Source of the DNA: Patescibacteria group bacterium
Lineage (GTDB): Bacteria > Patescibacteriota > Minisyncoccia > Phycocordibacterales > GWA1-40-21
Assembly: GCA_018971765.1 (NCBI GenBank)
Contig: JAGXAA010000001.1
Span: 1 to 33,723, forward strand
Length of the DNA stretch: 33,723 bases
Direction of reading: 5' to 3'
This document shows, piece by piece, positions 1 through 33,723 of the stretch (positions within the stretch are counted from its first letter, which is position 1; every line of letters starts with the position of its first letter). The notes under the pieces are model-generated. The model saw nothing but the letters and a program-made list of their open reading frames with translations, did no database searches and had not been told where the DNA came from. The position numbers and the translations under genes are program-made.

Positions 1-692
1 ATGGTTACAAGCATACGCCCCGTTCGCCCATTTCCGTCGGTAAATGGGTGAATTGTTTCAAACTGCGCGTGAATAAGCCCCGCTTTTATAAGCGAAGGAT
101 AATCATCTTTGGCGTGAATAAACTTTTCCAAATCATCAAGCGATTTACGCATATCATCCGGCGCGGGTGGCACGAATGAAGCATCGGCCGGCGTTTTGCC
201 ACCAATCCAATTTTGCGAACGGCGAAATTCGCCCGGGTATGCGTGCTGAGTAGCTCGAGTTTGGTGCATCAATTTTTCGTGAAGCTCTCTGATAAATCTT
301 AACGAAAGAGGAAAGTTTTCCGTTCTTTTGATACCGTAATTGGCTGCTTTTATATAATGCTCAATATCGTCAACATCAGGATTCTTGCGAGCTTTTTCCT
401 CAGTCACGGGCGCCGCAACGGCATCTTGGAGAGTTGCTTTTGTTCCCTCAATCTGGCTTGAATATGTCGCGTCTTTGACAACGAACATGTAGGTAAAATA
501 GTCTTTATCCGGTAGGAGACGCGTGATACCGTCTAGTTTACCGACAAGACGAATGGCTTCCTCGTGCTTTTTGTAGAGTTTAGGATTAATAGGAAAACCA
601 TCCTTAGGTGGAAAATCAAAAGGAGTAAAGGTCTTAAAACCCTCTTTTTGCTCTACATATTTGCCTATTTTTGCTTGGTTGACTTTGTTCAT
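1..692 (-). CDS. Fic/DOC (Fido) family protein; 3' end runs off the window
   Basis: Hand translation of the minus strand from ATG at 692-690 gives MNKVNQAKIGKYVEQKEGFKTF... It ends ...LIHAQFETIHPFTDGNGRTGRMLVT, the canonical Fic motif HPFx[D/E]GNGRxxR (nt ~15-50). It is absent from the ORF track because the window edge truncates it. Confidence 0.85.
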   Translation of the reverse strand, partial: MNKVNQAKIGKYVEQKEGFKTFTPFDFPPKDGFPINPKLYKKHEEAIRLVGKLDGITRLLPDKDYFTYMFVVKDATYSSQIEGTKATLQDAVAAPVTEEKARKNPDVDDIEHYIKAANYGIKRTENFPLSLRFIRELHEKLMHQTRATQHAYPGEFRRSQNWIGGKTPADASFVPPAPDDMRKSLDDLEKFIHAKDDYPSLIKAGLIHAQFETIHPFTDGNGRTGRMLVT

Positions 693-750
693 ATTAATGG
701 CAACAGTTTATCATGTTTAGTTGACCTTTGCAACACCAATGGCAACAACT

Positions 751-2316
751 TTAAAATCCGAGTTCTTTTAGAACCTTTTGCAAATTTTTATCAGCCTCTT
801 TTGCTTTAGCTTCGACTTCGGCCAAGTCGCTCAAAATATCTTCTATAGGTTCGTACTCCTCGATACCTCCCAGATGGATGTAACGTGATGGAGAAATGTT
901 ATAGTCGTTCTTGACCATCTCATCCTTGCCGACAAACATACTGAAATTCTCAACCTCTTTTTTGGCGTTATATGTATTGGCAATCTTTTTTATCTGTTCG
1001 TCGCTGATATAGTTTTTCGGATCGCCTTTTTCAAAATCCTTGCCAGCGTTAAGCAGGAATATTTTATCCTTTAATTTCGTCGGTTTATTTTTGTTCAAGA
1101 AAATAATAATGCCCGGAGCGGTCGTGTTATAAAACAGATTCTCCGGCAAATAGATAATGCCCTCGATAAGATCGTGATCAACAAACCACTTTCGGACGAT
1201 GTTCTCTTTATTGGCATTAGCATTACCACTGCCACGAGAAGCGGCTCCGGTATCCAAAACTATAGCGGCTCGCCCGTTATCTTTAAGGCTTGAAAGAATA
1301 TGCTGAACCCAGCCCCAGTCCGCCTTACCACCAGGATTGCCGGCCGGGAAGCGATGATAAGCGTCATTGATATAAACCTCCTCGTTAAACCCGGGCTGAT
1401 TCCACATTGGATTTGCAACAGCCCGATCAAACTTTTTGATTCCATGCCCAGTGGAGTCTTTAAATTTTGGATTATTGAATGTATCACCCAGTTCAATGTC
1501 GCCCTCCATGTCATGAATAATCATATTCATCTTGGCCATCGCCCAGCTGGTCGTGGTATATTCCTGACCATAGAGTCGTAATGGCGCGAAAGTTTTCTTG
1601 CCCAGTTTGTCTTGCTTTTCTTTAAGAGCAAGCTCACACTTAATAAGGAGGCCGGCACTACCACAAGTCGGATCGTAAACTTCCATGCCTGGCTCGGCGT
1701 CCATAATGTAAGCCATAATCATACCCACTTCTCGGGGAGTATAGAATTCGCCAGCCGACTGACCGGAACCTTCGGCAAACTTGCGAATAAGGTATTCGTA
1801 GCTTCGTCCGATAATATCTGGCTCAACGTCGTTTAAGCCCAGCCGTTTCTGACTGGTTGCCTCAATAAGGTTAGAAAGACGATCGTCATCAATTTCTCTT
1901 TGACCACGCGTCGTAGCGTTATAATCAACGGTATCAATTACGCCATCGAGCAGTGAATTATGCGAAGCAATCTCGCGAATGATACGGGTCAAATTATCGC
2001 CGATATTATTTGAAAGCGAGCGGATAACATCCCAAGTTTCCTGAGTCTCAGGATTTTTTGGACGAATGGATAAATAAAAACGGACACGAGAATGATCAGC
2101 GTCAATGCGTTTTAATGTCTCGGTCCGAGAGCCGACATTTTTGGCGATCTTATTTACTTCATCATCAAAAACATCACAAAGACGCTTGATAAATATAAGC
2201 GGCAAGATGTAGTCCTTGAATTTGCCGGCATCTTTCGCGCCACGGATAGCGCAAGCGGCGTCCCATATCCATGATTCAAGCGATTTGTTGTTTTTGTTGG
2301 CGATTTCCTTTTTCAT
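751..2316 (-). CDS. hsdM: Type I restriction-modification system DNA methyltransferase subunit M (N6-adenine)
   Basis: 521-aa ORF. It has an HsdM-type N-terminus (LESWIWDAACAIRG), a SAM motif (VYDPTCGSAGLL) and a catalytic NPPx-type motif (VANPMWN). No hsdS or hsdR lies in the window. Confidence 0.9.
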   Translation of the reverse strand: MKKEIANKNNKSLESWIWDAACAIRGAKDAGKFKDYILPLIFIKRLCDVFDDEVNKIAKNVGSRTETLKRIDADHSRVRFYLSIRPKNPETQETWDVIRSLSNNIGDNLTRIIREIASHNSLLDGVIDTVDYNATTRGQREIDDDRLSNLIEATSQKRLGLNDVEPDIIGRSYEYLIRKFAEGSGQSAGEFYTPREVGMIMAYIMDAEPGMEVYDPTCGSAGLLIKCELALKEKQDKLGKKTFAPLRLYGQEYTTTSWAMAKMNMIIHDMEGDIELGDTFNNPKFKDSTGHGIKKFDRAVANPMWNQPGFNEEVYINDAYHRFPAGNPGGKADWGWVQHILSSLKDNGRAAIVLDTGAASRGSGNANANKENIVRKWFVDHDLIEGIIYLPENLFYNTTAPGIIIFLNKNKPTKLKDKIFLLNAGKDFEKGDPKNYISDEQIKKIANTYNAKKEVENFSMFVGKDEMVKNDYNISPSRYIHLGGIEEYEPIEDILSDLAEVEAKAKEADKNLQKVLKELGF

Positions 2317-2354
2317 AAAAAAACTTTAGCATTACTTGCCATTTAAACAAATTC

Positions 2355-3350
2355 TCATCTCAGATACCTATTCACGTTATTATTATGTTCCTCCAGCGTG
2401 CCGGCGAAATGAGTGACGCCTTTTTTGTCGGAAAGATAATATAGATATTTGGTTTCTTTCGGATTGATCGCGGCAATTATGGCGTCTAGACTGGGATTGG
2501 AAATCGGACCGGGTGGCAGGCCTTTATTTAAATAAGTATTGTAAGGCGAATCGATCTTCAAATCATCACGGTTTATCACCCCCTCTTTTCTTGGATTTAT
2601 ATAACGAAAGACGGCGTCAACCTGTAAAGGCATTCTCATTTTTATTCTCTTCCAGAAGATTCCGGCGACGATTCTCCTGTCATCGTCCGTTCTTACTTCC
2701 TTTTCAAGAATCGACGCCATCGTAAGAATTTCTTTGAACGGTCTGCCGAATTTATTTATGTCTTTCTGTATCGGGGCAATTTTTTTCGTGAAATTTTTTT
2801 CCATCGTGTCTATTATCTGCTTGGCTTTCACATTGGGCAGAAAATAATACGTGTCGGGATACAAATATCCTTCTTTGTTTTCGGCAAGACGGATAAATTC
2901 TTGTTGATTGAAATTACGCAGTTCATCTTTCTCGGATAATAGCTCGGCAATCTCATAAATATTAAAACCTTCCGGAATCGTCACTTTGACGACGGAAAGT
3001 CGGTAATCTCCCTTGGCGAATCTTTGGGCAATTTGAAAAACATTTTCTTTTTTATGCAGGACATAATCTCCGGAGATAATGCCTTTGTTTCCGGAAAATA
3101 GAGCGGTCAAAATTTTAAATGCCAACGCCGACTTTATAAGATGATTCTTTCTCGCATCGCTCGCGATTTCGGAAAGAGCGCGATTTTCTTCAACTGAATA
3201 TATCGCATTGGATGGGAAATCAACGGGCGGTCTTATGAAAAAATAATAAAAAATAAACATCAAGGCGAAAAGAACGAAAACGATAACAGCAAGATATTTC
3301 TTATTAGGTTTAGCCGAAATCTTTTCAGCCATTTTATGAAAAAGAGTCAT
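2355..3350 (-). CDS. mltG: Endolytic murein transglycosylase MltG (YceG-like)
   Basis: 331 aa with a single N-terminal TM segment. YceG-type motifs are present (EGYLYPDTYYF, ILTMASILEKE, SPYNTYLNKGLPPGPISNP). Confidence 0.85.
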   Translation of the reverse strand: MTLFHKMAEKISAKPNKKYLAVIVFVLFALMFIFYYFFIRPPVDFPSNAIYSVEENRALSEIASDARKNHLIKSALAFKILTALFSGNKGIISGDYVLHKKENVFQIAQRFAKGDYRLSVVKVTIPEGFNIYEIAELLSEKDELRNFNQQEFIRLAENKEGYLYPDTYYFLPNVKAKQIIDTMEKNFTKKIAPIQKDINKFGRPFKEILTMASILEKEVRTDDDRRIVAGIFWKRIKMRMPLQVDAVFRYINPRKEGVINRDDLKIDSPYNTYLNKGLPPGPISNPSLDAIIAAINPKETKYLYYLSDKKGVTHFAGTLEEHNNNVNRYLR

Positions 3351-3377
3351 TATTCTCGAAAAATTAAGATGTGAAAA

Positions 3378-4643
3378 TTAAATCGGCAAATTTGACGGCG
3401 GTTCGGCCTTCTTTGAAACGATTCTCGCGAATGTAGGAGTTTGAGCGACGCTTCCGGGTAAATGAAAAATTGAAGCCAATCCCTCCGTATTTATCACAAA
3501 CCACTTTTTCTGATAAGGAGGGTAAAAATACGACCTGAGCTTGTAGGCGTTTAGAATTCTTCTCTTCTGTTCATTCAATCGTCTATTCTTATTCAAAGGC
3601 AAGTAAGCCAAATACTCTTGCCATGGATAATCATGCGATGTGGAAAGATATGTCTTGAAGCCATTCAAATTGTTTGAATTAAATTGTTGGAAAATGCTTC
3701 TAAAGACCGATATGTTCGCTCGATTAAATTTTTCTTTTTTCGCCATATAAATCACGCGGATACCGCAATCGAATCCGAGCTTGGAAACATTTCTTTCAAT
3801 GGCGGCGATTTTATCAATCTGGCCTTTGGTCGGATTGGGGAAAGCGGGATAATCAGATTCAGTTTCCGGTGTCGCCTCTTTTCTAATATCCTCAATTTCT
3901 TCTCTCGCTTCATCCTGCCAAGCGTCGGTCTTTTCAAACCATGTTCCTTTCTTAATCTGCTCTTTCTTATGCGCCCTTATCAATATTTGAATCCAAGCCT
4001 GCTCGCCTTTGCTTATAGAGCCGAGAAATTCTATTATCGGCGTAATCGGGTCAGTCTTGTATTCCTCCTTCGTGTCCGCCTTGTCTAAGCCGTAGTCAAT
4101 ATATGTCTTTATCGGATAAGAGTCTGACGCCTTAAGTATAAAATTTGTTCCCCAAAGAGAAGTTGTCTTGTCTTCGTCAAAGTAATTATCTTCAGTGTAG
4201 TCAGGAACCTCGTATATTTCCACTGTTGGATATTGAGAATATAACTGCGATTCGACAAGATTCTTATACGATACTTCCGTCCAAATGAAGAATCCGACTG
4301 CCCCTTCTATGGAAATCATTTCTAAAGAGAACCAAGGTCGCGTGCCGCCTTTCCAATACTTGTCATACCAGTTGCTCTCGCGGCCAGTTTGATGCAAACC
4401 TATTAGAAATGTTTCCATAGCGAGCGGGGACTTGGTGATTTCTTTAGGCAGTTTGATTTCCAGAAGAATTCGTTTCTGCTTGCTGAAAAAAAGAGCCCTT
4501 ACGTATCTCACCCACAGTTTCCAGCCGATTATTATGAGCAGAATGGGAAGCCATACGGGCGAAGTGGAGATTAAAAGATCTAAAACCGTTTTTTCCAATT
4601 CCGGAATATTATTTGAGATGAATGACAAAAAATTATTTGACAT
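3378..4643 (-). CDS. Hypothetical membrane protein (N-terminal TM segment, unknown family)
   Basis: Long ORF. The track start at 4667 is TTG; the first ATG (MSNNFLSF...) is at 4643. A hydrophobic segment PVWLPILLIIIGWKLWV is present. I recognise no family. Confidence 0.5.
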   Translation of the reverse strand: MSNNFLSFISNNIPELEKTVLDLLISTSPVWLPILLIIIGWKLWVRYVRALFFSKQKRILLEIKLPKEITKSPLAMETFLIGLHQTGRESNWYDKYWKGGTRPWFSLEMISIEGAVGFFIWTEVSYKNLVESQLYSQYPTVEIYEVPDYTEDNYFDEDKTTSLWGTNFILKASDSYPIKTYIDYGLDKADTKEEYKTDPITPIIEFLGSISKGEQAWIQILIRAHKKEQIKKGTWFEKTDAWQDEAREEIEDIRKEATPETESDYPAFPNPTKGQIDKIAAIERNVSKLGFDCGIRVIYMAKKEKFNRANISVFRSIFQQFNSNNLNGFKTYLSTSHDYPWQEYLAYLPLNKNRRLNEQKRRILNAYKLRSYFYPPYQKKWFVINTEGLASIFHLPGSVAQTPTFARIVSKKAEPPSNLPI

Positions 4644-4754
4644 AAATGAGCGCTCAGCGCGTTTCAAGATTACGCCATAATAATACTATATGAATTTGAA
4701 TTGCAAAATAGCATTCTTCTTCTCTACCACCGACCACCTAAAACCTAGTTCAGA

Positions 4755-5786
4755 CTATTTCGAGATCGTATACTTGCCTTCTTTGTTTTTCTTAAAATAT
4801 TTGGGGTTTTGGAGGTTGACGGCGATGGTATTTTCTTTGACGTATCTTTCTTTCATCACTTTGTCTATTATTTCTTCTTTAGTCAGAGGGCCGTGCTTTT
4901 CCAAAATTTTTCTTATCACATCTTTGACCACTCCGCTCATATATCCCCATTCAGAAAGAGCGTAAAGACCTCTTCCGACCAGCACGAATCTCGGGTCCTT
5001 GATGAGCTCGTTGTGGCAAGTGGCGATATGGGCCTTTTTCTTGAACACTTCGCTGATTATTCTGGCGACTTCTTTGAAATGTATCGGGGAGCCGTGTTTT
5101 CTTATGACGAGGAAGGCGTAGTCGCGCATGCCCTTTGCGCTAACATTGGGAGAACTCGCTTTTCCCCATTCGCCCAAAGGATTCTTGCCCATTCTCTTGG
5201 AAATCGACAGCCATCGCCTTATCATTTCCTCATTTTTGAATTTATCGGCCAGTTCTTTAATATGCTCCATAAACGCCTTGATCATTTCCGTTTCCGGTAT
5301 CAAGTCTTCGTCTTTCAGATTTTCATAAACTTTCTTGAGAGAGGCGTGGACCTTATTTGAAAGTTCTTCATCCACATACCACCTGTGCCTGAAGTCGTCA
5401 TCCTCTTTTACTTTTTTGAAAGGATGGCCTATCACTAAAAGAAAATTGATGTTATTCTGAACGCTTTTGTCTTTGGAAATATGATCAAGGAGGTCCTGCT
5501 CCACAATCACCCCTCCTAAAGCGCGTATGAGCTGCTCAAGCTCGTCAAAAACATCCTTCTCTTCGAAATAATATTTGGATTTTCTTATGGCGGCAATGGA
5601 ATGATTTTCTATTTGGCGAACGCGCTCTCTTGTGATTCCATAACGCTGTCCTATCGCTTCAAGAGTCATCCTCTCGTCATTTTTACCCAATCCGTATCGG
5701 CTTTCGATGACTTCCTTGGACCTGTCGGAAAGAGCCGACATAAGTTTTTTTGACGCTTGCTTTGGTTTGAATTTTATTATAGACAT
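4755..5786 (-). CDS. Sigma-70 region-4-like HTH protein with C-terminal HARE-HTH-like domain
   Basis: The N-terminus SDRSKEVIESRYGLGKNDERMTLEAIGQRYGITRERVRQIENHSIAAIRK matches the sigma-70 region 4 pattern. The C-terminal part (MRDYAFLVIRKHGSPIHFKEVARII...) resembles the RNAP delta/HARE-HTH fold. No sigma region 2 is visible. Confidence 0.6.
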   Translation of the reverse strand: MSIIKFKPKQASKKLMSALSDRSKEVIESRYGLGKNDERMTLEAIGQRYGITRERVRQIENHSIAAIRKSKYYFEEKDVFDELEQLIRALGGVIVEQDLLDHISKDKSVQNNINFLLVIGHPFKKVKEDDDFRHRWYVDEELSNKVHASLKKVYENLKDEDLIPETEMIKAFMEHIKELADKFKNEEMIRRWLSISKRMGKNPLGEWGKASSPNVSAKGMRDYAFLVIRKHGSPIHFKEVARIISEVFKKKAHIATCHNELIKDPRFVLVGRGLYALSEWGYMSGVVKDVIRKILEKHGPLTKEEIIDKVMKERYVKENTIAVNLQNPKYFKKNKEGKYTISK

Positions 5787-5866
5787 TTTTTATCGCGTTT
5801 AATGAATAACAAATTATTCTCTTATGTATATCACATTACGCAATTAAGTCAACGGCAACGATCTTT

Positions 5867-8752
5867 TTAGATGACTATGCTGATGATTTTGTTTTTCACG
5901 AATAAAATTTTCTTAATCTCGTTCTCTCCGACGTATTTTTTAATTTCAGGAAGAGACAATGCGATACTCTGAATTTCTTCTTGATTTTTATCTTTTCCGG
6001 CGCTGAAGCTGCCTCTGACCTTGCCGTTTATTTGAACAACGACGGTCGTCTCATCAGGCTCAATCTTTGATTCGTCAAATTTCGGCCACTCTTCCAGATG
6101 AATTGATTTTTTTTCACCTAAAATATTTTGCCAAATTTCCTCCGCCAAATGAGGCGCGAAAGGACTCAATAATTTAATAAACGACTTATAGCTGAAAGAT
6201 GACGGCTTATTTTCGTCTTTCTCCATCTCGTTAAGCAGAATCATCAGAGCGCTTATGGCGGTATTGAAGCGAAAATTTTCTATATCCTCCGTTACTTTTT
6301 TTATCGTCTGATGAATCAGTCTCTCCAATTTTGGATTTTCAGTTTTTAGATTTGATTTTTTATTTTTTAATTTGAGCGACAGCGAATAAACTCTTTCCAA
6401 AAACCTCCTTGAACCGATCATATTGTCCGCGCTCCAGCTTATCGGCTGATCGAACGGCCCCATAAACATTTCGTAAACCCTCAAAGTGTCGGCGCCGAAT
6501 TGACTCACGACATCGTCCGGATTAACGACATTGCCCCACCTCTTGCTCATTTTTCTGCCGTCGTTTCCCATAATCAACCCTTGATTTTTTAGGCTGGCAA
6601 AAGGCTCTTTTTCGCCGACAATTCCGATGTCATATAAAAATTTATGCCAAAAACGGGCGTAGATAAGATGTCTTGTCGCGTGTTCAGTCCCGCCGACATA
6701 CATATCCACTGGAGACCAGTATTTTTCTTTTTTCTTATCAACCAACGCCTTCTTATTTTTCGGGTCAATATAACGAAGATAGTACCAGGACGAGCCCGCC
6801 CACTGAGGCATTGTGTTGGTTTCTCTTTTTCCTTTACCTCCGCATTTCGGACACTTCACATTGGTCCATTTATCCATTTTCGCCAAAGGCGATTCGCCGG
6901 TATCGGTCGGCTCGTAAAATTTCACCTTCGGCAACTTCACCGGCAAATCTTTTTCCGGCACAGCGACCACTCCGCAATATCCGCAATGGATAAGAGGTAT
7001 CGGTTCGCCCCAATATCTCTGGCGCGAAAAAACCCAGTCTTTGAGCTTGTAATTTATTTTTTTTTCGCCCAATTTTCTCTCTTCCAGCCACTTCGTCATT
7101 TTTCCTCTGGCAGTTTTAGAATCTAGCCCATCAAATTCCTCTGAATTAATTAAAATGCCATCGCCGGTATAGATACTCTCTTCCCCAATCATTCTGTTCC
7201 AAAAAAGAGTATCGCTTTTATCGTCAAAAAGATAATTTAAGACCTCGTTATGATTTACCCAGACGACATCATGAGTTTCATTTTCTTTTTGGTCTATCTC
7301 CATCTTTTCTCCATTTTCGAGTTCAAAGTAAAGCGGAGTTATAATTGCCCATCGATTTTCGTTTTTATGACGAGCAAAAAATTGATTATGAACCTTGCTT
7401 CCGAGTTTTTTAATGAATTTCGGAGAAACATATCCAGTTTCCTCTTTTATTTCTCTCAAGCCGGCTTTCACAGGATCTTCACCGTCAGTACCTCCAACCA
7501 CAAAAGTTTTCCAGTCATATTTTTTCCATTTTAAACAAATATATTTATTTTCAGACCAGTGTTTTACAATACAGACGACTGTTTCCCTTTTCTGCATCGG
7601 TAAATTTTCCACAATAGCGTCTGGACCGAAAGTTGTCTTAAAAAGTGGTTCGATAATTTCCCTGATCGGCAAATTATATTTTTTGGCAAATTCCCAATCT
7701 CGCTCATCATGCGCCGGCACGGCCATCACAGCACCGGTGCCATATCCACCCAAGACATAATCCGCGACGAAAATAGGCACTTCTTCGCCATTGGCTGGAT
7801 TTAGCGCCTTAACGCCCTTCAAATCCACTCCCGTTTTTTCTTTCGCCAAATCCGTCCTCTGCAAATCAGATTTATTTTTCGCCTCCGTAATATATTTTTC
7901 CACCGCCCCCAAATTTTTAATTTGCCCCTTTAGTTCTTCAATTATTTTGTTTTCAGGGGCGATGACAAGGTAAGTGACACCGAATATCGTATCTACTCTC
8001 GTCGTAAAGATTTTCACTTCTCCAAACTGCAAGCTATTAGCCGTAAGTTTAAAGCTAACTTCCACCCCCTCCGACTTTCCTATCCAATGTCTCTGCGATT
8101 CTTTGATGTGCTCCGACCATCCTTTCAACTCTTTCAAGTCTTCCAGCATTCTTTCGGCGTAGTCGGTGATTTTTAAAACCCATTGCCTCATCGGCTTTTT
8201 AACGACCGGCGTGGCGCACCTTTCGCACTTGCCGTCTTCCACATCTTCATTGGCCAGGCCGGTGAGGCACGACGGACAGAAATTTATCGGCTCGTAAGAT
8301 TCGTAGGCCAGACCCTTTTCAAACATTTTCAAAAATATCCATTGCGTCCATTTGTAGAAATTCGGGTCGGAGGTGATTATTTCTCTATCCCAATCGTAGT
8401 CAAACCCCAGCATCTCAAGCTGTTTCTTGTATCTTTTTATGTTATTTTTAATGGCGACTTCCGGATGAATTTTATTTTTGATGGCGTAATTTTCCGCCGG
8501 CAGACCAAAAGAATCAAATCCCATCGGATGCAGGACATTAAAGCCGTTCATCCTTTTGAATCGGGAATAAACATCTGCGGCGATATATCCTCTTGGATGC
8601 CCGACATGGAGCCCCTCGCCCGACGGATACGGAAACATATCCAAAATGAAACACTTCGGTTTCTTCCCTCCCTCTTTCGTCTTGTAGATTTTCTTGACAG
8701 CCCAGTGCTTCTGCCACTTTTTCTCTATTTTTTTATGGTCGTATTTTTTCAA
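5867..8752 (-). CDS. leuS: Leucine--tRNA ligase carrying an inserted Nudix-like domain
   Basis: 961 aa with a TTG start; an in-frame TAG three codons upstream prevents extension. Motifs: HIGH (HVGHPRGY), KMSKS (KMSKRWGN), CP1 editing motifs (TTRVDTIFG, GTGAVMAVPAHDERD). Residues ~371-528 are extra and contain a Nudix box. Confidence 0.95.
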   Translation of the reverse strand: MKKYDHKKIEKKWQKHWAVKKIYKTKEGGKKPKCFILDMFPYPSGEGLHVGHPRGYIAADVYSRFKRMNGFNVLHPMGFDSFGLPAENYAIKNKIHPEVAIKNNIKRYKKQLEMLGFDYDWDREIITSDPNFYKWTQWIFLKMFEKGLAYESYEPINFCPSCLTGLANEDVEDGKCERCATPVVKKPMRQWVLKITDYAERMLEDLKELKGWSEHIKESQRHWIGKSEGVEVSFKLTANSLQFGEVKIFTTRVDTIFGVTYLVIAPENKIIEELKGQIKNLGAVEKYITEAKNKSDLQRTDLAKEKTGVDLKGVKALNPANGEEVPIFVADYVLGGYGTGAVMAVPAHDERDWEFAKKYNLPIREIIEPLFKTTFGPDAIVENLPMQKRETVVCIVKHWSENKYICLKWKKYDWKTFVVGGTDGEDPVKAGLREIKEETGYVSPKFIKKLGSKVHNQFFARHKNENRWAIITPLYFELENGEKMEIDQKENETHDVVWVNHNEVLNYLFDDKSDTLFWNRMIGEESIYTGDGILINSEEFDGLDSKTARGKMTKWLEERKLGEKKINYKLKDWVFSRQRYWGEPIPLIHCGYCGVVAVPEKDLPVKLPKVKFYEPTDTGESPLAKMDKWTNVKCPKCGGKGKRETNTMPQWAGSSWYYLRYIDPKNKKALVDKKKEKYWSPVDMYVGGTEHATRHLIYARFWHKFLYDIGIVGEKEPFASLKNQGLIMGNDGRKMSKRWGNVVNPDDVVSQFGADTLRVYEMFMGPFDQPISWSADNMIGSRRFLERVYSLSLKLKNKKSNLKTENPKLERLIHQTIKKVTEDIENFRFNTAISALMILLNEMEKDENKPSSFSYKSFIKLLSPFAPHLAEEIWQNILGEKKSIHLEEWPKFDESKIEPDETTVVVQINGKVRGSFSAGKDKNQEEIQSIALSLPEIKKYVGENEIKKILFVKNKIISIVI

Positions 8753-8774
8753 ATTATACTAAATAAAATTAAAG

Positions 8775-10247
8775 TTAATATATTGAACTCGGCCGCATTG
8801 CGGGAAAAAGTATCGCTTCTTTTATGTTTTTCGCGTTGCTTAAAAGCATCGTGAGACGGTCAATGCTCAAGCCAAGTCCGCCGGCTGGCGGAATTCCGTA
8901 TTCCATCGCTTCGATGAAATCTTCATCCGCCGGCTGGGCTTCTTTATCTCCATCTTTTCTGTATTTTTCCTGAACGGAAAATCTTTCTCTTTGATCAATC
9001 GGGTCATTCAGCTCGGAAAACGCTTTGACTATTTCCATTCCTCCCGCGACGACCTGAAAAGCGTCCGCCAAATTTTTGTCTTTGTCGGTTTTTTTGGCTA
9101 GAGGAAGGTAATTGACGGGATAATCATTAATGAAAGTCGGTTGAATGAGCTTCGGACGGCAAGTCTTTTTGTACACGCTGTCCATTATTTTTTCCAAGCC
9201 GTCACCCTTGTCGGTTTTTACCCCTAATTTTTTCGCCAAGGAAATAATTTCTTCTTTGGCAATAGTTTCCGGCGATTTTATTCCGGCGTATTTTTTCAAC
9301 AGATCAAGATAAGAAACGACTTCAAACTTTTTTGAAAAATCAATTTTATTTCCTTGAAAGACGATTGTCTCTTTGCCAACCGTTTCCTTGACTATTTTCC
9401 CAATGACCGATTCGACAAAAATCATCTGTTTCGAGGCGTCGCTGTAGCTTTCATACCATTCGACTGTCGTGAACTCGGGGTTGTGCGTCATGTCAATTCC
9501 TTCATTTCTGAAAGACCTTCCTATCTCATAGACTTTTGGGAATCCGCCGATAAGAAGTTTTTTCAAATAAATTTCCGGAGCGATGCGCAAGAACAAATCG
9601 ATGTCGAGCGCGTTATGATGAGTCTTAAACGGTTCGGCGCTCGCGCCTCCGGCCAATGACTGCAAAATCGGAGTCTCGACTTCCAAAAAACCGGCGCCGT
9701 CAAGAATTTTTCGGAGTTCGGTGATTATGCGCGAACGGAGAATGAATCGAGTTTTGACTTCAGGGGACATTAACGCGTCAAGATACCTTTTTCTGAACCT
9801 CTCTTCCGTATCGGAAAGTCCATGCCATTTTTCCGGCAAAGGGCGCAAACTTTTTGACAGCATTTTCCACGAATTCGCTTTAATGGTCTTCTCTCCCCTT
9901 TTCGTCATAAAAAGCAAACCTTTGACTTCTATGAAGTCGCCGATGTCGACATTATTGGAAAAAAAATCAAAATCTGATTCTTTCATTTCATCTTTCTTCA
10001 GAAGCCCTTGAAATTTTGCCGTACCGTCGTCAAGATGAAAAAATATCAAAGCTCCTTGAGGCCTCAAGGACATAACCCTGCCCGCGAGCGATAATGTTTT
10101 TTCTTTCGATAGCTTGTCGAAATCAGCGACAACTTTCCCTAATTCATAATCTCGTTCTGAAGATATCGGATAAGACTCGATGCCGTTTTGAGCCAAAGTT
10201 TTCAGCTTTTCCAGACGATTATTTCTAATTTCTTGGAGTGATGCCAT
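8775..10247 (-). CDS. lysS: Lysine--tRNA ligase (class II)
   Basis: 490 aa with an OB-fold N-terminus and class II motifs (FRNEGIDMTHNPEFT, GGLGLSIDRLTMLL). Confidence 0.93.
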   Translation of the reverse strand: MASLQEIRNNRLEKLKTLAQNGIESYPISSERDYELGKVVADFDKLSKEKTLSLAGRVMSLRPQGALIFFHLDDGTAKFQGLLKKDEMKESDFDFFSNNVDIGDFIEVKGLLFMTKRGEKTIKANSWKMLSKSLRPLPEKWHGLSDTEERFRKRYLDALMSPEVKTRFILRSRIITELRKILDGAGFLEVETPILQSLAGGASAEPFKTHHNALDIDLFLRIAPEIYLKKLLIGGFPKVYEIGRSFRNEGIDMTHNPEFTTVEWYESYSDASKQMIFVESVIGKIVKETVGKETIVFQGNKIDFSKKFEVVSYLDLLKKYAGIKSPETIAKEEIISLAKKLGVKTDKGDGLEKIMDSVYKKTCRPKLIQPTFINDYPVNYLPLAKKTDKDKNLADAFQVVAGGMEIVKAFSELNDPIDQRERFSVQEKYRKDGDKEAQPADEDFIEAMEYGIPPAGGLGLSIDRLTMLLSNAKNIKEAILFPAMRPSSIY

Positions 10248-10311
10248 ATTTTTGAATCAGCCGCTTACGACGGTCCGCAAACTGATTTAATTAAAAAAAC
10301 AAACGAAGCGC

Positions 10312-10782
10312 TTACTTCACGTCTATGATTTTGCAATTTATTATTCCGTTCGGAGCACTGTACGAAAAAGTTTCTCCTTTTTTCTTGCCCATCATAGCGG
10401 CGCCGATTGGCGATCTGTTTGATAATTTACCGGCGTTCATATCGGCCTCTTCGGAACCGACAACCTTGAAAACTTTGTTGGTGGTTTCGCCTTTTTTCTG
10501 GATTGTCACGGTCGAGCCTATGCTCACGATGTCTCCATGGTAAGAAGAAACTATCTCGGCCGACTTGAGGATTGATTCCAATTTGGCTATTCTGTCTTCA
10601 ATATTCGCCTGCCATTCTCTAGCCTCTTGATATTCGGCGTTTTCAGAAAGATCACCGAGAGATTTGGCGTATTCCAAACTTTCAGCCACCTCTTTTCTCT
10701 TGACTTTTTTCAGATTATCAAGCTCTCTAACCAGCTCCTCGTATTTTTCTTTAGTTAAATATTCGTGCTCTTTATTATCCAT
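10312..10782 (-). CDS. greA: Transcription elongation factor GreA
   Basis: 156 aa with the coiled-coil N-terminus DLSENAEYQEAREWQ and a GreA C-terminal domain. Confidence 0.9.
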   Translation of the reverse strand: MDNKEHEYLTKEKYEELVRELDNLKKVKRKEVAESLEYAKSLGDLSENAEYQEAREWQANIEDRIAKLESILKSAEIVSSYHGDIVSIGSTVTIQKKGETTNKVFKVVGSEEADMNAGKLSNRSPIGAAMMGKKKGETFSYSAPNGIINCKIIDVK

Positions 10783-10901
10783 ATTTTTTTGATTTTAAAT
10801 ATCGTTATATGTTATAGGATTTTTGGTCAAAGTCAATCCTCGACTTCCGTAAAGCGATGAGTGTGGAAAAAAAATGATTAATTTTATATTTACTTTACTT
10901 T

Positions 10902-11035
10902 GAATTACGAAACTCGTCGAAGGCGCGTCTGTTTTAGGGGGTTTCGAGCGCGACGGCGCGAGAACTTCAGGATTTTTTAAGCTTCAAAAAATCCGTACCC
11001 TAAAAAAGACATGCCGAGAAAGAGTTTTGTAATTT
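10902..11035. repeat. Intergenic palindromic element, copy C (shares termini with copies A and B, different core)
   Basis: The 5' end GAATTACGAAACTC pairs with the 3' end GAGTTTTGTAATTT; both mismatches are G-T. Nested inner palindromes are GTCTGTTTTAGGG/CCCTAAAAAAGAC and GATTTTTT/AAAAAATC. It is preceded by CTTTG, as in the other copies. Confidence 0.5.
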
Positions 11036-11051
11036 ACGATTATTGAATATC

Positions 11052-13502
11052 TTATAGACAAATAAGCGAAACTAGACTGTCGCTGTCTCGGAGTTTCATT
11101 ATCCGCACGCCTTGAGTCTGCCGGCCGAGAGAAGGTATTTCCTTGCCGTCAACTCTTATGACTTGGCTTTTCTTGGAGATGGCGACTATTTCTTCCTCTT
11201 CTTCCGAGACGACCTTCGAGGCAATAATGTCTCCCGTCTTGGGAGTCACTCTCATCGTGCGAATGCCCGACCCGCCCCTATTTTGCGTTTTGTATTCTTT
11301 GAGATTGGTCTTCTTGCCGTAGCCATTCTGACTTATCACGAGGAAGGCCGGATTTTTCGCGTCTTTTTTAATCACATCCGCTCCTACGACGCTGTCGCTT
11401 TTGCCCAGTCTTATCGCTCTCACTCCCGCCGCTCCTCTGCCCATCACCCTAATGTCGGATTCTTTGAAACGAATTGACTGTCCTTTGGCAGTGGCGATAA
11501 TCGCTTCATCTGCCGGAGCGCTGAAAGAAACGGCCTTCAATTCGTCTCCTTCTTGAAGAGTGATGGCTATGAGGCCACTTCTTCGCACATCGTGGAAACT
11601 TTCAGCTTTGACTCTCTTGGCTACGCCGTTTTTCGTAATCATAATAAGCGACAAGCTGAGCTTCTTCGCTTCTTTCGGCATAGCGAGAACGGAAGTCACT
11701 TTTTCTTCCGCGCCGATTGACAGGAAATTCATTATCGACTTGCCTTTCGTCGCCCTTTTTCCTTCCGGCAATTCATACATTTTGACTTGATACGCTTTGC
11801 CTTTGTCGGTGAAAAACAAAACATCGCTGTGCATCGTCGCGGTCAAAAAAGTCGTGACAAAATCCTCGTCCTTGGTATCCAAATCAACCACGCCGACTCC
11901 TCCTCGCTTTTGTTTCTTGTATTCATCGGGGTTCGTCCTCTTGATATATCCTCCGGTAGTAAGCACGAGAACCGTTTCTTCGTCTGGAATCAAGTCTTCA
12001 TCGGAAAGAGCCTCCGCTCCCTGCTTCATGACTTTAGTTCTTCTTTCATCGCCGTATTTTTCTTTTATCGCTTTGAGCTCATCTTTTATTATGCCGAGTA
12101 TTTTCTTGGGGTTCGCCAAAATATCTTTCAAGACTTTAATAAGCGCTTGAACGGCTTTCAGTTCGTCTTCAATTTTCTTTCTTTCGAGTCCTGCCAACTT
12201 CTGAAGCTTCATTTCCAAAATGGCAACGGCTTGCCTTTCGGAAAATTTAAATTCTTTCATCAAATTTTTCTGCGCCTCGACGACATCTTTCGACTGCTTG
12301 ATGAGCTTGATGATTCTGTCAATGTGGTCAAGCGCCTTGGAAAGACCGAGTAAAATATGTTCTCTGTCCTCCGCTTTTCTAAGGTCAAATTCCGTCCTTC
12401 TTTTTATCACTATTCTTCTGTGTCCGATGAATTCTTCGAGAATGGATTTCAAGGAAAGGGTCTGCGGGACTCCGTCCGCCAAAGCCACCATATTGAAATG
12501 AAAAGTGTCTTCAAGCTGAGTGTGTTTGTAGAGAAAATTCAGCACCTTCTGCGGATGCGCTCCGCTCTTCAAGTCAATCGCTATGCGAATATCTTTTGCG
12601 GATTCATCTCGAAGACCTTTGATGCCTTCCACTTTCTTGTCTCTCACCAACTCGGCGATTTTTATTATGAGTTCGGCTTTGTTCACTCGGTAAGGAATCG
12701 AGCTTATGATGATCTGCGACACTCCTTTCTTGTCCTCGATAATTTCCGCCACGCCTCTTGTCACTACTCCTCCTCTTCCGTTCGCGTAAGCGTGATGAAT
12801 GTCTTTTTTATTGAAAATAATTCCCCCGGTCGGAAAATCAGGGCCTTTGACGAATTCAAGAAGGTCTTCGTTCGCCGCGTCTTTGTTATCGATGAGATGC
12901 GTGGCCGCATCCACGATTTCGCCGAGATTATGAGGCGGGATGTTAGTCGCCATACCGACAGCGATGCCCAGCGTGCCGTTCAAAAGCAAATTCGGAACGG
13001 CTGCCGGCAACACCGCCGGCTCTTTTCTCGTGTTTTCATAGTTGGGACGGAAATCAACCGTGTCTTTGTCGATATCCCGCAACATCTCGCCTGAAATTCG
13101 AGACATCTTCGCTTCAGTGTATCTTTCGGCGGCGGCATTGTCTCCGTCAATCGAACCGAAGTTTCCCTGACCGATGATGAGCGGATATCGATATGAAAAA
13201 TCTTGAGCCATCTTCACCATCGCGTCATAAACGGAAACATTCCCGTGAGGATGATAATTGCCCGTGACGTCTCCGGTGATTTTAGCCGACTTTCTGGTCT
13301 TGGCTCCGGCGTGAAGCCCTATCTCGTGCATAGCGAAGAGAATTCTCCTGTGCACCGGCTTCAAGCCGTCGCGGACATCGGGCAGAGCTCTCATCGTGAT
13401 GACGGACATCGCGTAGTCAAGATACGATTCTTTCATCTCGGTCGTTATGTTTCTCGACACTATGCCTTTGCTGATTTCTCTTTGTATTTTATCCTCGTCC
13501 AT
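11052..13502 (-). CDS. gyrA: DNA gyrase subunit A
   Basis: Contains [30 protein letters not shown] and the active-site region AAAERYTEA. The C-terminal beta-pinwheel repeats are present. The track start at 13532 is TTG; the ATG at 13502 fits the usual GyrA N-terminal length better. Confidence 0.95.
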
Positions 13503-13595
13503 ATTTGCCAATACTATATCATTTCTTCGCAAAAATTGAAAATGGCCTAAGGGACTTTTATTTTAACTCTGCAAAGATTTTTTATGCTATACCGT

Positions 13596-13697
13596 GAATT
13601 ACGAAACGCAAAATTTAAGTCCTCGGGTCGCAAAAACTCTTTGTCTTTCAAGGTGTTTTTGCTCAACCAGACTATAAATTTTTGCGTTTCATAATTC
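13596..13697. repeat. Intergenic palindromic element, copy A (~95% identical by eye to the reverse complement of copy B at 30845..30947)
   Basis: GAATTACGAAACGCAAAATTTAAGTCCTCGGGTCGCAAAAACTCTTTGTCTTTCAAGGTGTTTTTGCTCAACCAGACTATAAATTTTTGCGTTTCATAATTC. The arms pair for ~22 bp and there is an inner GCAAAAAC/GTTTTTGC stem. ATGCTATA flanks it at 13584-13591 and 13702-13709. Confidence 0.7.
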
Positions 13698-13717
13698 AAA
13701 GATGCTATAGTATTTTT

Positions 13718-14062
13718 ATGATTATTAGAATTGTTGAAGACGCCATAAGCATAGATGAACTGCGAGAGATAGCTAAGGAGTATTACGTCGATATGATTAA
13801 AGGCGTGGTGGATATCTCTAAGGAAATAATCGCCGTTGGCGGAGAATATCATATGGATGCGAATGCTAAGATATCGGAAAATGGATCTGTCCAAGCGGAC
13901 GTATGGGGGTTTAATATTTTTTTCGACCGGCCCAAAGACGAACGAATTGAATTTACTTCGCTTATCAATATTCGCCCGCAAGCGGGCAACAGATCGATGG
14001 AAGTGGAAGATGGAACGATTCGCGAGAAAATGCGAGCGGTTATCAATAGTAAGATTATTTAA
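13718..14062 (+). CDS. Small conserved protein, DUF5674-like
   Basis: The ATG at 13718 gives MIIRIVEDAISIDELREIAKEYYVDMIKGVVDISKEIIAVGGEYHMDA...WGFNIFF...SLINIRPQAGNRSMEVED. I recall this pattern from the DUF5674 family, from memory only. The upstream TTG start in the track lies inside repeat A. Confidence 0.6.
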   Translation: MIIRIVEDAISIDELREIAKEYYVDMIKGVVDISKEIIAVGGEYHMDANAKISENGSVQADVWGFNIFFDRPKDERIEFTSLINIRPQAGNRSMEVEDGTIREKMRAVINSKII

Positions 14063-14064
14063 AT

Positions 14065-14376
14065 ATGGAACGGACTCCGCTATTTTATCTGGCAAATCTC
14101 GGCAGTGAAGTGCATAGGATTTTTACCTTGAAGGAAAAAGGGTTGTTTAAAGAAGCGGAAGGGGCTTATGCTCGAGCTTCTGATATTATCGAGAAGCTTT
14201 TAAACCATCCCGACCTTCAAGGGAGAACAGGGGAAATAAAAATATTAAGAGATTATCTTGAGCAATCCATGAAGAGCAAGAACGCGCAATTTTTGAAAAA
14301 AGAATGGCAAGGATATTTTTCTCCATACGCGAATAGGCTATTTTATAGCTTGGAAACAAAACATCCTGATTTATAA
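14065..14376 (+). CDS. Hypothetical protein
   Basis: 103-aa ORF that starts 3 nt after the preceding stop, so it is probably co-transcribed. I recognise no family. Confidence 0.45.
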   Translation: MERTPLFYLANLGSEVHRIFTLKEKGLFKEAEGAYARASDIIEKLLNHPDLQGRTGEIKILRDYLEQSMKSKNAQFLKKEWQGYFSPYANRLFYSLETKHPDL

Positions 14377-14381
14377 AAATT

Positions 14382-14639
14382 TCACTGGCCTTTTTGCCCC
14401 GCGCCGATTATTTTTACGAAACTTGAATACGCTTCGGCAATGTTTTCTTTTATTGAAGAAATCGGAGCGGCAATGTCCGCGAATGAATCTTTTTTCGGTT
14501 CATTGGAGGCGGGGGTGAGCCAAAAAGTGGAAATCCAAACAAAAAAGATGACGCCTGTGATTGAAGCGGAAACAGTCAAAGCAATCATTTTTTTCTTGGC
14601 GGGAGATTTTTTTCTTAATTCGTCTATGAAATCAAACAT
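14382..14639 (-). CDS. Hypothetical small membrane protein
   Basis: The ATG at 14639 gives MFDFIDELRKKSPAKKKMIALTVSASITGVIFFVWISTFW..., with one TM segment. The track start is GTG at 14654. Confidence 0.4.
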   Translation of the reverse strand: MFDFIDELRKKSPAKKKMIALTVSASITGVIFFVWISTFWLTPASNEPKKDSFADIAAPISSIKENIAEAYSSFVKIIGAGQKGQ

Positions 14640-14771
14640 ATTAATTCGAAGCACGAAATCCGAAAGAAAATTGAAGTACTAATGACAAAAATTCAAAACT
14701 TGTTTTGGACATTAGGATTTAGAATTTTGTATTTGTTTCGAATTTCTTGCTTTCTTTATTATAATAAATTA

Positions 14772-15656
14772 TCAATTGCCATCTATAATTTCTAACAAAG
14801 TTTCCTCATCAATATCTTTATCAAATTCAAAAATAATTTCCCCATTTTTTTCTTTTTTATAAAAAATATGAATAGCCAGATCGCCCGATTCCCTATTTTT
14901 TATTTCCACGTCAAACCCTTCAGCGTAATCAAATCCTTGATTATTGAGTGCCTGAACAAATTTATCTCTTTCCTCAATTCCTTTGATCTTCTCAATTACT
15001 TTTGCTAAAAAGCTTTCAAGCACTCCTTGATGAGAAGCAAAAAATCTTTTCATCGTGTCTTCATATTTTTTGTCATCATCTTGGACAAGCTCGTTAAAAC
15101 GCGGAGCTATGTCATAGTATTTTTGAATAATGTAGGCTATGGCTTGAGCTTGTTTGGTGTAAGTTGAACTCTTATTATCATTTTCTTCTTTAGCTAATTC
15201 ATCACTCTTTTCAACTAGAAATTTAAGATATTCGCTTTTCTTAGCAGCCTCTACTGCCTTTTTGAAATAATTGGAAGCAGAATCAGCCTCAAAATTAAGT
15301 CTGTCGTCCACTCTGATTTTTGAACCTGATTCTAAAGGCAAATCTTTATCCAGTTTTTCCTTTAATTCTTCCAGTGTTTCCGTTCCGGTAATCTCCTCCA
15401 GCTTGCCAGACATAACCAAGCCGCCCGTCTCTTGAGTTCTCTTCTTCGGCGAACCGAAAACCATTGATTGGCTAATATCATCCTGCTCGGCTTTTTCTTT
15501 AGCATGAATTTTCCCTTCAGGAGTTAACCTCACTTCCTCATCACTCTTTGTCTTATCATTCTCTTTTTCGTCGTGGCGCATAAAAATCAACTCTATTTTA
15601 GAAGTATAATCTTTCAATCTTTCTTTATTTTCAAAATTTTTTTGTTTTTCAAACAT
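14772..15656 (-). CDS. Histidine phosphatase superfamily (phosphoglycerate-mutase-like) protein
   Basis: The N-terminal IFMRHDEKEN...RLTPEGKIHAKE matches the RHxE...LTxxG signature of branch-1 histidine phosphatases. It is the last gene of a tightly packed five-gene minus-strand operon. Confidence 0.55.
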   Translation of the reverse strand: MFEKQKNFENKERLKDYTSKIELIFMRHDEKENDKTKSDEEVRLTPEGKIHAKEKAEQDDISQSMVFGSPKKRTQETGGLVMSGKLEEITGTETLEELKEKLDKDLPLESGSKIRVDDRLNFEADSASNYFKKAVEAAKKSEYLKFLVEKSDELAKEENDNKSSTYTKQAQAIAYIIQKYYDIAPRFNELVQDDDKKYEDTMKRFFASHQGVLESFLAKVIEKIKGIEERDKFVQALNNQGFDYAEGFDVEIKNRESGDLAIHIFYKKEKNGEIIFEFDKDIDEETLLEIIDGN

Positions 15657-15661
15657 ATTTT

Positions 15662-17104
15662 TTATTTCGCTTTTTTAATAATTCTCACCACCCCGTTGTC
15701 CGCGTCCACTTCCACCAAATCGCCGTCTTTTAGAATTCTGGTTGCATTTTTTGTGCCAACAATGCATGGTTTATTTAATTCCCTTGATATGATGGCGGCG
15801 TGGCAAGTTATACCGCCTTCGTCGGTTACTATAGCCGATGACTTTTTCATTAAGGGCACAAATTCCGCCCTTGTCATTGAAGTAACTAAAATATTTCCGG
15901 GTATAAACCTTGAAAATTCTGACCTGTCAAGAATGATGCTGACTTTCGCTATCACCCTGCCTTTACAGCCAGTGTTTCCCCTAATCTCAAACATTTCATT
16001 ATCTTCTCTTTCATCCATAAATTTGTAAGCCTTATCTTTAATTTCTTTGACTCTGCCGTATTCAAATTCATAGCCATTTTTATTTACATATACAGCAATA
16101 CCTTTTTTTCTAAGTTTTATTTGATCGCAATAATCATTTTTTTTATAGGTTCCATCAGTAAAATCAGCGTAATACCCCCAAACTATGTCGTCTTGCGGAA
16201 TATTTTTTCTCTTAAAAATTTCTCTGACAATGTTGGATATTAAGGCTATAATTTTTTGTATCGGTTCTTTTCTTATGTCTCTAACATATAGACAAAGCTG
16301 GATGTATTCTAATAATTTATTCAAATCTTTAGATAATTTGTTCTTAAAGTCATATATCTTTTTTTTATTAGACAAAATATCATTGGAAATTTTATCAAGT
16401 TCAGCGCTAATTTTTTCAAACCCACCCTTATCCTTGATTATCTTATCAAAATAAATCGCAGATTCTTCAATCGGCGGGCAAATATAATAATCACTAAGCA
16501 TCCATTGTCCTGCATAATGGTCCGAATCTTCTTTTAACGAAAGTATCGCTCGATCAAACTTTGTTGCAAATGACTCAAAGGTGCTTCTTGCGCTAAGGTC
16601 AAAAAAAACTTTGAAGTTTTTGTCTTCACCGCCAATCTCTTTATAAAATTTATAAATTAAGTTCTCGTCTAATGCCTCGCAAAAAACAGTTGATGCCAAT
16701 ATACTTGGCACTAAATTAAAACAGAGCTTTGCAACAGCGTCTAATTCTTTTTCTTTTATTGATTTCAGTTTTTCTGGGGTATATTTTTTATAATATTCAT
16801 TGCCTTTTTCCCAGATTGACAAAAAATCTTTATATTCAAGCAGATGGTCTATATTTTTTAATTTTTGAAATTTGCGAAAAGTTGAAATGGTGGTGCTTAC
16901 ATATTTTTCTAAATCGAAGAAAATTACTCCATACTTATTTTCCGCCAAAAAGATAAATGACCCAAAACCAAAGTCATAATACCTATCAATGTAAGGAACA
17001 AAAATCATGGGGATTATGCTTCCATATATTAATAAAGAAAAACTTCCTTCTTGTTTCGTTATTTTCTTTCCTTCAAAATCTTTTTTGAATTTTTCAAAAA
17101 TCAT
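15662..17104 (-). CDS. PEP-utilising-enzyme mobile (swivelling phosphohistidine) domain protein with a large N-terminal domain of unknown specificity
   Basis: C-terminus: GRVIAKVSIILDRSEFSRFIPGNILVTSMTRAEFVPLMKKSSAIVTDEGGITCHAAIISRELNKPCIVG, the swivel domain with its catalytic His. The start overlaps the upstream stop (TAATG). Confidence 0.75.
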   Translation of the reverse strand: MIFEKFKKDFEGKKITKQEGSFSLLIYGSIIPMIFVPYIDRYYDFGFGSFIFLAENKYGVIFFDLEKYVSTTISTFRKFQKLKNIDHLLEYKDFLSIWEKGNEYYKKYTPEKLKSIKEKELDAVAKLCFNLVPSILASTVFCEALDENLIYKFYKEIGGEDKNFKVFFDLSARSTFESFATKFDRAILSLKEDSDHYAGQWMLSDYYICPPIEESAIYFDKIIKDKGGFEKISAELDKISNDILSNKKKIYDFKNKLSKDLNKLLEYIQLCLYVRDIRKEPIQKIIALISNIVREIFKRKNIPQDDIVWGYYADFTDGTYKKNDYCDQIKLRKKGIAVYVNKNGYEFEYGRVKEIKDKAYKFMDEREDNEMFEIRGNTGCKGRVIAKVSIILDRSEFSRFIPGNILVTSMTRAEFVPLMKKSSAIVTDEGGITCHAAIISRELNKPCIVGTKNATRILKDGDLVEVDADNGVVRIIKKAK

Positions 17105-17985
17105 TACAATTTCGTTTTTTGTTTTTTAAATTTACGGCCATTAATCCATGCCACAAGCCATTTAATGTGTGTTTCAAAATCTGTTTCGCTCCTTGAATTA
17201 TCTTCGTAAGGATGCGGAAGGTTAGCTCTTGATCCGGTCAGTAATTTTCCTCCTCCAACCAAAACAAGAGTTCTAAAAATTTGATTACCAACCATGCCAT
17301 TAGGAGGCACGATTATATTACAGTCATCTTTTAGGGCTGTTTCAATCTCTATGGCATAATTTTTTGCTTCTATATTTTTTTTAGTAAAATACTCAACGAC
17401 TGAATTTGCATCATCATAAGTTTGATTTAGGGTCTTCTGCACGCCATCTTTAAGTCCTTTTTTTCTTTCGTAAGTCTCGTGTCTTATACCAGTTATCAGG
17501 CCTATTTTAGGCTTTATTCCCAACTCTGCTTCCATAAATCCAATGACTCCCTCGCAATCTTTAATTTTTTCTTCTACTGTCCAGCCATGTGGGTTGCTTC
17601 CATTTGAAATAAAAAATTGTCTTCCGTAAAAATCCTCCATTAGCGCCAGCTCTATAATTTCTTTTGCTTTTTCTTGACCAACTAAAGCCGAATACGCTTC
17701 AAAGGTTTTAAAATCGTCAATAGTCCCCCTGACTATACCTTCTACTTCCCCGTTAAAAAGCGTCTTTGCCAATTCTTTTTCCGGTTCTTCGGAAATTATT
17801 TTTTGAAAACCCTCAACATTCTCAATAGCGTTTGGCCCGACTAATACAATCTCGGCATATTTTTTGGATTTAACCAAGCTTTTCAAGATTTCCTTATTGG
17901 GTTCTTTTAAACCGAAGCCAATTTTAGGCTTGCCTAATTTTATTCTTTCTCTGATTATTTTTTCAAATTGAGTTATCTTTTTCAT
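17104..17985 (-). CDS. Pta/PlsX-fold (phosphate acyltransferase-like) protein, weak assignment
   Basis: 293 aa. The pattern IGFGL...VLVGP...GEVEGIVRGT...VPPNGMVGNQIFRTL loosely resembles phosphate acetyl/butyryl-transferase and PlsX families. Confidence 0.4.
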   Translation of the reverse strand: MKKITQFEKIIRERIKLGKPKIGFGLKEPNKEILKSLVKSKKYAEIVLVGPNAIENVEGFQKIISEEPEKELAKTLFNGEVEGIVRGTIDDFKTFEAYSALVGQEKAKEIIELALMEDFYGRQFFISNGSNPHGWTVEEKIKDCEGVIGFMEAELGIKPKIGLITGIRHETYERKKGLKDGVQKTLNQTYDDANSVVEYFTKKNIEAKNYAIEIETALKDDCNIIVPPNGMVGNQIFRTLVLVGGGKLLTGSRANLPHPYEDNSRSETDFETHIKWLVAWINGRKFKKQKTKL

Positions 17986-18006
17986 AAAATAATTTTACTT
18001 ATCATA

Positions 18007-19329
18007 TCACAAACATACAACTTTGCCATCTTTTATAATTTCTATTTCTTCTTCATTCTCTTTAATACCTTTAATTGTTGGTGACATGGCCACGCAATCA
18101 ATGTGAATCGGGATATCGTTATAATCGGGATCATTCTTTTCAATATTAAAAAGGCTATTTTTGCCTAAAGCAATATGAATTGTCCCAAGTCCTTTTTCCG
18201 CCTCAAGCGAAGTGTCCGGAGAAATTTTTTCTCTATCTTTATTGTATCTGAACGCTTTGGAATTCATGCCAAAAGAAAATTCCGCTAATCTGAAAGAATT
18301 TGTAATTTTATCATTGGGATTTTTTTCTTGATATTCTTTGTTGGTTTTTTCTAAAATTTCTTTCAGTTTTTTAGCTGACTCGCCACCTTCTATTTTTAGA
18401 ACTTTTCCGTTTTCAATAGTAAACTTTATTGGCTCATCAGGCCTGCCGATCATACCGATCGCGCCATCAGCAACATATACGCCGTTAGTTTCCATCAAAT
18501 CTACCGATCCTCCGTATTCGCCGGACGGGAAATTACTTCCCGTGCCAGCCCTGTCAACAATACCCGTTTCTTTTGCCAAACTCCGTACTTTAATATCAAG
18601 CATCAAATCCGTTCCATTTTTGCTGATTATCTTTACTTTCTCAACTCCTTTCATAACTTCCGCAAATTTATCTATCCTTTCCTTCATTTCTATTGGGTTC
18701 TCAAGTGCCCCGCCTTCAGTTAAAATTTCTCTCGCGGTATTAGTAATTGAGATTATTCTTGATTTAGAAGGAAACATGCTTGCCTCATCAATTTTTCGTT
18801 CACTCAACATTTTCGCCAATGTTTCAGGCGGATATTTGTTTCTTAATTCCGGAAAGGCGTTTTTTAAAGCAGGAGATTCCAGTAATGAACTTATAATTTC
18901 CGAGCTGTGTTTAGGATGAACTAATTCAACTGTCTCTTTGGAGTGCGACCTTGATAGCGATGTAACCAACAAAACAGCGTCCGCCGTTTTCATTTTTTCG
19001 CCGATGTTTTCGCCAAACTCTTGAGCGGCGTGTTCTGTTTTTGGCGCGACAACAATCCTGCAATCATCGCCAGCAATTTCTTGTCCCGCATCCAGCAATG
19101 CCTTGATCATTAATTTATCGGCTCCGCTGTCCGTAATAATCAACAAGTTTTCACCCTTAGAGTTATCCGGCGATCTTTTTAGAGAAAAAGACTTAATAAC
19201 ATTTTCCGCTCCAACTTTCATTTTTTCAAACTCCTCTTTTTCTTCAATAGATAATTCCTGTTCTTTCTTGTCCATTGAACGCATAGCAAGTTCGTAATCT
19301 AAGTATGGTTTTTCAAAATTATTTTGCAT
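18007..19329 (-). CDS. M29-family (aminopeptidase T/PepS-like) metallopeptidase
   Basis: FPSGEYGGSVDLMETNGVYVADGAIG..., EFSFGMNSKA and GTIHIALGKN resemble thermophilic metalloprotease M29. I prefer the ATG at 19329 because the track start overlaps the upstream gene. Confidence 0.7.
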   Translation of the reverse strand: MQNNFEKPYLDYELAMRSMDKKEQELSIEEKEEFEKMKVGAENVIKSFSLKRSPDNSKGENLLIITDSGADKLMIKALLDAGQEIAGDDCRIVVAPKTEHAAQEFGENIGEKMKTADAVLLVTSLSRSHSKETVELVHPKHSSEIISSLLESPALKNAFPELRNKYPPETLAKMLSERKIDEASMFPSKSRIISITNTAREILTEGGALENPIEMKERIDKFAEVMKGVEKVKIISKNGTDLMLDIKVRSLAKETGIVDRAGTGSNFPSGEYGGSVDLMETNGVYVADGAIGMIGRPDEPIKFTIENGKVLKIEGGESAKKLKEILEKTNKEYQEKNPNDKITNSFRLAEFSFGMNSKAFRYNKDREKISPDTSLEAEKGLGTIHIALGKNSLFNIEKNDPDYNDIPIHIDCVAMSPTIKGIKENEEEIEIIKDGKVVCL

Positions 19330-19333
19330 ATAA

Positions 19334-20287
19334 TTATCTTTTTTCCAATGTAGTAATCGGTCTGCTCTGTGTGATATAAAATTTGTCATCTTCCATTGCC
19401 CATTCTATGTCCTGCGGAGCGCCGTAATGATTTTCTATTTTGATAATCAGTTCGGAGAGTTCCAAAATTTGCTCGTCGGTTAGTTTTTGTCGCTGTCCTT
19501 TTTCTTGAAGAATATTTTGCCACTCGTTTCCGCCACTTCTCGGCTTTCGGTAAATGCCTCTTTCTTGCGCGGAAACATTTTTATCTATTATTCTTCGCGG
19601 CTCTTTCTCCGCTACATAAGAATCGGGCGTAATTTGGCCGGAAACAATGGCTTCGCCCAGGCCGTAACCGGCTTCTATTATCATCTGATTATGGTCTTGA
19701 GTGACAGGATGGACGGAGAAAGCGATGCCGGAAACTTCGCTTTCCACCATTTTCTGCACGACTACGGCTACCGAGATTTTGCTGTTATGCAGGCCTTTTT
19801 CAAATCGGTAAAAAATAGCTCGGGGAGTAAAAAGAGACGCCCAACACCTCTGAACATTGGCCAACAAAGTTTTTTCCGTGGTGTTAAGGAAAGTGTCCAG
19901 CTGTCCTGCCCAGGCGGCGGAAGAAAAATCTTCGACTGTGGCGCTGGAACGAACGGCCACAAATTTTGATTTTAGATTTTTAAATTCTTTTTTTATTTCT
20001 TCGCTAATATCTTTGGGCATCTTGGCTTTCAGAATCAAATCTTTTATCTTTTCGGAAGAGTTTTCCACAGTATGCATTTCTTTCTGGTTTATGGAATGAA
20101 GAATTGTGTCTATTTTTATATTTAGGTCATTTTCTTCCAAAAATTTTTCAAAAGCCGAAGATAGTATGACAAAGCCGGACGGCACGGCAAAACCAGCTTG
20201 AGTCATTTCGCCAAGCGACGCGCCTTTGCCTCCAGCAATAGAAGCGTCTAATTTAGATATTTGGCCAAATTTTTTTATGAAATCCAT
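19334..20287 (-). CDS. PEP/pyruvate-binding (PPDK_N, ATP-grasp) domain protein, stand-alone
   Basis: MDFIKKFGQISKLDASIAGGKGASLGEMTQAGFAVPSGFVI...VAVRSSATVEDFSSAAWAGQLDTFLN...DIEWAMEDDKFYITQSRPIT is the PpsA/PPDK N-terminal nucleotide-binding domain. It lacks swivel and TIM-barrel domains. Confidence 0.8.
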   Translation of the reverse strand: MDFIKKFGQISKLDASIAGGKGASLGEMTQAGFAVPSGFVILSSAFEKFLEENDLNIKIDTILHSINQKEMHTVENSSEKIKDLILKAKMPKDISEEIKKEFKNLKSKFVAVRSSATVEDFSSAAWAGQLDTFLNTTEKTLLANVQRCWASLFTPRAIFYRFEKGLHNSKISVAVVVQKMVESEVSGIAFSVHPVTQDHNQMIIEAGYGLGEAIVSGQITPDSYVAEKEPRRIIDKNVSAQERGIYRKPRSGGNEWQNILQEKGQRQKLTDEQILELSELIIKIENHYGAPQDIEWAMEDDKFYITQSRPITTLEKR

Positions 20288-20335
20288 ATCTATTATCAAT
20301 CATACTAACAAAATGTTAGAATAAATGAAACTATT

Positions 20336-21211
20336 ATGAATAACCCCGTAAGAGAACTTCCTTTTGACGAAATTCCCGAGCGGCTGATGGAAATTCCCGA
20401 ACCGCCGAAGAAGCTTTACACCAGAGGCGAGATGCCGAAAAGCGACGCCAAATTTCTCTGCATAGTCGGCTCAAGAAAATATACCGATTATGGCAAAGAA
20501 GCTTGTCAGAAATTGATTGCGGGGCTTAAAGGATACAATATCGTGATTGTCTCCGGTCTCGCGCTCGGCATTGATGGTATCGCTCACAGAGCCGCGCTTG
20601 ACGCCGGACTCACAACTCTTGCCATTCCGGGTTCAGGTCTTCATTCATCCGTCCTTTATCCTTCTTCTAATCGACAACTGGCGGAAAAAATTGTTGAATC
20701 CGGCGGCGCGCTAATTTCAGAATTTGAACCGATGTTCAGGGCGACCACTTACAGTTTCCCTCAAAGAAACAGAATTATGGCGGGAATATCGCACGCGACT
20801 CTTATAATAGAAGCCGAAATAAAATCCGGCACGCTCATCACAAGCCGGCTCGCGACAGATTACAACAGAGATGTTATGGCGGTGCCGGGATCAATCTTTT
20901 CTAAAAATTCCGAGGGGCCTAATATGCTCATTCGCCTCGGCGCAACTCCCGTTTCCTCAAGCGCGCATATTCTTGAAACGCTGGGATTTAAAATTGAAGA
21001 AGACAAAACAACCAAAGAGCTTGAGCTGAAAAATCTTTCTGATGACGAGAGGAAAGTTTTGATCCTCATTAAAAATCCGCTTAGTCGAGACGAACTCATC
21101 CGAGAATTGGTGAAGTCCGGAATGTCCGTCAGCGACTCCAGCGCCCTTATTTCAATTATGGAAATCAAAGGATTGATTGAGGAGAAGATGGGGGAAATAG
21201 TGAGAAAATAA
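20336..21211 (+). CDS. dprA: DNA processing protein DprA
   Basis: VGSRKYTDYGKEA, VSGLALGIDGIAHRAAL and FPQRNRIMAGIS are DprA/Smf Rossmann-domain motifs. Confidence 0.85.
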   Translation: MNNPVRELPFDEIPERLMEIPEPPKKLYTRGEMPKSDAKFLCIVGSRKYTDYGKEACQKLIAGLKGYNIVIVSGLALGIDGIAHRAALDAGLTTLAIPGSGLHSSVLYPSSNRQLAEKIVESGGALISEFEPMFRATTYSFPQRNRIMAGISHATLIIEAEIKSGTLITSRLATDYNRDVMAVPGSIFSKNSEGPNMLIRLGATPVSSSAHILETLGFKIEEDKTTKELELKNLSDDERKVLILIKNPLSRDELIRELVKSGMSVSDSSALISIMEIKGLIEEKMGEIVRK

Positions 21212-21223
21212 CTTTTTAGAAAA

Positions 21224-21256
21224 AAGAGCACCGGTGAAAGATCGCCGATGCTCTTT
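21224..21256. terminator. Hairpin between convergent dprA and the glycosyltransferase gene (possible bidirectional terminator)
   Basis: AAAGAGCA...TGCTCTTT arms, flanked by an A-run on the left and a T-run on the right. Confidence 0.45.
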
Positions 21257-21270
21257 AAAAATAAAGAAGA

Positions 21271-22431
21271 TTATTTTTCTAAATACGCTTCAATTTCAGC
21301 TTTTCCATTTCTTTGACCTTCATACATCCTAAGTTCTGCGTTTATTCGTTTATATCCTTCCGCCTGCGGTCGAGAAATGATATCCGCGCAAACATCAAGA
21401 AGTCTATTGATTGAATCTCCTTTAAGTTCCGATGCAATACCTAATTCCGCAAACCTCTTAGAGATAAGGAAATGTTGCATATGCGCGGGAATTGTTACCA
21501 TGCCATAAACTTTATTTTCTAGAGCTTGATACATAGTTCCAAGTCCCGCATGACAGACCACAATAGTCTTATCGCTTGCTTTAATTATTTTGTTTCCGGA
21601 AATAAACTTTTCAATATAAAAACCTTCCCGTTCAAATTTTTTTAAGGCATCAGAATCAGCGACGCTTCCTGTTGTCATTACCGCTTGATAAGGAGAATGA
21701 TGAAGAATCTTTGCTATTTGCTCCATATCTTCTGTCTTGCCAGAACTTCCCATGGAAACATATATCAGAGGACTTGTTCTGTCGATTTTTATTCTTGAAT
21801 CAAGATGTCCGCTCTCATCTTGCCATGTTAGTGGACCTATAAATTTAAAATTCGGTAAATTTTCTCTCAAAGGAAACAAATATGGCAAGTCAGGCATCAC
21901 ATTAAAACTGCCGCCTATTAAATCGATAAAATTCTCTACTGGAGGCAATCCAAAACCGGAAGCAACGGAATTATAAGGAGAGAGTATTTTGTCTTTTATC
22001 ATAACAACTTTGTCACTGGCAAAATTGCCGCCATATTTCAATTCTTCAACATTGCAAGAATCAGTTATAGATATGTGATTTATACCGTGTTTCCTTATGG
22101 GGATGGTTGCATTCATGCAAGCAGAAGTAATAACGACATCAGGCATAAAATCCATGATTATTTGATCATAGAGTTTTGCTTCCTTGGCGACCTTGACCTC
22201 ATCGGACAATCCATCAAAATTACCTTTGATAATTTGCTGATAATCCATTTTCTTAATATCAATCAGCTTGTAATTCATGCCTAGATTATCAGCAAGCATT
22301 ATAAACTCTTTGGTAAGAATTATTTGCGTATCGTAATCCTGCTTAAAAGCTTCCGCCAGCCTTAATGTCCTCGTCACATGCGCAAATCCTTGAGCTGGAA
22401 TAAATAATATTTTTTTATTTTTCTTATTCAT
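21271..22431 (-). CDS. GT1-family (UDP-glycosyltransferase/MGT-like) glycosyltransferase
   Basis: MNKKNKKILFIPAQGFAHVTRTLRLAEA at the N-terminus and VVCHAGLGTMYQALENKVYGMVTIP at the C-terminus follow the GT-B donor-binding pattern. The ATG at 22431 is preceded by AAAGGAAAG; the track start is TTG. Confidence 0.7.
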   Translation of the reverse strand: MNKKNKKILFIPAQGFAHVTRTLRLAEAFKQDYDTQIILTKEFIMLADNLGMNYKLIDIKKMDYQQIIKGNFDGLSDEVKVAKEAKLYDQIIMDFMPDVVITSACMNATIPIRKHGINHISITDSCNVEELKYGGNFASDKVVMIKDKILSPYNSVASGFGLPPVENFIDLIGGSFNVMPDLPYLFPLRENLPNFKFIGPLTWQDESGHLDSRIKIDRTSPLIYVSMGSSGKTEDMEQIAKILHHSPYQAVMTTGSVADSDALKKFEREGFYIEKFISGNKIIKASDKTIVVCHAGLGTMYQALENKVYGMVTIPAHMQHFLISKRFAELGIASELKGDSINRLLDVCADIISRPQAEGYKRINAELRMYEGQRNGKAEIEAYLEK

Positions 22432-22610
22432 TTCTTTCCTTTCATAAAATATCAAAAAACCACAACGCCATTCGCTTATCTAAAAATAATCTGGCACTAT
22501 CACGCAGTAAAACGCAAGGAAAATATTTTATCCTAAATAGAGGTTATTAACCCTATAGTTTGTCTTCGCTCGGACGCTGTGTACAAGATTACTCGTCCAT
22601 GCGATCCTCG

Positions 22611-23615
22611 CTAGCCGAAATAATCAGTCTTAACGGCTTTTCGCACGAGGGTCATAGTCTGTTCCACCACCGCCCTGCCTTTTTCCGTCCCTCGTTTGAG
22701 GATAGAATTGACCAAATGTGAATCTTTTTCATACTCTTTTCTTTTTTGCCGAATCGGCTCCAAAAAACTGTTGAGTATTTCAACTAATCTTTTCTTTACT
22801 TCAATATCGCCGACTTTGCCAAGTCTGTATCTGTCTTCAAAATCTTTAATTTCTTTTTTGTCGTCGTGAAATGCGTTGAGGTAAATAAAAACGGGATTGT
22901 GTTCAGTATGCCCCGGGTCAGTCGCCCTCACGCGAGTCGGGTCGGTATACATTCGCATCACTTTTTCTACGACAATATCAGCGGAGTCGCTCAAGTTTAT
23001 TGTATTGTTCAGTGACTTGCTCATTTTTTCTTTTCCATCAATTCCGCACAATCTTGGAACTTCCGACAACATTTCCTTTGGTTCCACAAAAGTCTGTCCG
23101 TACAAAGAATTAAATCGGCGCGCGATTTCTCGGGACTGTTCTATCATTGGCAATTGGTCCTCTCCAACCGGGACAAGATTCGCCTGAAAACCGAGTATGT
23201 CCGCCGACTGGCTTATCGGATAGACGAAAAATCCGACAGGAACATTTTCCCGATAGCCTTTCTGCCTAATTTCATTTTTCACCGTCGGATTCCTTTCCAG
23301 TTGCGCCACAGTAATCATATTCATAAGATAAACGGTTAGCTCCGCTAGTTCCGGCACCTGTGATTGAATAATAATGGTTGATTTTTCCGGACTGATTTCC
23401 ACACTTAAGTAGTCCAGCGCCAATTCAAGGATATTGTTCTTAATCTTCTGCGGGTTTTCAAAATTATCCGTCAGAGCTTGAATGTCGGCAATTAATATAA
23501 ATTGCTCATACTCATCTTGAAGTAAAACCCTATTTTTCAGCGACCCGACATAATGCCCCAGATGAAGCGGTCCCGTCGGCCTATCGCCCGTGAGAATTCT
23601 TTTCTTTTTTGACAT
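22611..23615 (-). CDS. trpS: Tryptophan--tRNA ligase
   Basis: 334 aa with HIGH-like GPLHLGHYVG, KMSKS, and a class Ic length and pattern (GEDQLPMIE). Confidence 0.9.
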   Translation of the reverse strand: MSKKKRILTGDRPTGPLHLGHYVGSLKNRVLLQDEYEQFILIADIQALTDNFENPQKIKNNILELALDYLSVEISPEKSTIIIQSQVPELAELTVYLMNMITVAQLERNPTVKNEIRQKGYRENVPVGFFVYPISQSADILGFQANLVPVGEDQLPMIEQSREIARRFNSLYGQTFVEPKEMLSEVPRLCGIDGKEKMSKSLNNTINLSDSADIVVEKVMRMYTDPTRVRATDPGHTEHNPVFIYLNAFHDDKKEIKDFEDRYRLGKVGDIEVKKRLVEILNSFLEPIRQKRKEYEKDSHLVNSILKRGTEKGRAVVEQTMTLVRKAVKTDYFG

Positions 23616-23806
23616 ATTTAAAGAATATCAAATAATGTTCTTATTACAAAATCTAATTTAAATAATTGAGAAGAATTTGAATGTTTTACTTCCAAGTAAT
23701 GCGAGGCTTCGATTTTATTGCATAATATCTGTCATCTGCTAGCATTAAAGGTAGAAAGTGGTTTTTTAAATTAAAAATATTTACTATTCAGAAAGGATGG
23801 TAAAAA

Positions 23807-24028
23807 ATGAGAAGTCATTACATAGTTCTTTTTGGGAATAATTCTGAAGAAAGCTTGACGGCTAGGAACAAATTAATGAGTAAAAAAATTAACTTTGCAG
23901 AAATGGAAGCTGATCCGAAAGAATTTAGTAAGAGCGATTTGCCTATCTTGATAACTGGTGAAGGTCAGTTCTCAGGTCTTAATTCAATAGAAAAATATAT
24001 AGAAGATATTCTGAACGAAACTGACTGA
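23807..24028 (+). CDS. Hypothetical small protein (glutaredoxin-like length and pattern but no Cys)
   Basis: 73-aa ORF with AAAGGATGG upstream and a hairpin plus T-run downstream. There is no CxxC motif. Confidence 0.35.
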   Translation: MRSHYIVLFGNNSEESLTARNKLMSKKINFAEMEADPKEFSKSDLPILITGEGQFSGLNSIEKYIEDILNETD

Positions 24029-24073
24029 TTTAAAGTCAGGTAGATTTTAAAACATTTCTATAAAAACAAGAAA

Positions 24074-24106
24074 AAGGAGTAGATTTATTTACTCCTTTTG
24101 TTTTTT
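24074..24106 (+). terminator. Rho-independent terminator
   Basis: AGGAGTA-GATTTATT-TACTCCT followed by TTTGTTTTTT. Confidence 0.6.
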
Positions 24107-24172
24107 GAGATCCAATAATTAATGTTAAAAAATTTGCAAACCTAACCCGTTTATAGTATTACTTACTGAACT

Positions 24173-26350
24173 ATGAAACTTTTAATCGTGGAATCGCCGG
24201 CGAAAGCGAAGACGATTTCAAAATATTTGGATGGCAAGTACACGGTCAAAGCGAGCGTCGGGCACATCAGGGATTTGCCGAAAAGCAACAAGAGCGCGAT
24301 TGATATAGAAGGAGGGTTTATTCCTCATTATGAAATTTCCAAGGGCAAAGAGAAAGTCGTCTCCGAAATAAAATCTCTGGCAAAAAGAGCGGAAGAGATT
24401 TTGCTCGCGACCGACCCTGATCGAGAAGGTGAAGCCATCGCTTGGCACATTAAAGAAGCCGTCGGACTTAAAAATCCTAAACGAGTGGTTTTTCACGAGA
24501 TTACGAAAGACGCCGTGAAAGAAGCGATCGAGCATCCTCGGGAAATTGATGAAAATTTAAGAAAAGCGCAGGAAGCGAGAAGAGTGCTCGACCGATTGGT
24601 GGGTTACGACTTAAGCGGACTTATCTGGAAGAAAGTTCGCTATGGTCTGTCCGCCGGAAGAGTTCAGTCCCCCGCCTTACGCATCATTATGGAAAGAGAG
24701 CGGGAAATCCGCGCTTTCATACCGGAAAAATTTTGGACGATTACCGCCGATGTTGCGGCGAAAGAAGGCAAAGGAGATAAATTCACTCTAACTTGCTCCG
24801 AAGAACCGCGGGAAGAAAAAGAGACTGAAAGAATTTTAGAGATTGGAAAAAAAGAAATCTGGAAAGTCAAAGGCGTTGCTGAGACGGAAGCCAAGAGATC
24901 GCCTCGCGCGCCATTCATCACCTCCACTCTCCAGCAATCGGCCAGTTCTCGCTTGGGGTTCGCTCCCTCAAGAACAATGGGTATCGCCCAGAAACTTTAC
25001 GAAGCGGGCTTGATCACCTATATGAGAACCGACAGCGTCAATATGAGCCAAGTCGCGCTAAAGCAGATTTACGGATTGGTTGATAAAAAATACGGCAAAG
25101 AATATCTGGTTCCGCGCGTATATTCCAAGAAAAGCAAGAATGCCCAGGAGGCGCACGAAGCTATACGGCCGACCAATATGCTGAGCGAATTGGGCGGGGC
25201 GAATGACGAACAGCAGAAACTTTATCGCCTTATCTGGCAAAGAGCGGTTTCTTCCCAAATGTCTGATGCCAAAATAATGAGAACAAAAATAACCGCGCAA
25301 ATAGGCAAAGGTGAAATTCCATTTTTTTACATCAACGGCTCAAGGGTGAAGTTTGACGGCTGGCTTGCGGCCGACCCGGCGTCCAGAGGCGAAGATGTTG
25401 AATTGCCGAAGGTCGCGGTTGGAGAAATTTTGAAACTGATAGAAATGCGCTCCGAAGGAAAGCAGACCGAACCTCCCGCCAGATATTCCGAAGCCGGGCT
25501 CGTAAAAGAACTGGAAAAAAGAGGCATCGGCCGCCCTTCGACTTATGCTAGTATAATAAAGACGCTGGAAGACAGAGACTATGTGGAGAAAATCAGCAAA
25601 GCCCTGCATCCAACCGACACGGGCGATGTTGTGAGCTCATTCCTTGAAAATAATTTCGCCAATTATATCAGTGATTCGTTCACCGCGCGAATGGAAGACG
25701 AGCTCGACGACATAGCGAGCGGTAAAATCGGATATGAAAAAACTTTAAGCGATTTTTATAAGCCATTTTCCAAAGAAGTGAAATCAAAAGACAAAATCGA
25801 AAAAATCAATAATCTCGGAGAAGCCGACCCTGCTATGAAATGCCCTATTTGCAAAGGCGGTATGATAATAAAGCTCGGCAAGACCGGCAAATTTTTAAGT
25901 TGCGCCAAGTTTCCGGATTGTTCGGGAGCGCGAAAGATTGCAGGCGAGGAGTTAGCGGGACCGAAAGAGACCGGAGAAGATTGTCCTGAATGCAAAAAGG
26001 GCAAACTTGTCGAGAGAGACGGTAAATTCGGCAGATTTATTTCATGCAACAATTATCCCAAATGCAAATATATTAAAAAAAACGCCGAGCTGGAAAAACA
26101 AAATTCCACCGGTATCGCCTGTCCGATCTGCAGACACGGAATGATGACGGAGCGCCGCGGCAGATTCGGGCTTTTCTACAGCTGTTCAAATTATCCCAAA
26201 TGCAAGAACGCCATAAAAGCGAAGCCGACAGGCAATATATGCAAATTGTGTGGAGCTCTTATGATGGAGGGAACAAAAACTATTCCCGAACGCTGTTCAG
26301 ACAAGACCTGCCCCAACCACAATCCGCACAAAATCGCTAAAACGGAGTAG
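24173..26350 (+). CDS. topA: DNA topoisomerase I
   Basis: It has a TOPRIM N-terminus (LLIVESPAKAKTISKYL) and the active-site region GLITYMRTDS. The C-terminus carries four C4 zinc ribbons (CPICKGG..C..C etc). Confidence 0.95.
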   Translation: MKLLIVESPAKAKTISKYLDGKYTVKASVGHIRDLPKSNKSAIDIEGGFIPHYEISKGKEKVVSEIKSLAKRAEEILLATDPDREGEAIAWHIKEAVGLKNPKRVVFHEITKDAVKEAIEHPREIDENLRKAQEARRVLDRLVGYDLSGLIWKKVRYGLSAGRVQSPALRIIMEREREIRAFIPEKFWTITADVAAKEGKGDKFTLTCSEEPREEKETERILEIGKKEIWKVKGVAETEAKRSPRAPFITSTLQQSASSRLGFAPSRTMGIAQKLYEAGLITYMRTDSVNMSQVALKQIYGLVDKKYGKEYLVPRVYSKKSKNAQEAHEAIRPTNMLSELGGANDEQQKLYRLIWQRAVSSQMSDAKIMRTKITAQIGKGEIPFFYINGSRVKFDGWLAADPASRGEDVELPKVAVGEILKLIEMRSEGKQTEPPARYSEAGLVKELEKRGIGRPSTYASIIKTLEDRDYVEKISKALHPTDTGDVVSSFLENNFANYISDSFTARMEDELDDIASGKIGYEKTLSDFYKPFSKEVKSKDKIEKINNLGEADPAMKCPICKGGMIIKLGKTGKFLSCAKFPDCSGARKIAGEELAGPKETGEDCPECKKGKLVERDGKFGRFISCNNYPKCKYIKKNAELEKQNSTGIACPICRHGMMTERRGRFGLFYSCSNYPKCKNAIKAKPTGNICKLCGALMMEGTKTIPERCSDKTCPNHNPHKIAKTE

Positions 26351-26361
26351 AAATGTAAAAA

Positions 26362-26398
26362 GGCTCGTTGAGCTTAATTAAACTCAACGAGGCCTTTT
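26362..26398. terminator. Bidirectional terminator hairpin
   Basis: GGCTCGTTGAG-CTTAATTAAA-CTCAACGAGGCC, with AAAAA on the left and TTTT on the right. It lies between convergent topA and a small minus-strand ORF. Confidence 0.65.
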
Positions 26399-26408
26399 GT
26401 TTCGCTTT

Positions 26409-26666
26409 TTATTTCTCATCATCTCCCGTCGCGACGACTGAAACATCGGGAGCCTCCGTCTCCGCTATGGCTTGAGCGACTTTTTTGCTCAAATTGGCAA
26501 GGTACCTGGTCGAGATGCCTTGTCCAACCACAACGACAATCAAGACGGCGATAAAAAACCAAAAAAAATTATTGGACACAAAACCCTCCTTTTGAAAAAT
26601 TTTGTAAAAAATAAAGATTTCTCTAAGCAGAGTTCCCGAGGCGCCGTCGGAGCTCATTCCGCTCAT
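26409..26666 (-). CDS. Hypothetical small membrane protein
   Basis: 85 aa with an ATG start and one TM segment (FFWFFIAVLIVVVVGQGI). Confidence 0.35.
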   Translation of the reverse strand: MSGMSSDGASGTLLREIFIFYKIFQKEGFVSNNFFWFFIAVLIVVVVGQGISTRYLANLSKKVAQAIAETEAPDVSVVATGDDEK

Positions 26667-26755
26667 GTTTTTCCGCGAAAAAATCGACTCATAAATAAGA
26701 CCTTTTCAAAGAACTAATCTTAGTTTAAAAAGTAAAACAAATATTAATAATTTTG

Positions 26756-27085
26756 TCAATAATTTCTAGTTTTCCTCTCCTTGAAAAAATCCTCAAGACG
26801 ATATGCCGCGCCCTTGAGACCGACATGCCAGTTTGTCACCGACTCGACCGGCTGATTTTCCTTGTAGTCGTAGATGGTGATGACCGCTCTGCCCCTTCGG
26901 GCAGTTGTTTTGAATGCCCACTCTGCACGGACCTTGCCGTCGCCGGACCGCCATATACCCTCTCTGGTCCGATCGTGTGGTCGGCCGAAGCACTTTACGA
27001 GGTCGTCGTATGATCCTTGAAGATATCCTGCAAAGCCCGAGCCGATGACATCCTTTGGACCTGCTTTTATAAATCGATTTTTCAT
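26756..27085 (-). CDS. Hypothetical protein inside the GC-rich insert, downstream of the RT
   Basis: The ATG at 27085 gives MKNRFIKAGPKDVIGSGFAGYLQGSYDDLVKCFGRPHDRTREGIWRSGDGKVRAEWAFKT...ITIYDYKENQPVESVTNWHVGLKG (109 aa). Its GC-rich codon usage matches the RT and target genes. I recognise no family. The longer track ORF would run through a structured intergenic region. Confidence 0.45.
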   Translation of the reverse strand: MKNRFIKAGPKDVIGSGFAGYLQGSYDDLVKCFGRPHDRTREGIWRSGDGKVRAEWAFKTTARRGRAVITIYDYKENQPVESVTNWHVGLKGAAYRLEDFFKERKTRNY

Positions 27086-27246
27086 GCACGGACGAACATA
27101 CCCCTGCTTTCTTAGGAAGTCTAGCGTCCGAATCTCTGAATTTTCGGCACACGCCCTTGAAGTGGCCCGAAGCCGTGGAAATGGCTTACACCAAGCGGAA
27201 AAGCGCACACGCGGGCGAACAGGGGCCGAATTCAGGGGTATGTTCC

Positions 27247-28077
27247 CTATAAGCCAGCAACCTTTTTCTTTAAATCATTGCCGTCGCCATGACTTAGCAA
27301 TCCGAGGTAAGACTGAACGACCTCTGGTTTCTTCTCCGAATCCCTGATTTTCTTAAACATTCTTTTCTTAGTTGTTGTACGCAGAACCCGATGATGTGGA
27401 AAATGCACCCAGCCGAGAAAGTCGATACCTGACGCTGCGGTCTTCAGAAATATTTTATCCGGATGGAGCGACAGCTTCAGTCTCTCCTCGAGAAAGTCAT
27501 GGACTTTCGGTAGCACTTCCATGAGCACGCCTTTGTCATGGTGCATGATCACAAAGTCGTCGGCGTAGCGGATGTAGTACCTCTGCCTGAGTCCGTGTTT
27601 TACAAACTGGTCGAATTCATTCATGTATATGTTCACGAGAAGCTGCGAGGTTAGGTTGCCGAGCGGCAATCCTTTGCCTGGACCTGTACTCTGAAAGCTG
27701 CTGACGGTCCGTTCAATGAGCCAGATAGTGTCAGGGTCGCTTATGTGCCGCTTCACGATCTGAACCATGGTTGCCTGATCGATTGAGGCAAAGAATTTTC
27801 TGACATCGCACTTCAGGACCCAGCATGTCCTGCTGTTGCTCTCTGAAACCTGCCGTACGAATTGGTTGAAGCGCTTAAGCGCACGGTGTGTTCCCTTGAG
27901 ATGACGGCAGGAGTAGGAATCGTAGATAAATTTCTTATCAAAAAGCGGATACAGGACGCGGTAGATTGCATGATGCAGAAGCCTGTCGCGGACCGTAGCC
28001 TTATGGATACTCCTTGGCTTAGGATCGCTTATCGAAAATGCCTCATACTCGCCGTGTCGATATGTCTTGGTCCGCAA
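27247..28077 (-). CDS. DGR-type reverse transcriptase (frame continues upstream to the ATG at 28215 but is interrupted by TAA at 28197-28195)
   Basis: SISDPKPRSIHKATVRDRLLHHAIY (motifs 1-2), KCDVRKFFASID (motif 3), LPLGNLTSQLLVNIYMNEFD (the DGR-typical GxxxSQ motif 4), YIRYADDFVIM (YxDD), GIDFLGW. The track start at 28077 is TTG. The same frame upstream reads MTTRIS*SIKNLCDAWNEFIRGKKSKKDVAEFSLNLSQNIFRLHEDL. Confidence 0.9.
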   Translation of the reverse strand: MRTKTYRHGEYEAFSISDPKPRSIHKATVRDRLLHHAIYRVLYPLFDKKFIYDSYSCRHLKGTHRALKRFNQFVRQVSESNSRTCWVLKCDVRKFFASIDQATMVQIVKRHISDPDTIWLIERTVSSFQSTGPGKGLPLGNLTSQLLVNIYMNEFDQFVKHGLRQRYYIRYADDFVIMHHDKGVLMEVLPKVHDFLEERLKLSLHPDKIFLKTAASGIDFLGWVHFPHHRVLRTTTKKRMFKKIRDSEKKPEVVQSYLGLLSHGDGNDLKKKVAGL

Positions 28078-28213
28078 ATCCTCATGAAGCCTGAAAATAT
28101 TTTGCGAGAGATTGAGGGAAAATTCAGCGACATCCTTTTTCGACTTCTTACCGCGAATAAATTCATTCCATGCGTCGCATAGATTTTTGATGGATTATGA
28201 TATTCTTGTAGTC

Positions 28214-28609
28214 ATGATTCATTCCCGTAAAGAAGGCGTTTTACCCCCCCCCCGAGAATTACCACAAGTAATTCTCAAGTCGAAAGAGACATACCATTTC
28301 TGGCTGACGCTATATCGTGATTTTCCAAAGGTTGAGCGGTTTGGCATAGGAAATAAAGTAGAGCAGGCTTTTCTTGATGTTCTTGAATACACCTTTTGTC
28401 TGACCTATCTCCCACCGGAGCATAAGGTTCCCATGCTCAACAAAGCGATCACGAAACTCGACATCGTGAAGTTTTTCGCCCAGCTCGCATGGGAGAGCAA
28501 GCTCATTCCAACCGATAAATATTCAGACCTTATCGCGGGCCTTGAAGAAGTCGGCCGACAGCTCGGCGGATGGAAGAAAGGCCTACAAAAGAAAACTTCT
28601 GCTAATTGA
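28214..28609 (+). CDS. avd: Avd-like accessory variability determinant (four-helix-bundle protein)
   Basis: 131 aa from the ATG at 28214. FPKVERFGIGNKVEQAFLDVLEYTF...LDIVKFFAQLAWESKLI...GLEEVGRQLGGWKKGL resembles Avd and 23S-IVS four-helix-bundle proteins; compare the BPP-1 Avd ...AEVGRILGSWI, recalled from memory. It sits next to TR and RT but on the opposite strand. Confidence 0.75.
   Translation: MIHSRKEGVLPPPRELPQVILKSKETYHFWLTLYRDFPKVERFGIGNKVEQAFLDVLEYTFCLTYLPPEHKVPMLNKAITKLDIVKFFAQLAWESKLIPTDKYSDLIAGLEEVGRQLGGWKKGLQKKTSAN
28244..28253. repeat. C10/G10 homopolymer tract
   Basis: ttaCCCCCCCCCCgag. It encodes the PPP of avd codons ~11-14 and lies 29-38 nt upstream of the RT-frame ATG on the other strand. 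Confidence 0.9.
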
Positions 28610-28616
28610 GCAGAAG
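28596..28616. promoter_or_regulatory. 7-bp hairpin straddling the avd stop codon, 12 nt from the TR 3' end
   Basis: CTTCTGC-TAATTGA-GCAGAAG. On the minus strand it lies immediately 3' of TR. Confidence 0.5.
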
Positions 28617-28627
28617 AAAGATAACAG

Positions 28628-28749
28628 TTTCGAGAGAACACCTGGTTGCCATCGTTCCACCTGTTCGGGTTCTCGACGGAGTTCGCATTGACGTTCCAGC
28701 CGTCGTCGTTCCAGTTCACGTTGACCGTTCGGAGCACACCAGCGTTATC
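28628..28749 (-). repeat. DGR template repeat (TR)
   Basis: It aligns without gaps to 29094..29215 (offset 466). On the minus strand it reads ...DNAGVLRTVNVNWNDDGWNVNANSVENPNRWNDGNQVFSRN, rich in AAC/AAT codons. Confidence 0.9.
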
Positions 28750-28984
28750 GTACATGGGACCATCTGCATCACCGCCCACCAAATCATGACAAGCTGAATT
28801 TTATTCGGGACATCGAAGTCCGCCAGTCTCATGTACCAATTCTTATTCTTTTTTTGAAGAGACTTCTCTCACTCTCGCGCAAGGCGTACCCAGCGCGACT
28901 CTCGGGAAAAATATCCTAAGACCATGACGCGGAAGCCGTGACCGCCGCGTAACACATGATTTCGGAAGCAGTATACCAGTTTGA

Positions 28985-29026
28985 ATATAAAAAATTAACC
29001 CCCGGTCTGCCGAAGCAAACCGAGGG
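28985..29026 (-). terminator. Rho-independent terminator after the DGR target gene
   Basis: Minus strand: CCCUCGGUUUGC-UUCG-GCAGACCGGGGG. This is a 12-bp stem whose two non-Watson-Crick pairs are G-U only on the minus strand, with a UUCG tetraloop. It is followed by TTAATTTTTTATAT. Confidence 0.6.
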
Positions 29027-29050
29027 TCAAAGTGTCCAAGGGACAGAGGA

Positions 29051-29761
29051 TCAGGCCGCCGGAGCCGAAGGTTCCGAGGATTCGAGAACAGAATTGCGAG
29101 AGAACACCTGGCTGCCATCGCCCCACCTGCTCGGGTCCTCGACGGAGCGCGCACGGACGAACCAGCCGCCGCCGCACCAGAGCACGCGGACCGCGCGGAG
29201 CACACCAGCGACATCCTTGATGTAGAAGAGATTGGCCCAGCCGTTGTTCAGGAGAACACCTTCTTCGCCATGCTTCTGCTTTTCCATGAGGGAAAACATC
29301 TCGGAGAGAGTGGTTTCAGCTTTCGCTTCGCCACCGAGCTCCTCAATGATCGTACTATCCACTGATGCCTTGCGCAATTTTGCATAGTGCAGGGTTTGTT
29401 CACTGATAGGGTCTTCGATTTTGCCGTCACCGTTTAGGAACCACGCCTTGAAGTTGCCGCCGAGGTAGCTGATCTTCACCGGAGCGTTACGCTTGGTGTT
29501 GATCACAAACCTCTCTTTGGCGACGAGCTTGCCGGTCGTTGCGGGAATGACGATCGTCGAGACGAGCTCGAGGAGATCGGTCCGGGGCTTCGGAGCGGGC
29601 GCTTGCGCGACCTCACCGTTACTCCAGCAGGACTCTTTGCGGAGAAACCGCTTGAGTTCTTCTTCCCATTGGCTGCCGTCCTGGCCGCCGAGGTTCACAA
29701 TGAGCTGATTGAGCGGTCCGGTTGTGAATTCGCGGAGCGCCTTGCTGAGCATAGTATCCAT
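29051..29761 (-). CDS. DGR target (variable) protein; VR forms the C-terminal ~40 codons
   Basis: 236 aa with AAAGGAG 7 nt upstream of the ATG. C-terminus: ...DVAGVLRAVRVLWCGGGWFVRARSVEDPSRWGDGSQVFSRN. It matches the TR translation except at TR Asn/Asp/Thr codons. Confidence 0.85.
   Translation of the reverse strand: MDTMLSKALREFTTGPLNQLIVNLGGQDGSQWEEELKRFLRKESCWSNGEVAQAPAPKPRTDLLELVSTIVIPATTGKLVAKERFVINTKRNAPVKISYLGGNFKAWFLNGDGKIEDPISEQTLHYAKLRKASVDSTIIEELGGEAKAETTLSEMFSLMEKQKHGEEGVLLNNGWANLFYIKDVAGVLRAVRVLWCGGGWFVRARSVEDPSRWGDGSQVFSRNSVLESSEPSAPAA
29094..29215 (-). repeat. DGR variable repeat (VR)
   Basis: 122 nt homologous to TR. By hand alignment there are 24 mismatches, and every one falls at a plus-strand T (coding-strand A) of TR. 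Confidence 0.9.
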
Positions 29762-29815
29762 GGTCAGTCTCCTTTCTGTGGATTGTTATTTGCTGTCGAT
29801 TTGGCCACATTGGTT

Positions 29816-29866
29816 TCATCACAGCAGAGAATGGCTTAGTGTGTAAGCCGCTTTCTGCTGTGATGA
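29816..29866. promoter_or_regulatory. Large perfect palindrome in the 5' leader of the target gene
   Basis: TCATCACAGCAGA...TCTGCTGTGATGA (13-bp perfect arms) with an inner GGCTTA/TAAGCC stem. It lies between the predicted promoter and the RBS. Confidence 0.6.
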
Positions 29867-29900
29867 ATCTCGCAATTTCAAAGACCTTATTTTTAATGCT

Positions 29901-29930
29901 ATTGTAGCACAAGAAGTACCTATTTGTCAA
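29901..29930 (-). promoter_or_regulatory. Near-consensus sigma-70-type promoter for the target gene
   Basis: Minus strand: TTGACA, an 18-nt spacer ending in TGC, then TACAAT (extended -10 TGnTAcAAT). Confidence 0.5.
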
Positions 29931-30047
29931 TTATCTACCAATTATACCGCGCTCTTTTTGCGTATTGTCCCTATATTGAGCCGTTAAATGAATTTATGGA
30001 TTCACGGTTTCGTTAATTTTAGCGCTTGTGCTATATTGTTCCAAATT

Positions 30048-30815
30048 ATGAAATATCATTCCAAAAAGACGGAAACATCGTGGGGGAATGTCGCCCTTTG
30101 GTATGATGAAATGCTGGAACAGAGAGACAATACCTGTCAAAAAAACATTATTCTGCCAAATATTTTAAGACTGATGGATATAAAGAAAAAAGAGTCTATT
30201 TTAGATTTGGCTTGCGGCGCGGGATTCTTCGCGCGAGAATTCTTAAAAAAAAGCGGAGAGATCAAAGGCGTTGACATTTCACGGGAGCTTATCGAAATAG
30301 CCAAGAAAAATTCACCGAAAGAAATTGAATATTTCGCGTCGCCGGCGGATGATCTGGTCTCCGTTAAAAATAAAACTGTCGACAAAATCGCTATAATTTT
30401 AGCGATACAAAACATTGAAAATATTTTCAGCGTCTTCAGCGAATGCGACCGCGTCCTAAAAACCGGCGGGAAGCTTTTCTTGGTTATGAATCATCCGGCT
30501 TTCAGAATTCCCAAGCAAAGCAGCTGGGAGTTTGACGATAAAAATAAAATCCAATACAGGAGAATTGATGAGTATATGTCCGAATCAAAAACGAAAATTG
30601 AAATGCATCCGGGCAAAGACAACGGCGAACGGACGATCTCATTTCATCGCCCTCTTCAAGTCTATTTTAAAGCGTTGAAAAAAAACGGCTTTTGCGTGAG
30701 CGGATTGGAGGAATGGGTATCGGACAAAAAAAGCCAGCTCGGACCGCGCGCCGAATCGGAAAACAAAGCCAGAAAGGAATTCCCTCTTTTCTTATTCATA
30801 GAAGCCAAAAAATGA
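30048..30815 (+). CDS. Class I SAM-dependent methyltransferase
   Basis: The ATG at 30048 gives MKYHSKK.... Motif I is ILDLACGAGFFAREF, and the post-I/II pattern (VDISRELIE, VDKIAIILAIQNIEN) is present. Confidence 0.8.
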   Translation: MKYHSKKTETSWGNVALWYDEMLEQRDNTCQKNIILPNILRLMDIKKKESILDLACGAGFFAREFLKKSGEIKGVDISRELIEIAKKNSPKEIEYFASPADDLVSVKNKTVDKIAIILAIQNIENIFSVFSECDRVLKTGGKLFLVMNHPAFRIPKQSSWEFDDKNKIQYRRIDEYMSESKTKIEMHPGKDNGERTISFHRPLQVYFKALKKNGFCVSGLEEWVSDKKSQLGPRAESENKARKEFPLFLFIEAKK

Positions 30816-30844
30816 CGCGGCTCGAAAAGCTTCATAATTCAAAG

Positions 30845-30947
30845 GAATTATGAAACGGAAAAATTTACGGTCTGGTTGAGCAAAAACACCTTGAAAGACA
30901 AAGAGGTTTTGCGACCCGAGGACTTAAATTTTTCCGTTTCGTAATTC
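30845..30947. repeat. Intergenic palindromic element, copy B (reverse orientation relative to copy A)
   Basis: GAATTATGAAACGGAAAAATTTACGG...CCGAGGACTTAAATTTTTCCGTTTCGTAATTC. The core matches copy A. It is flanked by ATAATTCAAAG (30834-30844) and ATAATTCCAAAG (30951-30962). Confidence 0.7.
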
Positions 30948-30977
30948 ATGATAATTCCAAAGTAACCCGCAATCCGA

Positions 30978-32921
30978 CTATGGCTGATGCTCAATGTCCA
31001 TTTTCTTTTTCGGAATGATGCCGTGGGCGATGATTATTTTCTCAAATTCGTCTTTCTCAATCGTCTCCGCTTCAATCAGTCTTTTGGCGATGGCATCCAA
31101 AGCGTCGCGATTTTTTATAATTATGTCTTCGGATTTTTTGAAGGCCTCGTTCATTATTTTGGAAACTTCGTCGTCAATCATGGCGCCGACTTTTTCCGAA
31201 TATTCTTTGTCTTCCAAACCTCTGCCGTAGACGGCTCTGCCTCCCGCCCCCTCAAACGCCATCGGCCCCATTCTCTCCGACATTCCGTATTTCGTCACCA
31301 TATCGCGCGCGAGAGCGGTAGCGACCTGCAAGTCATTGGACGAACCTGTGGTGAGGTCGCCAAACATCATTTTTTCCGTCACATAACCGCCGAGAGAAAC
31401 GGCAATATCGTCAAGAAATTCTCTCTGCGATTGGAGTCTCTTGTCTTCAATCGGCAATTTCAAAGTGTAGCCGGCGGCGCGGCCTCGGGAAATTATGGAA
31501 ACTTTGTGAACCGGATCGGAGTAAGGAAGCGCGGAAGCGATGATGGCATGCCCTCCTTCGTGATAAGCGGTTATTTCTTTTTCTTTTTTTGAAAGAATGT
31601 GGCTTTTTCTTTCCGGACCGAGCATCACTTTTTCAATGGAACGAATAAGGTCATACTGCGAGATTTTTTTCCTGTTTTCGCGCGCCGCGAGAATCGCTCC
31701 TTCATTCATCAAAGAATACAGATCGGCTCCGGAAAAGCCCGGCGTTCTCTCGGCGATAACTGAGAAATTCACATCTTCCGCAAATTGTTTGGCGCGGGCG
31801 TGGATTTTCAATATTTCTTCTCTGTCATTTCTGTCGGGCAAATCTATCGTCACTCTGCGGTCAAATCTTCCCGGGCGAAGAAGCGCCGAGTCCAAAACAT
31901 CCGGCCTGTTGGTCGCCGCCATCACGATTACTTTCTCGTTCGGTTCAAAGCCGTCCATCTCCACCAAAATTTGGTTTAAGGTCTGTTCTCTCTCATCGTT
32001 TCCTCCTCCAAGCCCGGCTCCTCGCACTCTGCCCACCGCGTCTATCTCATCAACAAAAACGATTGACGGCGCGGCTTGCTTCGCCATTTTGAACAAATCT
32101 CTGACGCGCGAAGCGCCGACCCCGACAAACATTTCCACGAATTCCGAACCGGAAATTGAAAAGAAGGCGACTCCAGCTTCACCCGCCACAGCTCGCGCCA
32201 ACAATGTCTTGCCTGTGCCCGGCGCGCCCATCAAAAGTATCCCTTTCGGTATGCGCGCGCCGATTTCCAAAAACTTTTTCGGATTTTTCAGGAAATCAAC
32301 TATCTCCGAAAGCTCCTCCTTTGCCTCTTTGGCGCCCGCGACATCGGCAAAAGTCACTTTTTGTTTTTTATCCGACGGCAAAATCATTCTCGCCTTTGAC
32401 TGCCCAAAAGTGAAAGCTTGCATCCCCGCGCCTTTGACCTGCCTCGACAAAAACCAGATAAAGATGAATATGAAAAGAATCGGCGCGAGAAAAGGAGCGA
32501 GGTTGATAATCCAATACCCTATCCCGCTTGGATTTTTTATTTCAATTTTCACCGCCGCGATTTTTTCCGCCTTAACTCCGTAATTGGAAAGCGTGTCGGA
32601 AAGCGCCGTTCCATCTTCTTTCTTCGCGATTTTTTTCTCCTCCGAGCCGACATATTTTATCTCTAAATTATCGCCTTTCACGGTGATACTTTCCACACTG
32701 CCGGCGGAAATGTCAGAAGCGACTTGCGAGATCGGAATTTCTTTGACCGATGAAGTGTTGTCGGCGATTATTGAATACAAAGTGATAATAACTAAGAAAA
32801 TCAATATCGCGCTAATAGCATTCACGAAAAACGGCTTCTTGAGGGAATGTTTCTTCACCCCGCGCCCTCTCTTATCTTGCCCCGCTTTCTTCCCATTTTT
32901 ATTATTATTAAATAAGTCCAT
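30978..32921 (-). CDS. ftsH: ATP-dependent zinc metalloprotease FtsH
   Basis: Two TM segments, Walker A ([11 protein letters not shown]), an SRH region, and the zinc motif HEGGHA. Confidence 0.95.
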
Positions 32922-32983
32922 AATTGATTGTCATTATACACGAGTTGGAAAAAACTTAAATGTATTTATGATAAAATAATTTT

Positions 32984-33427
32984 ATGCAGATTCTGATAAA
33001 CAACAAAAAGTCCTATTTCAATTATGAAATTCTTGAAAAATATGTCGCGGGCATAGAGCTTTTCGGCTTTGAGGTGAAGTCCATCAAGCAAGGACAGGGC
33101 TCGCTTGAAGGCGCTTATGTCACAATAAGAGGCGGAGAAGCGTATCTCATAGGCGCGAATATTCCGGCTTTTCAGGCGAAAAACGCGCCTGAATCTTACG
33201 ACCCGATAAGAAACAGGCGCATCCTTCTGACCAAAAAAGAAATCGGCGAGCTCGCTTTGATTGAAGCGAAAAAAGGACAAACAATAGTCGCCCTAGCGAT
33301 GCATAACGCCGGCGGCAAAATAAAAATTGAAATCGGTGTCGCTCGAGGCAAAAAACAATTTGACAAAAGAGAGACAATAAAAAAGAGAGATGAAGAGCGG
33401 GAGATTAGGAGAGAGATGAAGGGCTGA
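32984..33427 (+). CDS. smpB: SsrA-binding protein SmpB
   Basis: NKKSYFNYEILEKYVAGIELFGFEVKSI and the basic C-terminal tail. No tmRNA is recognisable next to it. Confidence 0.9.
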   Translation: MQILINNKKSYFNYEILEKYVAGIELFGFEVKSIKQGQGSLEGAYVTIRGGEAYLIGANIPAFQAKNAPESYDPIRNRRILLTKKEIGELALIEAKKGQTIVALAMHNAGGKIKIEIGVARGKKQFDKRETIKKRDEEREIRREMKG

Positions 33428-33485
33428 AAACTTGCACAAAAATTAGTATTGCATAGTGTGGTTAACTATTAATTAGCGAATAAAT

Positions 33486-33723
33486 TTAATTTTTGATGAT
33501 AAAAATCTGTATCAACTGAACAATTATTTGGGCAACACCAACAAAAACCAATCCCCCTGTAAGAATGAGCATTCGCTTGGAATATTTCTCGTTTGAAGTT
33601 GCCAATTTTTCATTAGAAGTTATCATTTTTTCTGCAATACCCTCAATTTTCTTTCCTAAAATAAAATCTGAAATTATTTGTGATTGATTGATGTCTGATG
33701 TTGTTACTTGTTGTCGTGAGTTT
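33486..33723 (-). CDS. Hypothetical tail-anchored protein; 5' end is off the window
   Basis: By hand translation, the open minus-strand frame from the window edge ends ...EKMITSNEKLATSNEKYSKRMLILTGGLVFVGVAQIIVQLIQIFIIKN*. Confidence 0.3.
   Translation of the reverse strand, partial: NSRQQVTTSDINQSQIISDFILGKKIEGIAEKMITSNEKLATSNEKYSKRMLILTGGLVFVGVAQIIVQLIQIFIIKN

Follow-up and report, generated by a model that had tools for sequence, protein, structure and literature searches.

A chromosomal diversity-generating retroelement in a Patescibacteria genome, most likely recently disabled, with a length-variable repeat at the start of avd

A Patescibacteria-specific cassette in a housekeeping neighborhood

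The region spanning positions 27,247 to 29,761 of the DNA that we analyzed (33,723 nucleotides, hereafter the window) is very probably a chromosomal diversity-generating retroelement (DGR) of a Patescibacteria-specific lineage, which presents the B3 layout (TR-(avd)-RT, preceded by the target gene) and which has most likely been recently disabled in this strain. The target gene with its VR, TR, and the reverse transcriptase (RT) gene lie on the minus strand of the window, and avd lies on the plus strand. The same order (target-VR, TR, opposite-strand avd, RT) was found in ~30 Patescibacteria species-level genomes, avd being on the opposite strand at every related locus, and A-biased TR/VR mismatches were observed in each of these ~30 related cassettes (616/811, with loose alignment ends). 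A first-pass annotation of the window had described a complete DGR in an otherwise housekeeping neighborhood. All four parts of the element were recovered, with their positions, but the RT frame is not intact and carries a 1-nt insertion. The description of the neighborhood was borne out by gene matches to HsdM, YceG, LeuRS, a class II aaRS, GreA, GyrA, pieces of PPDK, DprA, Trp/TyrRS, TopA, a methyltransferase, FtsH, and SmpB. Two other reading frames, ORF150 (26756-27208) and ORF85, were considered as extra accessory genes of the DGR and were dropped because they were found only in the assemblies of this strain.

DGRs of CPR/Patescibacteria were reportedly described by Paul and colleagues in 2017, and the homologues all came from Patescibacteria/Paceibacteria, which agrees with the CPR context initially proposed for it. 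The B3 layout was defined as TR-(avd)-RT, and 90% of CPR DGRs are reported to have it (Wu et al. 2018, PMC5758913); in the window and in the ~30 related loci, TR is followed by a reverse-strand avd and then by RT on the strand of TR. DGR clade 2 has been found to be confined to Patescibacteria, with targets that lack transmembrane segments or known domains (Roux et al. 2021, PMC8144416). The presence of a DGR in a CPR genome thus agrees with large surveys and is ordinary by itself.

VR differs from TR exclusively at adenines

Our repeat search returned a single direct-repeat family, at 28619-28756 and 29085-29222 with an offset of 466, in agreement with the coordinates and length of the 122-nt TR/VR pair first reported. 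The 122-nt bounds correspond to the stretch of the minus strand (28749..28628 vs 29215..29094) in which every mismatch falls on a TR adenine. TR (28628..28749, minus strand) contains 34 adenines and, as noted before, is rich in AAC, with 12 in-frame AAC/AAT codons. VR (29094..29215, minus strand) encodes residues 183-223 of the target. The two copies present 24 mismatches, all of them at TR adenines, so that 24/34 adenines are changed and 0/88 of the other positions differ (hypergeometric P 7.8e-18); 22 of the 24 changes affect codon position 1 or 2. The earlier claim that VR has diverged from TR only in the DGR-specific way is therefore confirmed. With respect to an IMH/IMH* boundary, the 3' segment CCAGGTGTTCTCTCG is common to the two copies without variation, and the copies part immediately beyond the last adenine change. 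We do not regard a reading frame of 125 aa across TR (28405-28782) as a gene, since it consists of TR read in frame and continues antisense into avd.

The same pattern was observed across relatives. Among close relatives, the VR codons without an adenine at the first or second position were all identical (21/21), whereas the A-bearing codons matched at only 5-9 of 20. The alignment of homologues further indicates that the hypervariable columns of the target coincide with the A-bearing codons of TR, and this restriction of hypervariability to A-coded positions extends across hundreds of homologues. With 20 recoded codons, the theoretical repertoire is ~6e18 peptides. Since VR is changed at TR adenines only, past mutagenic retrohoming is well supported by these sequences. 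This upholds the proposal that the element has been active; its present ability to mutate the target is doubtful given the frameshift in RT.

Conserved RNA elements surround TR

Structure in the RNA of the TR region emerged only through comparative analysis: folding the 331-nt TR region as a whole gave no improvement over shuffled sequences (z 0.65). Immediately 5' of TR, we identified a covariation-supported structured leader of ~215 nt with seven helices (28750..28963, minus strand), whose closing 12-bp helix ends at 28750, exactly at the start of TR. RNAalifold predicted 49 pairs for this leader, 36 of which show compensatory changes. The paired cells reached 95.2% vs 83.2% in shuffled alignments; for every measure, 0/500 shuffles attained the observed value, and slid controls yielded 43-55%. 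Rfam searches at gathering thresholds detected nothing but tRNAs in the window and in 15 loci. Below threshold, positions 28841-28952 of the leader matched the Rfam motif RT-9 (RF03080) with 29.8 bits (gathering score 46.1); RT-9 scored ~30 bits at the same position in four relatives, and its gathering score was passed by none of the 15 loci. RT-9 is one of the motifs RT-1 to RT-19 found near RT genes, for which no function was given (Weinberg et al. 2017, PMC5737381). The leader may give this orphan motif a role. We did not find a 5' structured leader described in the CPR DGR papers examined.

On the other side of TR, a hairpin (CTTCTGCT-CAATT-AGCAGAAG, 8 bp) followed by a U-run lies at 28585..28616 on the minus strand, 11 nt 3' of TR, and overlaps the avd stop codon of the other strand. 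Its position is kept in 28 loci, and compensatory changes were observed at five of six pairs. An "Avd-binding stem-loop" has been reported just 3' of TR (Handa et al., bioRxiv 10.1101/2023.10.23.563531); the hairpin appears terminator-like and is located where that stem-loop lies. Upstream of the leader, an extended -10 box (TGgTATACT, 28970..28978, minus strand) is likely the promoter of a separate TR RNA, as TGnTATACT/TATAAT is kept directly after the terminator of the target gene in ~20 loci.

These elements suggest the following mechanism, in which we infer where the transcript ends, what the RNA elements do, and what the target is for. A separate TR RNA would start at the conserved extended -10 promoter just past the target terminator, as consensus patterns and conservation indicate, and would consist of the ~215-nt structured leader, the 122-nt TR, and the hairpin with its U-run. 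RT and Avd would copy TR into cDNA with misincorporation opposite adenines, and the 236-aa target would receive this cDNA in place of the VR at its 3' end. The 20 recoded codons would fall within the final strands and loops of a conserved domain that has no recognized family.

A hypermutable repeat at the start of avd

The avd gene (28214..28609, plus strand, 131 aa) starts at the ATG at 28214, with an alternative ATG at 28190, and its 5' end overlaps the 5' end of RT by 9 nt. The assignment of this frame to Avd in the first-pass annotation was substantiated by matches to Pfam bAvd (41.8 bits vs a gathering score of 40), to NCBIfam DivGenRetAVD (4.4e-16, 59 bits, under the cutoff of 80), and to PHROG 3206 "Avd protein of DGR" (1.7e-14). 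The antisense orientation of the gene relative to TR, RT, and the target had been overlooked. Between the ATG and the Avd domain, avd contains an in-frame homopolymer of ten C (28244..28253, plus strand; G10 on the RT strand), located 21 nt upstream of the RT ATG. At 19-21 nt from this ATG, and with (AG)n in its place in two species, a role of the poly-G as Shine-Dalgarno sequence of RT is unlikely. Directly 3' of the tract lies a 9-bp inverted repeat (GAGAATTAC-N5-GTAATTCTC, 28254..28276, plus strand), covarying versions of which were found in the related loci L063, L073, and L045; several other lineages lack it.

One reading of this repeat is that it acts as a slipped-strand contingency switch, which would move the Avd domain in and out of frame with its ATG by adding or losing a repeat unit. 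Mutagenic retrohoming would then be ON in a subpopulation only, and the C10 of the window would correspond to avd ON. The tract is site-specific, being the sole G/C run of at least 6 nt in the window, and 50 of the 52 G/C runs of at least 8 nt in 891 kb of related loci are at the avd site. Of the 31 species-level DGR loci, 29 carry it, and its length ranges from 7 to 16 nt among related loci. At the same site, (CT)n stands in for the C tract in two species (L042 and L051), so that the mutability of the repeat, rather than its sequence, appears to be conserved. As at a phase-variable locus, the length of this 5' coding tract varies between otherwise identical genomes: five comparisons revealed different lengths between assemblies whose 200-nt flanks are 100% identical. 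The frame state seems random, the Avd domain being in frame with the ATG in 8 of 37 assemblies, and no canonical start codon is present between the tract and the middle of the protein. Against the switch, short-read assemblies can misreport homopolymer lengths, and a tract that is untranslated or part of a promoter would vary just as randomly; this one is near the RT ATG and adjoins a -10-like TAATAT. The adjacent hairpin found in some lineages suggests instead a process at the RNA level, such as transcriptional slippage or ribosomal frameshifting. On balance, we regard the switch as a serious candidate that falls slightly short of an even chance.

Taken together, we tentatively propose that the repeat at the start of avd (7-16 nt of poly-C, replaced by (CT)n in two species) gates mutagenesis in a system whose RNA is arranged unlike that of Bordetella, with a large RT-9-like leader 5' of TR and only a terminator-like hairpin 3' of it; this combined proposal is possible, with the balance somewhat against it. 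If true, a stochastic switch would control a hypermutation system. For the cellular control of DGR activity, the conserved, hypervariable avd repeat offers a concrete hypothesis. The avd-proximal simple repeat was not found described in the CPR DGR literature examined, and an earlier description may exist.

The reverse transcriptase is frameshifted

The RT gene (27247..28222, minus strand) would encode 324 aa from the ATG at 28222-28220 if repaired. The longest conventional reading frame (28077..27247, minus strand) comprises 276 aa, starts with TTG, lacks the N-terminal extension, and matches Pfam RVT_1 at 4.7e-24. This frame had been taken for the whole gene; it proved to be merely the 3' remainder of the frameshifted gene. 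The DGR motifs read in it were confirmed, as LPLGNLTSQ and YADD align to IPIGSLTSQ and YMDD of the Bordetella enzyme bRT. The conserved start of RT, MNHDYKNII, is in another frame than the main part: after these nine codons, an extra A at 28195 shifts the frame and creates a TAA (28197-28195) in the main RT frame. Homology to DGR RTs runs in frame upstream of the TTG at 28077 as far as this TAA, and PHROG 1423 matches the repaired frame at 1.8e-106 over residues 1-312. All 31 relatives examined, one of them at 87% identity, read through without the extra A. The extra A is common to three assemblies of the strain (the window, L001, and L002) that are set apart from one another by SNPs and tract length, and an exact-protein look-up found the identical RT protein in two NCBI contigs only.

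These sequences indicate that RT is disrupted and that the element was active in the past and is probably disabled now; the 1-nt insertion makes the ability to mutate the target doubtful, and the cassette is therefore most likely a DGR that was disabled recently. Some low-level production of RT may persist. It is also conceivable, although unlikely, that the DGR is fully functional and that RT is made despite the extra A, through +1 ribosomal frameshifting at AUA-A-UCC, through a non-canonical start just after the TAA (e.g., AUC 28191), or from an RT encoded elsewhere in the genome. In line with this, the complete absence of differences between TR and VR at non-adenine positions suggests that the last retrohoming was recent, only nine N-terminal residues precede the shift, and the conserved GKK segment, part of the N-terminal extension, comes after it. 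However, there is no ATG, GTG, or TTG from the TAA to codon 49, the sequence of the shift site is unlike any known one, and the shift is present in none of the 31 relatives, which argues against a conserved recoding site. In addition, VR is identical in the consensus sequences of the three assemblies although their target scaffold differs at 6 nt, which we consider a weak sign of inactivity, and nearly invariant residues of the target are substituted in the window (R125H and P137T). DGR decay is also frequent in the family: orphan targets are many and remnants occur, which together with the frameshifted RT shows that these cassettes often decay.

The reading that the RT derives from a group II intron, a retron, or a defense (Abi/DRT) system and that the 122-nt repeat is an ordinary diverged duplication is contradicted by the tests that we ran and is exceedingly improbable: the best NCBIfam match is a group II intron RT/maturase (9.3e-40) and PADLOC DRT models are matched as well, but the NCBIfam library holds no DGR RT model and the score (136.8) is far under the cutoff of 300, the enzyme has no maturase or endonuclease domain, Rfam found no intron RNA in the window, the DGR-specific Avd adjoins RT, TR/VR mismatches are adenine-only (P ~8e-18), and ~30 species carry the same cassette with A-biased TR/VR pairs. 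Among solved structures, the best relative of RT is bRT (8ub7, E 1.2e-37), ahead of the next class by 18 orders of magnitude, with group II intron and retron-type RTs at 4.6e-19 or weaker. The enzyme thus appears to group with DGR RTs, as the initial reading had supposed.

The target belongs to a diversified family with a confidently predicted fold

The target gene (29051..29761, minus strand) encodes 236 aa and ends with VR, which occupies codons 183-223 in frame, as previously described. In the protein, an N-terminal pair of helices (residues 1-40) is followed by a disordered linker and then by a conserved core domain (~61-225), the last 41 codons of which are VR. We identified more than 700 homologues, all in Patescibacteria, in which the N-terminal domains are interchangeable and no export signal is found. 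Sequence and profile searches of Pfam, NCBIfam, PHROG, and PADLOC yielded no usable match, nor did searches of PDB sequences with the single sequence and a profile; no transmembrane segment, signal peptide, or recognized domain was detected, and the sequence of VR allowed no assignment to the CLec1-3 or Ig classes.

An AlphaFold model of the target based on a deep alignment reached a pLDDT of 85.5 overall and above 94 in the core. The diversity of this alignment came from a search seeded with a 49%-identical member; an earlier model built from 112 close homologues (pLDDT 55) was discarded, and a profile search for remoter homologues returned largely the same proteins. Foldseek detected no significant neighbor of the model in PDB or BFVD, the latter search being empty. 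The best PDB match was the non-significant C-type lectin 3whd (E 0.33, TM 0.37); other CLec entries recurred among the matches, and Mtd and TvpA were absent from them. Because the fold has no significant structural neighbor, a ligand-binding role of the target is assumed by analogy only. A diversified family of more than 700 members with a confident predicted fold and no structural neighbors bears on how CPR bacteria use hypervariable proteins.

Upstream of the target, a promoter-like site (29901..29930, minus strand; TTGACA-18-TACAAT with TG before the -10) agrees with 11 of 12 consensus positions as a pattern match alone. A hairpin with a T-run (28985..29030, minus strand; 16-bp GC-rich stem, UUCG loop) lies 21 nt past the target stop, and an equivalent with differing stem sequences was found at 20 related loci, including orphan targets. 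This hairpin is the predicted intrinsic terminator of the target. Located 64 nt past the end of VR and conserved, it is possibly also the post-VR hairpin used in retrohoming.

Comparison with known systems

The published B3 DGRs of CPR (Wu et al. 2018, PMC5758913; Roux et al. 2021, PMC8144416) share with the present element the order and strands of TR, avd, and RT, the upstream target with a C-terminal VR, the Patescibacteria host, and a target without transmembrane segment, signal peptide, or recognized domain. The strain-specific RT frameshift sets this element apart. The DGR of Bordetella phage BPP-1 has a homologous RT (E 1.2e-37) with the same catalytic and template-contact motifs, an Avd accessory protein, adenine-only changes, AAC codons in TR, and a target that carries VR at its 3' end and is followed by a GC-rich hairpin. 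In contrast, all parts of the BPP-1 element are on one strand in the order avd-TR-brt, whereas avd is antisense here. The structured RNA that wraps bRT-Avd in BPP-1 (Sp, Rfam RT-10) is 3' of TR, whereas here the large structured RNA lies 5' of TR and only a hairpin with a U-run is found 3' of it. Thus, the RNA scaffold of CPR DGRs seems to differ in its arrangement from that of the only structurally characterized system. The BPP-1 target is a phage tail-fiber C-type lectin, whereas the target here is a small cellular protein whose fold has no significant match.

The leader match spans the RT-9 model of Rfam in full and takes in the first leader hairpin (loop GGU(U/C)ACGGCU), CAUG, GAGAGU, and an A-rich tail; it falls below the gathering score (~30 vs 46.1 bits), and the leader is more than twice as long as the model. 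Finally, the avd repeat resembles the poly-G/C contingency loci of Campylobacter, Neisseria, Helicobacter, and Bordetella: it is likewise a G/C homopolymer, 7-16 nt long and close to the beginning of a coding region, variable in length between otherwise identical sequences, with a random frame and a dinucleotide substitute. Those loci gate surface or restriction-modification genes, whereas the candidate gated gene here is an accessory factor of hypermutation.

The element is a diversity-generating retroelement

A repeat search of the window identified a single long direct repeat, with copies at 28619-28756 and 29085-29222 (offset 466 nt). Within these copies, the template repeat (TR; 28749..28628, minus strand) spans 122 nt with 34 adenines, and the variable repeat (VR; 29215..29094, minus strand) occupies codons 183-223, in frame, of the 236-aa target ORF (29761..29051, minus strand). 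The first-pass annotation had claimed that the VR forms the 3' end of this ORF and that it diverged from the TR in the manner specific to DGRs, and both claims hold: on the minus strand the two repeats differ at 24 positions, all 24 at TR adenines, and are otherwise identical. Because adenines make up only 34 of the 122 nt of the TR and no mismatch falls elsewhere, the probability of this bias is extremely low (hypergeometric P = 7.8e-18). Beyond the TR/VR limits, mismatches between the repeat copies involve all four bases. Nearly all VR changes (22/24) affect codon positions 1 or 2, and the TR contains 12 in-frame AAC/AAT codons, for a theoretical diversity of ~6e18 peptides. In the closest relatives, the 21 VR codons lacking A in their first two positions are all identical, versus only 5-9 of the 20 A-bearing codons. 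Alignments of the target family present a conserved scaffold whose hypervariable columns coincide exactly with the A-bearing TR codons.

The avd gene (28214-28609, plus strand) is flanked by the TR and by the RT gene and runs antisense to both of these and to the target. Its product, previously noted as Avd-like, passes the threshold of the Pfam bAvd model and also has matches to the Avd models of NCBIfam and PHROG that are specific to DGRs. The start codons of avd and RT face each other and the 5' ends of the two genes overlap by 9 nt (28214-28222), an arrangement that is kept in relatives. The promoter and ribosome-binding site of each gene must therefore be located inside the other gene.

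A frameshift in the reverse transcriptase gene

The longest RT ORF (28077..27247, minus strand, TTG start) matches RVT_1 and is of the DGR type, as initially proposed: the RT of the Bordetella phage BPP-1 DGR (bRT; 8ub7) is nearest (E 1.2e-37), versus 4.6e-19 or weaker for group II intron and retron-type RTs, and the motifs LPLGNLTSQ and YADD align with IPIGSLTSQ and YMDD of bRT. Homology to DGR RTs extends in frame 5' of the TTG as SIKNLCDAWNEFIRGKKSKK... until a TAA at 28197-28195, and the conserved first nine codons of the gene (MNHDYKNII, from the ATG at 28222) sit in a different frame. An uninterrupted M-x-H-[DE]-Y-x-x-I-I-S-[IL]-x-N-L frame is present in 31/31 related loci, and one of them (L085, 87% identical) reads ...ATCATA-TCT... 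where the window reads ...ATCATAATCC.... The window therefore carries a 1-nt insertion after RT codon 9, and the ORF at 28077..27247 is the remnant of a longer RT gene, which once repaired would encode 324 aa (328 aa for bRT). The insertion is also found in L001 and L002, same-strain MAG contigs from GenBank that are set apart from the window by 22 SNPs over 9.7 kb and by homopolymer length, so an error in a single assembly can be rejected. The bRT structure paper describes an N-terminal extension that touches the template via a conserved lysine on an Avd-braced loop; a protein started at the TTG (28077) would be without this template-contacting segment. Because the RT carries a frameshift, the description of the DGR as complete does not hold functionally.

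The VR is the same in all three assemblies of this strain; the target scaffold differs at 6 nt. In the window, the target carries R125H and P137T at nearly invariant residues. Together, the RT frameshift, the identical VRs and these two substitutions point to a cassette whose activity lasted until recently and which is by now probably disabled. We consider it unlikely that the DGR still works in this strain despite the extra A.

The SNPs relative to L002 are unevenly distributed. Six of the 22 lie together within 105 nt of the target scaffold (29353-29457) and cause four amino-acid changes, two of them at nearly invariant residues, and 14 fall within 73 nt of ftsH (31590-31662) with only one amino-acid change. 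The ftsH cluster looks like a recombination tract.

A variable simple repeat at the start of avd

A C10 homopolymer (28244-28253, plus strand) separates the avd ATG from the first Avd-domain helix and is the sole G/C run of at least 6 nt in the 33.7-kb window. Across 891 kb of related loci, 50 of the 52 G/C runs of at least 8 nt are located at this same site. A tract of 7-16 nt is present there in 27/31 species-level DGR loci, two further loci (L042 and L051) present (CT)n in its place, and in one (L082) the repeat is absent and the avd ATG is simply in frame. A pattern scan of metagenomes added 27 loci. In five comparisons of assemblies with 100% identical 200-nt flanks, the tract lengths were 9/10, 8/11, 8/9, 10/8 and 11/12. 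Only 8 of 37 assemblies have the upstream ATG and the Avd domain in one frame, close to the ~1/3 expected by chance, and no canonical start codon was found 3' of the tract before the middle of the protein. The tract of the window is in frame with avd; L001, a contig of this strain, has a tract shorter by one base and a split avd.

The most economical reading, which we favor tentatively, is that the tract may act as a slipped-strand contingency (phase-variation) switch on avd: it is site-specific, its length varies between identically flanked assemblies and its frame is near-random. Alternatively, the tract might promote transcriptional slippage or ribosomal frameshifting, which would fit the covarying 9-bp hairpin found 3' of it in several lineages, but this hairpin is missing from others. 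It might also serve as a promoter spacer for RT, since a -10-like TAATAT adjoins it and the RT ATG is 19-21 nt away. Assembly noise is a further alternative for the variation in length. In the full texts covered by our literature search, no description of such a homopolymer or phase-variation repeat associated with DGRs was found.

The target protein

The AlphaFold model of the target, built from a diverse alignment of 130 sequences, has a pLDDT of 85.5 (>94 for residues 61-225). The modeled N-terminus consists of a helical pair and a disordered linker, and in relatives at least four unrelated N-termini take the place of this module; inspected by eye, these sequences showed no hydrophobic stretch at the N-terminus and no membrane-spanning one. 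The VR forms the last three strands and the intervening loop. No significant Foldseek neighbor of the model was found in PDB or BFVD. The top PDB match, itself non-significant, is a C-type lectin (E 0.33, TM 0.37), with more C-type lectins lower down, and a very divergent CLec fold is possible for the modeled target; such folds were anticipated in CPR targets by Roux et al. 2021 (PMC8144416). Three target-family proteins (P0121-P0123, 377-385 aa) outscore the single-domain members against the family profile and may contain a duplicated core domain.

Distribution of related cassettes

We identified more than 700 target homologues, all in Patescibacteria (Taylorbacteria, Vogelbacteria, Giovannonibacteria, Paceibacteria and others), and found no known domain among them. 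About 30 of 80 species-level loci share the cassette target(+), VR, TR(+), avd(-), RT(+), each with TR/VR differences biased to A. This layout is the published B3 architecture, TR-(avd)-RT (Wu et al. 2018, PMC5758913), which is reported for 90% of CPR DGRs. The remaining targets are orphans or lie beside remnants, and three loci (L003-L005) have kept the TR and only the 3' third of avd. Of all target homologues, about half (L003-L005 and some 40 further loci) are without RT or avd within 5 kb. Loss of the DGR leaving orphan targets appears common in this family. Roux et al. 2021 (PMC8144416) described a Patescibacteria-restricted DGR clade whose targets are without transmembrane or known domains. 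Given the shared cassette and these published DGRs, the element of the window is a real DGR of an already known CPR type; its identity had been correctly recognized from the sequence alone, with all four parts present. As a DGR alone it is of modest interest; worth pursuing are the simple repeat in avd, the leader 5' of the TR and the uncharacterised fold of the target.

One homologue (P0096, locus L093, on the 580-kb contig JACCDV010523697.1) is a 293-aa "target" whose VR nearly equals the TR and whose reading frame continues into avd in antisense. There, the interval from VR to TR appears to have collapsed, through real recombination between the repeats or misassembly.

Genomic surroundings

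The genes around the DGR are housekeeping genes, as annotated in the first pass. Two ORFs between RT and topA, 26756-27208 (minus strand; 150 aa, called as 109 aa in GenBank) and 26409-26666 (minus strand; 85 aa), have no family match and were found only in the assemblies of this strain, so they were rejected as DGR accessories. The GC content between 27 and 30 kb is 0.50-0.54, above that of the flanks. In L001, topA (7587-9763, corresponding to 24173-26350 of the window) is split into two gene calls of 69 and 656 aa, and elsewhere in this contig ~200 nt (9770-9973) have no alignment to the window; such differences close to the DGR reflect the assembly or the strain. An 88-nt element occurs in two inverted intergenic copies with 95% identity (13610-13697 and 30845-30932). 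The copy beside the DGR, between ftsH and a methyltransferase gene, is an imperfect 58-nt palindrome (internal palindrome 30836-30956), and this small repeat may be mobile or regulatory. The leucyl-tRNA synthetase ORF (961 aa, 5867-8752, minus strand) contains a NUDIX domain match (residues 405-506, 2.2e-10), an insertion after the editing domain.

RNA elements and comparison with known DGRs

The target is predicted to be transcribed as a separate unit. Upstream of it is a promoter-like site close to the consensus (29930-29901, minus strand), and a 16-bp hairpin with a T-run follows 21 nt after the stop codon on the same strand; this hairpin is conserved with differing stem sequences in 20 loci, orphans included. 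Directly after this terminator, a conserved TGnTATACT box (28978-28970, minus strand) precedes a strongly structured, conserved leader of ~215 nt, defined by comparative RNA analysis, 5' of the TR on the minus strand. A TR RNA distinct from the target mRNA is predicted to start near 28963 and to end near 28590. RNAalifold predicted 49 pairs in the leader with compensatory changes at 36, and 95.2% of cells were paired versus 83.2% in shuffles; none of 500 shuffles reached the observed value on any of five measures, and slid controls gave 43-55%. The 12-bp closing helix ends at 28750, one base ahead of the TR start, so it could fix the 5' boundary for cDNA synthesis.

The Rfam RT-9 model is matched over its full length by part of the leader, below threshold (29.8 bits; gathering score 46.1). 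Matches of ~30 bits recur in four relatives, and the gathering score was reached in 0/15 loci. RT-9 belongs to the RT-associated motifs reported by Weinberg et al. 2017 (PMC5737381), who identified RT-10 as the spacer between TR and brt in BPP-1 and speculated that further DGRs are served by other RT motifs. On the other side of the TR, 11 nt after it, an 8-bp hairpin followed by UUUUCUUUUG (28616-28585, minus strand) overlaps the avd stop codon. Its position is kept in 28 loci with compensatory changes at 5/6 pairs, and it was flagged as terminator-like. Handa et al. (bioRxiv 10.1101/2023.10.23.563531) reported putative Avd-binding stem-loops just 3' of the TR in 207/278 DGRs, among them DGRs of CPR bacteria. 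The large structured RNA of the Bordetella DGR is located 3' of the TR, whereas that of the present DGR is located 5' of it.

Follow-up and report, generated by a model that had tools for sequence, protein, structure and literature searches.

Diversity-generating retroelements (DGRs) of two described types are closest to the locus analysed here. The element of Bordetella phage BPP-1 has the order mtd-avd-TR-brt (architecture B1, i.e. avd-TR-RT with all parts co-directional), a TR-RT spacer of 140 nt, an adenine-specific TR-to-VR transfer and an RT with the motifs LGxxxSQ and YADD. About 140 nt of RNA after TR are needed in BPP-1, and 207 of 278 DGRs with an Avd carry an Avd-binding stem-loop directly behind TR (10.1101/2023.10.23.563531). 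The second type is architecture B3, TR-(avd)-RT, with target/VR, TR and RT in one orientation, avd inverted and a single target gene; it makes up 90% of the CPR DGR set (Wu et al. 2018, NAR 46:11, PMC5758913).

Architecture of the element

The window, a 33,723-nt stretch of DNA from a Patescibacteria group bacterium, contains the core of a DGR of the Patescibacteria/CPR type, composed of target/VR, TR, an opposite-strand avd and RT (Table 1). Target/VR, TR and RT are encoded on the minus strand, as an earlier note on this DNA had stated and as the list of open reading frames and the TR/VR repeat at offset +466 confirm, and avd on the plus strand. All 24 TR/VR mismatches between 28630 and 28746 fall on TR adenines, a specificity common to BPP-1 and the window. 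The target gene matched no Pfam family above the cut-off. According to the window coordinates the core order is TR, reverse-strand avd, RT, which corresponds to B3 and not to the co-directional B1: in comparison with BPP-1, avd differs in position and strand, being inverted and placed after TR, and the TR-to-RT distance amounts to 405 nt and is occupied by avd. Two further observations of the earlier note were borne out, namely that the inverted avd fills the space between TR and RT and that avd and RT stand head to head, leaving no intergenic space for promoters; the overlap of their starts is a feature of the window relative to BPP-1.

The same arrangement recurs among the relatives. It is B3-type in 132 of 134 non-redundant RT relatives, the inverted avd adjoins RT in 149 of the 151 loci with upstream DNA, and TR is preceded by VR on the RT strand in 107/109 loci. 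Like the CPR DGRs, the RT and Avd homologues detected here originate from Patescibacteria MAGs. A CPR DGR architecture of the same kind is reportedly described by Paul et al. 2017 (Nat Microbiol 2:17045), said to be the main paper on these elements. The layout had been termed non-canonical in the earlier note, but it departs from BPP-1 only and is identical to B3 of Wu et al. 2018; comparison with catalogued architectures, proposed there as the check that could overturn the claim, gave it as commonplace. An inverted avd between TR and RT is thus the standard, already catalogued layout of CPR DGRs and not unusual. Taken alone, it makes the locus one more representative of a known class, with an RT that is broken by a frameshift in this copy.

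Table 1. Features of the DGR locus in window coordinates
Feature	Position	Strand	Remarks
RT body, 315 codons + stop	27247..28194	-	LGNLTSQ and YADD motifs; RVT_1 E = 4.7e-24
1-nt insertion (extra A)	28195..28196	-	frameshifts RT; creates TAA 28197-28195 in body frame
Homology-supported RT start, first 9 codons MNHDYKNII	28198..28222	-	ATG 28222-28220; frame differs from RT body
avd, 131 aa	28214..28609	+	Pfam bAvd PF22296 above cut-off; alternative in-frame ATG 28190
C10/G10 homopolymer, avd codons 11-13	28244..28253		ends 21 nt upstream of RT ATG; candidate slipped-strand switch
Palindrome GAGAATTAC-N5-GTAATTCTC, 9 pairs	28254..28276		directly adjoins C-run; tenth G-U pair only in minus-strand RNA
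Conserved stem-loop (28616-28596) and U-tract (28595-28586)	28586..28616	-	8 pairs, then TTTTCTTTTG; 11-12 nt past TR
TR	28628..28756	-	clean adenine-only core 28628-28749
Sigma-70-like match TCGGCA-18-TATATT	28984..29013	-	candidate TR RNA promoter; 9/12 positions
Terminator-like hairpin after target gene	28995..29030	-	16 pairs, then TTTTTTATAT; strong; consensus match only
DGR target gene, 236 aa, VR at 3' end	29051..29761	-	ORF; VR in C-terminal codons
VR	29094..29222	-	direct repeat of TR, offset 466, 78% identical

RT and avd genes

RTs of the DGR type are marked by an RVT_1 domain, by [LIV]GxxxSQ in motif 4 and by YxDD. These marks are present in the window RT, the two sequence motifs being shared with BPP-1, and its body, with no stop in 315 codons, shares 91% identity with P0001, an intact homologue of 324 aa. 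The N-terminus of the RT homologues, MNHDYKNIISIKNL, matches the ATG at 28222 and not that at 28215. The latter (28215-28213), which the earlier note had taken as the RT start, is in the body frame but encodes only MTTRIS before the TAA at 28197-28195. The TCATGA palindrome, said to be a start shared by both genes, is present at 28212-28217; as RT begins at 28222, it represents merely the RT codons xxT-CAT-GAx. The overlap between the RT start and the avd ATG at 28214 is 9 nt, and overlapping starts of avd and RT occur in 66/86 relatives, TCATGA in only nine of these 86.

The inserted nucleotide parts codons 1-9 from the body, so that the window lacks an intact RT frame. The insertion site reads ATCATAATCCATC in the window, L005 and L006, and ATCATATCCATC in L001-L004 and L178-L181; the change is thus common to three assemblies and is present in two independent MAGs. 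The RT body offers no canonical start ahead of TTG 28077, and the conserved N-terminal 48 RT residues would therefore be lost. Programmed +1 frameshifting at the insertion was considered and rejected on sequence grounds, ATA-A-TCC providing neither a slippery nor a stop context. As judged from these features, the window DGR is a member of its family by descent that is probably inactive at present through the RT frameshift. Whether the element is a decaying one in this lineage, with no part of it working at present, is a closer question, which we answer in the affirmative by a narrow preference. The insertion shared by three assemblies, the prospective loss of the 48 residues and a VR identical in the window, L005 and L006 argue for it, whereas the remaining 315 stop-free RT codons with their 91% identity to an intact homologue, an avd in frame and the intact TR, VR and hairpin argue against it; the intactness of the last three implies that any decay is recent. 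This reading is compatible with the overall explanation preferred below and not opposed to it.

The plus-strand ORF, described as Avd-like in the earlier note, indeed exists and its product matches bAvd PF22296 with 42.1 bits (cut-off 40; E = 1.4e-10). A total of 197 Avd homologues were found, and among the 120 matches listed all but one have PF22296. The AlphaFold model (pLDDT 88.2) consists of four helices (residues 18-34, 39-63, 68-94 and 100-129) and superposes in Foldseek onto BPP-1 Avd (4DWL) with TM values of 0.73/0.86-0.89 and an rmsd of 1.5-1.8, indicating a common fold. The best structural matches were 2GSC and 2RLD (TM 0.76-0.80/0.89-0.91), which are 23S rRNA intervening-sequence (S23-family) proteins belonging to the pentamer-forming four-helix-bundle family shared with Avd; S23-family proteins have no link to an RT and a TR, whereas the window Avd is linked to both. 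A PDB sequence search with Avd gave nothing relevant, and the relation came from the fold search. On the basis of the profile match and the predicted structure, ORF 28214-28609 is a genuine Avd four-helix bundle.

Transcription of the TR region

The hairpin reported in the earlier note at 28596-28616 is real. Our scan assigns 8 pairs to it, with the avd stop codon sitting in its loop; TR is followed by a GC-rich stem and a U-tract as in an intrinsic terminator. Such a stem-loop with a U-tract (at least 6 U in 9 nt) is found in 77/97 relatives, compared to 9/485 shuffles (2%) and 20/484 random windows (4%), and a stem of at least 6 bp follows TR in 88/97 relatives, mostly at a distance of 12 nt. 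A stem-loop immediately downstream of TR is common to BPP-1-type DGR RNA and the window; the U-tract behind it is a feature of the window. From its sequence the post-TR stem-loop looks like an intrinsic terminator and, as it is positioned like the Avd-binding stem-loop, it may also have a putative Avd-binding role. In this function the stem-loop and U-tract would end the TR transcript, and TR RNA, avd mRNA and RT mRNA would be three separate transcripts instead of a single RNA running antisense through avd.

The earlier note had proposed such a single minus-strand RNA, extending from TR through antisense avd into RT. The antisense avd part would take the role of the BPP-1 spacer, pairing between sense and antisense RNA would couple the Avd and TR-RNA levels, and the hairpin would serve solely as Avd-binding stem-loop, not as terminator. 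The need of BPP-1 for a spacer of ca. 140 nt and the stem-loop after TR in 207/278 DGRs (10.1101/2023.10.23.563531) are in line with this proposal, as are the failure of our scan to give a strong RT promoter and the somewhat better folding of the antisense-avd RNA (28640-28215) relative to shuffles (z = -2.74). A BPP-1-like pairing was not found. Antisense avd and the sequence upstream of TR are not complementary beyond expectation (mean z = 0.00 in 97 loci, a crude test with imprecise TR 5' ends), and a distal duplex between TR-upstream sequence and spacer, like avd:Sp of BPP-1 (cPRT Stop), was not detected at these loci. Moreover, the stem is followed by UUUUCUUUUG in the window, and the 77 relatives mentioned have 6 U or more within 9 nt at this place; with Avd identities of just 32-40% in the clade, a conserved RNA embedded in avd is unlikely. 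Finally, the most populated spacing class (22/110 loci) has the RT ATG 13 nt beyond the G-run. This distance fits a TAnnnT hexamer of partial conservation followed by 7 nt, and suggests a start site of RT's own. We therefore regard a TR transcript antisense through avd as unsupported, TR being followed by a conserved terminator-like hairpin, and the single-RNA model as improbable. With respect to the ca. 140 nt needed in BPP-1 and the folding score, a functional RNA beyond the post-TR hairpin is possible.

Upstream of TR, the sigma-70-like match is weak and no better than shuffles give. The candidate TR transcription unit (28980-28586) has no unusual structure (stability z = +0.86), and an Rfam search of the whole 33.7-kb window found no family at gathering score.

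The repeat tract at the avd/RT junction

Contingency loci based on simple sequence repeats are known from Neisseria, Haemophilus and Campylobacter as poly-G/C tracts in 5' coding regions, and promoter-type repeats include the poly-G promoter spacer of porA and the (TA)n divergent promoter of hifA/hifB. The C10 tract in the window corresponds to such loci in several respects. It is slippable, with a unit that is not a multiple of 3, it separates the avd start codon from the rest of the gene, where indels would change the frame, and it is the sole G/C run of at least 8 nt in the window. A simple repeat is conserved in position at this junction in 125/132 non-redundant loci, comprising 110 G-runs of 7-14 nt, 10 dinucleotide, 4 tetranucleotide and 1 heptanucleotide repeats; the unit sizes are 1, 2, 4 and 7 nt and never 3. 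Outside the junction only 7 G/C runs of at least 8 nt occur in 830 kb of the same loci, which corresponds to an enrichment of ca. 1000-fold. With near-identical flanks, the tract measures 10/9/10 nt in the lineage of the window, 10/12/11/11 nt in that of P0001 and 12/12/11/11/9 nt in that of P0036; the length is polymorphic in 3/7 lineages and unvarying in 4/7, at the level of assemblies and with homopolymer sequencing or assembly error possible. Gene callers report avd either at full length or with 58 aa, in step with the tract length. In L173, L174 and L184, a T-to-G change adjoining the run has the appearance of a phasing error. A recoded version of the tract 28244-28253 would read CCACCGCCT.

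The reading frames on both sides of the repeat were compared among the relatives. In all 86 loci with an RT ATG downstream of the repeat, an ATG on the avd strand is open into it, compared to 33/86 for the RT-strand control, and no ATG, GTG or TTG is found from the repeat to Avd residue 30 in 33/125 loci, the window included. In 21 loci, about one sixth of the relatives, no RT start is present downstream of the repeat, and the RT ORF would have to cross the tract. RT and avd are brought into frame by the same tract-length class in 18/18 such loci (9/9 where it is single-valued); an antisense frame bias was rejected as the source, since the frames agree in only 9/33 and 3/23 control loci. In the window avd is in frame (C10), but over the set the upstream ATG is in frame with the Avd body in only 33/125 assemblies and out of frame in 92/125, the two wrong frames being represented by 62 and 50 cases against 33 in frame. 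This proportion would fit a switch that is mostly OFF, but also programmed frameshifting or a start codon assigned to the wrong place.

The analogy to contingency loci extends to the 7-14 nt homopolymer in the first codons, to unit sizes indivisible by 3, to length differences between near-identical sequences and to the location between divergent genes. Differences concern the gated function, since known loci control surface or restriction-modification genes and the present one a targeted-hypermutation accessory factor, the CPR hosts, the placement of the repeat, in a subset of relatives, inside two overlapping divergent frame-locked ORFs, and the status of the switch, which is putative here. 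We propose the following scenario. Replication slippage in the repeat would move avd into or out of frame with its start codon, located on the far side of the repeat within the 5' end of RT, and would thereby turn Avd, and with it mutagenic retrohoming, on or off in a heritable and reversible manner. In about one sixth of the relatives, one tract-length class would place both RT and avd in frame. In the window, avd is in frame and yet the element is probably inactive at present owing to the frameshift in RT. A role of the C10 run as a phase-variable ON/OFF switch, controlling Avd and in some relatives RT as well, is plausible. The more general proposal is that a contingency locus controls the CPR-type DGRs: slipped-strand mispairing in a hypermutable simple repeat, placed where the 5' ends of the divergent avd and RT genes overlap, would switch Avd and, in about one sixth of lineages, also RT in a frame-locked manner. 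Targeted hypermutation would then be off in most cells, and the target would be diversified by rare ON variants. This proposal appears to us evenly balanced between true and false. As a whole, the combination of a B3 CPR DGR, a separate TR transcript and a repeat-tract switch is the best explanation of the data, and we hold it to be probable.

Alternatively, the C/G run might be a programmed ribosomal or transcriptional slippage site, which would give a constant, low share of in-frame Avd independent of the length of the DNA tract, or the spacer of an RT promoter. The 92/125 out-of-frame assemblies agree with this reading, and a hairpin adjoins the run, as in frameshift stimulators. This palindrome shows compensatory variants in relatives, e.g. 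GAGGATTAC..GTAATCCTC in L030, and hairpins beside the repeat are enriched (mean MFE -5.7 vs -3.6 for shuffles) and strong in about half of the loci, with a weak strand preference. However, the di-, tetra- and heptanucleotide repeats that replace the run in 15 lineages are no slippery sites for ribosomes but substrates for DNA slippage, both wrong frames are represented among the out-of-frame states without a preferred shift, and the phase-locking of RT and avd across the repeat makes sense only as a change in DNA. A promoter spacer would conform to the frequent TAnnnT after the run on the RT strand (+1 T 0.67, +2 A 0.50, +6 T 0.60) and to the ATG at +13 in the class of 22 loci, but the hexamer signal is moderate and lacks a convincing -35 element. 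An RT promoter spanning the G-run, of modest information content and with no convincing -35 definable, is therefore a secondary idea, and we consider slippage site and spacer together an unlikely substitute for the switch.

A tract arising by assembly or sequencing error, or merely reflecting a conserved poly-proline motif of Avd, is hardly credible: homopolymers of 9-12 G are error-prone, the T-to-G change next to the run resembles a phasing error and called Avd homologues have the common motif (T/L)PP(P)R, but the tract is contig-internal between conserved genes in 125/132 loci from many projects and ca. 1000-fold enriched over the rest of these loci, CCC is the rarest Pro codon here (13%), and (GA)n, (GT)n, (CTGG)n or a 7-mer, none of them proline-encoding, take the same site elsewhere. 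As a further point for the switch, the tract encodes part of the N-terminal tail of Avd, which is disordered in the AlphaFold model ahead of helix 1 (from residue 18).

Nothing relevant emerged from a literature search on phase variation, homopolymers or simple repeats in connection with DGRs or avd, an earlier description by Paul et al. 2017 being possible. In Wu et al. 2018 (PMC5758913), neither the repeat nor the post-TR hairpin with its U-tract is mentioned, and the words 'homopolymer' and 'promoter' have 0 occurrences each.

Implications for CPR DGRs

The post-TR hairpin and U-tract suggest that the template RNAs of CPR DGRs are short and discrete and are organised unlike the BPP-1 model RNA. 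If the repeat acts as a heritable ON/OFF switch, a stochastic mutation device would control a targeted mutation device. Such a switch, if true, would help to explain why many DGRs look silent in metagenomes, would make the tract length modulo 3 a sequence-readable marker of the DGR state, and would lend engineered systems for DGR mutagenesis an on/off handle of natural origin.

Architecture of the element and assignment of Avd

All DGR parts of the window except avd are located on the minus strand (see table). A direct repeat of 138 nt with an offset of 466 connects 28619–28756 with 29085–29222, and 24 of 24 differences between the two copies across 28630–28746 fall on adenines of the 28628–28756 copy, which is therefore identified as TR and the other copy as VR. 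The VR sequence is the same in three assemblies, the window and L005 and L006, two MAG contigs of its own lineage which differ from the window by just 7 substitutions across 3.3 kb. Six of these 7 are concentrated in a stretch of ca. 100 nt (29353–29457) that belongs to the body of the target gene and precedes the VR; they show no adenine specificity, and the VR is unchanged. Directly 3′ of RT, a minus-strand ORF of 150 aa (26756–27208) has no Pfam match; small unannotated ORFs follow RT in homologous loci as well.

Coordinates of the DGR parts and associated sequence features
Feature	Position	Strand	Remarks
Target gene ORF, 236 aa	29761–29051	minus	VR at its end
VR	within repeat copy 29085–29222	minus	partner of TR
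Terminator-like hairpin, 16 pairs, strong	29030–28995	minus	after target gene
Sigma-70-like promoter match, weak	29013–28984	minus	precedes TR region, overlaps 16-pair hairpin
TR	28628–28756	minus	copy whose adenines hold the differences
avd ORF	28214–28609	plus	Pfam bAvd, 42.1 bits
Palindrome GAGAATTAC-N5-GTAATTCTC, 9 perfect pairs	28254–28276		directly beside C-run
C10/G10 homopolymer	28244–28253		avd codons 11–13; simple repeat of avd 5′ end
RT ORF	28077–27247	minus	RVT_1, E = 4.7e-24; LGNLTSQ + YADD

The earlier note regarded this arrangement as non-canonical, which is not borne out. It corresponds to architecture B3, TR-(avd)-RT, in which parentheses denote the reverse strand (Wu et al. 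2018, PMC5758913). Among relatives collected by RT homologues of 56–85% identity (80 loci each from GTDB species genomes and from metagenomes, the named genomes being annotated mostly as Patescibacteria/CPR lineages), an inverted avd directly upstream of RT was found in 149 of the 151 loci whose sequence extends 520 nt or more upstream of RT, and in 132 of 134 once near-duplicates were removed. Given these frequencies and the B3 catalogue entry, the layout of the window is the clade norm and already catalogued. An adenine-biased TR/VR pair was detectable in 109 loci, and in 107 of these the VR precedes TR on the RT strand; in relatives with such a pair TR ends ca. 20 nt ahead of the avd stop codon. 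The codon of Avd residue 30 is separated from that of RT residue 10 by a median of 113 nt, and no locus has space for an intergenic promoter region between avd and RT. Exceptions to the layout are L041 with two avd copies, L070 with a co-directional avd 1.6 kb upstream and L157 without an adjacent avd. In L172, a locus of the P0052 lineage, the avd/RT junction has apparently been deleted (locus positions ca. 1440–1510); repeat and avd N-terminus are absent, RT starts straight at the YNNII motif, and the locus looks like a decayed copy.

The bAvd score of the plus-strand ORF is slightly over the Pfam cut-off of 40, and because of this thin margin the assignment was tested further. The database contains 197 homologues; of the 120 listed, a single one lacks the bAvd domain. 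An AlphaFold model based on 44 sequences consists of four helices (pLDDT 88), for which Foldseek retrieved PDB entries 2GSC, 2RLD and the BPP-1 Avd 4DWL (TM 0.73/0.86–0.89) as well as Avd chains from 8UB7, a DGR ribonucleoprotein. The ORF encodes an Avd, as originally proposed.

The hairpin after TR and the proposed transcription units

The hairpin reported after TR is real and comprises 8 pairs on the minus strand (28616–28596), followed by TTTTCTTTTG; the avd stop codon sits in its loop. The survey covered 97 non-redundant relatives in which TR was defined. A GC-rich stem of 6 bp or more is present in 88 of them and most commonly starts 12 nt past the TR/VR alignment end, and 77 of these 88 have at least 6 T in the 9 nt after the stem. 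The same finder detected 9 such elements in 485 shuffled segments and 20 in 484 random windows from the same loci. The outer stem pairs are conserved (CUC...GAG), and the inner ones occur as several Watson-Crick types. Hairpin and U-tract thus bear the signature of a putative intrinsic terminator for the TR-bearing strand. In the RNA of the Bordetella phage BPP-1, the Avd-binding stem-loop spans Sp 3–33, and among 278 Avd-containing DGRs such an element is predicted for 207 (10.1101/2023.10.23.563531). The hairpin of the window occupies the position of this stem-loop, and the two roles are compatible.

Folding and complementarity were used to assess whether antisense avd might contain the remainder of the BPP-1 spacer. 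The antisense RNA 28640–28215 folds somewhat more stably than its shuffles (z = −2.74), and the candidate TR unit 28980–28586 shows no unusual stability (z = +0.86). Complementarity between the 50 nt upstream of TR and the 150 nt past the hairpin is not in excess in the 97 loci (mean z = 0.00) and does not surpass that of a control region. With a terminator-like hairpin after TR and no BPP-1-like spacer pairing detected in these loci, the suggestion that a TR RNA runs antisense through avd and couples their levels is unsupported. The most economical reading of the sequence would comprise three transcription units, namely a short TR RNA ending at 28586–28595, avd and RT. The hairpins after the target gene and after TR would bracket a TR transcription unit of ca. 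390 nt.

The RT start and its frameshift

The minus-strand ATG at 28215–28213 shares the frame of the RT body and encodes MTTRIS before a TAA at 28197–28195. Close RT homologues (320–345 aa) start with MNHDYKNIISIKNLC; in the window, the ATG at 28222–28220 opens MNHDYKNII in a frame different from that of the RT body, and SIKNLCDAW is encoded in the body frame. The DNA at the frameshift reads ATCATAATCCATC in the window versus ATCATATCCATC in relatives, corresponding to one additional A at 28195/28196. As the same 1-nt insertion is present in the independently assembled L005 and L006, it represents a real frameshift in the lineage. It is placed after codon 9 and thereby separates codons 1–9 from the reading frame of the body, in which it also creates a TAA. 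Past the insertion no canonical start codon precedes TTG 28077, and a start there would cost 48 conserved N-terminal residues. The DGR copy of the window is probably inactive at present, and the damage looks recent.

Due to this frameshift, the TCATGA palindrome was misread as a start shared by avd and RT. The true head-to-head pair is formed by RT ATG 28222 and avd ATG 28214 with an overlap of 9 nt (33 nt with 28190 as the avd start), and TCATGA is part of the RT codons AAT-CAT-GAC. It is present in 9 of 86 relatives; divergent starts overlap in 66 of the 86.

A position-conserved simple repeat at the avd/RT junction

The C10 tract is the sole G/C run of at least 8 nt in the 33.7-kb window. 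Its position is kept over 132 non-redundant loci while Avd identity drops to ca. 32%. A repeat of some type is found there in 125 of the 132: a G-run of 7–14 nt (mode 10) in 110, (GA)n, (CT)n or (GT)n in 10, (CTGG)n in 4 and a heptanucleotide repeated 11 times in one; trinucleotide repeats occur in 0/132, and 7 loci have no repeat or a decayed remnant. Away from the junction, 830 kb of the same loci contain 7 G/C runs of at least 8 nt. Tract length varies among near-identical assemblies of the window lineage (10, 9, 10) and within the P0001 (10, 12, 11, 11) and P0036 (12, 12, 11, 11, 9) lineages, and is uniform in four further lineages; the avd called by gene finders matches the tract, being either 123–139 aa long or a 58-aa fragment. 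Hairpins like that at 28254–28276 are enriched in relatives, and covarying palindromes occupy the same place in L030, L065, L021, L044 and L056. Scaffold gaps (N runs) lie directly beside the G-run in L012, L046 and L083, as though the tract interrupted assembly.

From the repeat to the Avd core, 33 loci including the window possess no ATG, GTG or TTG. Among loci with a separate RT ATG downstream of the repeat, 86/86 have an avd-strand ATG open into the repeat, compared with 33/86 for the RT-strand control; as assembled, the upstream avd ATG shares the frame of the Avd body in just 33 of 125 loci. In 21 loci (L023, L059, L101, L104, L109, L133–L135, L151, L153 and others) RT lacks a start codon downstream of the repeat and must therefore read through it. 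The tract-length class that frames RT in such loci also frames avd in 18/18 cases, and in 9/9 where each is single-valued. Antisense frame bias as the source of this agreement is rejected because loci with an RT ATG downstream show it in only 9/33 and 3/23. In the RT-crossing loci the repeat lies in an antisense overlap of ca. 100 nt between the RT and avd ORFs. The start ATG of either gene is complementary to a conserved His codon in its partner, and just 3/18 loci are in frame as assembled.

The repeat might act as a slipped-strand contingency locus which would set the frame of avd, and in some lineages also that of RT, and would thereby gate mutagenic retrohoming; most sampled populations would then be in the OFF state. 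From the sequence comparisons, we consider this proposal about equally likely to hold or to fail. Alternatively, slippage at the tract might take place during transcription or translation, or the G-run might be part of the RT promoter, as suggested by a TAnnnT after the run and an RT ATG at +13 in 22/110 loci. Neither codon choice nor protein structure accounts for the tract, CCC being the rarest proline codon of the genome (13%) and the encoded segment part of a disordered tail before helix 1 of the Avd model. The codon usage and the alternative repeat types at the same place make it very unlikely that the tract is an assembly artefact or simply a poly-proline motif.

Within the papers covered by the literature search, nothing was retrieved that ties DGRs or avd to simple repeats or phase variation, and we claim no priority for the repeat. 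The element is a B3-type CPR DGR with a real Avd, a frameshifted RT, a conserved hairpin with U-tract 3′ of TR and a position-conserved repeat. Its inverted-avd layout is known and typical for the clade, and the repeat may serve as a switch.

What the first reader, a model, noticed from the sequence alone, without database searches (positions are those of the whole stretch)
28628..29215. TR/VR alignment: 24 of 24 substitutions are at TR adenines, hitting 11 AAY codons, 2 GAC and 1 ACG
The hand alignment uses a constant offset of 466 nt with no gaps. Mismatches fall at TR plus-strand positions 28630, 28646, 28655-56, 28664, 28671, 28682-83, 28688-89, 28694-95, 28703, 28706, 28709-10, 28715-16, 28721-22, 28728-29 and 28745-46. 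Every one is a T on the plus strand, so an A on the coding strand. At protein level TR reads DNAGVLRTVNVNWNDDGWNVNANSVENPNRWNDGNQVFSRN and VR reads DVAGVLRAVRVLWCGGGWFVRARSVEDPSRWGDGSQVFSRN. Eleven Asn codons, one Thr and two Asp are diversified, and two further substitutions are synonymous CGA-to-CGC changes. My own count gives 15^11 x 4 x 4 x 4, a theoretical repertoire of order 10^14 proteins. The A-poor stretch CCAGGTGTTCTCTCG at the 3' end is identical in both copies and is a candidate IMH-like boundary. Homology breaks immediately after it.
Basis: seen in the sequence. Interest (0 to 1): 0.8.

Follow-up and report, generated by a model that had tools for sequence, protein, structure and literature searches.

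The report
Diversity-generating retroelement in a Patescibacterium
The two 122-base near-repeats are the template and variable regions of a complete diversity-generating retroelement, a reverse-transcriptase system that rewrites chosen codons of one gene; it is a real but already well-known kind of element in these tiny uncultured bacteria.

Summary
At offset 466 with no gaps, all 24 mismatches in 28628-28749 fall on coding-strand adenines of the copy next to the reverse transcriptase, and 88 of 88 non-A positions are identical (P about 6e-19).

All the parts of a DGR are present:
- a bRT-like reverse transcriptase (27247-28077, minus strand);
- an Avd gene on the opposite strand (28190-28609, plus strand);
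- the template repeat (TR);
- the variable repeat (VR), at the 3' end of a 236-aa gene with no Pfam domain.

Fifty independent relatives show the same pattern: 881 of 930 mismatches lie at TR adenines. The cassette order target-TR-(avd)-RT is the published architecture B3. Patescibacterial DGRs with domain-less targets are also published. This is therefore a new member of a known kind.

- The mismatch at 28630 is a fixed TR/VR boundary difference, not mutagenesis.
- The theoretical repertoire is about 4e17 proteins.

One addition goes beyond the finding. The TR sits in a roughly 370-nt RNA whose 210-nt 5' domain is strongly supported by covariation. Its 5' half is a sub-threshold match to Rfam RT-9. 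This domain appears to carry the primer strand and stop duplex that lie 3' of the TR in phage BPP-1. That reading is inferred, not shown.

The parts
29051..29761 (-). Target (variable protein) gene, 236 aa. The model shows an N-terminal three-helix module (residues 3-40), a linker, and an alpha/beta domain (64-222) whose last strands carry the VR.
   Evidence: ORF. 704 close homologues, all 'hypothetical', with no Pfam domain. 3299 clusters at 50% identity. AlphaFold2 model with pLDDT 92.
29097..29215 (-). Variable repeat (VR), the copied and mutagenised block, codons 183-222 of the target.
29090..29096 (-). VR-specific flank CAATTCT (IMH-like). It is the exact reverse complement of the RNA 7-mer at 28837-28843.
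   Evidence: Read directly from the sequence. Fixed-register comparison with compensatory changes among subfamilies.
28995..29030 (-). 16-bp hairpin with a UUCG loop followed by a T-run, 21 nt after the target stop codon and 64 nt after the VR. It is the intrinsic terminator of the target gene and may also act as the DGR stem-loop.
   Evidence: The hairpin is conserved among related loci although the stem sequences vary.
28970..28978 (-). Extended -10 promoter TGGTATACT of the TR RNA. The predicted start is near 28962.
   Evidence: TGnTAnAnT is conserved in every row of alignment A3 that reaches this column. This is a prediction only.
28866..28960 (-). 5' RNA domain, helices H1-H4. It is a distant relative of Rfam RT-9 (RF03080).
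   Evidence: Covariation. RT-9 hits of 29.8-32.7 bits against a gathering score of 46.1, at the same relative position in the window and 4 other loci.
28837..28843 (-). Invariant 7-mer AGAAUUG directly 5' of helix H5. This is the candidate primer strand (inferred).
28748..28838 (-). Helix H5 (28838-28825 with 28761-48) enclosing hairpins H6 (28821-28808) and H7 (28794-28774). The 3' arm of H5 ends where the TR begins. H5 is the candidate stop duplex (inferred).
   Evidence: RNAalifold and pair counts. Covariance model R1 scores 113 bits here and finds the domain in front of the TR in every cassette-bearing locus.
28631..28749 (-). Template repeat (TR), with 31 adenines and 11 AAY codons.
   Evidence: The TR is invariant between close relatives while the VR differs.
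28617..28630 (-). TR 3' flank AAACUGUUAUCUUU (IMH*-like). The motif CGAAACU is nearly invariant in the clade.
28587..28616 (-). 8-bp stem-loop followed by a U-run, 12 nt after the TR. Its loop holds the avd stop codon on the other strand. It is a terminator and sits at the position of the Avd-binding stem-loop of BPP-1.
   Evidence: Present in 37 of 38 relatives with 36 different hairpin sequences.
28190..28609 (+). avd accessory gene, 139 aa, on the strand opposite to the TR, RT and target.
   Evidence: Pfam bAvd 41.8 bits against a cut-off of 40. NCBIfam DivGenRetAVD E 7e-16, 58 bits against a cut-off of 80, covering the full-length profile. The inverted orientation is conserved in all cassettes.
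27247..28077 (-). DGR reverse transcriptase, 276 aa, with YADD, LGNLTSQ and the KPR arginine that aligns with bRT R74.
   Evidence: RVT_1 4.7e-24. The best solved relative is 8ub7, which aligns at the residue numbers published for bRT, at E 1.2e-37; group II and retron RTs reach only 1e-19.

Best explanation
What it is. This is a chromosomal diversity-generating retroelement (DGR) of the Patescibacteria-specific clade, with gene order target(VR)-TR-(avd, inverted)-RT. The TR is transcribed, and the RT-Avd complex copies it into cDNA while misincorporating opposite adenines. The cDNA then replaces the VR at the 3' end of the 236-aa target gene. This recodes 11 Asn codons and 8 single-A codons without ever creating a stop codon, for about 4e17 possible proteins.

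Shown here:
- the adenine-specific TR/VR relation;
- all four components;
- the same relation in 50 related loci;
- hypervariability confined to TR-adenine positions across the protein family;
- recent VR turnover between near-identical relatives.

Inferred here. The TR is part of a stand-alone RNA of about 370 nt (roughly 28962 to 28590, minus strand). It has its own extended -10 promoter and ends at a stem-loop with a U-run. Its 210-nt 5' domain is structured. The 7-mer AGAAUUG (28843-28837) acts as the primer strand. Helix H5, contiguous with the 7-mer, pairs with the bases just upstream of the TR and stops the RT. The RNA-linked cDNA then pairs with the VR sense strand across the boundary, because the 7-mer is perfectly complementary to the VR flank CAATTCT but matches only 4 of 7 bases of the TR flank. 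That difference would give TR-to-VR directionality. This is the BPP-1 logic with the primer, stop and RT-binding module placed 5' instead of 3' of the TR.
For: TR/VR relation. 24 of 24 mismatches lie at TR adenines, 88 of 88 non-A positions are identical, and P is 6e-19.

Components. The RT is closest to the BPP-1-type RT 8ub7 (1.2e-37), far ahead of group II and retron RTs, and carries LGNLTSQ and YADD. Avd is identified.

Related loci. Among 50 distinct TR/VR pairs, 881 of 930 mismatches fall at A, although A makes up only 25% of the TR. The cassette order is conserved in more than 25 loci. Entropy is 3.0 bits at AAY-encoded positions against 0.5 bits elsewhere. L005 and L067 differ at 15 VR positions, all at TR adenines, at 0 TR positions, and at 11 positions in the other 644 nt.

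RNA domain. 96.3% of cells are paired, 32 of 50 pairs show compensatory changes, 0 of 500 shuffles reach the observed values, and slid controls reach at most 51% paired. Invariant G-U pairs fix the strand. Covariance model R1 finds the H5-H7 junction directly upstream of the TR in all cassettes, including those with a different target type, and in no orphan target locus apart from one 36-bit degenerate hit in L004. There is no conserved structure 3' of the stem-loop.

7-mer and VR flank. Complementarity is 7/7 in three sequence-distinct classes and 6+1 in two more, each class matching its own flank best. The TR flank matches only 4-6 of 7. Random P(7/7) is 6e-5.

BPP-1 comparison. Sp47-56 pairs 9 Watson-Crick plus 1 wobble with the VR IMH, against 6+1 with the TR IMH*. 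This was noted and interpreted in the same way by Naorem et al. 2017, PMC5703328. The adjacency of the primer strand and stop strand follows Handa et al. 2024.
Against: Activity in this genome is not shown. The window and two MAGs about 99.75% identical to it over 9.7 kb have identical VRs despite 22 SNPs elsewhere.

Avd scores are borderline or below the curated cut-offs.

The target's fold is not identified. Foldseek gives nothing below E 0.2, and the best hits are C-type lectins at TM about 0.37.

For the RNA model:
- the promoter and RNA ends are predictions;
- the 7-mer pairs only 4 of 7 with the TR flank in the main family, which is weak for a template:primer duplex;
- the VR-flank complementarity fails in two subfamilies (L041/L045 and L032/L043/L046);
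- no priming nucleotide has been mapped;
- the VR flank is coding sequence, so part of its conservation comes from the protein.
Confidence: 0.93

Rival explanations
1. The element is a DGR, but in this genome it is silent or a fossil. The VR was written in the past and is now evolving as an ordinary gene segment.
For: The VR is identical in the window, L001 and L002 although they differ at 22 positions elsewhere. In L001 avd is frameshifted into a 58-aa fragment. L003 keeps the target, leader and TR but has lost most of avd and the RT. About half of the target homologues have no cassette within 6 kb.
Against: In the window the RT (with YADD), Avd, the TR, the RNA domain, the 7-mer and the VR flank are all intact. 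There are no non-A mismatches in 119 nt, so no decay has accumulated since the last homing event. Close relatives show recent VR turnover.
Confidence: 0.25
2. The DGR RNA is conventional. The functional spacer lies 3' of the TR, read through the stem-loop into the avd antisense region towards the RT. The 5' structured domain does something else, such as stability, regulation, or acting as a 3'-UTR element of the target mRNA. On this view the 7-mer/VR-flank complementarity is an intramolecular helix of a read-through target-TR transcript.
For: In BPP-1 all essential RNA elements except 20 nt lie 3' of the TR. Handa et al. report Avd-binding stem-loops and up/downstream stop duplexes in CPR DGRs too. 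The 7-mer pairs poorly (4/7) with the TR flank in the main family. The VR flank and the 7-mer are on the same strand, 250 nt apart. Several relatives can form a short outer helix around the 3' stem-loop, which implies some read-through.
Against: RNAalifold finds no conserved structure in the 200 nt beyond the stem-loop. A U-run follows the stem-loop in nearly all loci. A conserved terminator and a conserved extended -10 box separate the target gene from the leader. The 3' arm of H5 abuts the first TR base whatever the TR sequence. The order of elements (primer strand, stop strand, short stem-loop, A-rich stretch, single strand, longer stem-loop) is the same as BPP-1 Sp47-139.
Confidence: 0.3
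3. The repeat is an ordinary duplicated gene fragment or gene-conversion donor, and the RT belongs to a group II intron or retron.
For: NCBIfam's best RT hit is the group II intron model, at 137 bits against a cut-off of 300.
Against: The adenine-only mismatch pattern has P 6e-19. The RT is only 276 aa with no maturase or endonuclease domain. Rfam finds no intron or retron RNA. An Avd gene is present. The RT's best solved relative is the DGR RT. The pattern recurs in 50 loci.
Confidence: 0.01

Closest known systems
Bordetella phage BPP-1 DGR (mtd-avd-TR-brt)
   Same: - Adenine-specific TR-to-VR transfer.
- A bRT-like RT in which R74 and the xGxLTSQ motif are conserved.
- An Avd accessory protein.
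- A VR at the 3' end of the target gene.
- A hairpin downstream of the VR.
- An RNA primer strand that is more complementary to the VR flank than to the TR flank.
- A stop duplex next to the TR 5' end, and a stem-loop just 3' of the TR.
   Different: - The element is chromosomal, not carried by a phage.
[quoted passage not shown]
- There is no detectable structured spacer 3' of the TR. Instead there is a 210-nt structured domain 5' of the TR with its own promoter.
- The target shows no sequence or significant structural similarity to Mtd.
- The hairpin after the VR is 64 nt away and looks like a terminator.
Patescibacteria (CPR) DGRs: the 'CPR set' and architecture B3 TR-(avd)-RT of Wu et al. 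2018 (PMC5758913), and DGR clade 2 of Roux et al. 2021 (PMC8144416)
   Same: - Host lineage: the relatives are Paceibacteria, Taylorbacteria, Sungbacteria and Kaiserbacteria MAGs.
- Gene order with reversed avd.
- Targets without recognisable domains or transmembrane segments.
- Modular targets that share an N-terminal module.
   Different: Nothing differs at the level of kind. I could not check whether this exact target family is one of their UVR1-6 or protein clusters. The 5' RNA domain and its link to RT-9 are not mentioned in the papers I could read.
Rfam RF03080 RT-9 RNA (Weinberg et al. 2017, PMC5737381)
   Same: A full-length match (model positions 1-92) to the H1-H4 part of the leader, at the same relative position in the window and in L072, L082, L102 and L137. 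The family was found near RT genes, and its authors speculated a DGR role for some RT motifs.
   Different: All scores (29.8-32.7 bits) are below the gathering score of 46.1, so this is a relative and not a member. RT-9 covers only the 5' half of the domain.
C-type lectin-fold DGR variable proteins (Mtd, TvpA and others)
   Same: The VR forms the C-terminal strands of an alpha/beta domain. The secondary-structure order beta-alpha-alpha-beta-beta-beta-beta of residues 122-221 fits a C-type lectin domain. The best Foldseek hits are C-type lectins.
   Different: There is no significant hit (E at least 0.34, TM about 0.37). There is no FGE-sulfatase or DUF1566 Pfam signal in 88 members. No solved relative is found by sequence profile.

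Membership tests
Diversity-generating retroelement (DGR) | A TR/VR near-repeat whose differences are confined to TR adenines | tested here: met
   24 of 24 mismatches, 88 of 88 non-A positions identical, P 6e-19. 881 of 930 mismatches in 50 related pairs.
Diversity-generating retroelement (DGR) | A reverse transcriptase of the DGR clade next to the TR | tested here: met
   The best solved relative is bRT-type 8ub7 at 1.2e-37, against 1e-19 for group II and retron RTs. Has LGNLTSQ, YADD and the R74 equivalent. 276 aa with no extra domains.
Diversity-generating retroelement (DGR) | A VR inside the 3' end of a protein-coding target, with A placed at codon positions 1-2 (AAY) and no stop codon reachable | tested here: met
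   11 AAY codons. None of the A substitutions can give a stop codon. The VR is residues 183-222 of 236.
Diversity-generating retroelement (DGR) | An accessory variability determinant (Avd) | tested here: met
   Pfam bAvd 41.8 bits against a cut-off of 40. NCBIfam DivGenRetAVD 7e-16 but 58 bits against a cut-off of 80. No solved relative by sequence.
Diversity-generating retroelement (DGR) | IMH in the VR distinct from IMH* in the TR, with the RNA primer strand pairing better with IMH | tested here: inconclusive
   The flank is CAATTCT in the VR and AAACTGT in the TR. The candidate primer 7-mer pairs 7/7 against 4/7, with compensatory changes among subfamilies, but the relation fails in two subfamilies and the priming site is unmapped.
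Diversity-generating retroelement (DGR) | A GC-rich inverted repeat downstream of the VR | tested here: inconclusive
   A 16-bp hairpin lies 64 nt after the VR and is followed by a T-run. It may simply be the terminator.
Diversity-generating retroelement (DGR) | Ongoing mutagenic retrohoming (VR heterogeneity within a population) | not testable with these tools
   No reads are available. Three near-identical assemblies share one VR. Close relatives L005 and L067 differ only at A sites.
DGR cassette architecture B3, TR-(avd)-RT (Wu et al. 2018) | [quoted passage not shown] | tested here: met
C-type lectin-fold variable protein | A CLec fold for the VR-bearing domain | tested here: inconclusive
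   The pLDDT-92 model has only weak CLec neighbours (E 0.34, TM 0.37) and no Pfam CLec-type signal.
Rfam RT-9 (RF03080) | A score at or above the gathering threshold of 46.1 bits | tested here: not met
   29.8-32.7 bits in 5 loci, full-length and at a conserved position. This makes it a distant relative, not a member.

The most novel reading that the evidence does not exclude
In this Patescibacteria DGR clade the template RNA is a circular permutation of the BPP-1 DGR RNA. The primer strand, stop-duplex strand and RT-binding elements (the equivalent of Sp47-139) lie 5' of the TR, inside a covariation-supported 210-nt domain with its own promoter. Only the Avd-binding stem-loop stays 3' of the TR, where it doubles as the terminator.

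[quoted passage not shown] It would give Rfam's orphan RT-9 motif a function. It would also offer an independent, covariation-based test of the idea that IMH is read by base pairing with the cDNA-linked RNA primer.
Probability: 0.5. Interest if true: 0.6.

Novelty: new member of a known kind. Interest (0 to 1): 0.4.

Why it matters
As a DGR the finding is ordinary. Patescibacteria are known to be rich in DGRs, and both this gene order and this sort of domain-less target are in published surveys.

Its value is as a clean, complete example of a very large family: at least 3299 protein clusters at 50% identity. The family's variable protein has a confident predicted structure but no recognisable relative and no known ligand.

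The RNA analysis, if confirmed, bears on two open points of DGR mechanism. The first is how the RT-Avd complex is positioned on templates that lack a 3' spacer. The second is how the VR, and not the TR, is chosen as recipient. The natural compensatory changes between the 7-mer and the VR flank support the RNA-primer/IMH pairing idea that was proposed for BPP-1 from a single sequence.

Tried and rejected
- First AlphaFold2 run on a shallow alignment (A1): pLDDT 47, unusable.
- Second homologous-protein search with profile A2: it returned almost the same close set and added nothing.
- PDB sequence-profile search for the target: only chance hits.
- Foldseek against PDB and BFVD: nothing significant.
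- Pfam on 88 family members: no lectin-type domain.
- Rfam at gathering thresholds on the window and 13 loci: no family for the DGR RNA.
- Search for covarying helices between the 5' domain and the TR 3' end or downstream region: only the already known helices and a few low-variation candidates were found.
- RNAalifold on 250 nt downstream of the TR (avd antisense): no structure beyond the stem-loop.
- Viral-contig scan with the leader pattern: one chance hit with no DGR.
- Synteny test: the housekeeping flanks (topA, ftsH, smpB, methyltransferase) are not conserved next to the cassette in other species, so location says nothing about inheritance.
- The ORF downstream of the RT (26756-27208) is conserved only in the closest relatives and was rejected as a cassette component.
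- Paul et al. 2017 (PMC5436926) could not be read, nor could the supplement of Weinberg et al..
- Rejected idea: that CGAGAG in the 5' domain pairs with CUCUCG at the TR 3' end. Hand inspection of divergent loci showed no consistent pairing.
Full report
OBSERVATION

- In 28628-28749 there are 24 mismatches, all T on the + strand, so A on the coding strand. They are 13 A>G, 6 A>C and 5 A>T.
- No gaps are needed.
- The next mismatch (28750, G/C) is the 5' end of homology.
- All 88 non-A positions are identical, and no other copy exists in the window.
- 24 of the 34 A in the block are changed. The chance of 24 mismatches all landing on A is 6e-19.

WHAT SURROUNDS IT

On the minus strand the order is as follows.
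- A promoter-like site at 29930-29901.
- The target gene at 29761-29051, with the VR at its 3' end.
- A 16-bp hairpin with a T-run at 29030-28995.
- About 210 nt of non-coding DNA, followed by the TR.
- An 8-bp hairpin with a T-run at 28616-28596.
- A 276-aa reverse transcriptase at 28077-27247.

The RT matches RVT_1 at 4.7e-24. Its best solved relative is chain 8ub7_A (1.2e-37), which aligns at the residue numbers published for Bordetella phage bRT: R74 in KPR and I181 in PIGSLTSQ. Group II intron and retron RTs follow at 1e-19. The RT carries YADD and LGNLTSQ.

Avd passes Pfam bAvd narrowly (41.8 bits against 40). It matches the whole NCBIfam DivGenRetAVD profile at 7e-16 but scores below that family's cut-off.

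The rest of the window is housekeeping: gyrA, leuS, a class II aaRS, yceG, hsdM, topA, ftsH and smpB. The leader pattern has no true hit in IMG/VR. The element is therefore chromosomal.

RELATIVES

The target has 704 close homologues, and its profile hits 3299 clusters at 50% identity. Among the 120 closest homologues listed, every one that carries a name is called 'hypothetical'; the named organisms are Patescibacteria MAGs or unclassified 'bacterium', and none has a Pfam domain.

Across 36 homologues, the 11 positions encoded by TR AAY codons have 3.0 bits of entropy, with 9-12 different residues each. Single-A codons have 1.1-1.5 bits and at most 5 residues. Every other position, inside or outside the VR, averages 0.5 bits.

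A genome scan and a metagenome scan gave 50 distinct TR/VR pairs. The genome scan used the protein. The metagenome scan used the conserved leader motif GAATTGGTANNNGNNNNTNGNGGACTT. Of the 930 mismatches in these pairs, 881 are at TR adenines, although A is only 25% of the TR.

The order target-TR-(avd inverted)-RT holds in all cassettes.

L005 and L067 are 97% identical over 872 nt. They differ at 15 VR positions, all opposite TR adenines, at 0 TR positions, and at 11 positions in the remaining 644 nt. The family therefore diversifies on short time scales.

Against activity in this particular genome, the window and two assemblies about 99.75% identical to it share one VR while differing at 22 other sites.

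COMPARISON WITH THE LITERATURE

Wu et al. 2018 define architecture B3, 'TR-(avd)-RT', with avd on the reverse strand. They also define a 'CPR set' of 126 DGRs whose VRs mostly fall outside the CLec and Ig classes.

Roux et al. 2021 describe a DGR clade restricted to Patescibacteria. Its targets lack recognisable transmembrane or other domains, and the authors expect new C-lectin variants among them.

The inverted avd and the domain-less target are therefore known features. The element is a new member of a known kind.

THE TARGET PROTEIN

With a diverse 88-sequence alignment, AlphaFold2 gives pLDDT 92.1. The model has a three-helix N-terminal module (3-40), a low-confidence linker, and an alpha/beta domain (64-222) whose last three or four strands are the VR.

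Foldseek finds nothing with E below 0.2 in PDB or BFVD. The top PDB hits are C-type lectins (MCL, NKR-P1, SP-D, tetranectin) with TM about 0.37. A C-lectin-like fold is therefore plausible but not shown.

The N-terminal module is shared, at 91% identity, with a target in L032 whose C-terminal variable domain is unrelated. This fits the modular targets described by Roux et al.

(i) The mismatch at 28630 (TR A, VR C) is a fixed boundary difference. The VR reads ...CG-C-AATTC... in all 50 pairs, although any base would keep the Arg codon. The TR reads ...CG-A-AACT..., or C in a few pairs. So 23 mismatches, not 24, are mutagenesis products.

(ii) Counting every A-containing codon of the copied block, the repertoire is 4.25e17 proteins and 4.6e18 DNA variants. 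No stop codon is reachable.

THE TR IS EMBEDDED IN A STRUCTURED RNA

An alignment of 39 non-redundant loci from 150 nt upstream of the leader motif to beyond the TR (A3) shows the following.
- A conserved extended -10 box, TGnTATACT (28978-28970).
- Seven helices between 28960 and 28748.

On this alignment 96.3% of cells are paired, and 32 of 50 pairs have changes on both sides. None of 500 column shuffles reaches the observed values. Sliding the partners by 1-3 columns drops pairing to 39-51%. Invariant G-U pairs and loop insertions of variable length place the structure on the minus-strand RNA.

The 5' half (H1-H4) gives full-length but sub-threshold hits to Rfam RT-9 (29.8-32.7 bits, gathering score 46.1). 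The hits sit at the same relative position in the window and four other loci. RT-9 is one of 19 'RT' motifs found near RT genes with no function assigned.

A covariance model of the 3' half (H5-H7) scores 113 bits in the window. It finds the same domain directly upstream of the TR in all eight cassettes tested that did not go into the model (one with the same target type and an inexact leader motif, seven with other or more distant targets), at 37-89 bits. Among target loci that lack a cassette it gives only a 36-bit degenerate hit (L004) and one 18.7-bit hit at E 0.08. The domain therefore belongs to the TR-avd-RT module.

Downstream of the TR there is only a 12-nt linker and a 7-11 bp stem-loop followed by a U-run, present in 37 of 38 loci with 36 different hairpin sequences. 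Beyond that, in the avd antisense region, RNAalifold finds nothing.

HOW IT PROBABLY WORKS (INFERENCE)

In BPP-1 the arrangement is as follows.
- The spacer strand Sp47-56 pairs with TR117-129 and primes from A56.
- The adjacent Sp59-70 pairs with the bases just upstream of the TR to stop the RT.
- A short stem-loop, adenosines, a single-stranded 'thumb ring' and a long RT-binding stem follow.
- An Avd-binding stem-loop sits just 3' of the TR.

In the window the arrangement is as follows.
- The invariant 7-mer AGAAUUG (28843-28837) is contiguous with the 5' arm of H5.
- The partner arm of H5 ends at the base before the TR.
- Inside H5 come a short stem-loop (H6), an A-rich stretch, a longer variable stem-loop (H7) and a conserved single strand.

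The 7-mer is the exact reverse complement of the 7 nt that follow the homology in the VR (CAATTCT, 29096-29090), but it matches only 4 of 7 bases of the TR flank.

Among subfamilies this complementarity is kept through compensatory changes:
- GGAAUUG with CAATTCC;
- AUACUUG with CAAGTAT;
- UUAGUUG with CAACTGA.

Each class matches its own flank best. The relation fails in L041/L045 and in L032/L043/L046.

I checked the prototype. BPP-1 Sp47-56 pairs 9 Watson-Crick plus 1 wobble with the VR IMH, but only 6+1 with the TR IMH*. Naorem et al. 2017 had noted this and proposed that pairing of the cDNA-linked RNA primer with IMH sets directionality.

The simplest reading is that this clade uses the BPP-1 mechanism with a permuted RNA. 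The primer, stop and RT-binding module is 5' of the TR. The stem-loop 3' of the TR is the Avd-binding element and also the terminator. [quoted passage not shown] The fixed C at VR position 29096 would be kept because it pairs with G7 of the primer strand.

None of this has been tested experimentally. The main rival is a conventional 3' spacer with the 5' domain doing something else, and I cannot exclude it.

VERDICT

The element is a complete DGR of the known Patescibacteria type. It is ordinary as a kind, and interesting mainly for the conserved RNA architecture around the TR.

Noticed in passing
window 29790-29880 (- strand; inverted repeat arms 29815-29838 / 29844-29867): The 5' UTR of the target gene holds a long hairpin of about 14+6 bp. 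It recurs with compensatory changes upstream of target homologues in at least 9 other loci, including loci without a nearby RT/avd. A conserved RBS, AAAGAAAGGAAAyCTGACCATG, follows it. This may be a regulatory RNA element of the target gene.
   Followed up: partly
L003 7021-7240 (JAUXUT010000149.1): A decayed cassette. The target, VR (22 of 22 A mismatches), leader and TR are intact, but avd breaks off about 100 nt after the TR and there is no RT within 5 kb. L001 likewise has a frameshifted avd and a split topA.
   Followed up: partly
L004, L009, L010, L013-L015, L018-L024, L030, L033, L034: About half of the genomic loci that encode a target homologue have no TR, RNA domain, avd or RT within 6 kb. 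Their proteins still vary at the VR positions. They may be remote targets of a cassette elsewhere in the genome, or relics.
   Followed up: partly
L032 5947-6561, also L036, L043, L046: The N-terminal 46-residue helical module of the target (TGPLNQLIVNLGG...FLRKEPCW) is fused, at up to 91% identity, to an unrelated DGR-diversified C-terminal domain (VR ...WWDFDWLARCRFLGVRKK). This points to a shared adaptor module with exchangeable variable domains.
   Followed up: partly
L029 3507-6632: One cassette with two targets. One VR lies upstream of the TR (13 of 13 A mismatches) and a second lies downstream of the RT (16 of 16).
   Followed up: no
window 29031-29050 and equivalents in relatives: Between the target stop codon and the terminator hairpin there are short repeats of the type CCCTTGGAC / CTTTGAC, with a period of about 9-10 nt. 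They are conserved in divergent loci, and their function is unknown.
   Followed up: no
window 31590-31662 (ftsH) and 29353-29457 (target gene, outside the VR): The differences between the window and L002 are clustered: 14 in 73 nt of ftsH and 6 in 105 nt of the target gene. This looks like short recombination tracts between strains.
   Followed up: no
window 23633-24167: An indel relative to L001: 534 nt in the window against 205 nt in L001. It contains the 73-aa ORF 23807-24028 between the aaRS gene and topA.
   Followed up: no
window 5867-8752 (-): The leucyl-tRNA synthetase carries a NUDIX domain hit (residues 405-506, 2e-10) inserted after the editing domain.
   Followed up: no
window 14000-18500: A low-GC stretch (0.30-0.35, against 0.40-0.49 elsewhere). 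It spans ORFs without Pfam hits and a protein with a PEP-utilising domain.
   Followed up: no
alignment A2 (one member): One homologue of the target family carries a Ribosomal_L14 domain (1.6e-14). This echoes the ribosomal-protein-linked CPR DGR targets mentioned by Wu et al..
   Followed up: no
L026 289-416: A LOOT RNA (RF03000, 75 bits) lies 5.6 kb upstream of a related cassette.
   Followed up: no

Follow-up and report, generated by a model that had tools for sequence, protein, structure and literature searches.

What does a DGR rewrite when its target is a small protein that seems to stay inside the cell? DGRs are unusually common in CPR bacteria, and the locus considered here raises this question. 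It lies in a 33,723-nucleotide stretch of DNA from a Patescibacteria group bacterium (the window; contig JAGXAA010000001.1, positions 1 to 33,723), in which the ATG-started ORF 29051..29761 on the minus strand encodes 236 aa. On balance, we read this product as a three-part, soluble DGR variable protein, a programmable ligand binder that is most likely intracellular. We see in the target an ordinary representative of a class already known but still uncharacterised, and in the window no new kind of element.

The target gene and its start

The N-terminus quoted in an earlier note on this DNA, made from the sequence alone, is an exact match to the translation of the ORF. The gene call rests on the ORF list, on homologues and on an SD-like AAAGGAGA 6 nt 5' of the ATG. 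Only 8 open codons precede this ATG (the open frame as a whole is 244 aa), and there is therefore no room for a hidden signal peptide. Further upstream we find a sigma-70-like promoter (29901..29930, minus strand; TTGACA-18-TACAAT, 11 of 12 matches, with TG before the -10 hexamer) and, in the presumed 5' UTR of the target gene, a 24-nt inverted repeat that is 88% complementary (29815..29867, not assigned to a strand); blastn-short finds the inverted-repeat region kept in 4 of 80 loci. The stop codon is followed by a terminator-like hairpin with a 16-pair stem and then a T-run (28995..29030, minus strand). Contigs from the RNA library X15 (29272-29777) were considered as a sign that the target gene is transcribed and rejected: they carry 16-17 differences and derive from a relative.

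The target belongs to a complete, probably functional DGR

The earlier note had taken the ORF for a DGR target, and this is borne out by a VR/TR pair with adenine-only mismatches accompanied by an RT and an Avd gene. The variable repeat (VR; 29094..29215, minus strand) covers 122 nt at the C-terminal end of the target, codons 183-223 of 236, and pairs with a template repeat (TR) of the same length at 28628..28749, also on the minus strand. The two differ at 24 positions, all of them among the 34 adenines of the TR, with no drift anywhere else; a naive chance estimate for such a pattern is ~5e-14. The TR has 11 AAY codons (10 AAC and one AAT), and its mutagenesis could produce ~10^17.6 protein variants and no stop codon. 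The Avd accessory gene (28112..28609) lies on the plus strand, opposite to the target, and matches Pfam bAvd at 1.6e-10 (41.8 bits, above the cut-off of 40) and NCBIfam DivGenRetAVD at 4.4e-16 (59.1 bits, below the equivalog cut-off of 80). The DGR reverse transcriptase (27247..28077, minus strand, 276 aa) matches Pfam RVT_1 at 4.7e-24 and carries LGNLTSQ at residue 139 and YADD at residue 171; [I/L]GxxxSQ is a mark of DGR RTs.

The resulting gene order, target, TR, Avd (opposite strand) and RT, recurs unchanged at 35 of the 80 related loci. In 31 of 81 loci, the window included, there is a VR/TR pair whose mismatches fall to at least 80% on adenines of the downstream copy, and across 9 loci the TR is the best-conserved stretch of the cassette (0.91-0.94 identity). 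We read the target ORF as the variable protein of a complete CPR-type DGR that is probably functional.

Might the DGR nevertheless have fallen silent here, the VR having been diversified in the past and now being fixed, so that the protein is a constant binder like its non-DGR relatives? Contigs from runs X1 and X3, both of one study, carry a VR identical to that of the window while 6 gene-body positions differ. These are assembled Logan contigs, however, which hide minority variants and in which coverage gaps carry no meaning; the contigs of X5 break around the VR. Relatives also lend some weight to a fixed VR: with the query used, no RT was found in 4 of 5 genomes holding an 'orphan' family member, and the Verrucomicrobiota homologues have a fixed VR-equivalent, with Avd in 0 of 5 genomes. 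The window, on the other hand, retains intact RT motifs, Avd and TR, the conserved RNA upstream of the TR and the conserved DNA downstream of the VR, and the strict adenine specificity of the mismatches without other VR/TR drift speaks for a working system. We consider an inactive DGR improbable.

A short N-module, a linker and a conserved core

The uncharacterised N-terminal domain of ~190 residues in the earlier note indeed matches no described family, but it is not a single domain: it resolves into an N-module, a linker and part of a core that includes the VR. The N-module of ~50 aa (residues 1-50; 29612..29761, minus strand; L..L.G..G..W...L..FLRKE.CW) is delimited by entropy, by the points at which alignments start and by its occurrence elsewhere. 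It is joined by a Pro/Ala-rich linker (residues 51-61, EVAQAPAPKPR; 29579..29611, minus strand), variable and gapped in family alignments, to a core of ~165 aa (residues 62-224; 29090..29578, minus strand), which forms the conserved block of the family alignment and has the VR as its last third. Residues 1-61 have a mean entropy of 3.01 bits and the core one of 1.84, and in 98 of the best 150 representatives similarity begins only at residue 44 or later. Near-invariant core residues include F79, F85, F104, F108, K114, E116, L124, L129 and I138, and further along G143, Q162, G168, L170, N177, F179, Y180 and D183. Clustering of the N-terminal parts, for which 80 of 150 representatives were parsed by regular expression, sorted them into 15 clusters, with 49 of 70 sequences in the largest; it is confounded because the cut took in the start of the conserved core.

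Used alone as a query, the N-module matches other ORFs of ~200-250 aa in 4 other Patescibacteria genomes; judged by this similarity, it also occurs on non-diversified proteins outside the target family. No second copy was found in the target's own genome. The neighbours of the four N-module paralogues are housekeeping genes, namely those for enolase, PriA, UvrC, PolA, a T2SSE ATPase and a sigma factor, and give no functional clue. Imm31 (PF15591) was rejected as an identity for the N-module, its score of 16.5 bits (E = 0.0082) lying below the cut-off of 25, with only 3 of 112 members matching at E<=0.1.

The low-complexity tail SVLESSEPSAPAA reported after the VR is present (residues 225-236; 29054..29089, minus strand); as a feature of the protein it does not hold up, being dispensable in relatives, 29 of the 58 compared having their stop at least 3 codons earlier than the target. 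The tail DNA persists behind the stop codon, with identities of 0.82 (L006) and 0.95 (L023). A DNA hairpin inside the tail region is unsupported (z = -0.45), and a hydrophobic-moment guess at the secondary structure of the target was set aside as too noisy.

The VR itself follows the scaffold given in the earlier note, which is correct, with V191, W195, G199, W200, A204, W213, V219 and F220 near-invariant. Among 112 family members, mean entropy is 2.69 bits for VR codons with a TR adenine versus 1.06 for those without, and the hypervariable columns of the family coincide with TR-adenine codons. The identity among homologues and the low entropy at the scaffold codons of the VR show that the family protein is under selection.

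A large family in Patescibacteria

The target has 704 homologues at E<=1e-3, the closest 120 of which are 66-98% identical over their full length; clustered at 50% identity, the family amounts to 2486 clusters, mostly from Patescibacteria. The earlier note had singled out the small, signal-less target as unusual. This does not stand: with so many clusters, and according to the published description of CPR targets (PMC8144416), such a protein is typical for the host group. CPR clade-2 DGR targets are described there as typically without TM segments or other recognisable domains (Roux 2021, PMC8144416). As far as the published descriptions go, the target resembles the CPR DGR targets of clade 2 (Roux 2021) and of UVR1-6 and architecture B3 (Wu 2018) in host group, in the three-gene cassette with its opposite-strand Avd, in the C-terminal VR, and in the absence of a TM segment, a signal peptide and any known domain (PMC8144416, PMC5758913).

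Non-diversified relatives exist in Verrucomicrobiota and in Patescibacteria, and the Verrucomicrobiota homologues, at 164-170 aa, consist of the core alone. In a quick tree search over 72 rows, from which ORFs below 150 aa, minus-strand ORFs and ORFs without the chosen motif had been dropped, the five rows from Verrucomicrobiota group together as a single clade (SH-aLRT 99). Because the tree has no root and resolves poorly, with 36 of 69 inner branches open, we claim no direction of evolution. Larger arrangements of the core occur as well: tandem arrays of two cores in P0125 and five in P0121, and in P0271 a fusion to a WGR domain (2.7e-14), which was the only Pfam match among 10 divergent or fused relatives. 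Searches for longer fused forms returned P0271 and P0121 only, which is weak evidence.

The distribution of the cassette invites another explanation, that it was left behind by a phage or other mobile element after landing in the chromosome, its target being a receptor-binding, tail-fibre-like protein. The GC content of the cassette lies above that of its flanks (0.50-0.59 versus 0.36-0.44); its occurrence is patchy (14 of 301 Patescibacteria genomes sampled, and 0 of 3 from the same genus); and cassettes of 70-80% identity sit in differently labelled CPR lineages. The target, however, has no PHROG match, and tblastn of the target against 50,697 phage records returned no match. Homology between loci is confined to the cassette, stopping at the RT stop codon and just upstream of the target, and no conserved gene other than the cassette's own was found beside it in related loci. 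The neighbours in the window are housekeeping ORFs (topA-, ftsH- and smpB-like), and no tRNA was found within it. A phage or mobile-element leftover thus seems highly improbable to us.

Fold comparisons and proposed mode of action

In line with the earlier note, which could not recognise the N-terminal ~190 residues, profile searches of the target gave no match in Pfam, NCBIfam, PHROGs or PADLOC, and hence no described family. The best PDB hit by phmmer is a Kelch-like protein at E = 0.42, and a profile search of 177,635 distinct PDB chain sequences gave nothing better than E = 0.3. The hhalign probability is 0.3% both for Mtd and for an alignment of 6 FGE-sulfatase sequences; of the 112 family members scanned, none has an FGE-sulfatase match in the list of 15 Pfam families. 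The ESM Atlas holds no model of the target protein or of P0100. The nearest named ESM Atlas clusters, DUF4317 (0.88-0.89) and DUF5701 (0.83-0.85), fall below the lead level of 0.9 and were unrecovered by hmmscan. 'CLec-like', which would imply beta1/beta5 pairing, two helices and a beta2-3-4 sheet, is therefore a label taken from precedent.

That precedent is instructive, since AvpA, a protein that could not be assigned by sequence, proved to have a CLec fold in which the IMH-encoded part is strand beta5 (Handa 2016, PMC5006420). As published, AvpA (Nanoarchaeota, a new CLec subclass) shares with the target its small size, its essentially single-domain build and ~12 variable residues that are mostly AAY-encoded (PMC5006420). 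It also shares a non-variable IMH-encoded C-terminal strand that closes the VR, and post-VR residues that overlap cis-acting DNA (PMC5006420). The two differ in the VR, which has 41 codons in the target and 27 residues in the AvpA description (PMC5006420), and in the additional N-module and linker of the target; as noted, no PDB chain comes closer to the target than E = 0.3. Likewise, Mtd of Bordetella phage BPP-1 and TvpA of Treponema, both FGE-subclass CLec proteins, carry the VR at the C-terminus and have it diversified at AAY codons, with a TR as template; they further resemble the target in the presence of Avd and RT and in their invariant aromatic scaffold residues. Unlike Mtd, from which it is separated by the hhalign result above, the target is not a phage tail protein by PHROGs and phage records, and unlike TvpA, whose account includes a predicted lipoprotein signal (PMC8867640), it has none.

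In our reading of the DGR, the RT would copy TR RNA with adenine-specific errors, and the cDNA would then overwrite codons 183-223. Some 12 positions would be rewritten (184, 192, 194, 196, 201, 203, 205, 209, 211, 214 and 217, and less strongly 197/198), alternating with an invariant Val/Trp/Gly/Ala scaffold. Given such alternation, a beta-hairpin or sheet may carry the variable side chains on a single face, and the non-variable, IMH-encoded 'QVFSRN' strand would close that face, following the pattern of the solved CLec-fold DGR proteins. Variable side chains gathered on one face would make the protein a programmable ligand binder, and we think the target most likely a soluble one, with the N-module as a putative docking or adaptor piece.

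Where does the target act?

The earlier note had seen no signal peptide, lipobox or TM segment in the target, and crude heuristics, namely hydropathy and reading by eye, agree with it. The highest Kyte-Doolittle mean over 19 residues is 1.48, at residue 63, the eye detects neither an RR motif nor a lipobox, and no sortase motif is present. The hydropathy scan has a known blind spot, having missed the obvious signal peptide of the relative P0125; among the family sequences read by eye, no other has a signal peptide. Since neither a TM segment nor a signal of the Sec, Tat or lipoprotein kind was detected, the target is most likely intracellular, or else leaves by a non-classical exit. The literature is itself undecided on this point: the published discussion leaves open whether signal-less CPR DGR targets are truly non-membrane (Roux 2021, PMC8144416).

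A non-classical exit is what the main competing explanation calls for, in which the target is a surface-displayed or released adhesin whose N-module docks to a pilus or S-layer and which helps an episymbiont attach to changing host surfaces. Characterised cellular DGR targets are surface proteins, and in the published survey a TM segment or signal peptide is present in most clusters of cellular targets (PMC8144416). Some relatives fit the adhesin too: P0125 combines its signal-peptide-like N-terminus with two tandem cores, which, as far as its sequence indicates, means that the core can function outside the cytoplasm; together with the five cores of P0121, it suggests multivalency of the adhesin kind. 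The N-terminal modules vary among relatives, moreover, as anchoring modules do. Set against this, neither a signal peptide or lipobox nor a TM segment or sortase motif was seen in the target, an upstream extension would have no space, P0125 stands alone as a signal-bearing member among the sequences read by eye, secretion and pilus genes are not conserved next to the cassette, and the WGR fusion of P0271 points to an intracellular setting. We regard the adhesin as doubtful.

An intracellular, programmable binder remains the reading that we prefer, and it has a parallel in the putative intracellular antigen sensors of multicellular bacteria (Dore 2024, PMC10907252), which are likewise described as DGR targets predicted to be intracellular. 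Compared with the sensors of that description, the target is a stand-alone protein of 236 aa without an NTPase, protease or other effector domain and without a PADLOC match. An intracellular pathway is not suggested by the surroundings either: no effector domain was found in the target, no partner gene is conserved next to the cassette, and the target's own genome has no second N-module. One could go further and suppose a truly cytoplasmic hypervariable binder of non-CLec fold, an 'intracellular antibody' of ultra-small bacteria whose N-module, which non-diversified paralogues share, would couple recognition of phage or host proteins to a response and whose DGR-free relatives would be frozen specificities; we think this rather unlikely. 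The family is compact, with its ~165-aa core, abundant and well delimited, and has DGR-free relatives with a fixed VR; it is therefore a convenient model for the non-membrane question.

A structured RNA upstream of the TR

The DNA between the target and the TR specifies a structured RNA (28750..28979, minus strand, this interval including a promoter-like -10 box at 28969-28979), delineated by RNAalifold covariation. Its predicted helices lie, on the minus strand, at 28960-28921, 28909-28865, 28836-28825/28761-28750, 28821-28808 and 28794-28774. Over 18 loci, RNAalifold predicts 62 pairs, 42 of them with compensatory changes; 96.4% of cells are paired, slid controls giving 42-51%, and none of 500 shuffles attains the observed values. 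The hairpin behind the target stop codon is helix 1 of this RNA alignment, with compensatory changes in 7 of its 10 pairs. The Rfam model RT-9 (RF03080) matches over its full length at 29.8 bits, below its gathering score of 46.1, a value attained by none of 15 related loci. This RNA is thus supported by covariation and similar to Rfam RT-9, and it suggests that CPR-type DGRs, in which avd is encoded on the opposite strand, have their own RNA scaffold. Immediately 3' of the TR, a hairpin with a T-run (28596..28616, minus strand) forms a predicted terminator-like site.

The target gene and its DGR cassette

The 236-aa ORF at 29051-29761 (-), which the earlier note had proposed as a DGR target, is real and encodes the protein quoted there; a Shine-Dalgarno-like sequence, AAAGGAGA, lies 5' of its ATG. 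Upstream of the ATG the frame stays open for only 8 further codons (244 aa in all), so a signal peptide cannot be hidden at the N-terminus. The last part of the gene, codons 183-223, is the variable repeat (VR; 122 nt, 29094-29215 (-)), and its partner is a template repeat (TR) of 122 nt at 28628-28749 (-). The two copies differ at 24 positions, each of them an adenine in the TR, which has 34 adenines overall. The TR contains 11 AAY codons; adenine mutagenesis cannot turn it into a stop codon and gives access to ~10^17.6 protein variants. The reverse transcriptase (RT; 276 aa, 27247-28077 (-)) matches RVT_1 at 4.7e-24 and carries the motifs LGNLTSQ and YADD. The gene for the accessory protein Avd, at 28112-28609 (+), hits bAvd at 1.6e-10; its DivGenRetAVD match (4.4e-16) stays under the equivalog cut-off. 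The DGR of the window is complete, and its adenine-specific, TR-templated rewriting is limited to target codons 183-223. The window's genome (862,517 bases in 108 contigs, 96% complete) encodes no target besides this one.

As to the assembled sequence, the contigs of all four sequencing runs compared differ from the window letter at 29353, 29357, 29388 and 29408. At 29457 the difference is complete in three runs and affects one of the two X5 contigs; at 29448 the difference is confined to X1 and X3. These gene-body differences (29353-29457) correspond to an allele like that of the family protein P0001 (98% identity). The VR in the X1 and X3 contigs is identical to that of the window.

Anatomy of the target protein

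The first 190 residues had been taken as one uncharacterised domain, a view that the comparative data do not bear out. In 98 of the best 150 of 2486 representatives (our own count) the best-scoring stretch begins at query residue 44 or later. In an alignment of 112 sequences mean entropy is 3.01 bits over residues 1-61 and 1.84 bits over the core up to the VR, and within the VR it is 1.06 bits for scaffold codons versus 2.69 bits for TR-adenine codons. The hypervariable columns (184, 192, 194, 196, 201, 203, 205, 209, 211, 214 and 217) alternate with the near-invariant V191, W195, G199, W200, A204, W213, V219 and F220. The target therefore consists of an N-module (residues ~1-50), a Pro/Ala linker (51-61), a conserved core that includes the VR (62-224) and a tail after residue 224. 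Outside the rewritten codons it is a small, strongly conserved protein.

The tail is dispensable and is not a conserved feature of the protein: 29 of the 58 relatives compared stop at least 3 codons earlier, many of them at ...VFSRNS. Behind that stop codon the tail DNA is still 0.82 (locus L006) and 0.95 (L023) identical to the window. It is the DNA following the VR that is conserved. Passages of Roux et al. 2021 (PMC8144416) and Handa et al. 2016 (PMC5006420) place cis-acting DGR elements in this part of the DNA. In one relative, P0096 (293 aa), the target runs straight into the TR reading frame and the VR is TR-like and Asn-rich, a form that may reflect a VR-TR deletion or an assembly collapse.

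Fold, export and the likely site of action

For the target no family match came from Pfam, NCBIfam, PHROGs, PADLOC, the PDB or phage records. NCBIfam, PHROGs and PADLOC returned nothing, PDB searches by sequence and by profile yielded no hit under E = 0.3, and no match was found among 50,697 phage records. Alignment of the target family with hhalign gave a probability of 0.3% against the DGR target BPP-1 Mtd, and likewise 0.3% against six aligned FGE-sulfatase domains from Patescibacteria. A Pfam scan of the 112 aligned members listed 15 families, with lectin, FGE-sulfatase and DUF1566 absent and Imm31 present in 3 of the 112; for the target itself Imm31 scores 16.5 bits versus a cut-off of 25, and we reject this sub-threshold assignment.

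In the VR, the alternation x-V-x-V-x-W ... G-W-x-V-x-A-x-S suggests beta strands whose variable side chains all point to one side, and the non-variable, IMH-encoded end 'QVFSRN' would, by analogy with AvpA, Mtd and TvpA, form the closing strand of a C-type-lectin (CLec)-like fold. If so, the target would be a programmable binder.

The absence of a signal peptide, lipobox or transmembrane segment, also claimed in the earlier note, is borne out by a crude heuristic, a hydropathy scan combined with reading by eye. The top 19-residue hydropathy, 1.48, falls on the conserved core segment LLELVSTIVIPATT, away from the N-terminus, and no twin-arginine motif or lipobox was seen by eye. Since an export signal is not recognisable here or in almost all relatives, and since one relative is fused to a WGR domain (P0271, 432 aa: WGR at 2.7e-14, ~200 residues without an assigned domain, then a core), we lean slightly towards a binder that acts inside the cell, or that at any rate does not leave it through Sec, and for which the N-module would serve as a docking piece. 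The main rival, a surface adhesin that would leave the cell by a non-classical route, draws on the general DGR literature, on P0125 (379 aa), in which a signal-peptide-like N-terminus precedes two cores, and on tandem core arrays such as the five cores of P0121 (926 aa). We consider it rather unlikely.

Published CPR (Patescibacteria) DGRs offer a comparison. In passages of Wu et al. 2018 (PMC5758913), 90% of the CPR set has architecture B3, known target motifs are few, and the VR classes 'UVR1-6' are those of undetermined fold. The relevant section of Roux et al. 2021 (PMC8144416) describes CPR clade-2 targets as typically devoid of transmembrane or other conserved domains, adding that their truly non-membrane nature 'remains to be established'. 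With the class as these passages portray it the window target agrees in every respect tested, and it therefore belongs to an already described class. What is new here is the three-part dissection, the dispensable tail, the DGR-free relatives and the size of the family.

Family size, distribution and genomic context

Among 1.84 billion representative proteins searched, relatives number 2486 at E<=1e-3; of these, 1489 also pass E<=1e-10 and 350 pass E<=1e-30. For the nearest 120 of 704 homologues, identity to the target is 66-98%; they carry no Pfam domain and, where named, are called 'hypothetical protein'. A relative is encoded in 114 stretches across 185,579 species genomes; we kept 80 loci, nearly all labelled as Patescibacteria lineages, with a few Verrucomicrobiota or Proteobacteria. 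RT and Avd are found in the window's order in 35 of the 80, and 31 of 81 loci (window counted) show a VR/TR pair in which adenines of the downstream copy account for 80% or more of the mismatches; the same DGR system recurs in dozens of genomes. For 'orphan' family members this query found no RT in four of five genomes, which are metagenome-assembled and so possibly incomplete.

Homology among nine cassettes compared is bounded by the RT stop codon and by a point slightly 5' of the target ATG, and no further conserved gene was found beside the cassette in related loci. A 150-aa ORF just downstream of the RT (26756-27208 (-)) lies outside this block, occurs in none of the 80 related loci and has no match in Pfam, NCBIfam, PHROG or PADLOC. 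The cassette (26850-29850) has a GC content of ~0.50-0.59 versus ~0.36-0.44 for flanking genes, and the family is patchy: it occurs in 14 of 301 Patescibacteria genomes sampled, in 10 of 41 relatives and in none of 3 from the same genus (own genome included where applicable). The GC contrast and this distribution together suggest horizontal acquisition. No tRNA was found in the window, nor flanking repeats within 26600-30000.

DGR-free relatives

In five homologues from Verrucomicrobiota (164-170 aa; L073:537-1031, L076:1213-1725, L077:186-698, L079:4974-5486 and L081:4983-5492) the core makes up the whole protein. Their VR-equivalent is fixed and nearly alike in all five; none of the five genomes has Avd or a close RT, and in one of them a separate contig carries an RT of 32% identity. 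They form one clade in a quick, poorly resolved and unrooted tree. The family is rare in this phylum (1 of 201 sampled genomes, the centre genome itself).

Searched alone, the N-module (…G..G..W…L..FLR.E..W) matches other Patescibacteria ORFs of ~200-250 aa: L103:1471-2175, L104:1012-1671(-), L105:1015-1632(-) and L106:949-1635(-). L105 and L106 align with target residues 2-182 at 25% identity; L103 and L104 share the N-module alone. The neighbours of these four ORFs are housekeeping genes, and no RT, Avd or adenine-biased repeat lies within ~7 kb. In one Patescibacteria genome, direct repeats of 80 nt (95% identical; L110:7438-7516 and 8240-8319) surround an N-module/core paralogue gene and might mark a small insertion.

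A structured RNA 5' of the TR and other non-coding elements

The ~300 nt from the target stop codon to the TR are 0.70-0.86 identical between loci, on a par with coding regions. Within them, 28750-28979 (-) encodes a structured RNA, supported by covariation, with its own -10-like box (TG-TATACT) 5' of the structure. Of the 62 pairs predicted for the fold common to 18 loci, 42 show compensatory changes; the share of paired cells is 96.4% versus 42-51% in slid controls, and none of 500 shuffles matches the observed pairing values. The first hairpin and the next single-stranded stretch match the full Rfam RT-9 model at 29.8 bits, under its gathering score of 46.1, which none of 15 related loci reaches. 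RT-9 is one of the motifs RT-1 to RT-19 that Weinberg et al. 2017 (PMC5737381) describe near RT genes; the authors speculate on a DGR role for some of them and do not discuss RT-9 in their main text. In this architecture, with Avd on the other strand, the structured RNA probably forms the 5' portion of the DGR template RNA.

Immediately 3' of the TR, a hairpin with a T-run (28596-28616 (-)) could form the end of the TR RNA or have a role in priming. The target's presumed 5' UTR contains an inverted repeat of 24 nt with 88% complementarity, at 29815-29867 (-), and upstream of this repeat is a sigma-70-like promoter (11/12) at 29901-29930 (-). This promoter and inverted-repeat region is kept in four of the 80 related loci (L003, L019, L022 and L062), three of which have a different N-module.
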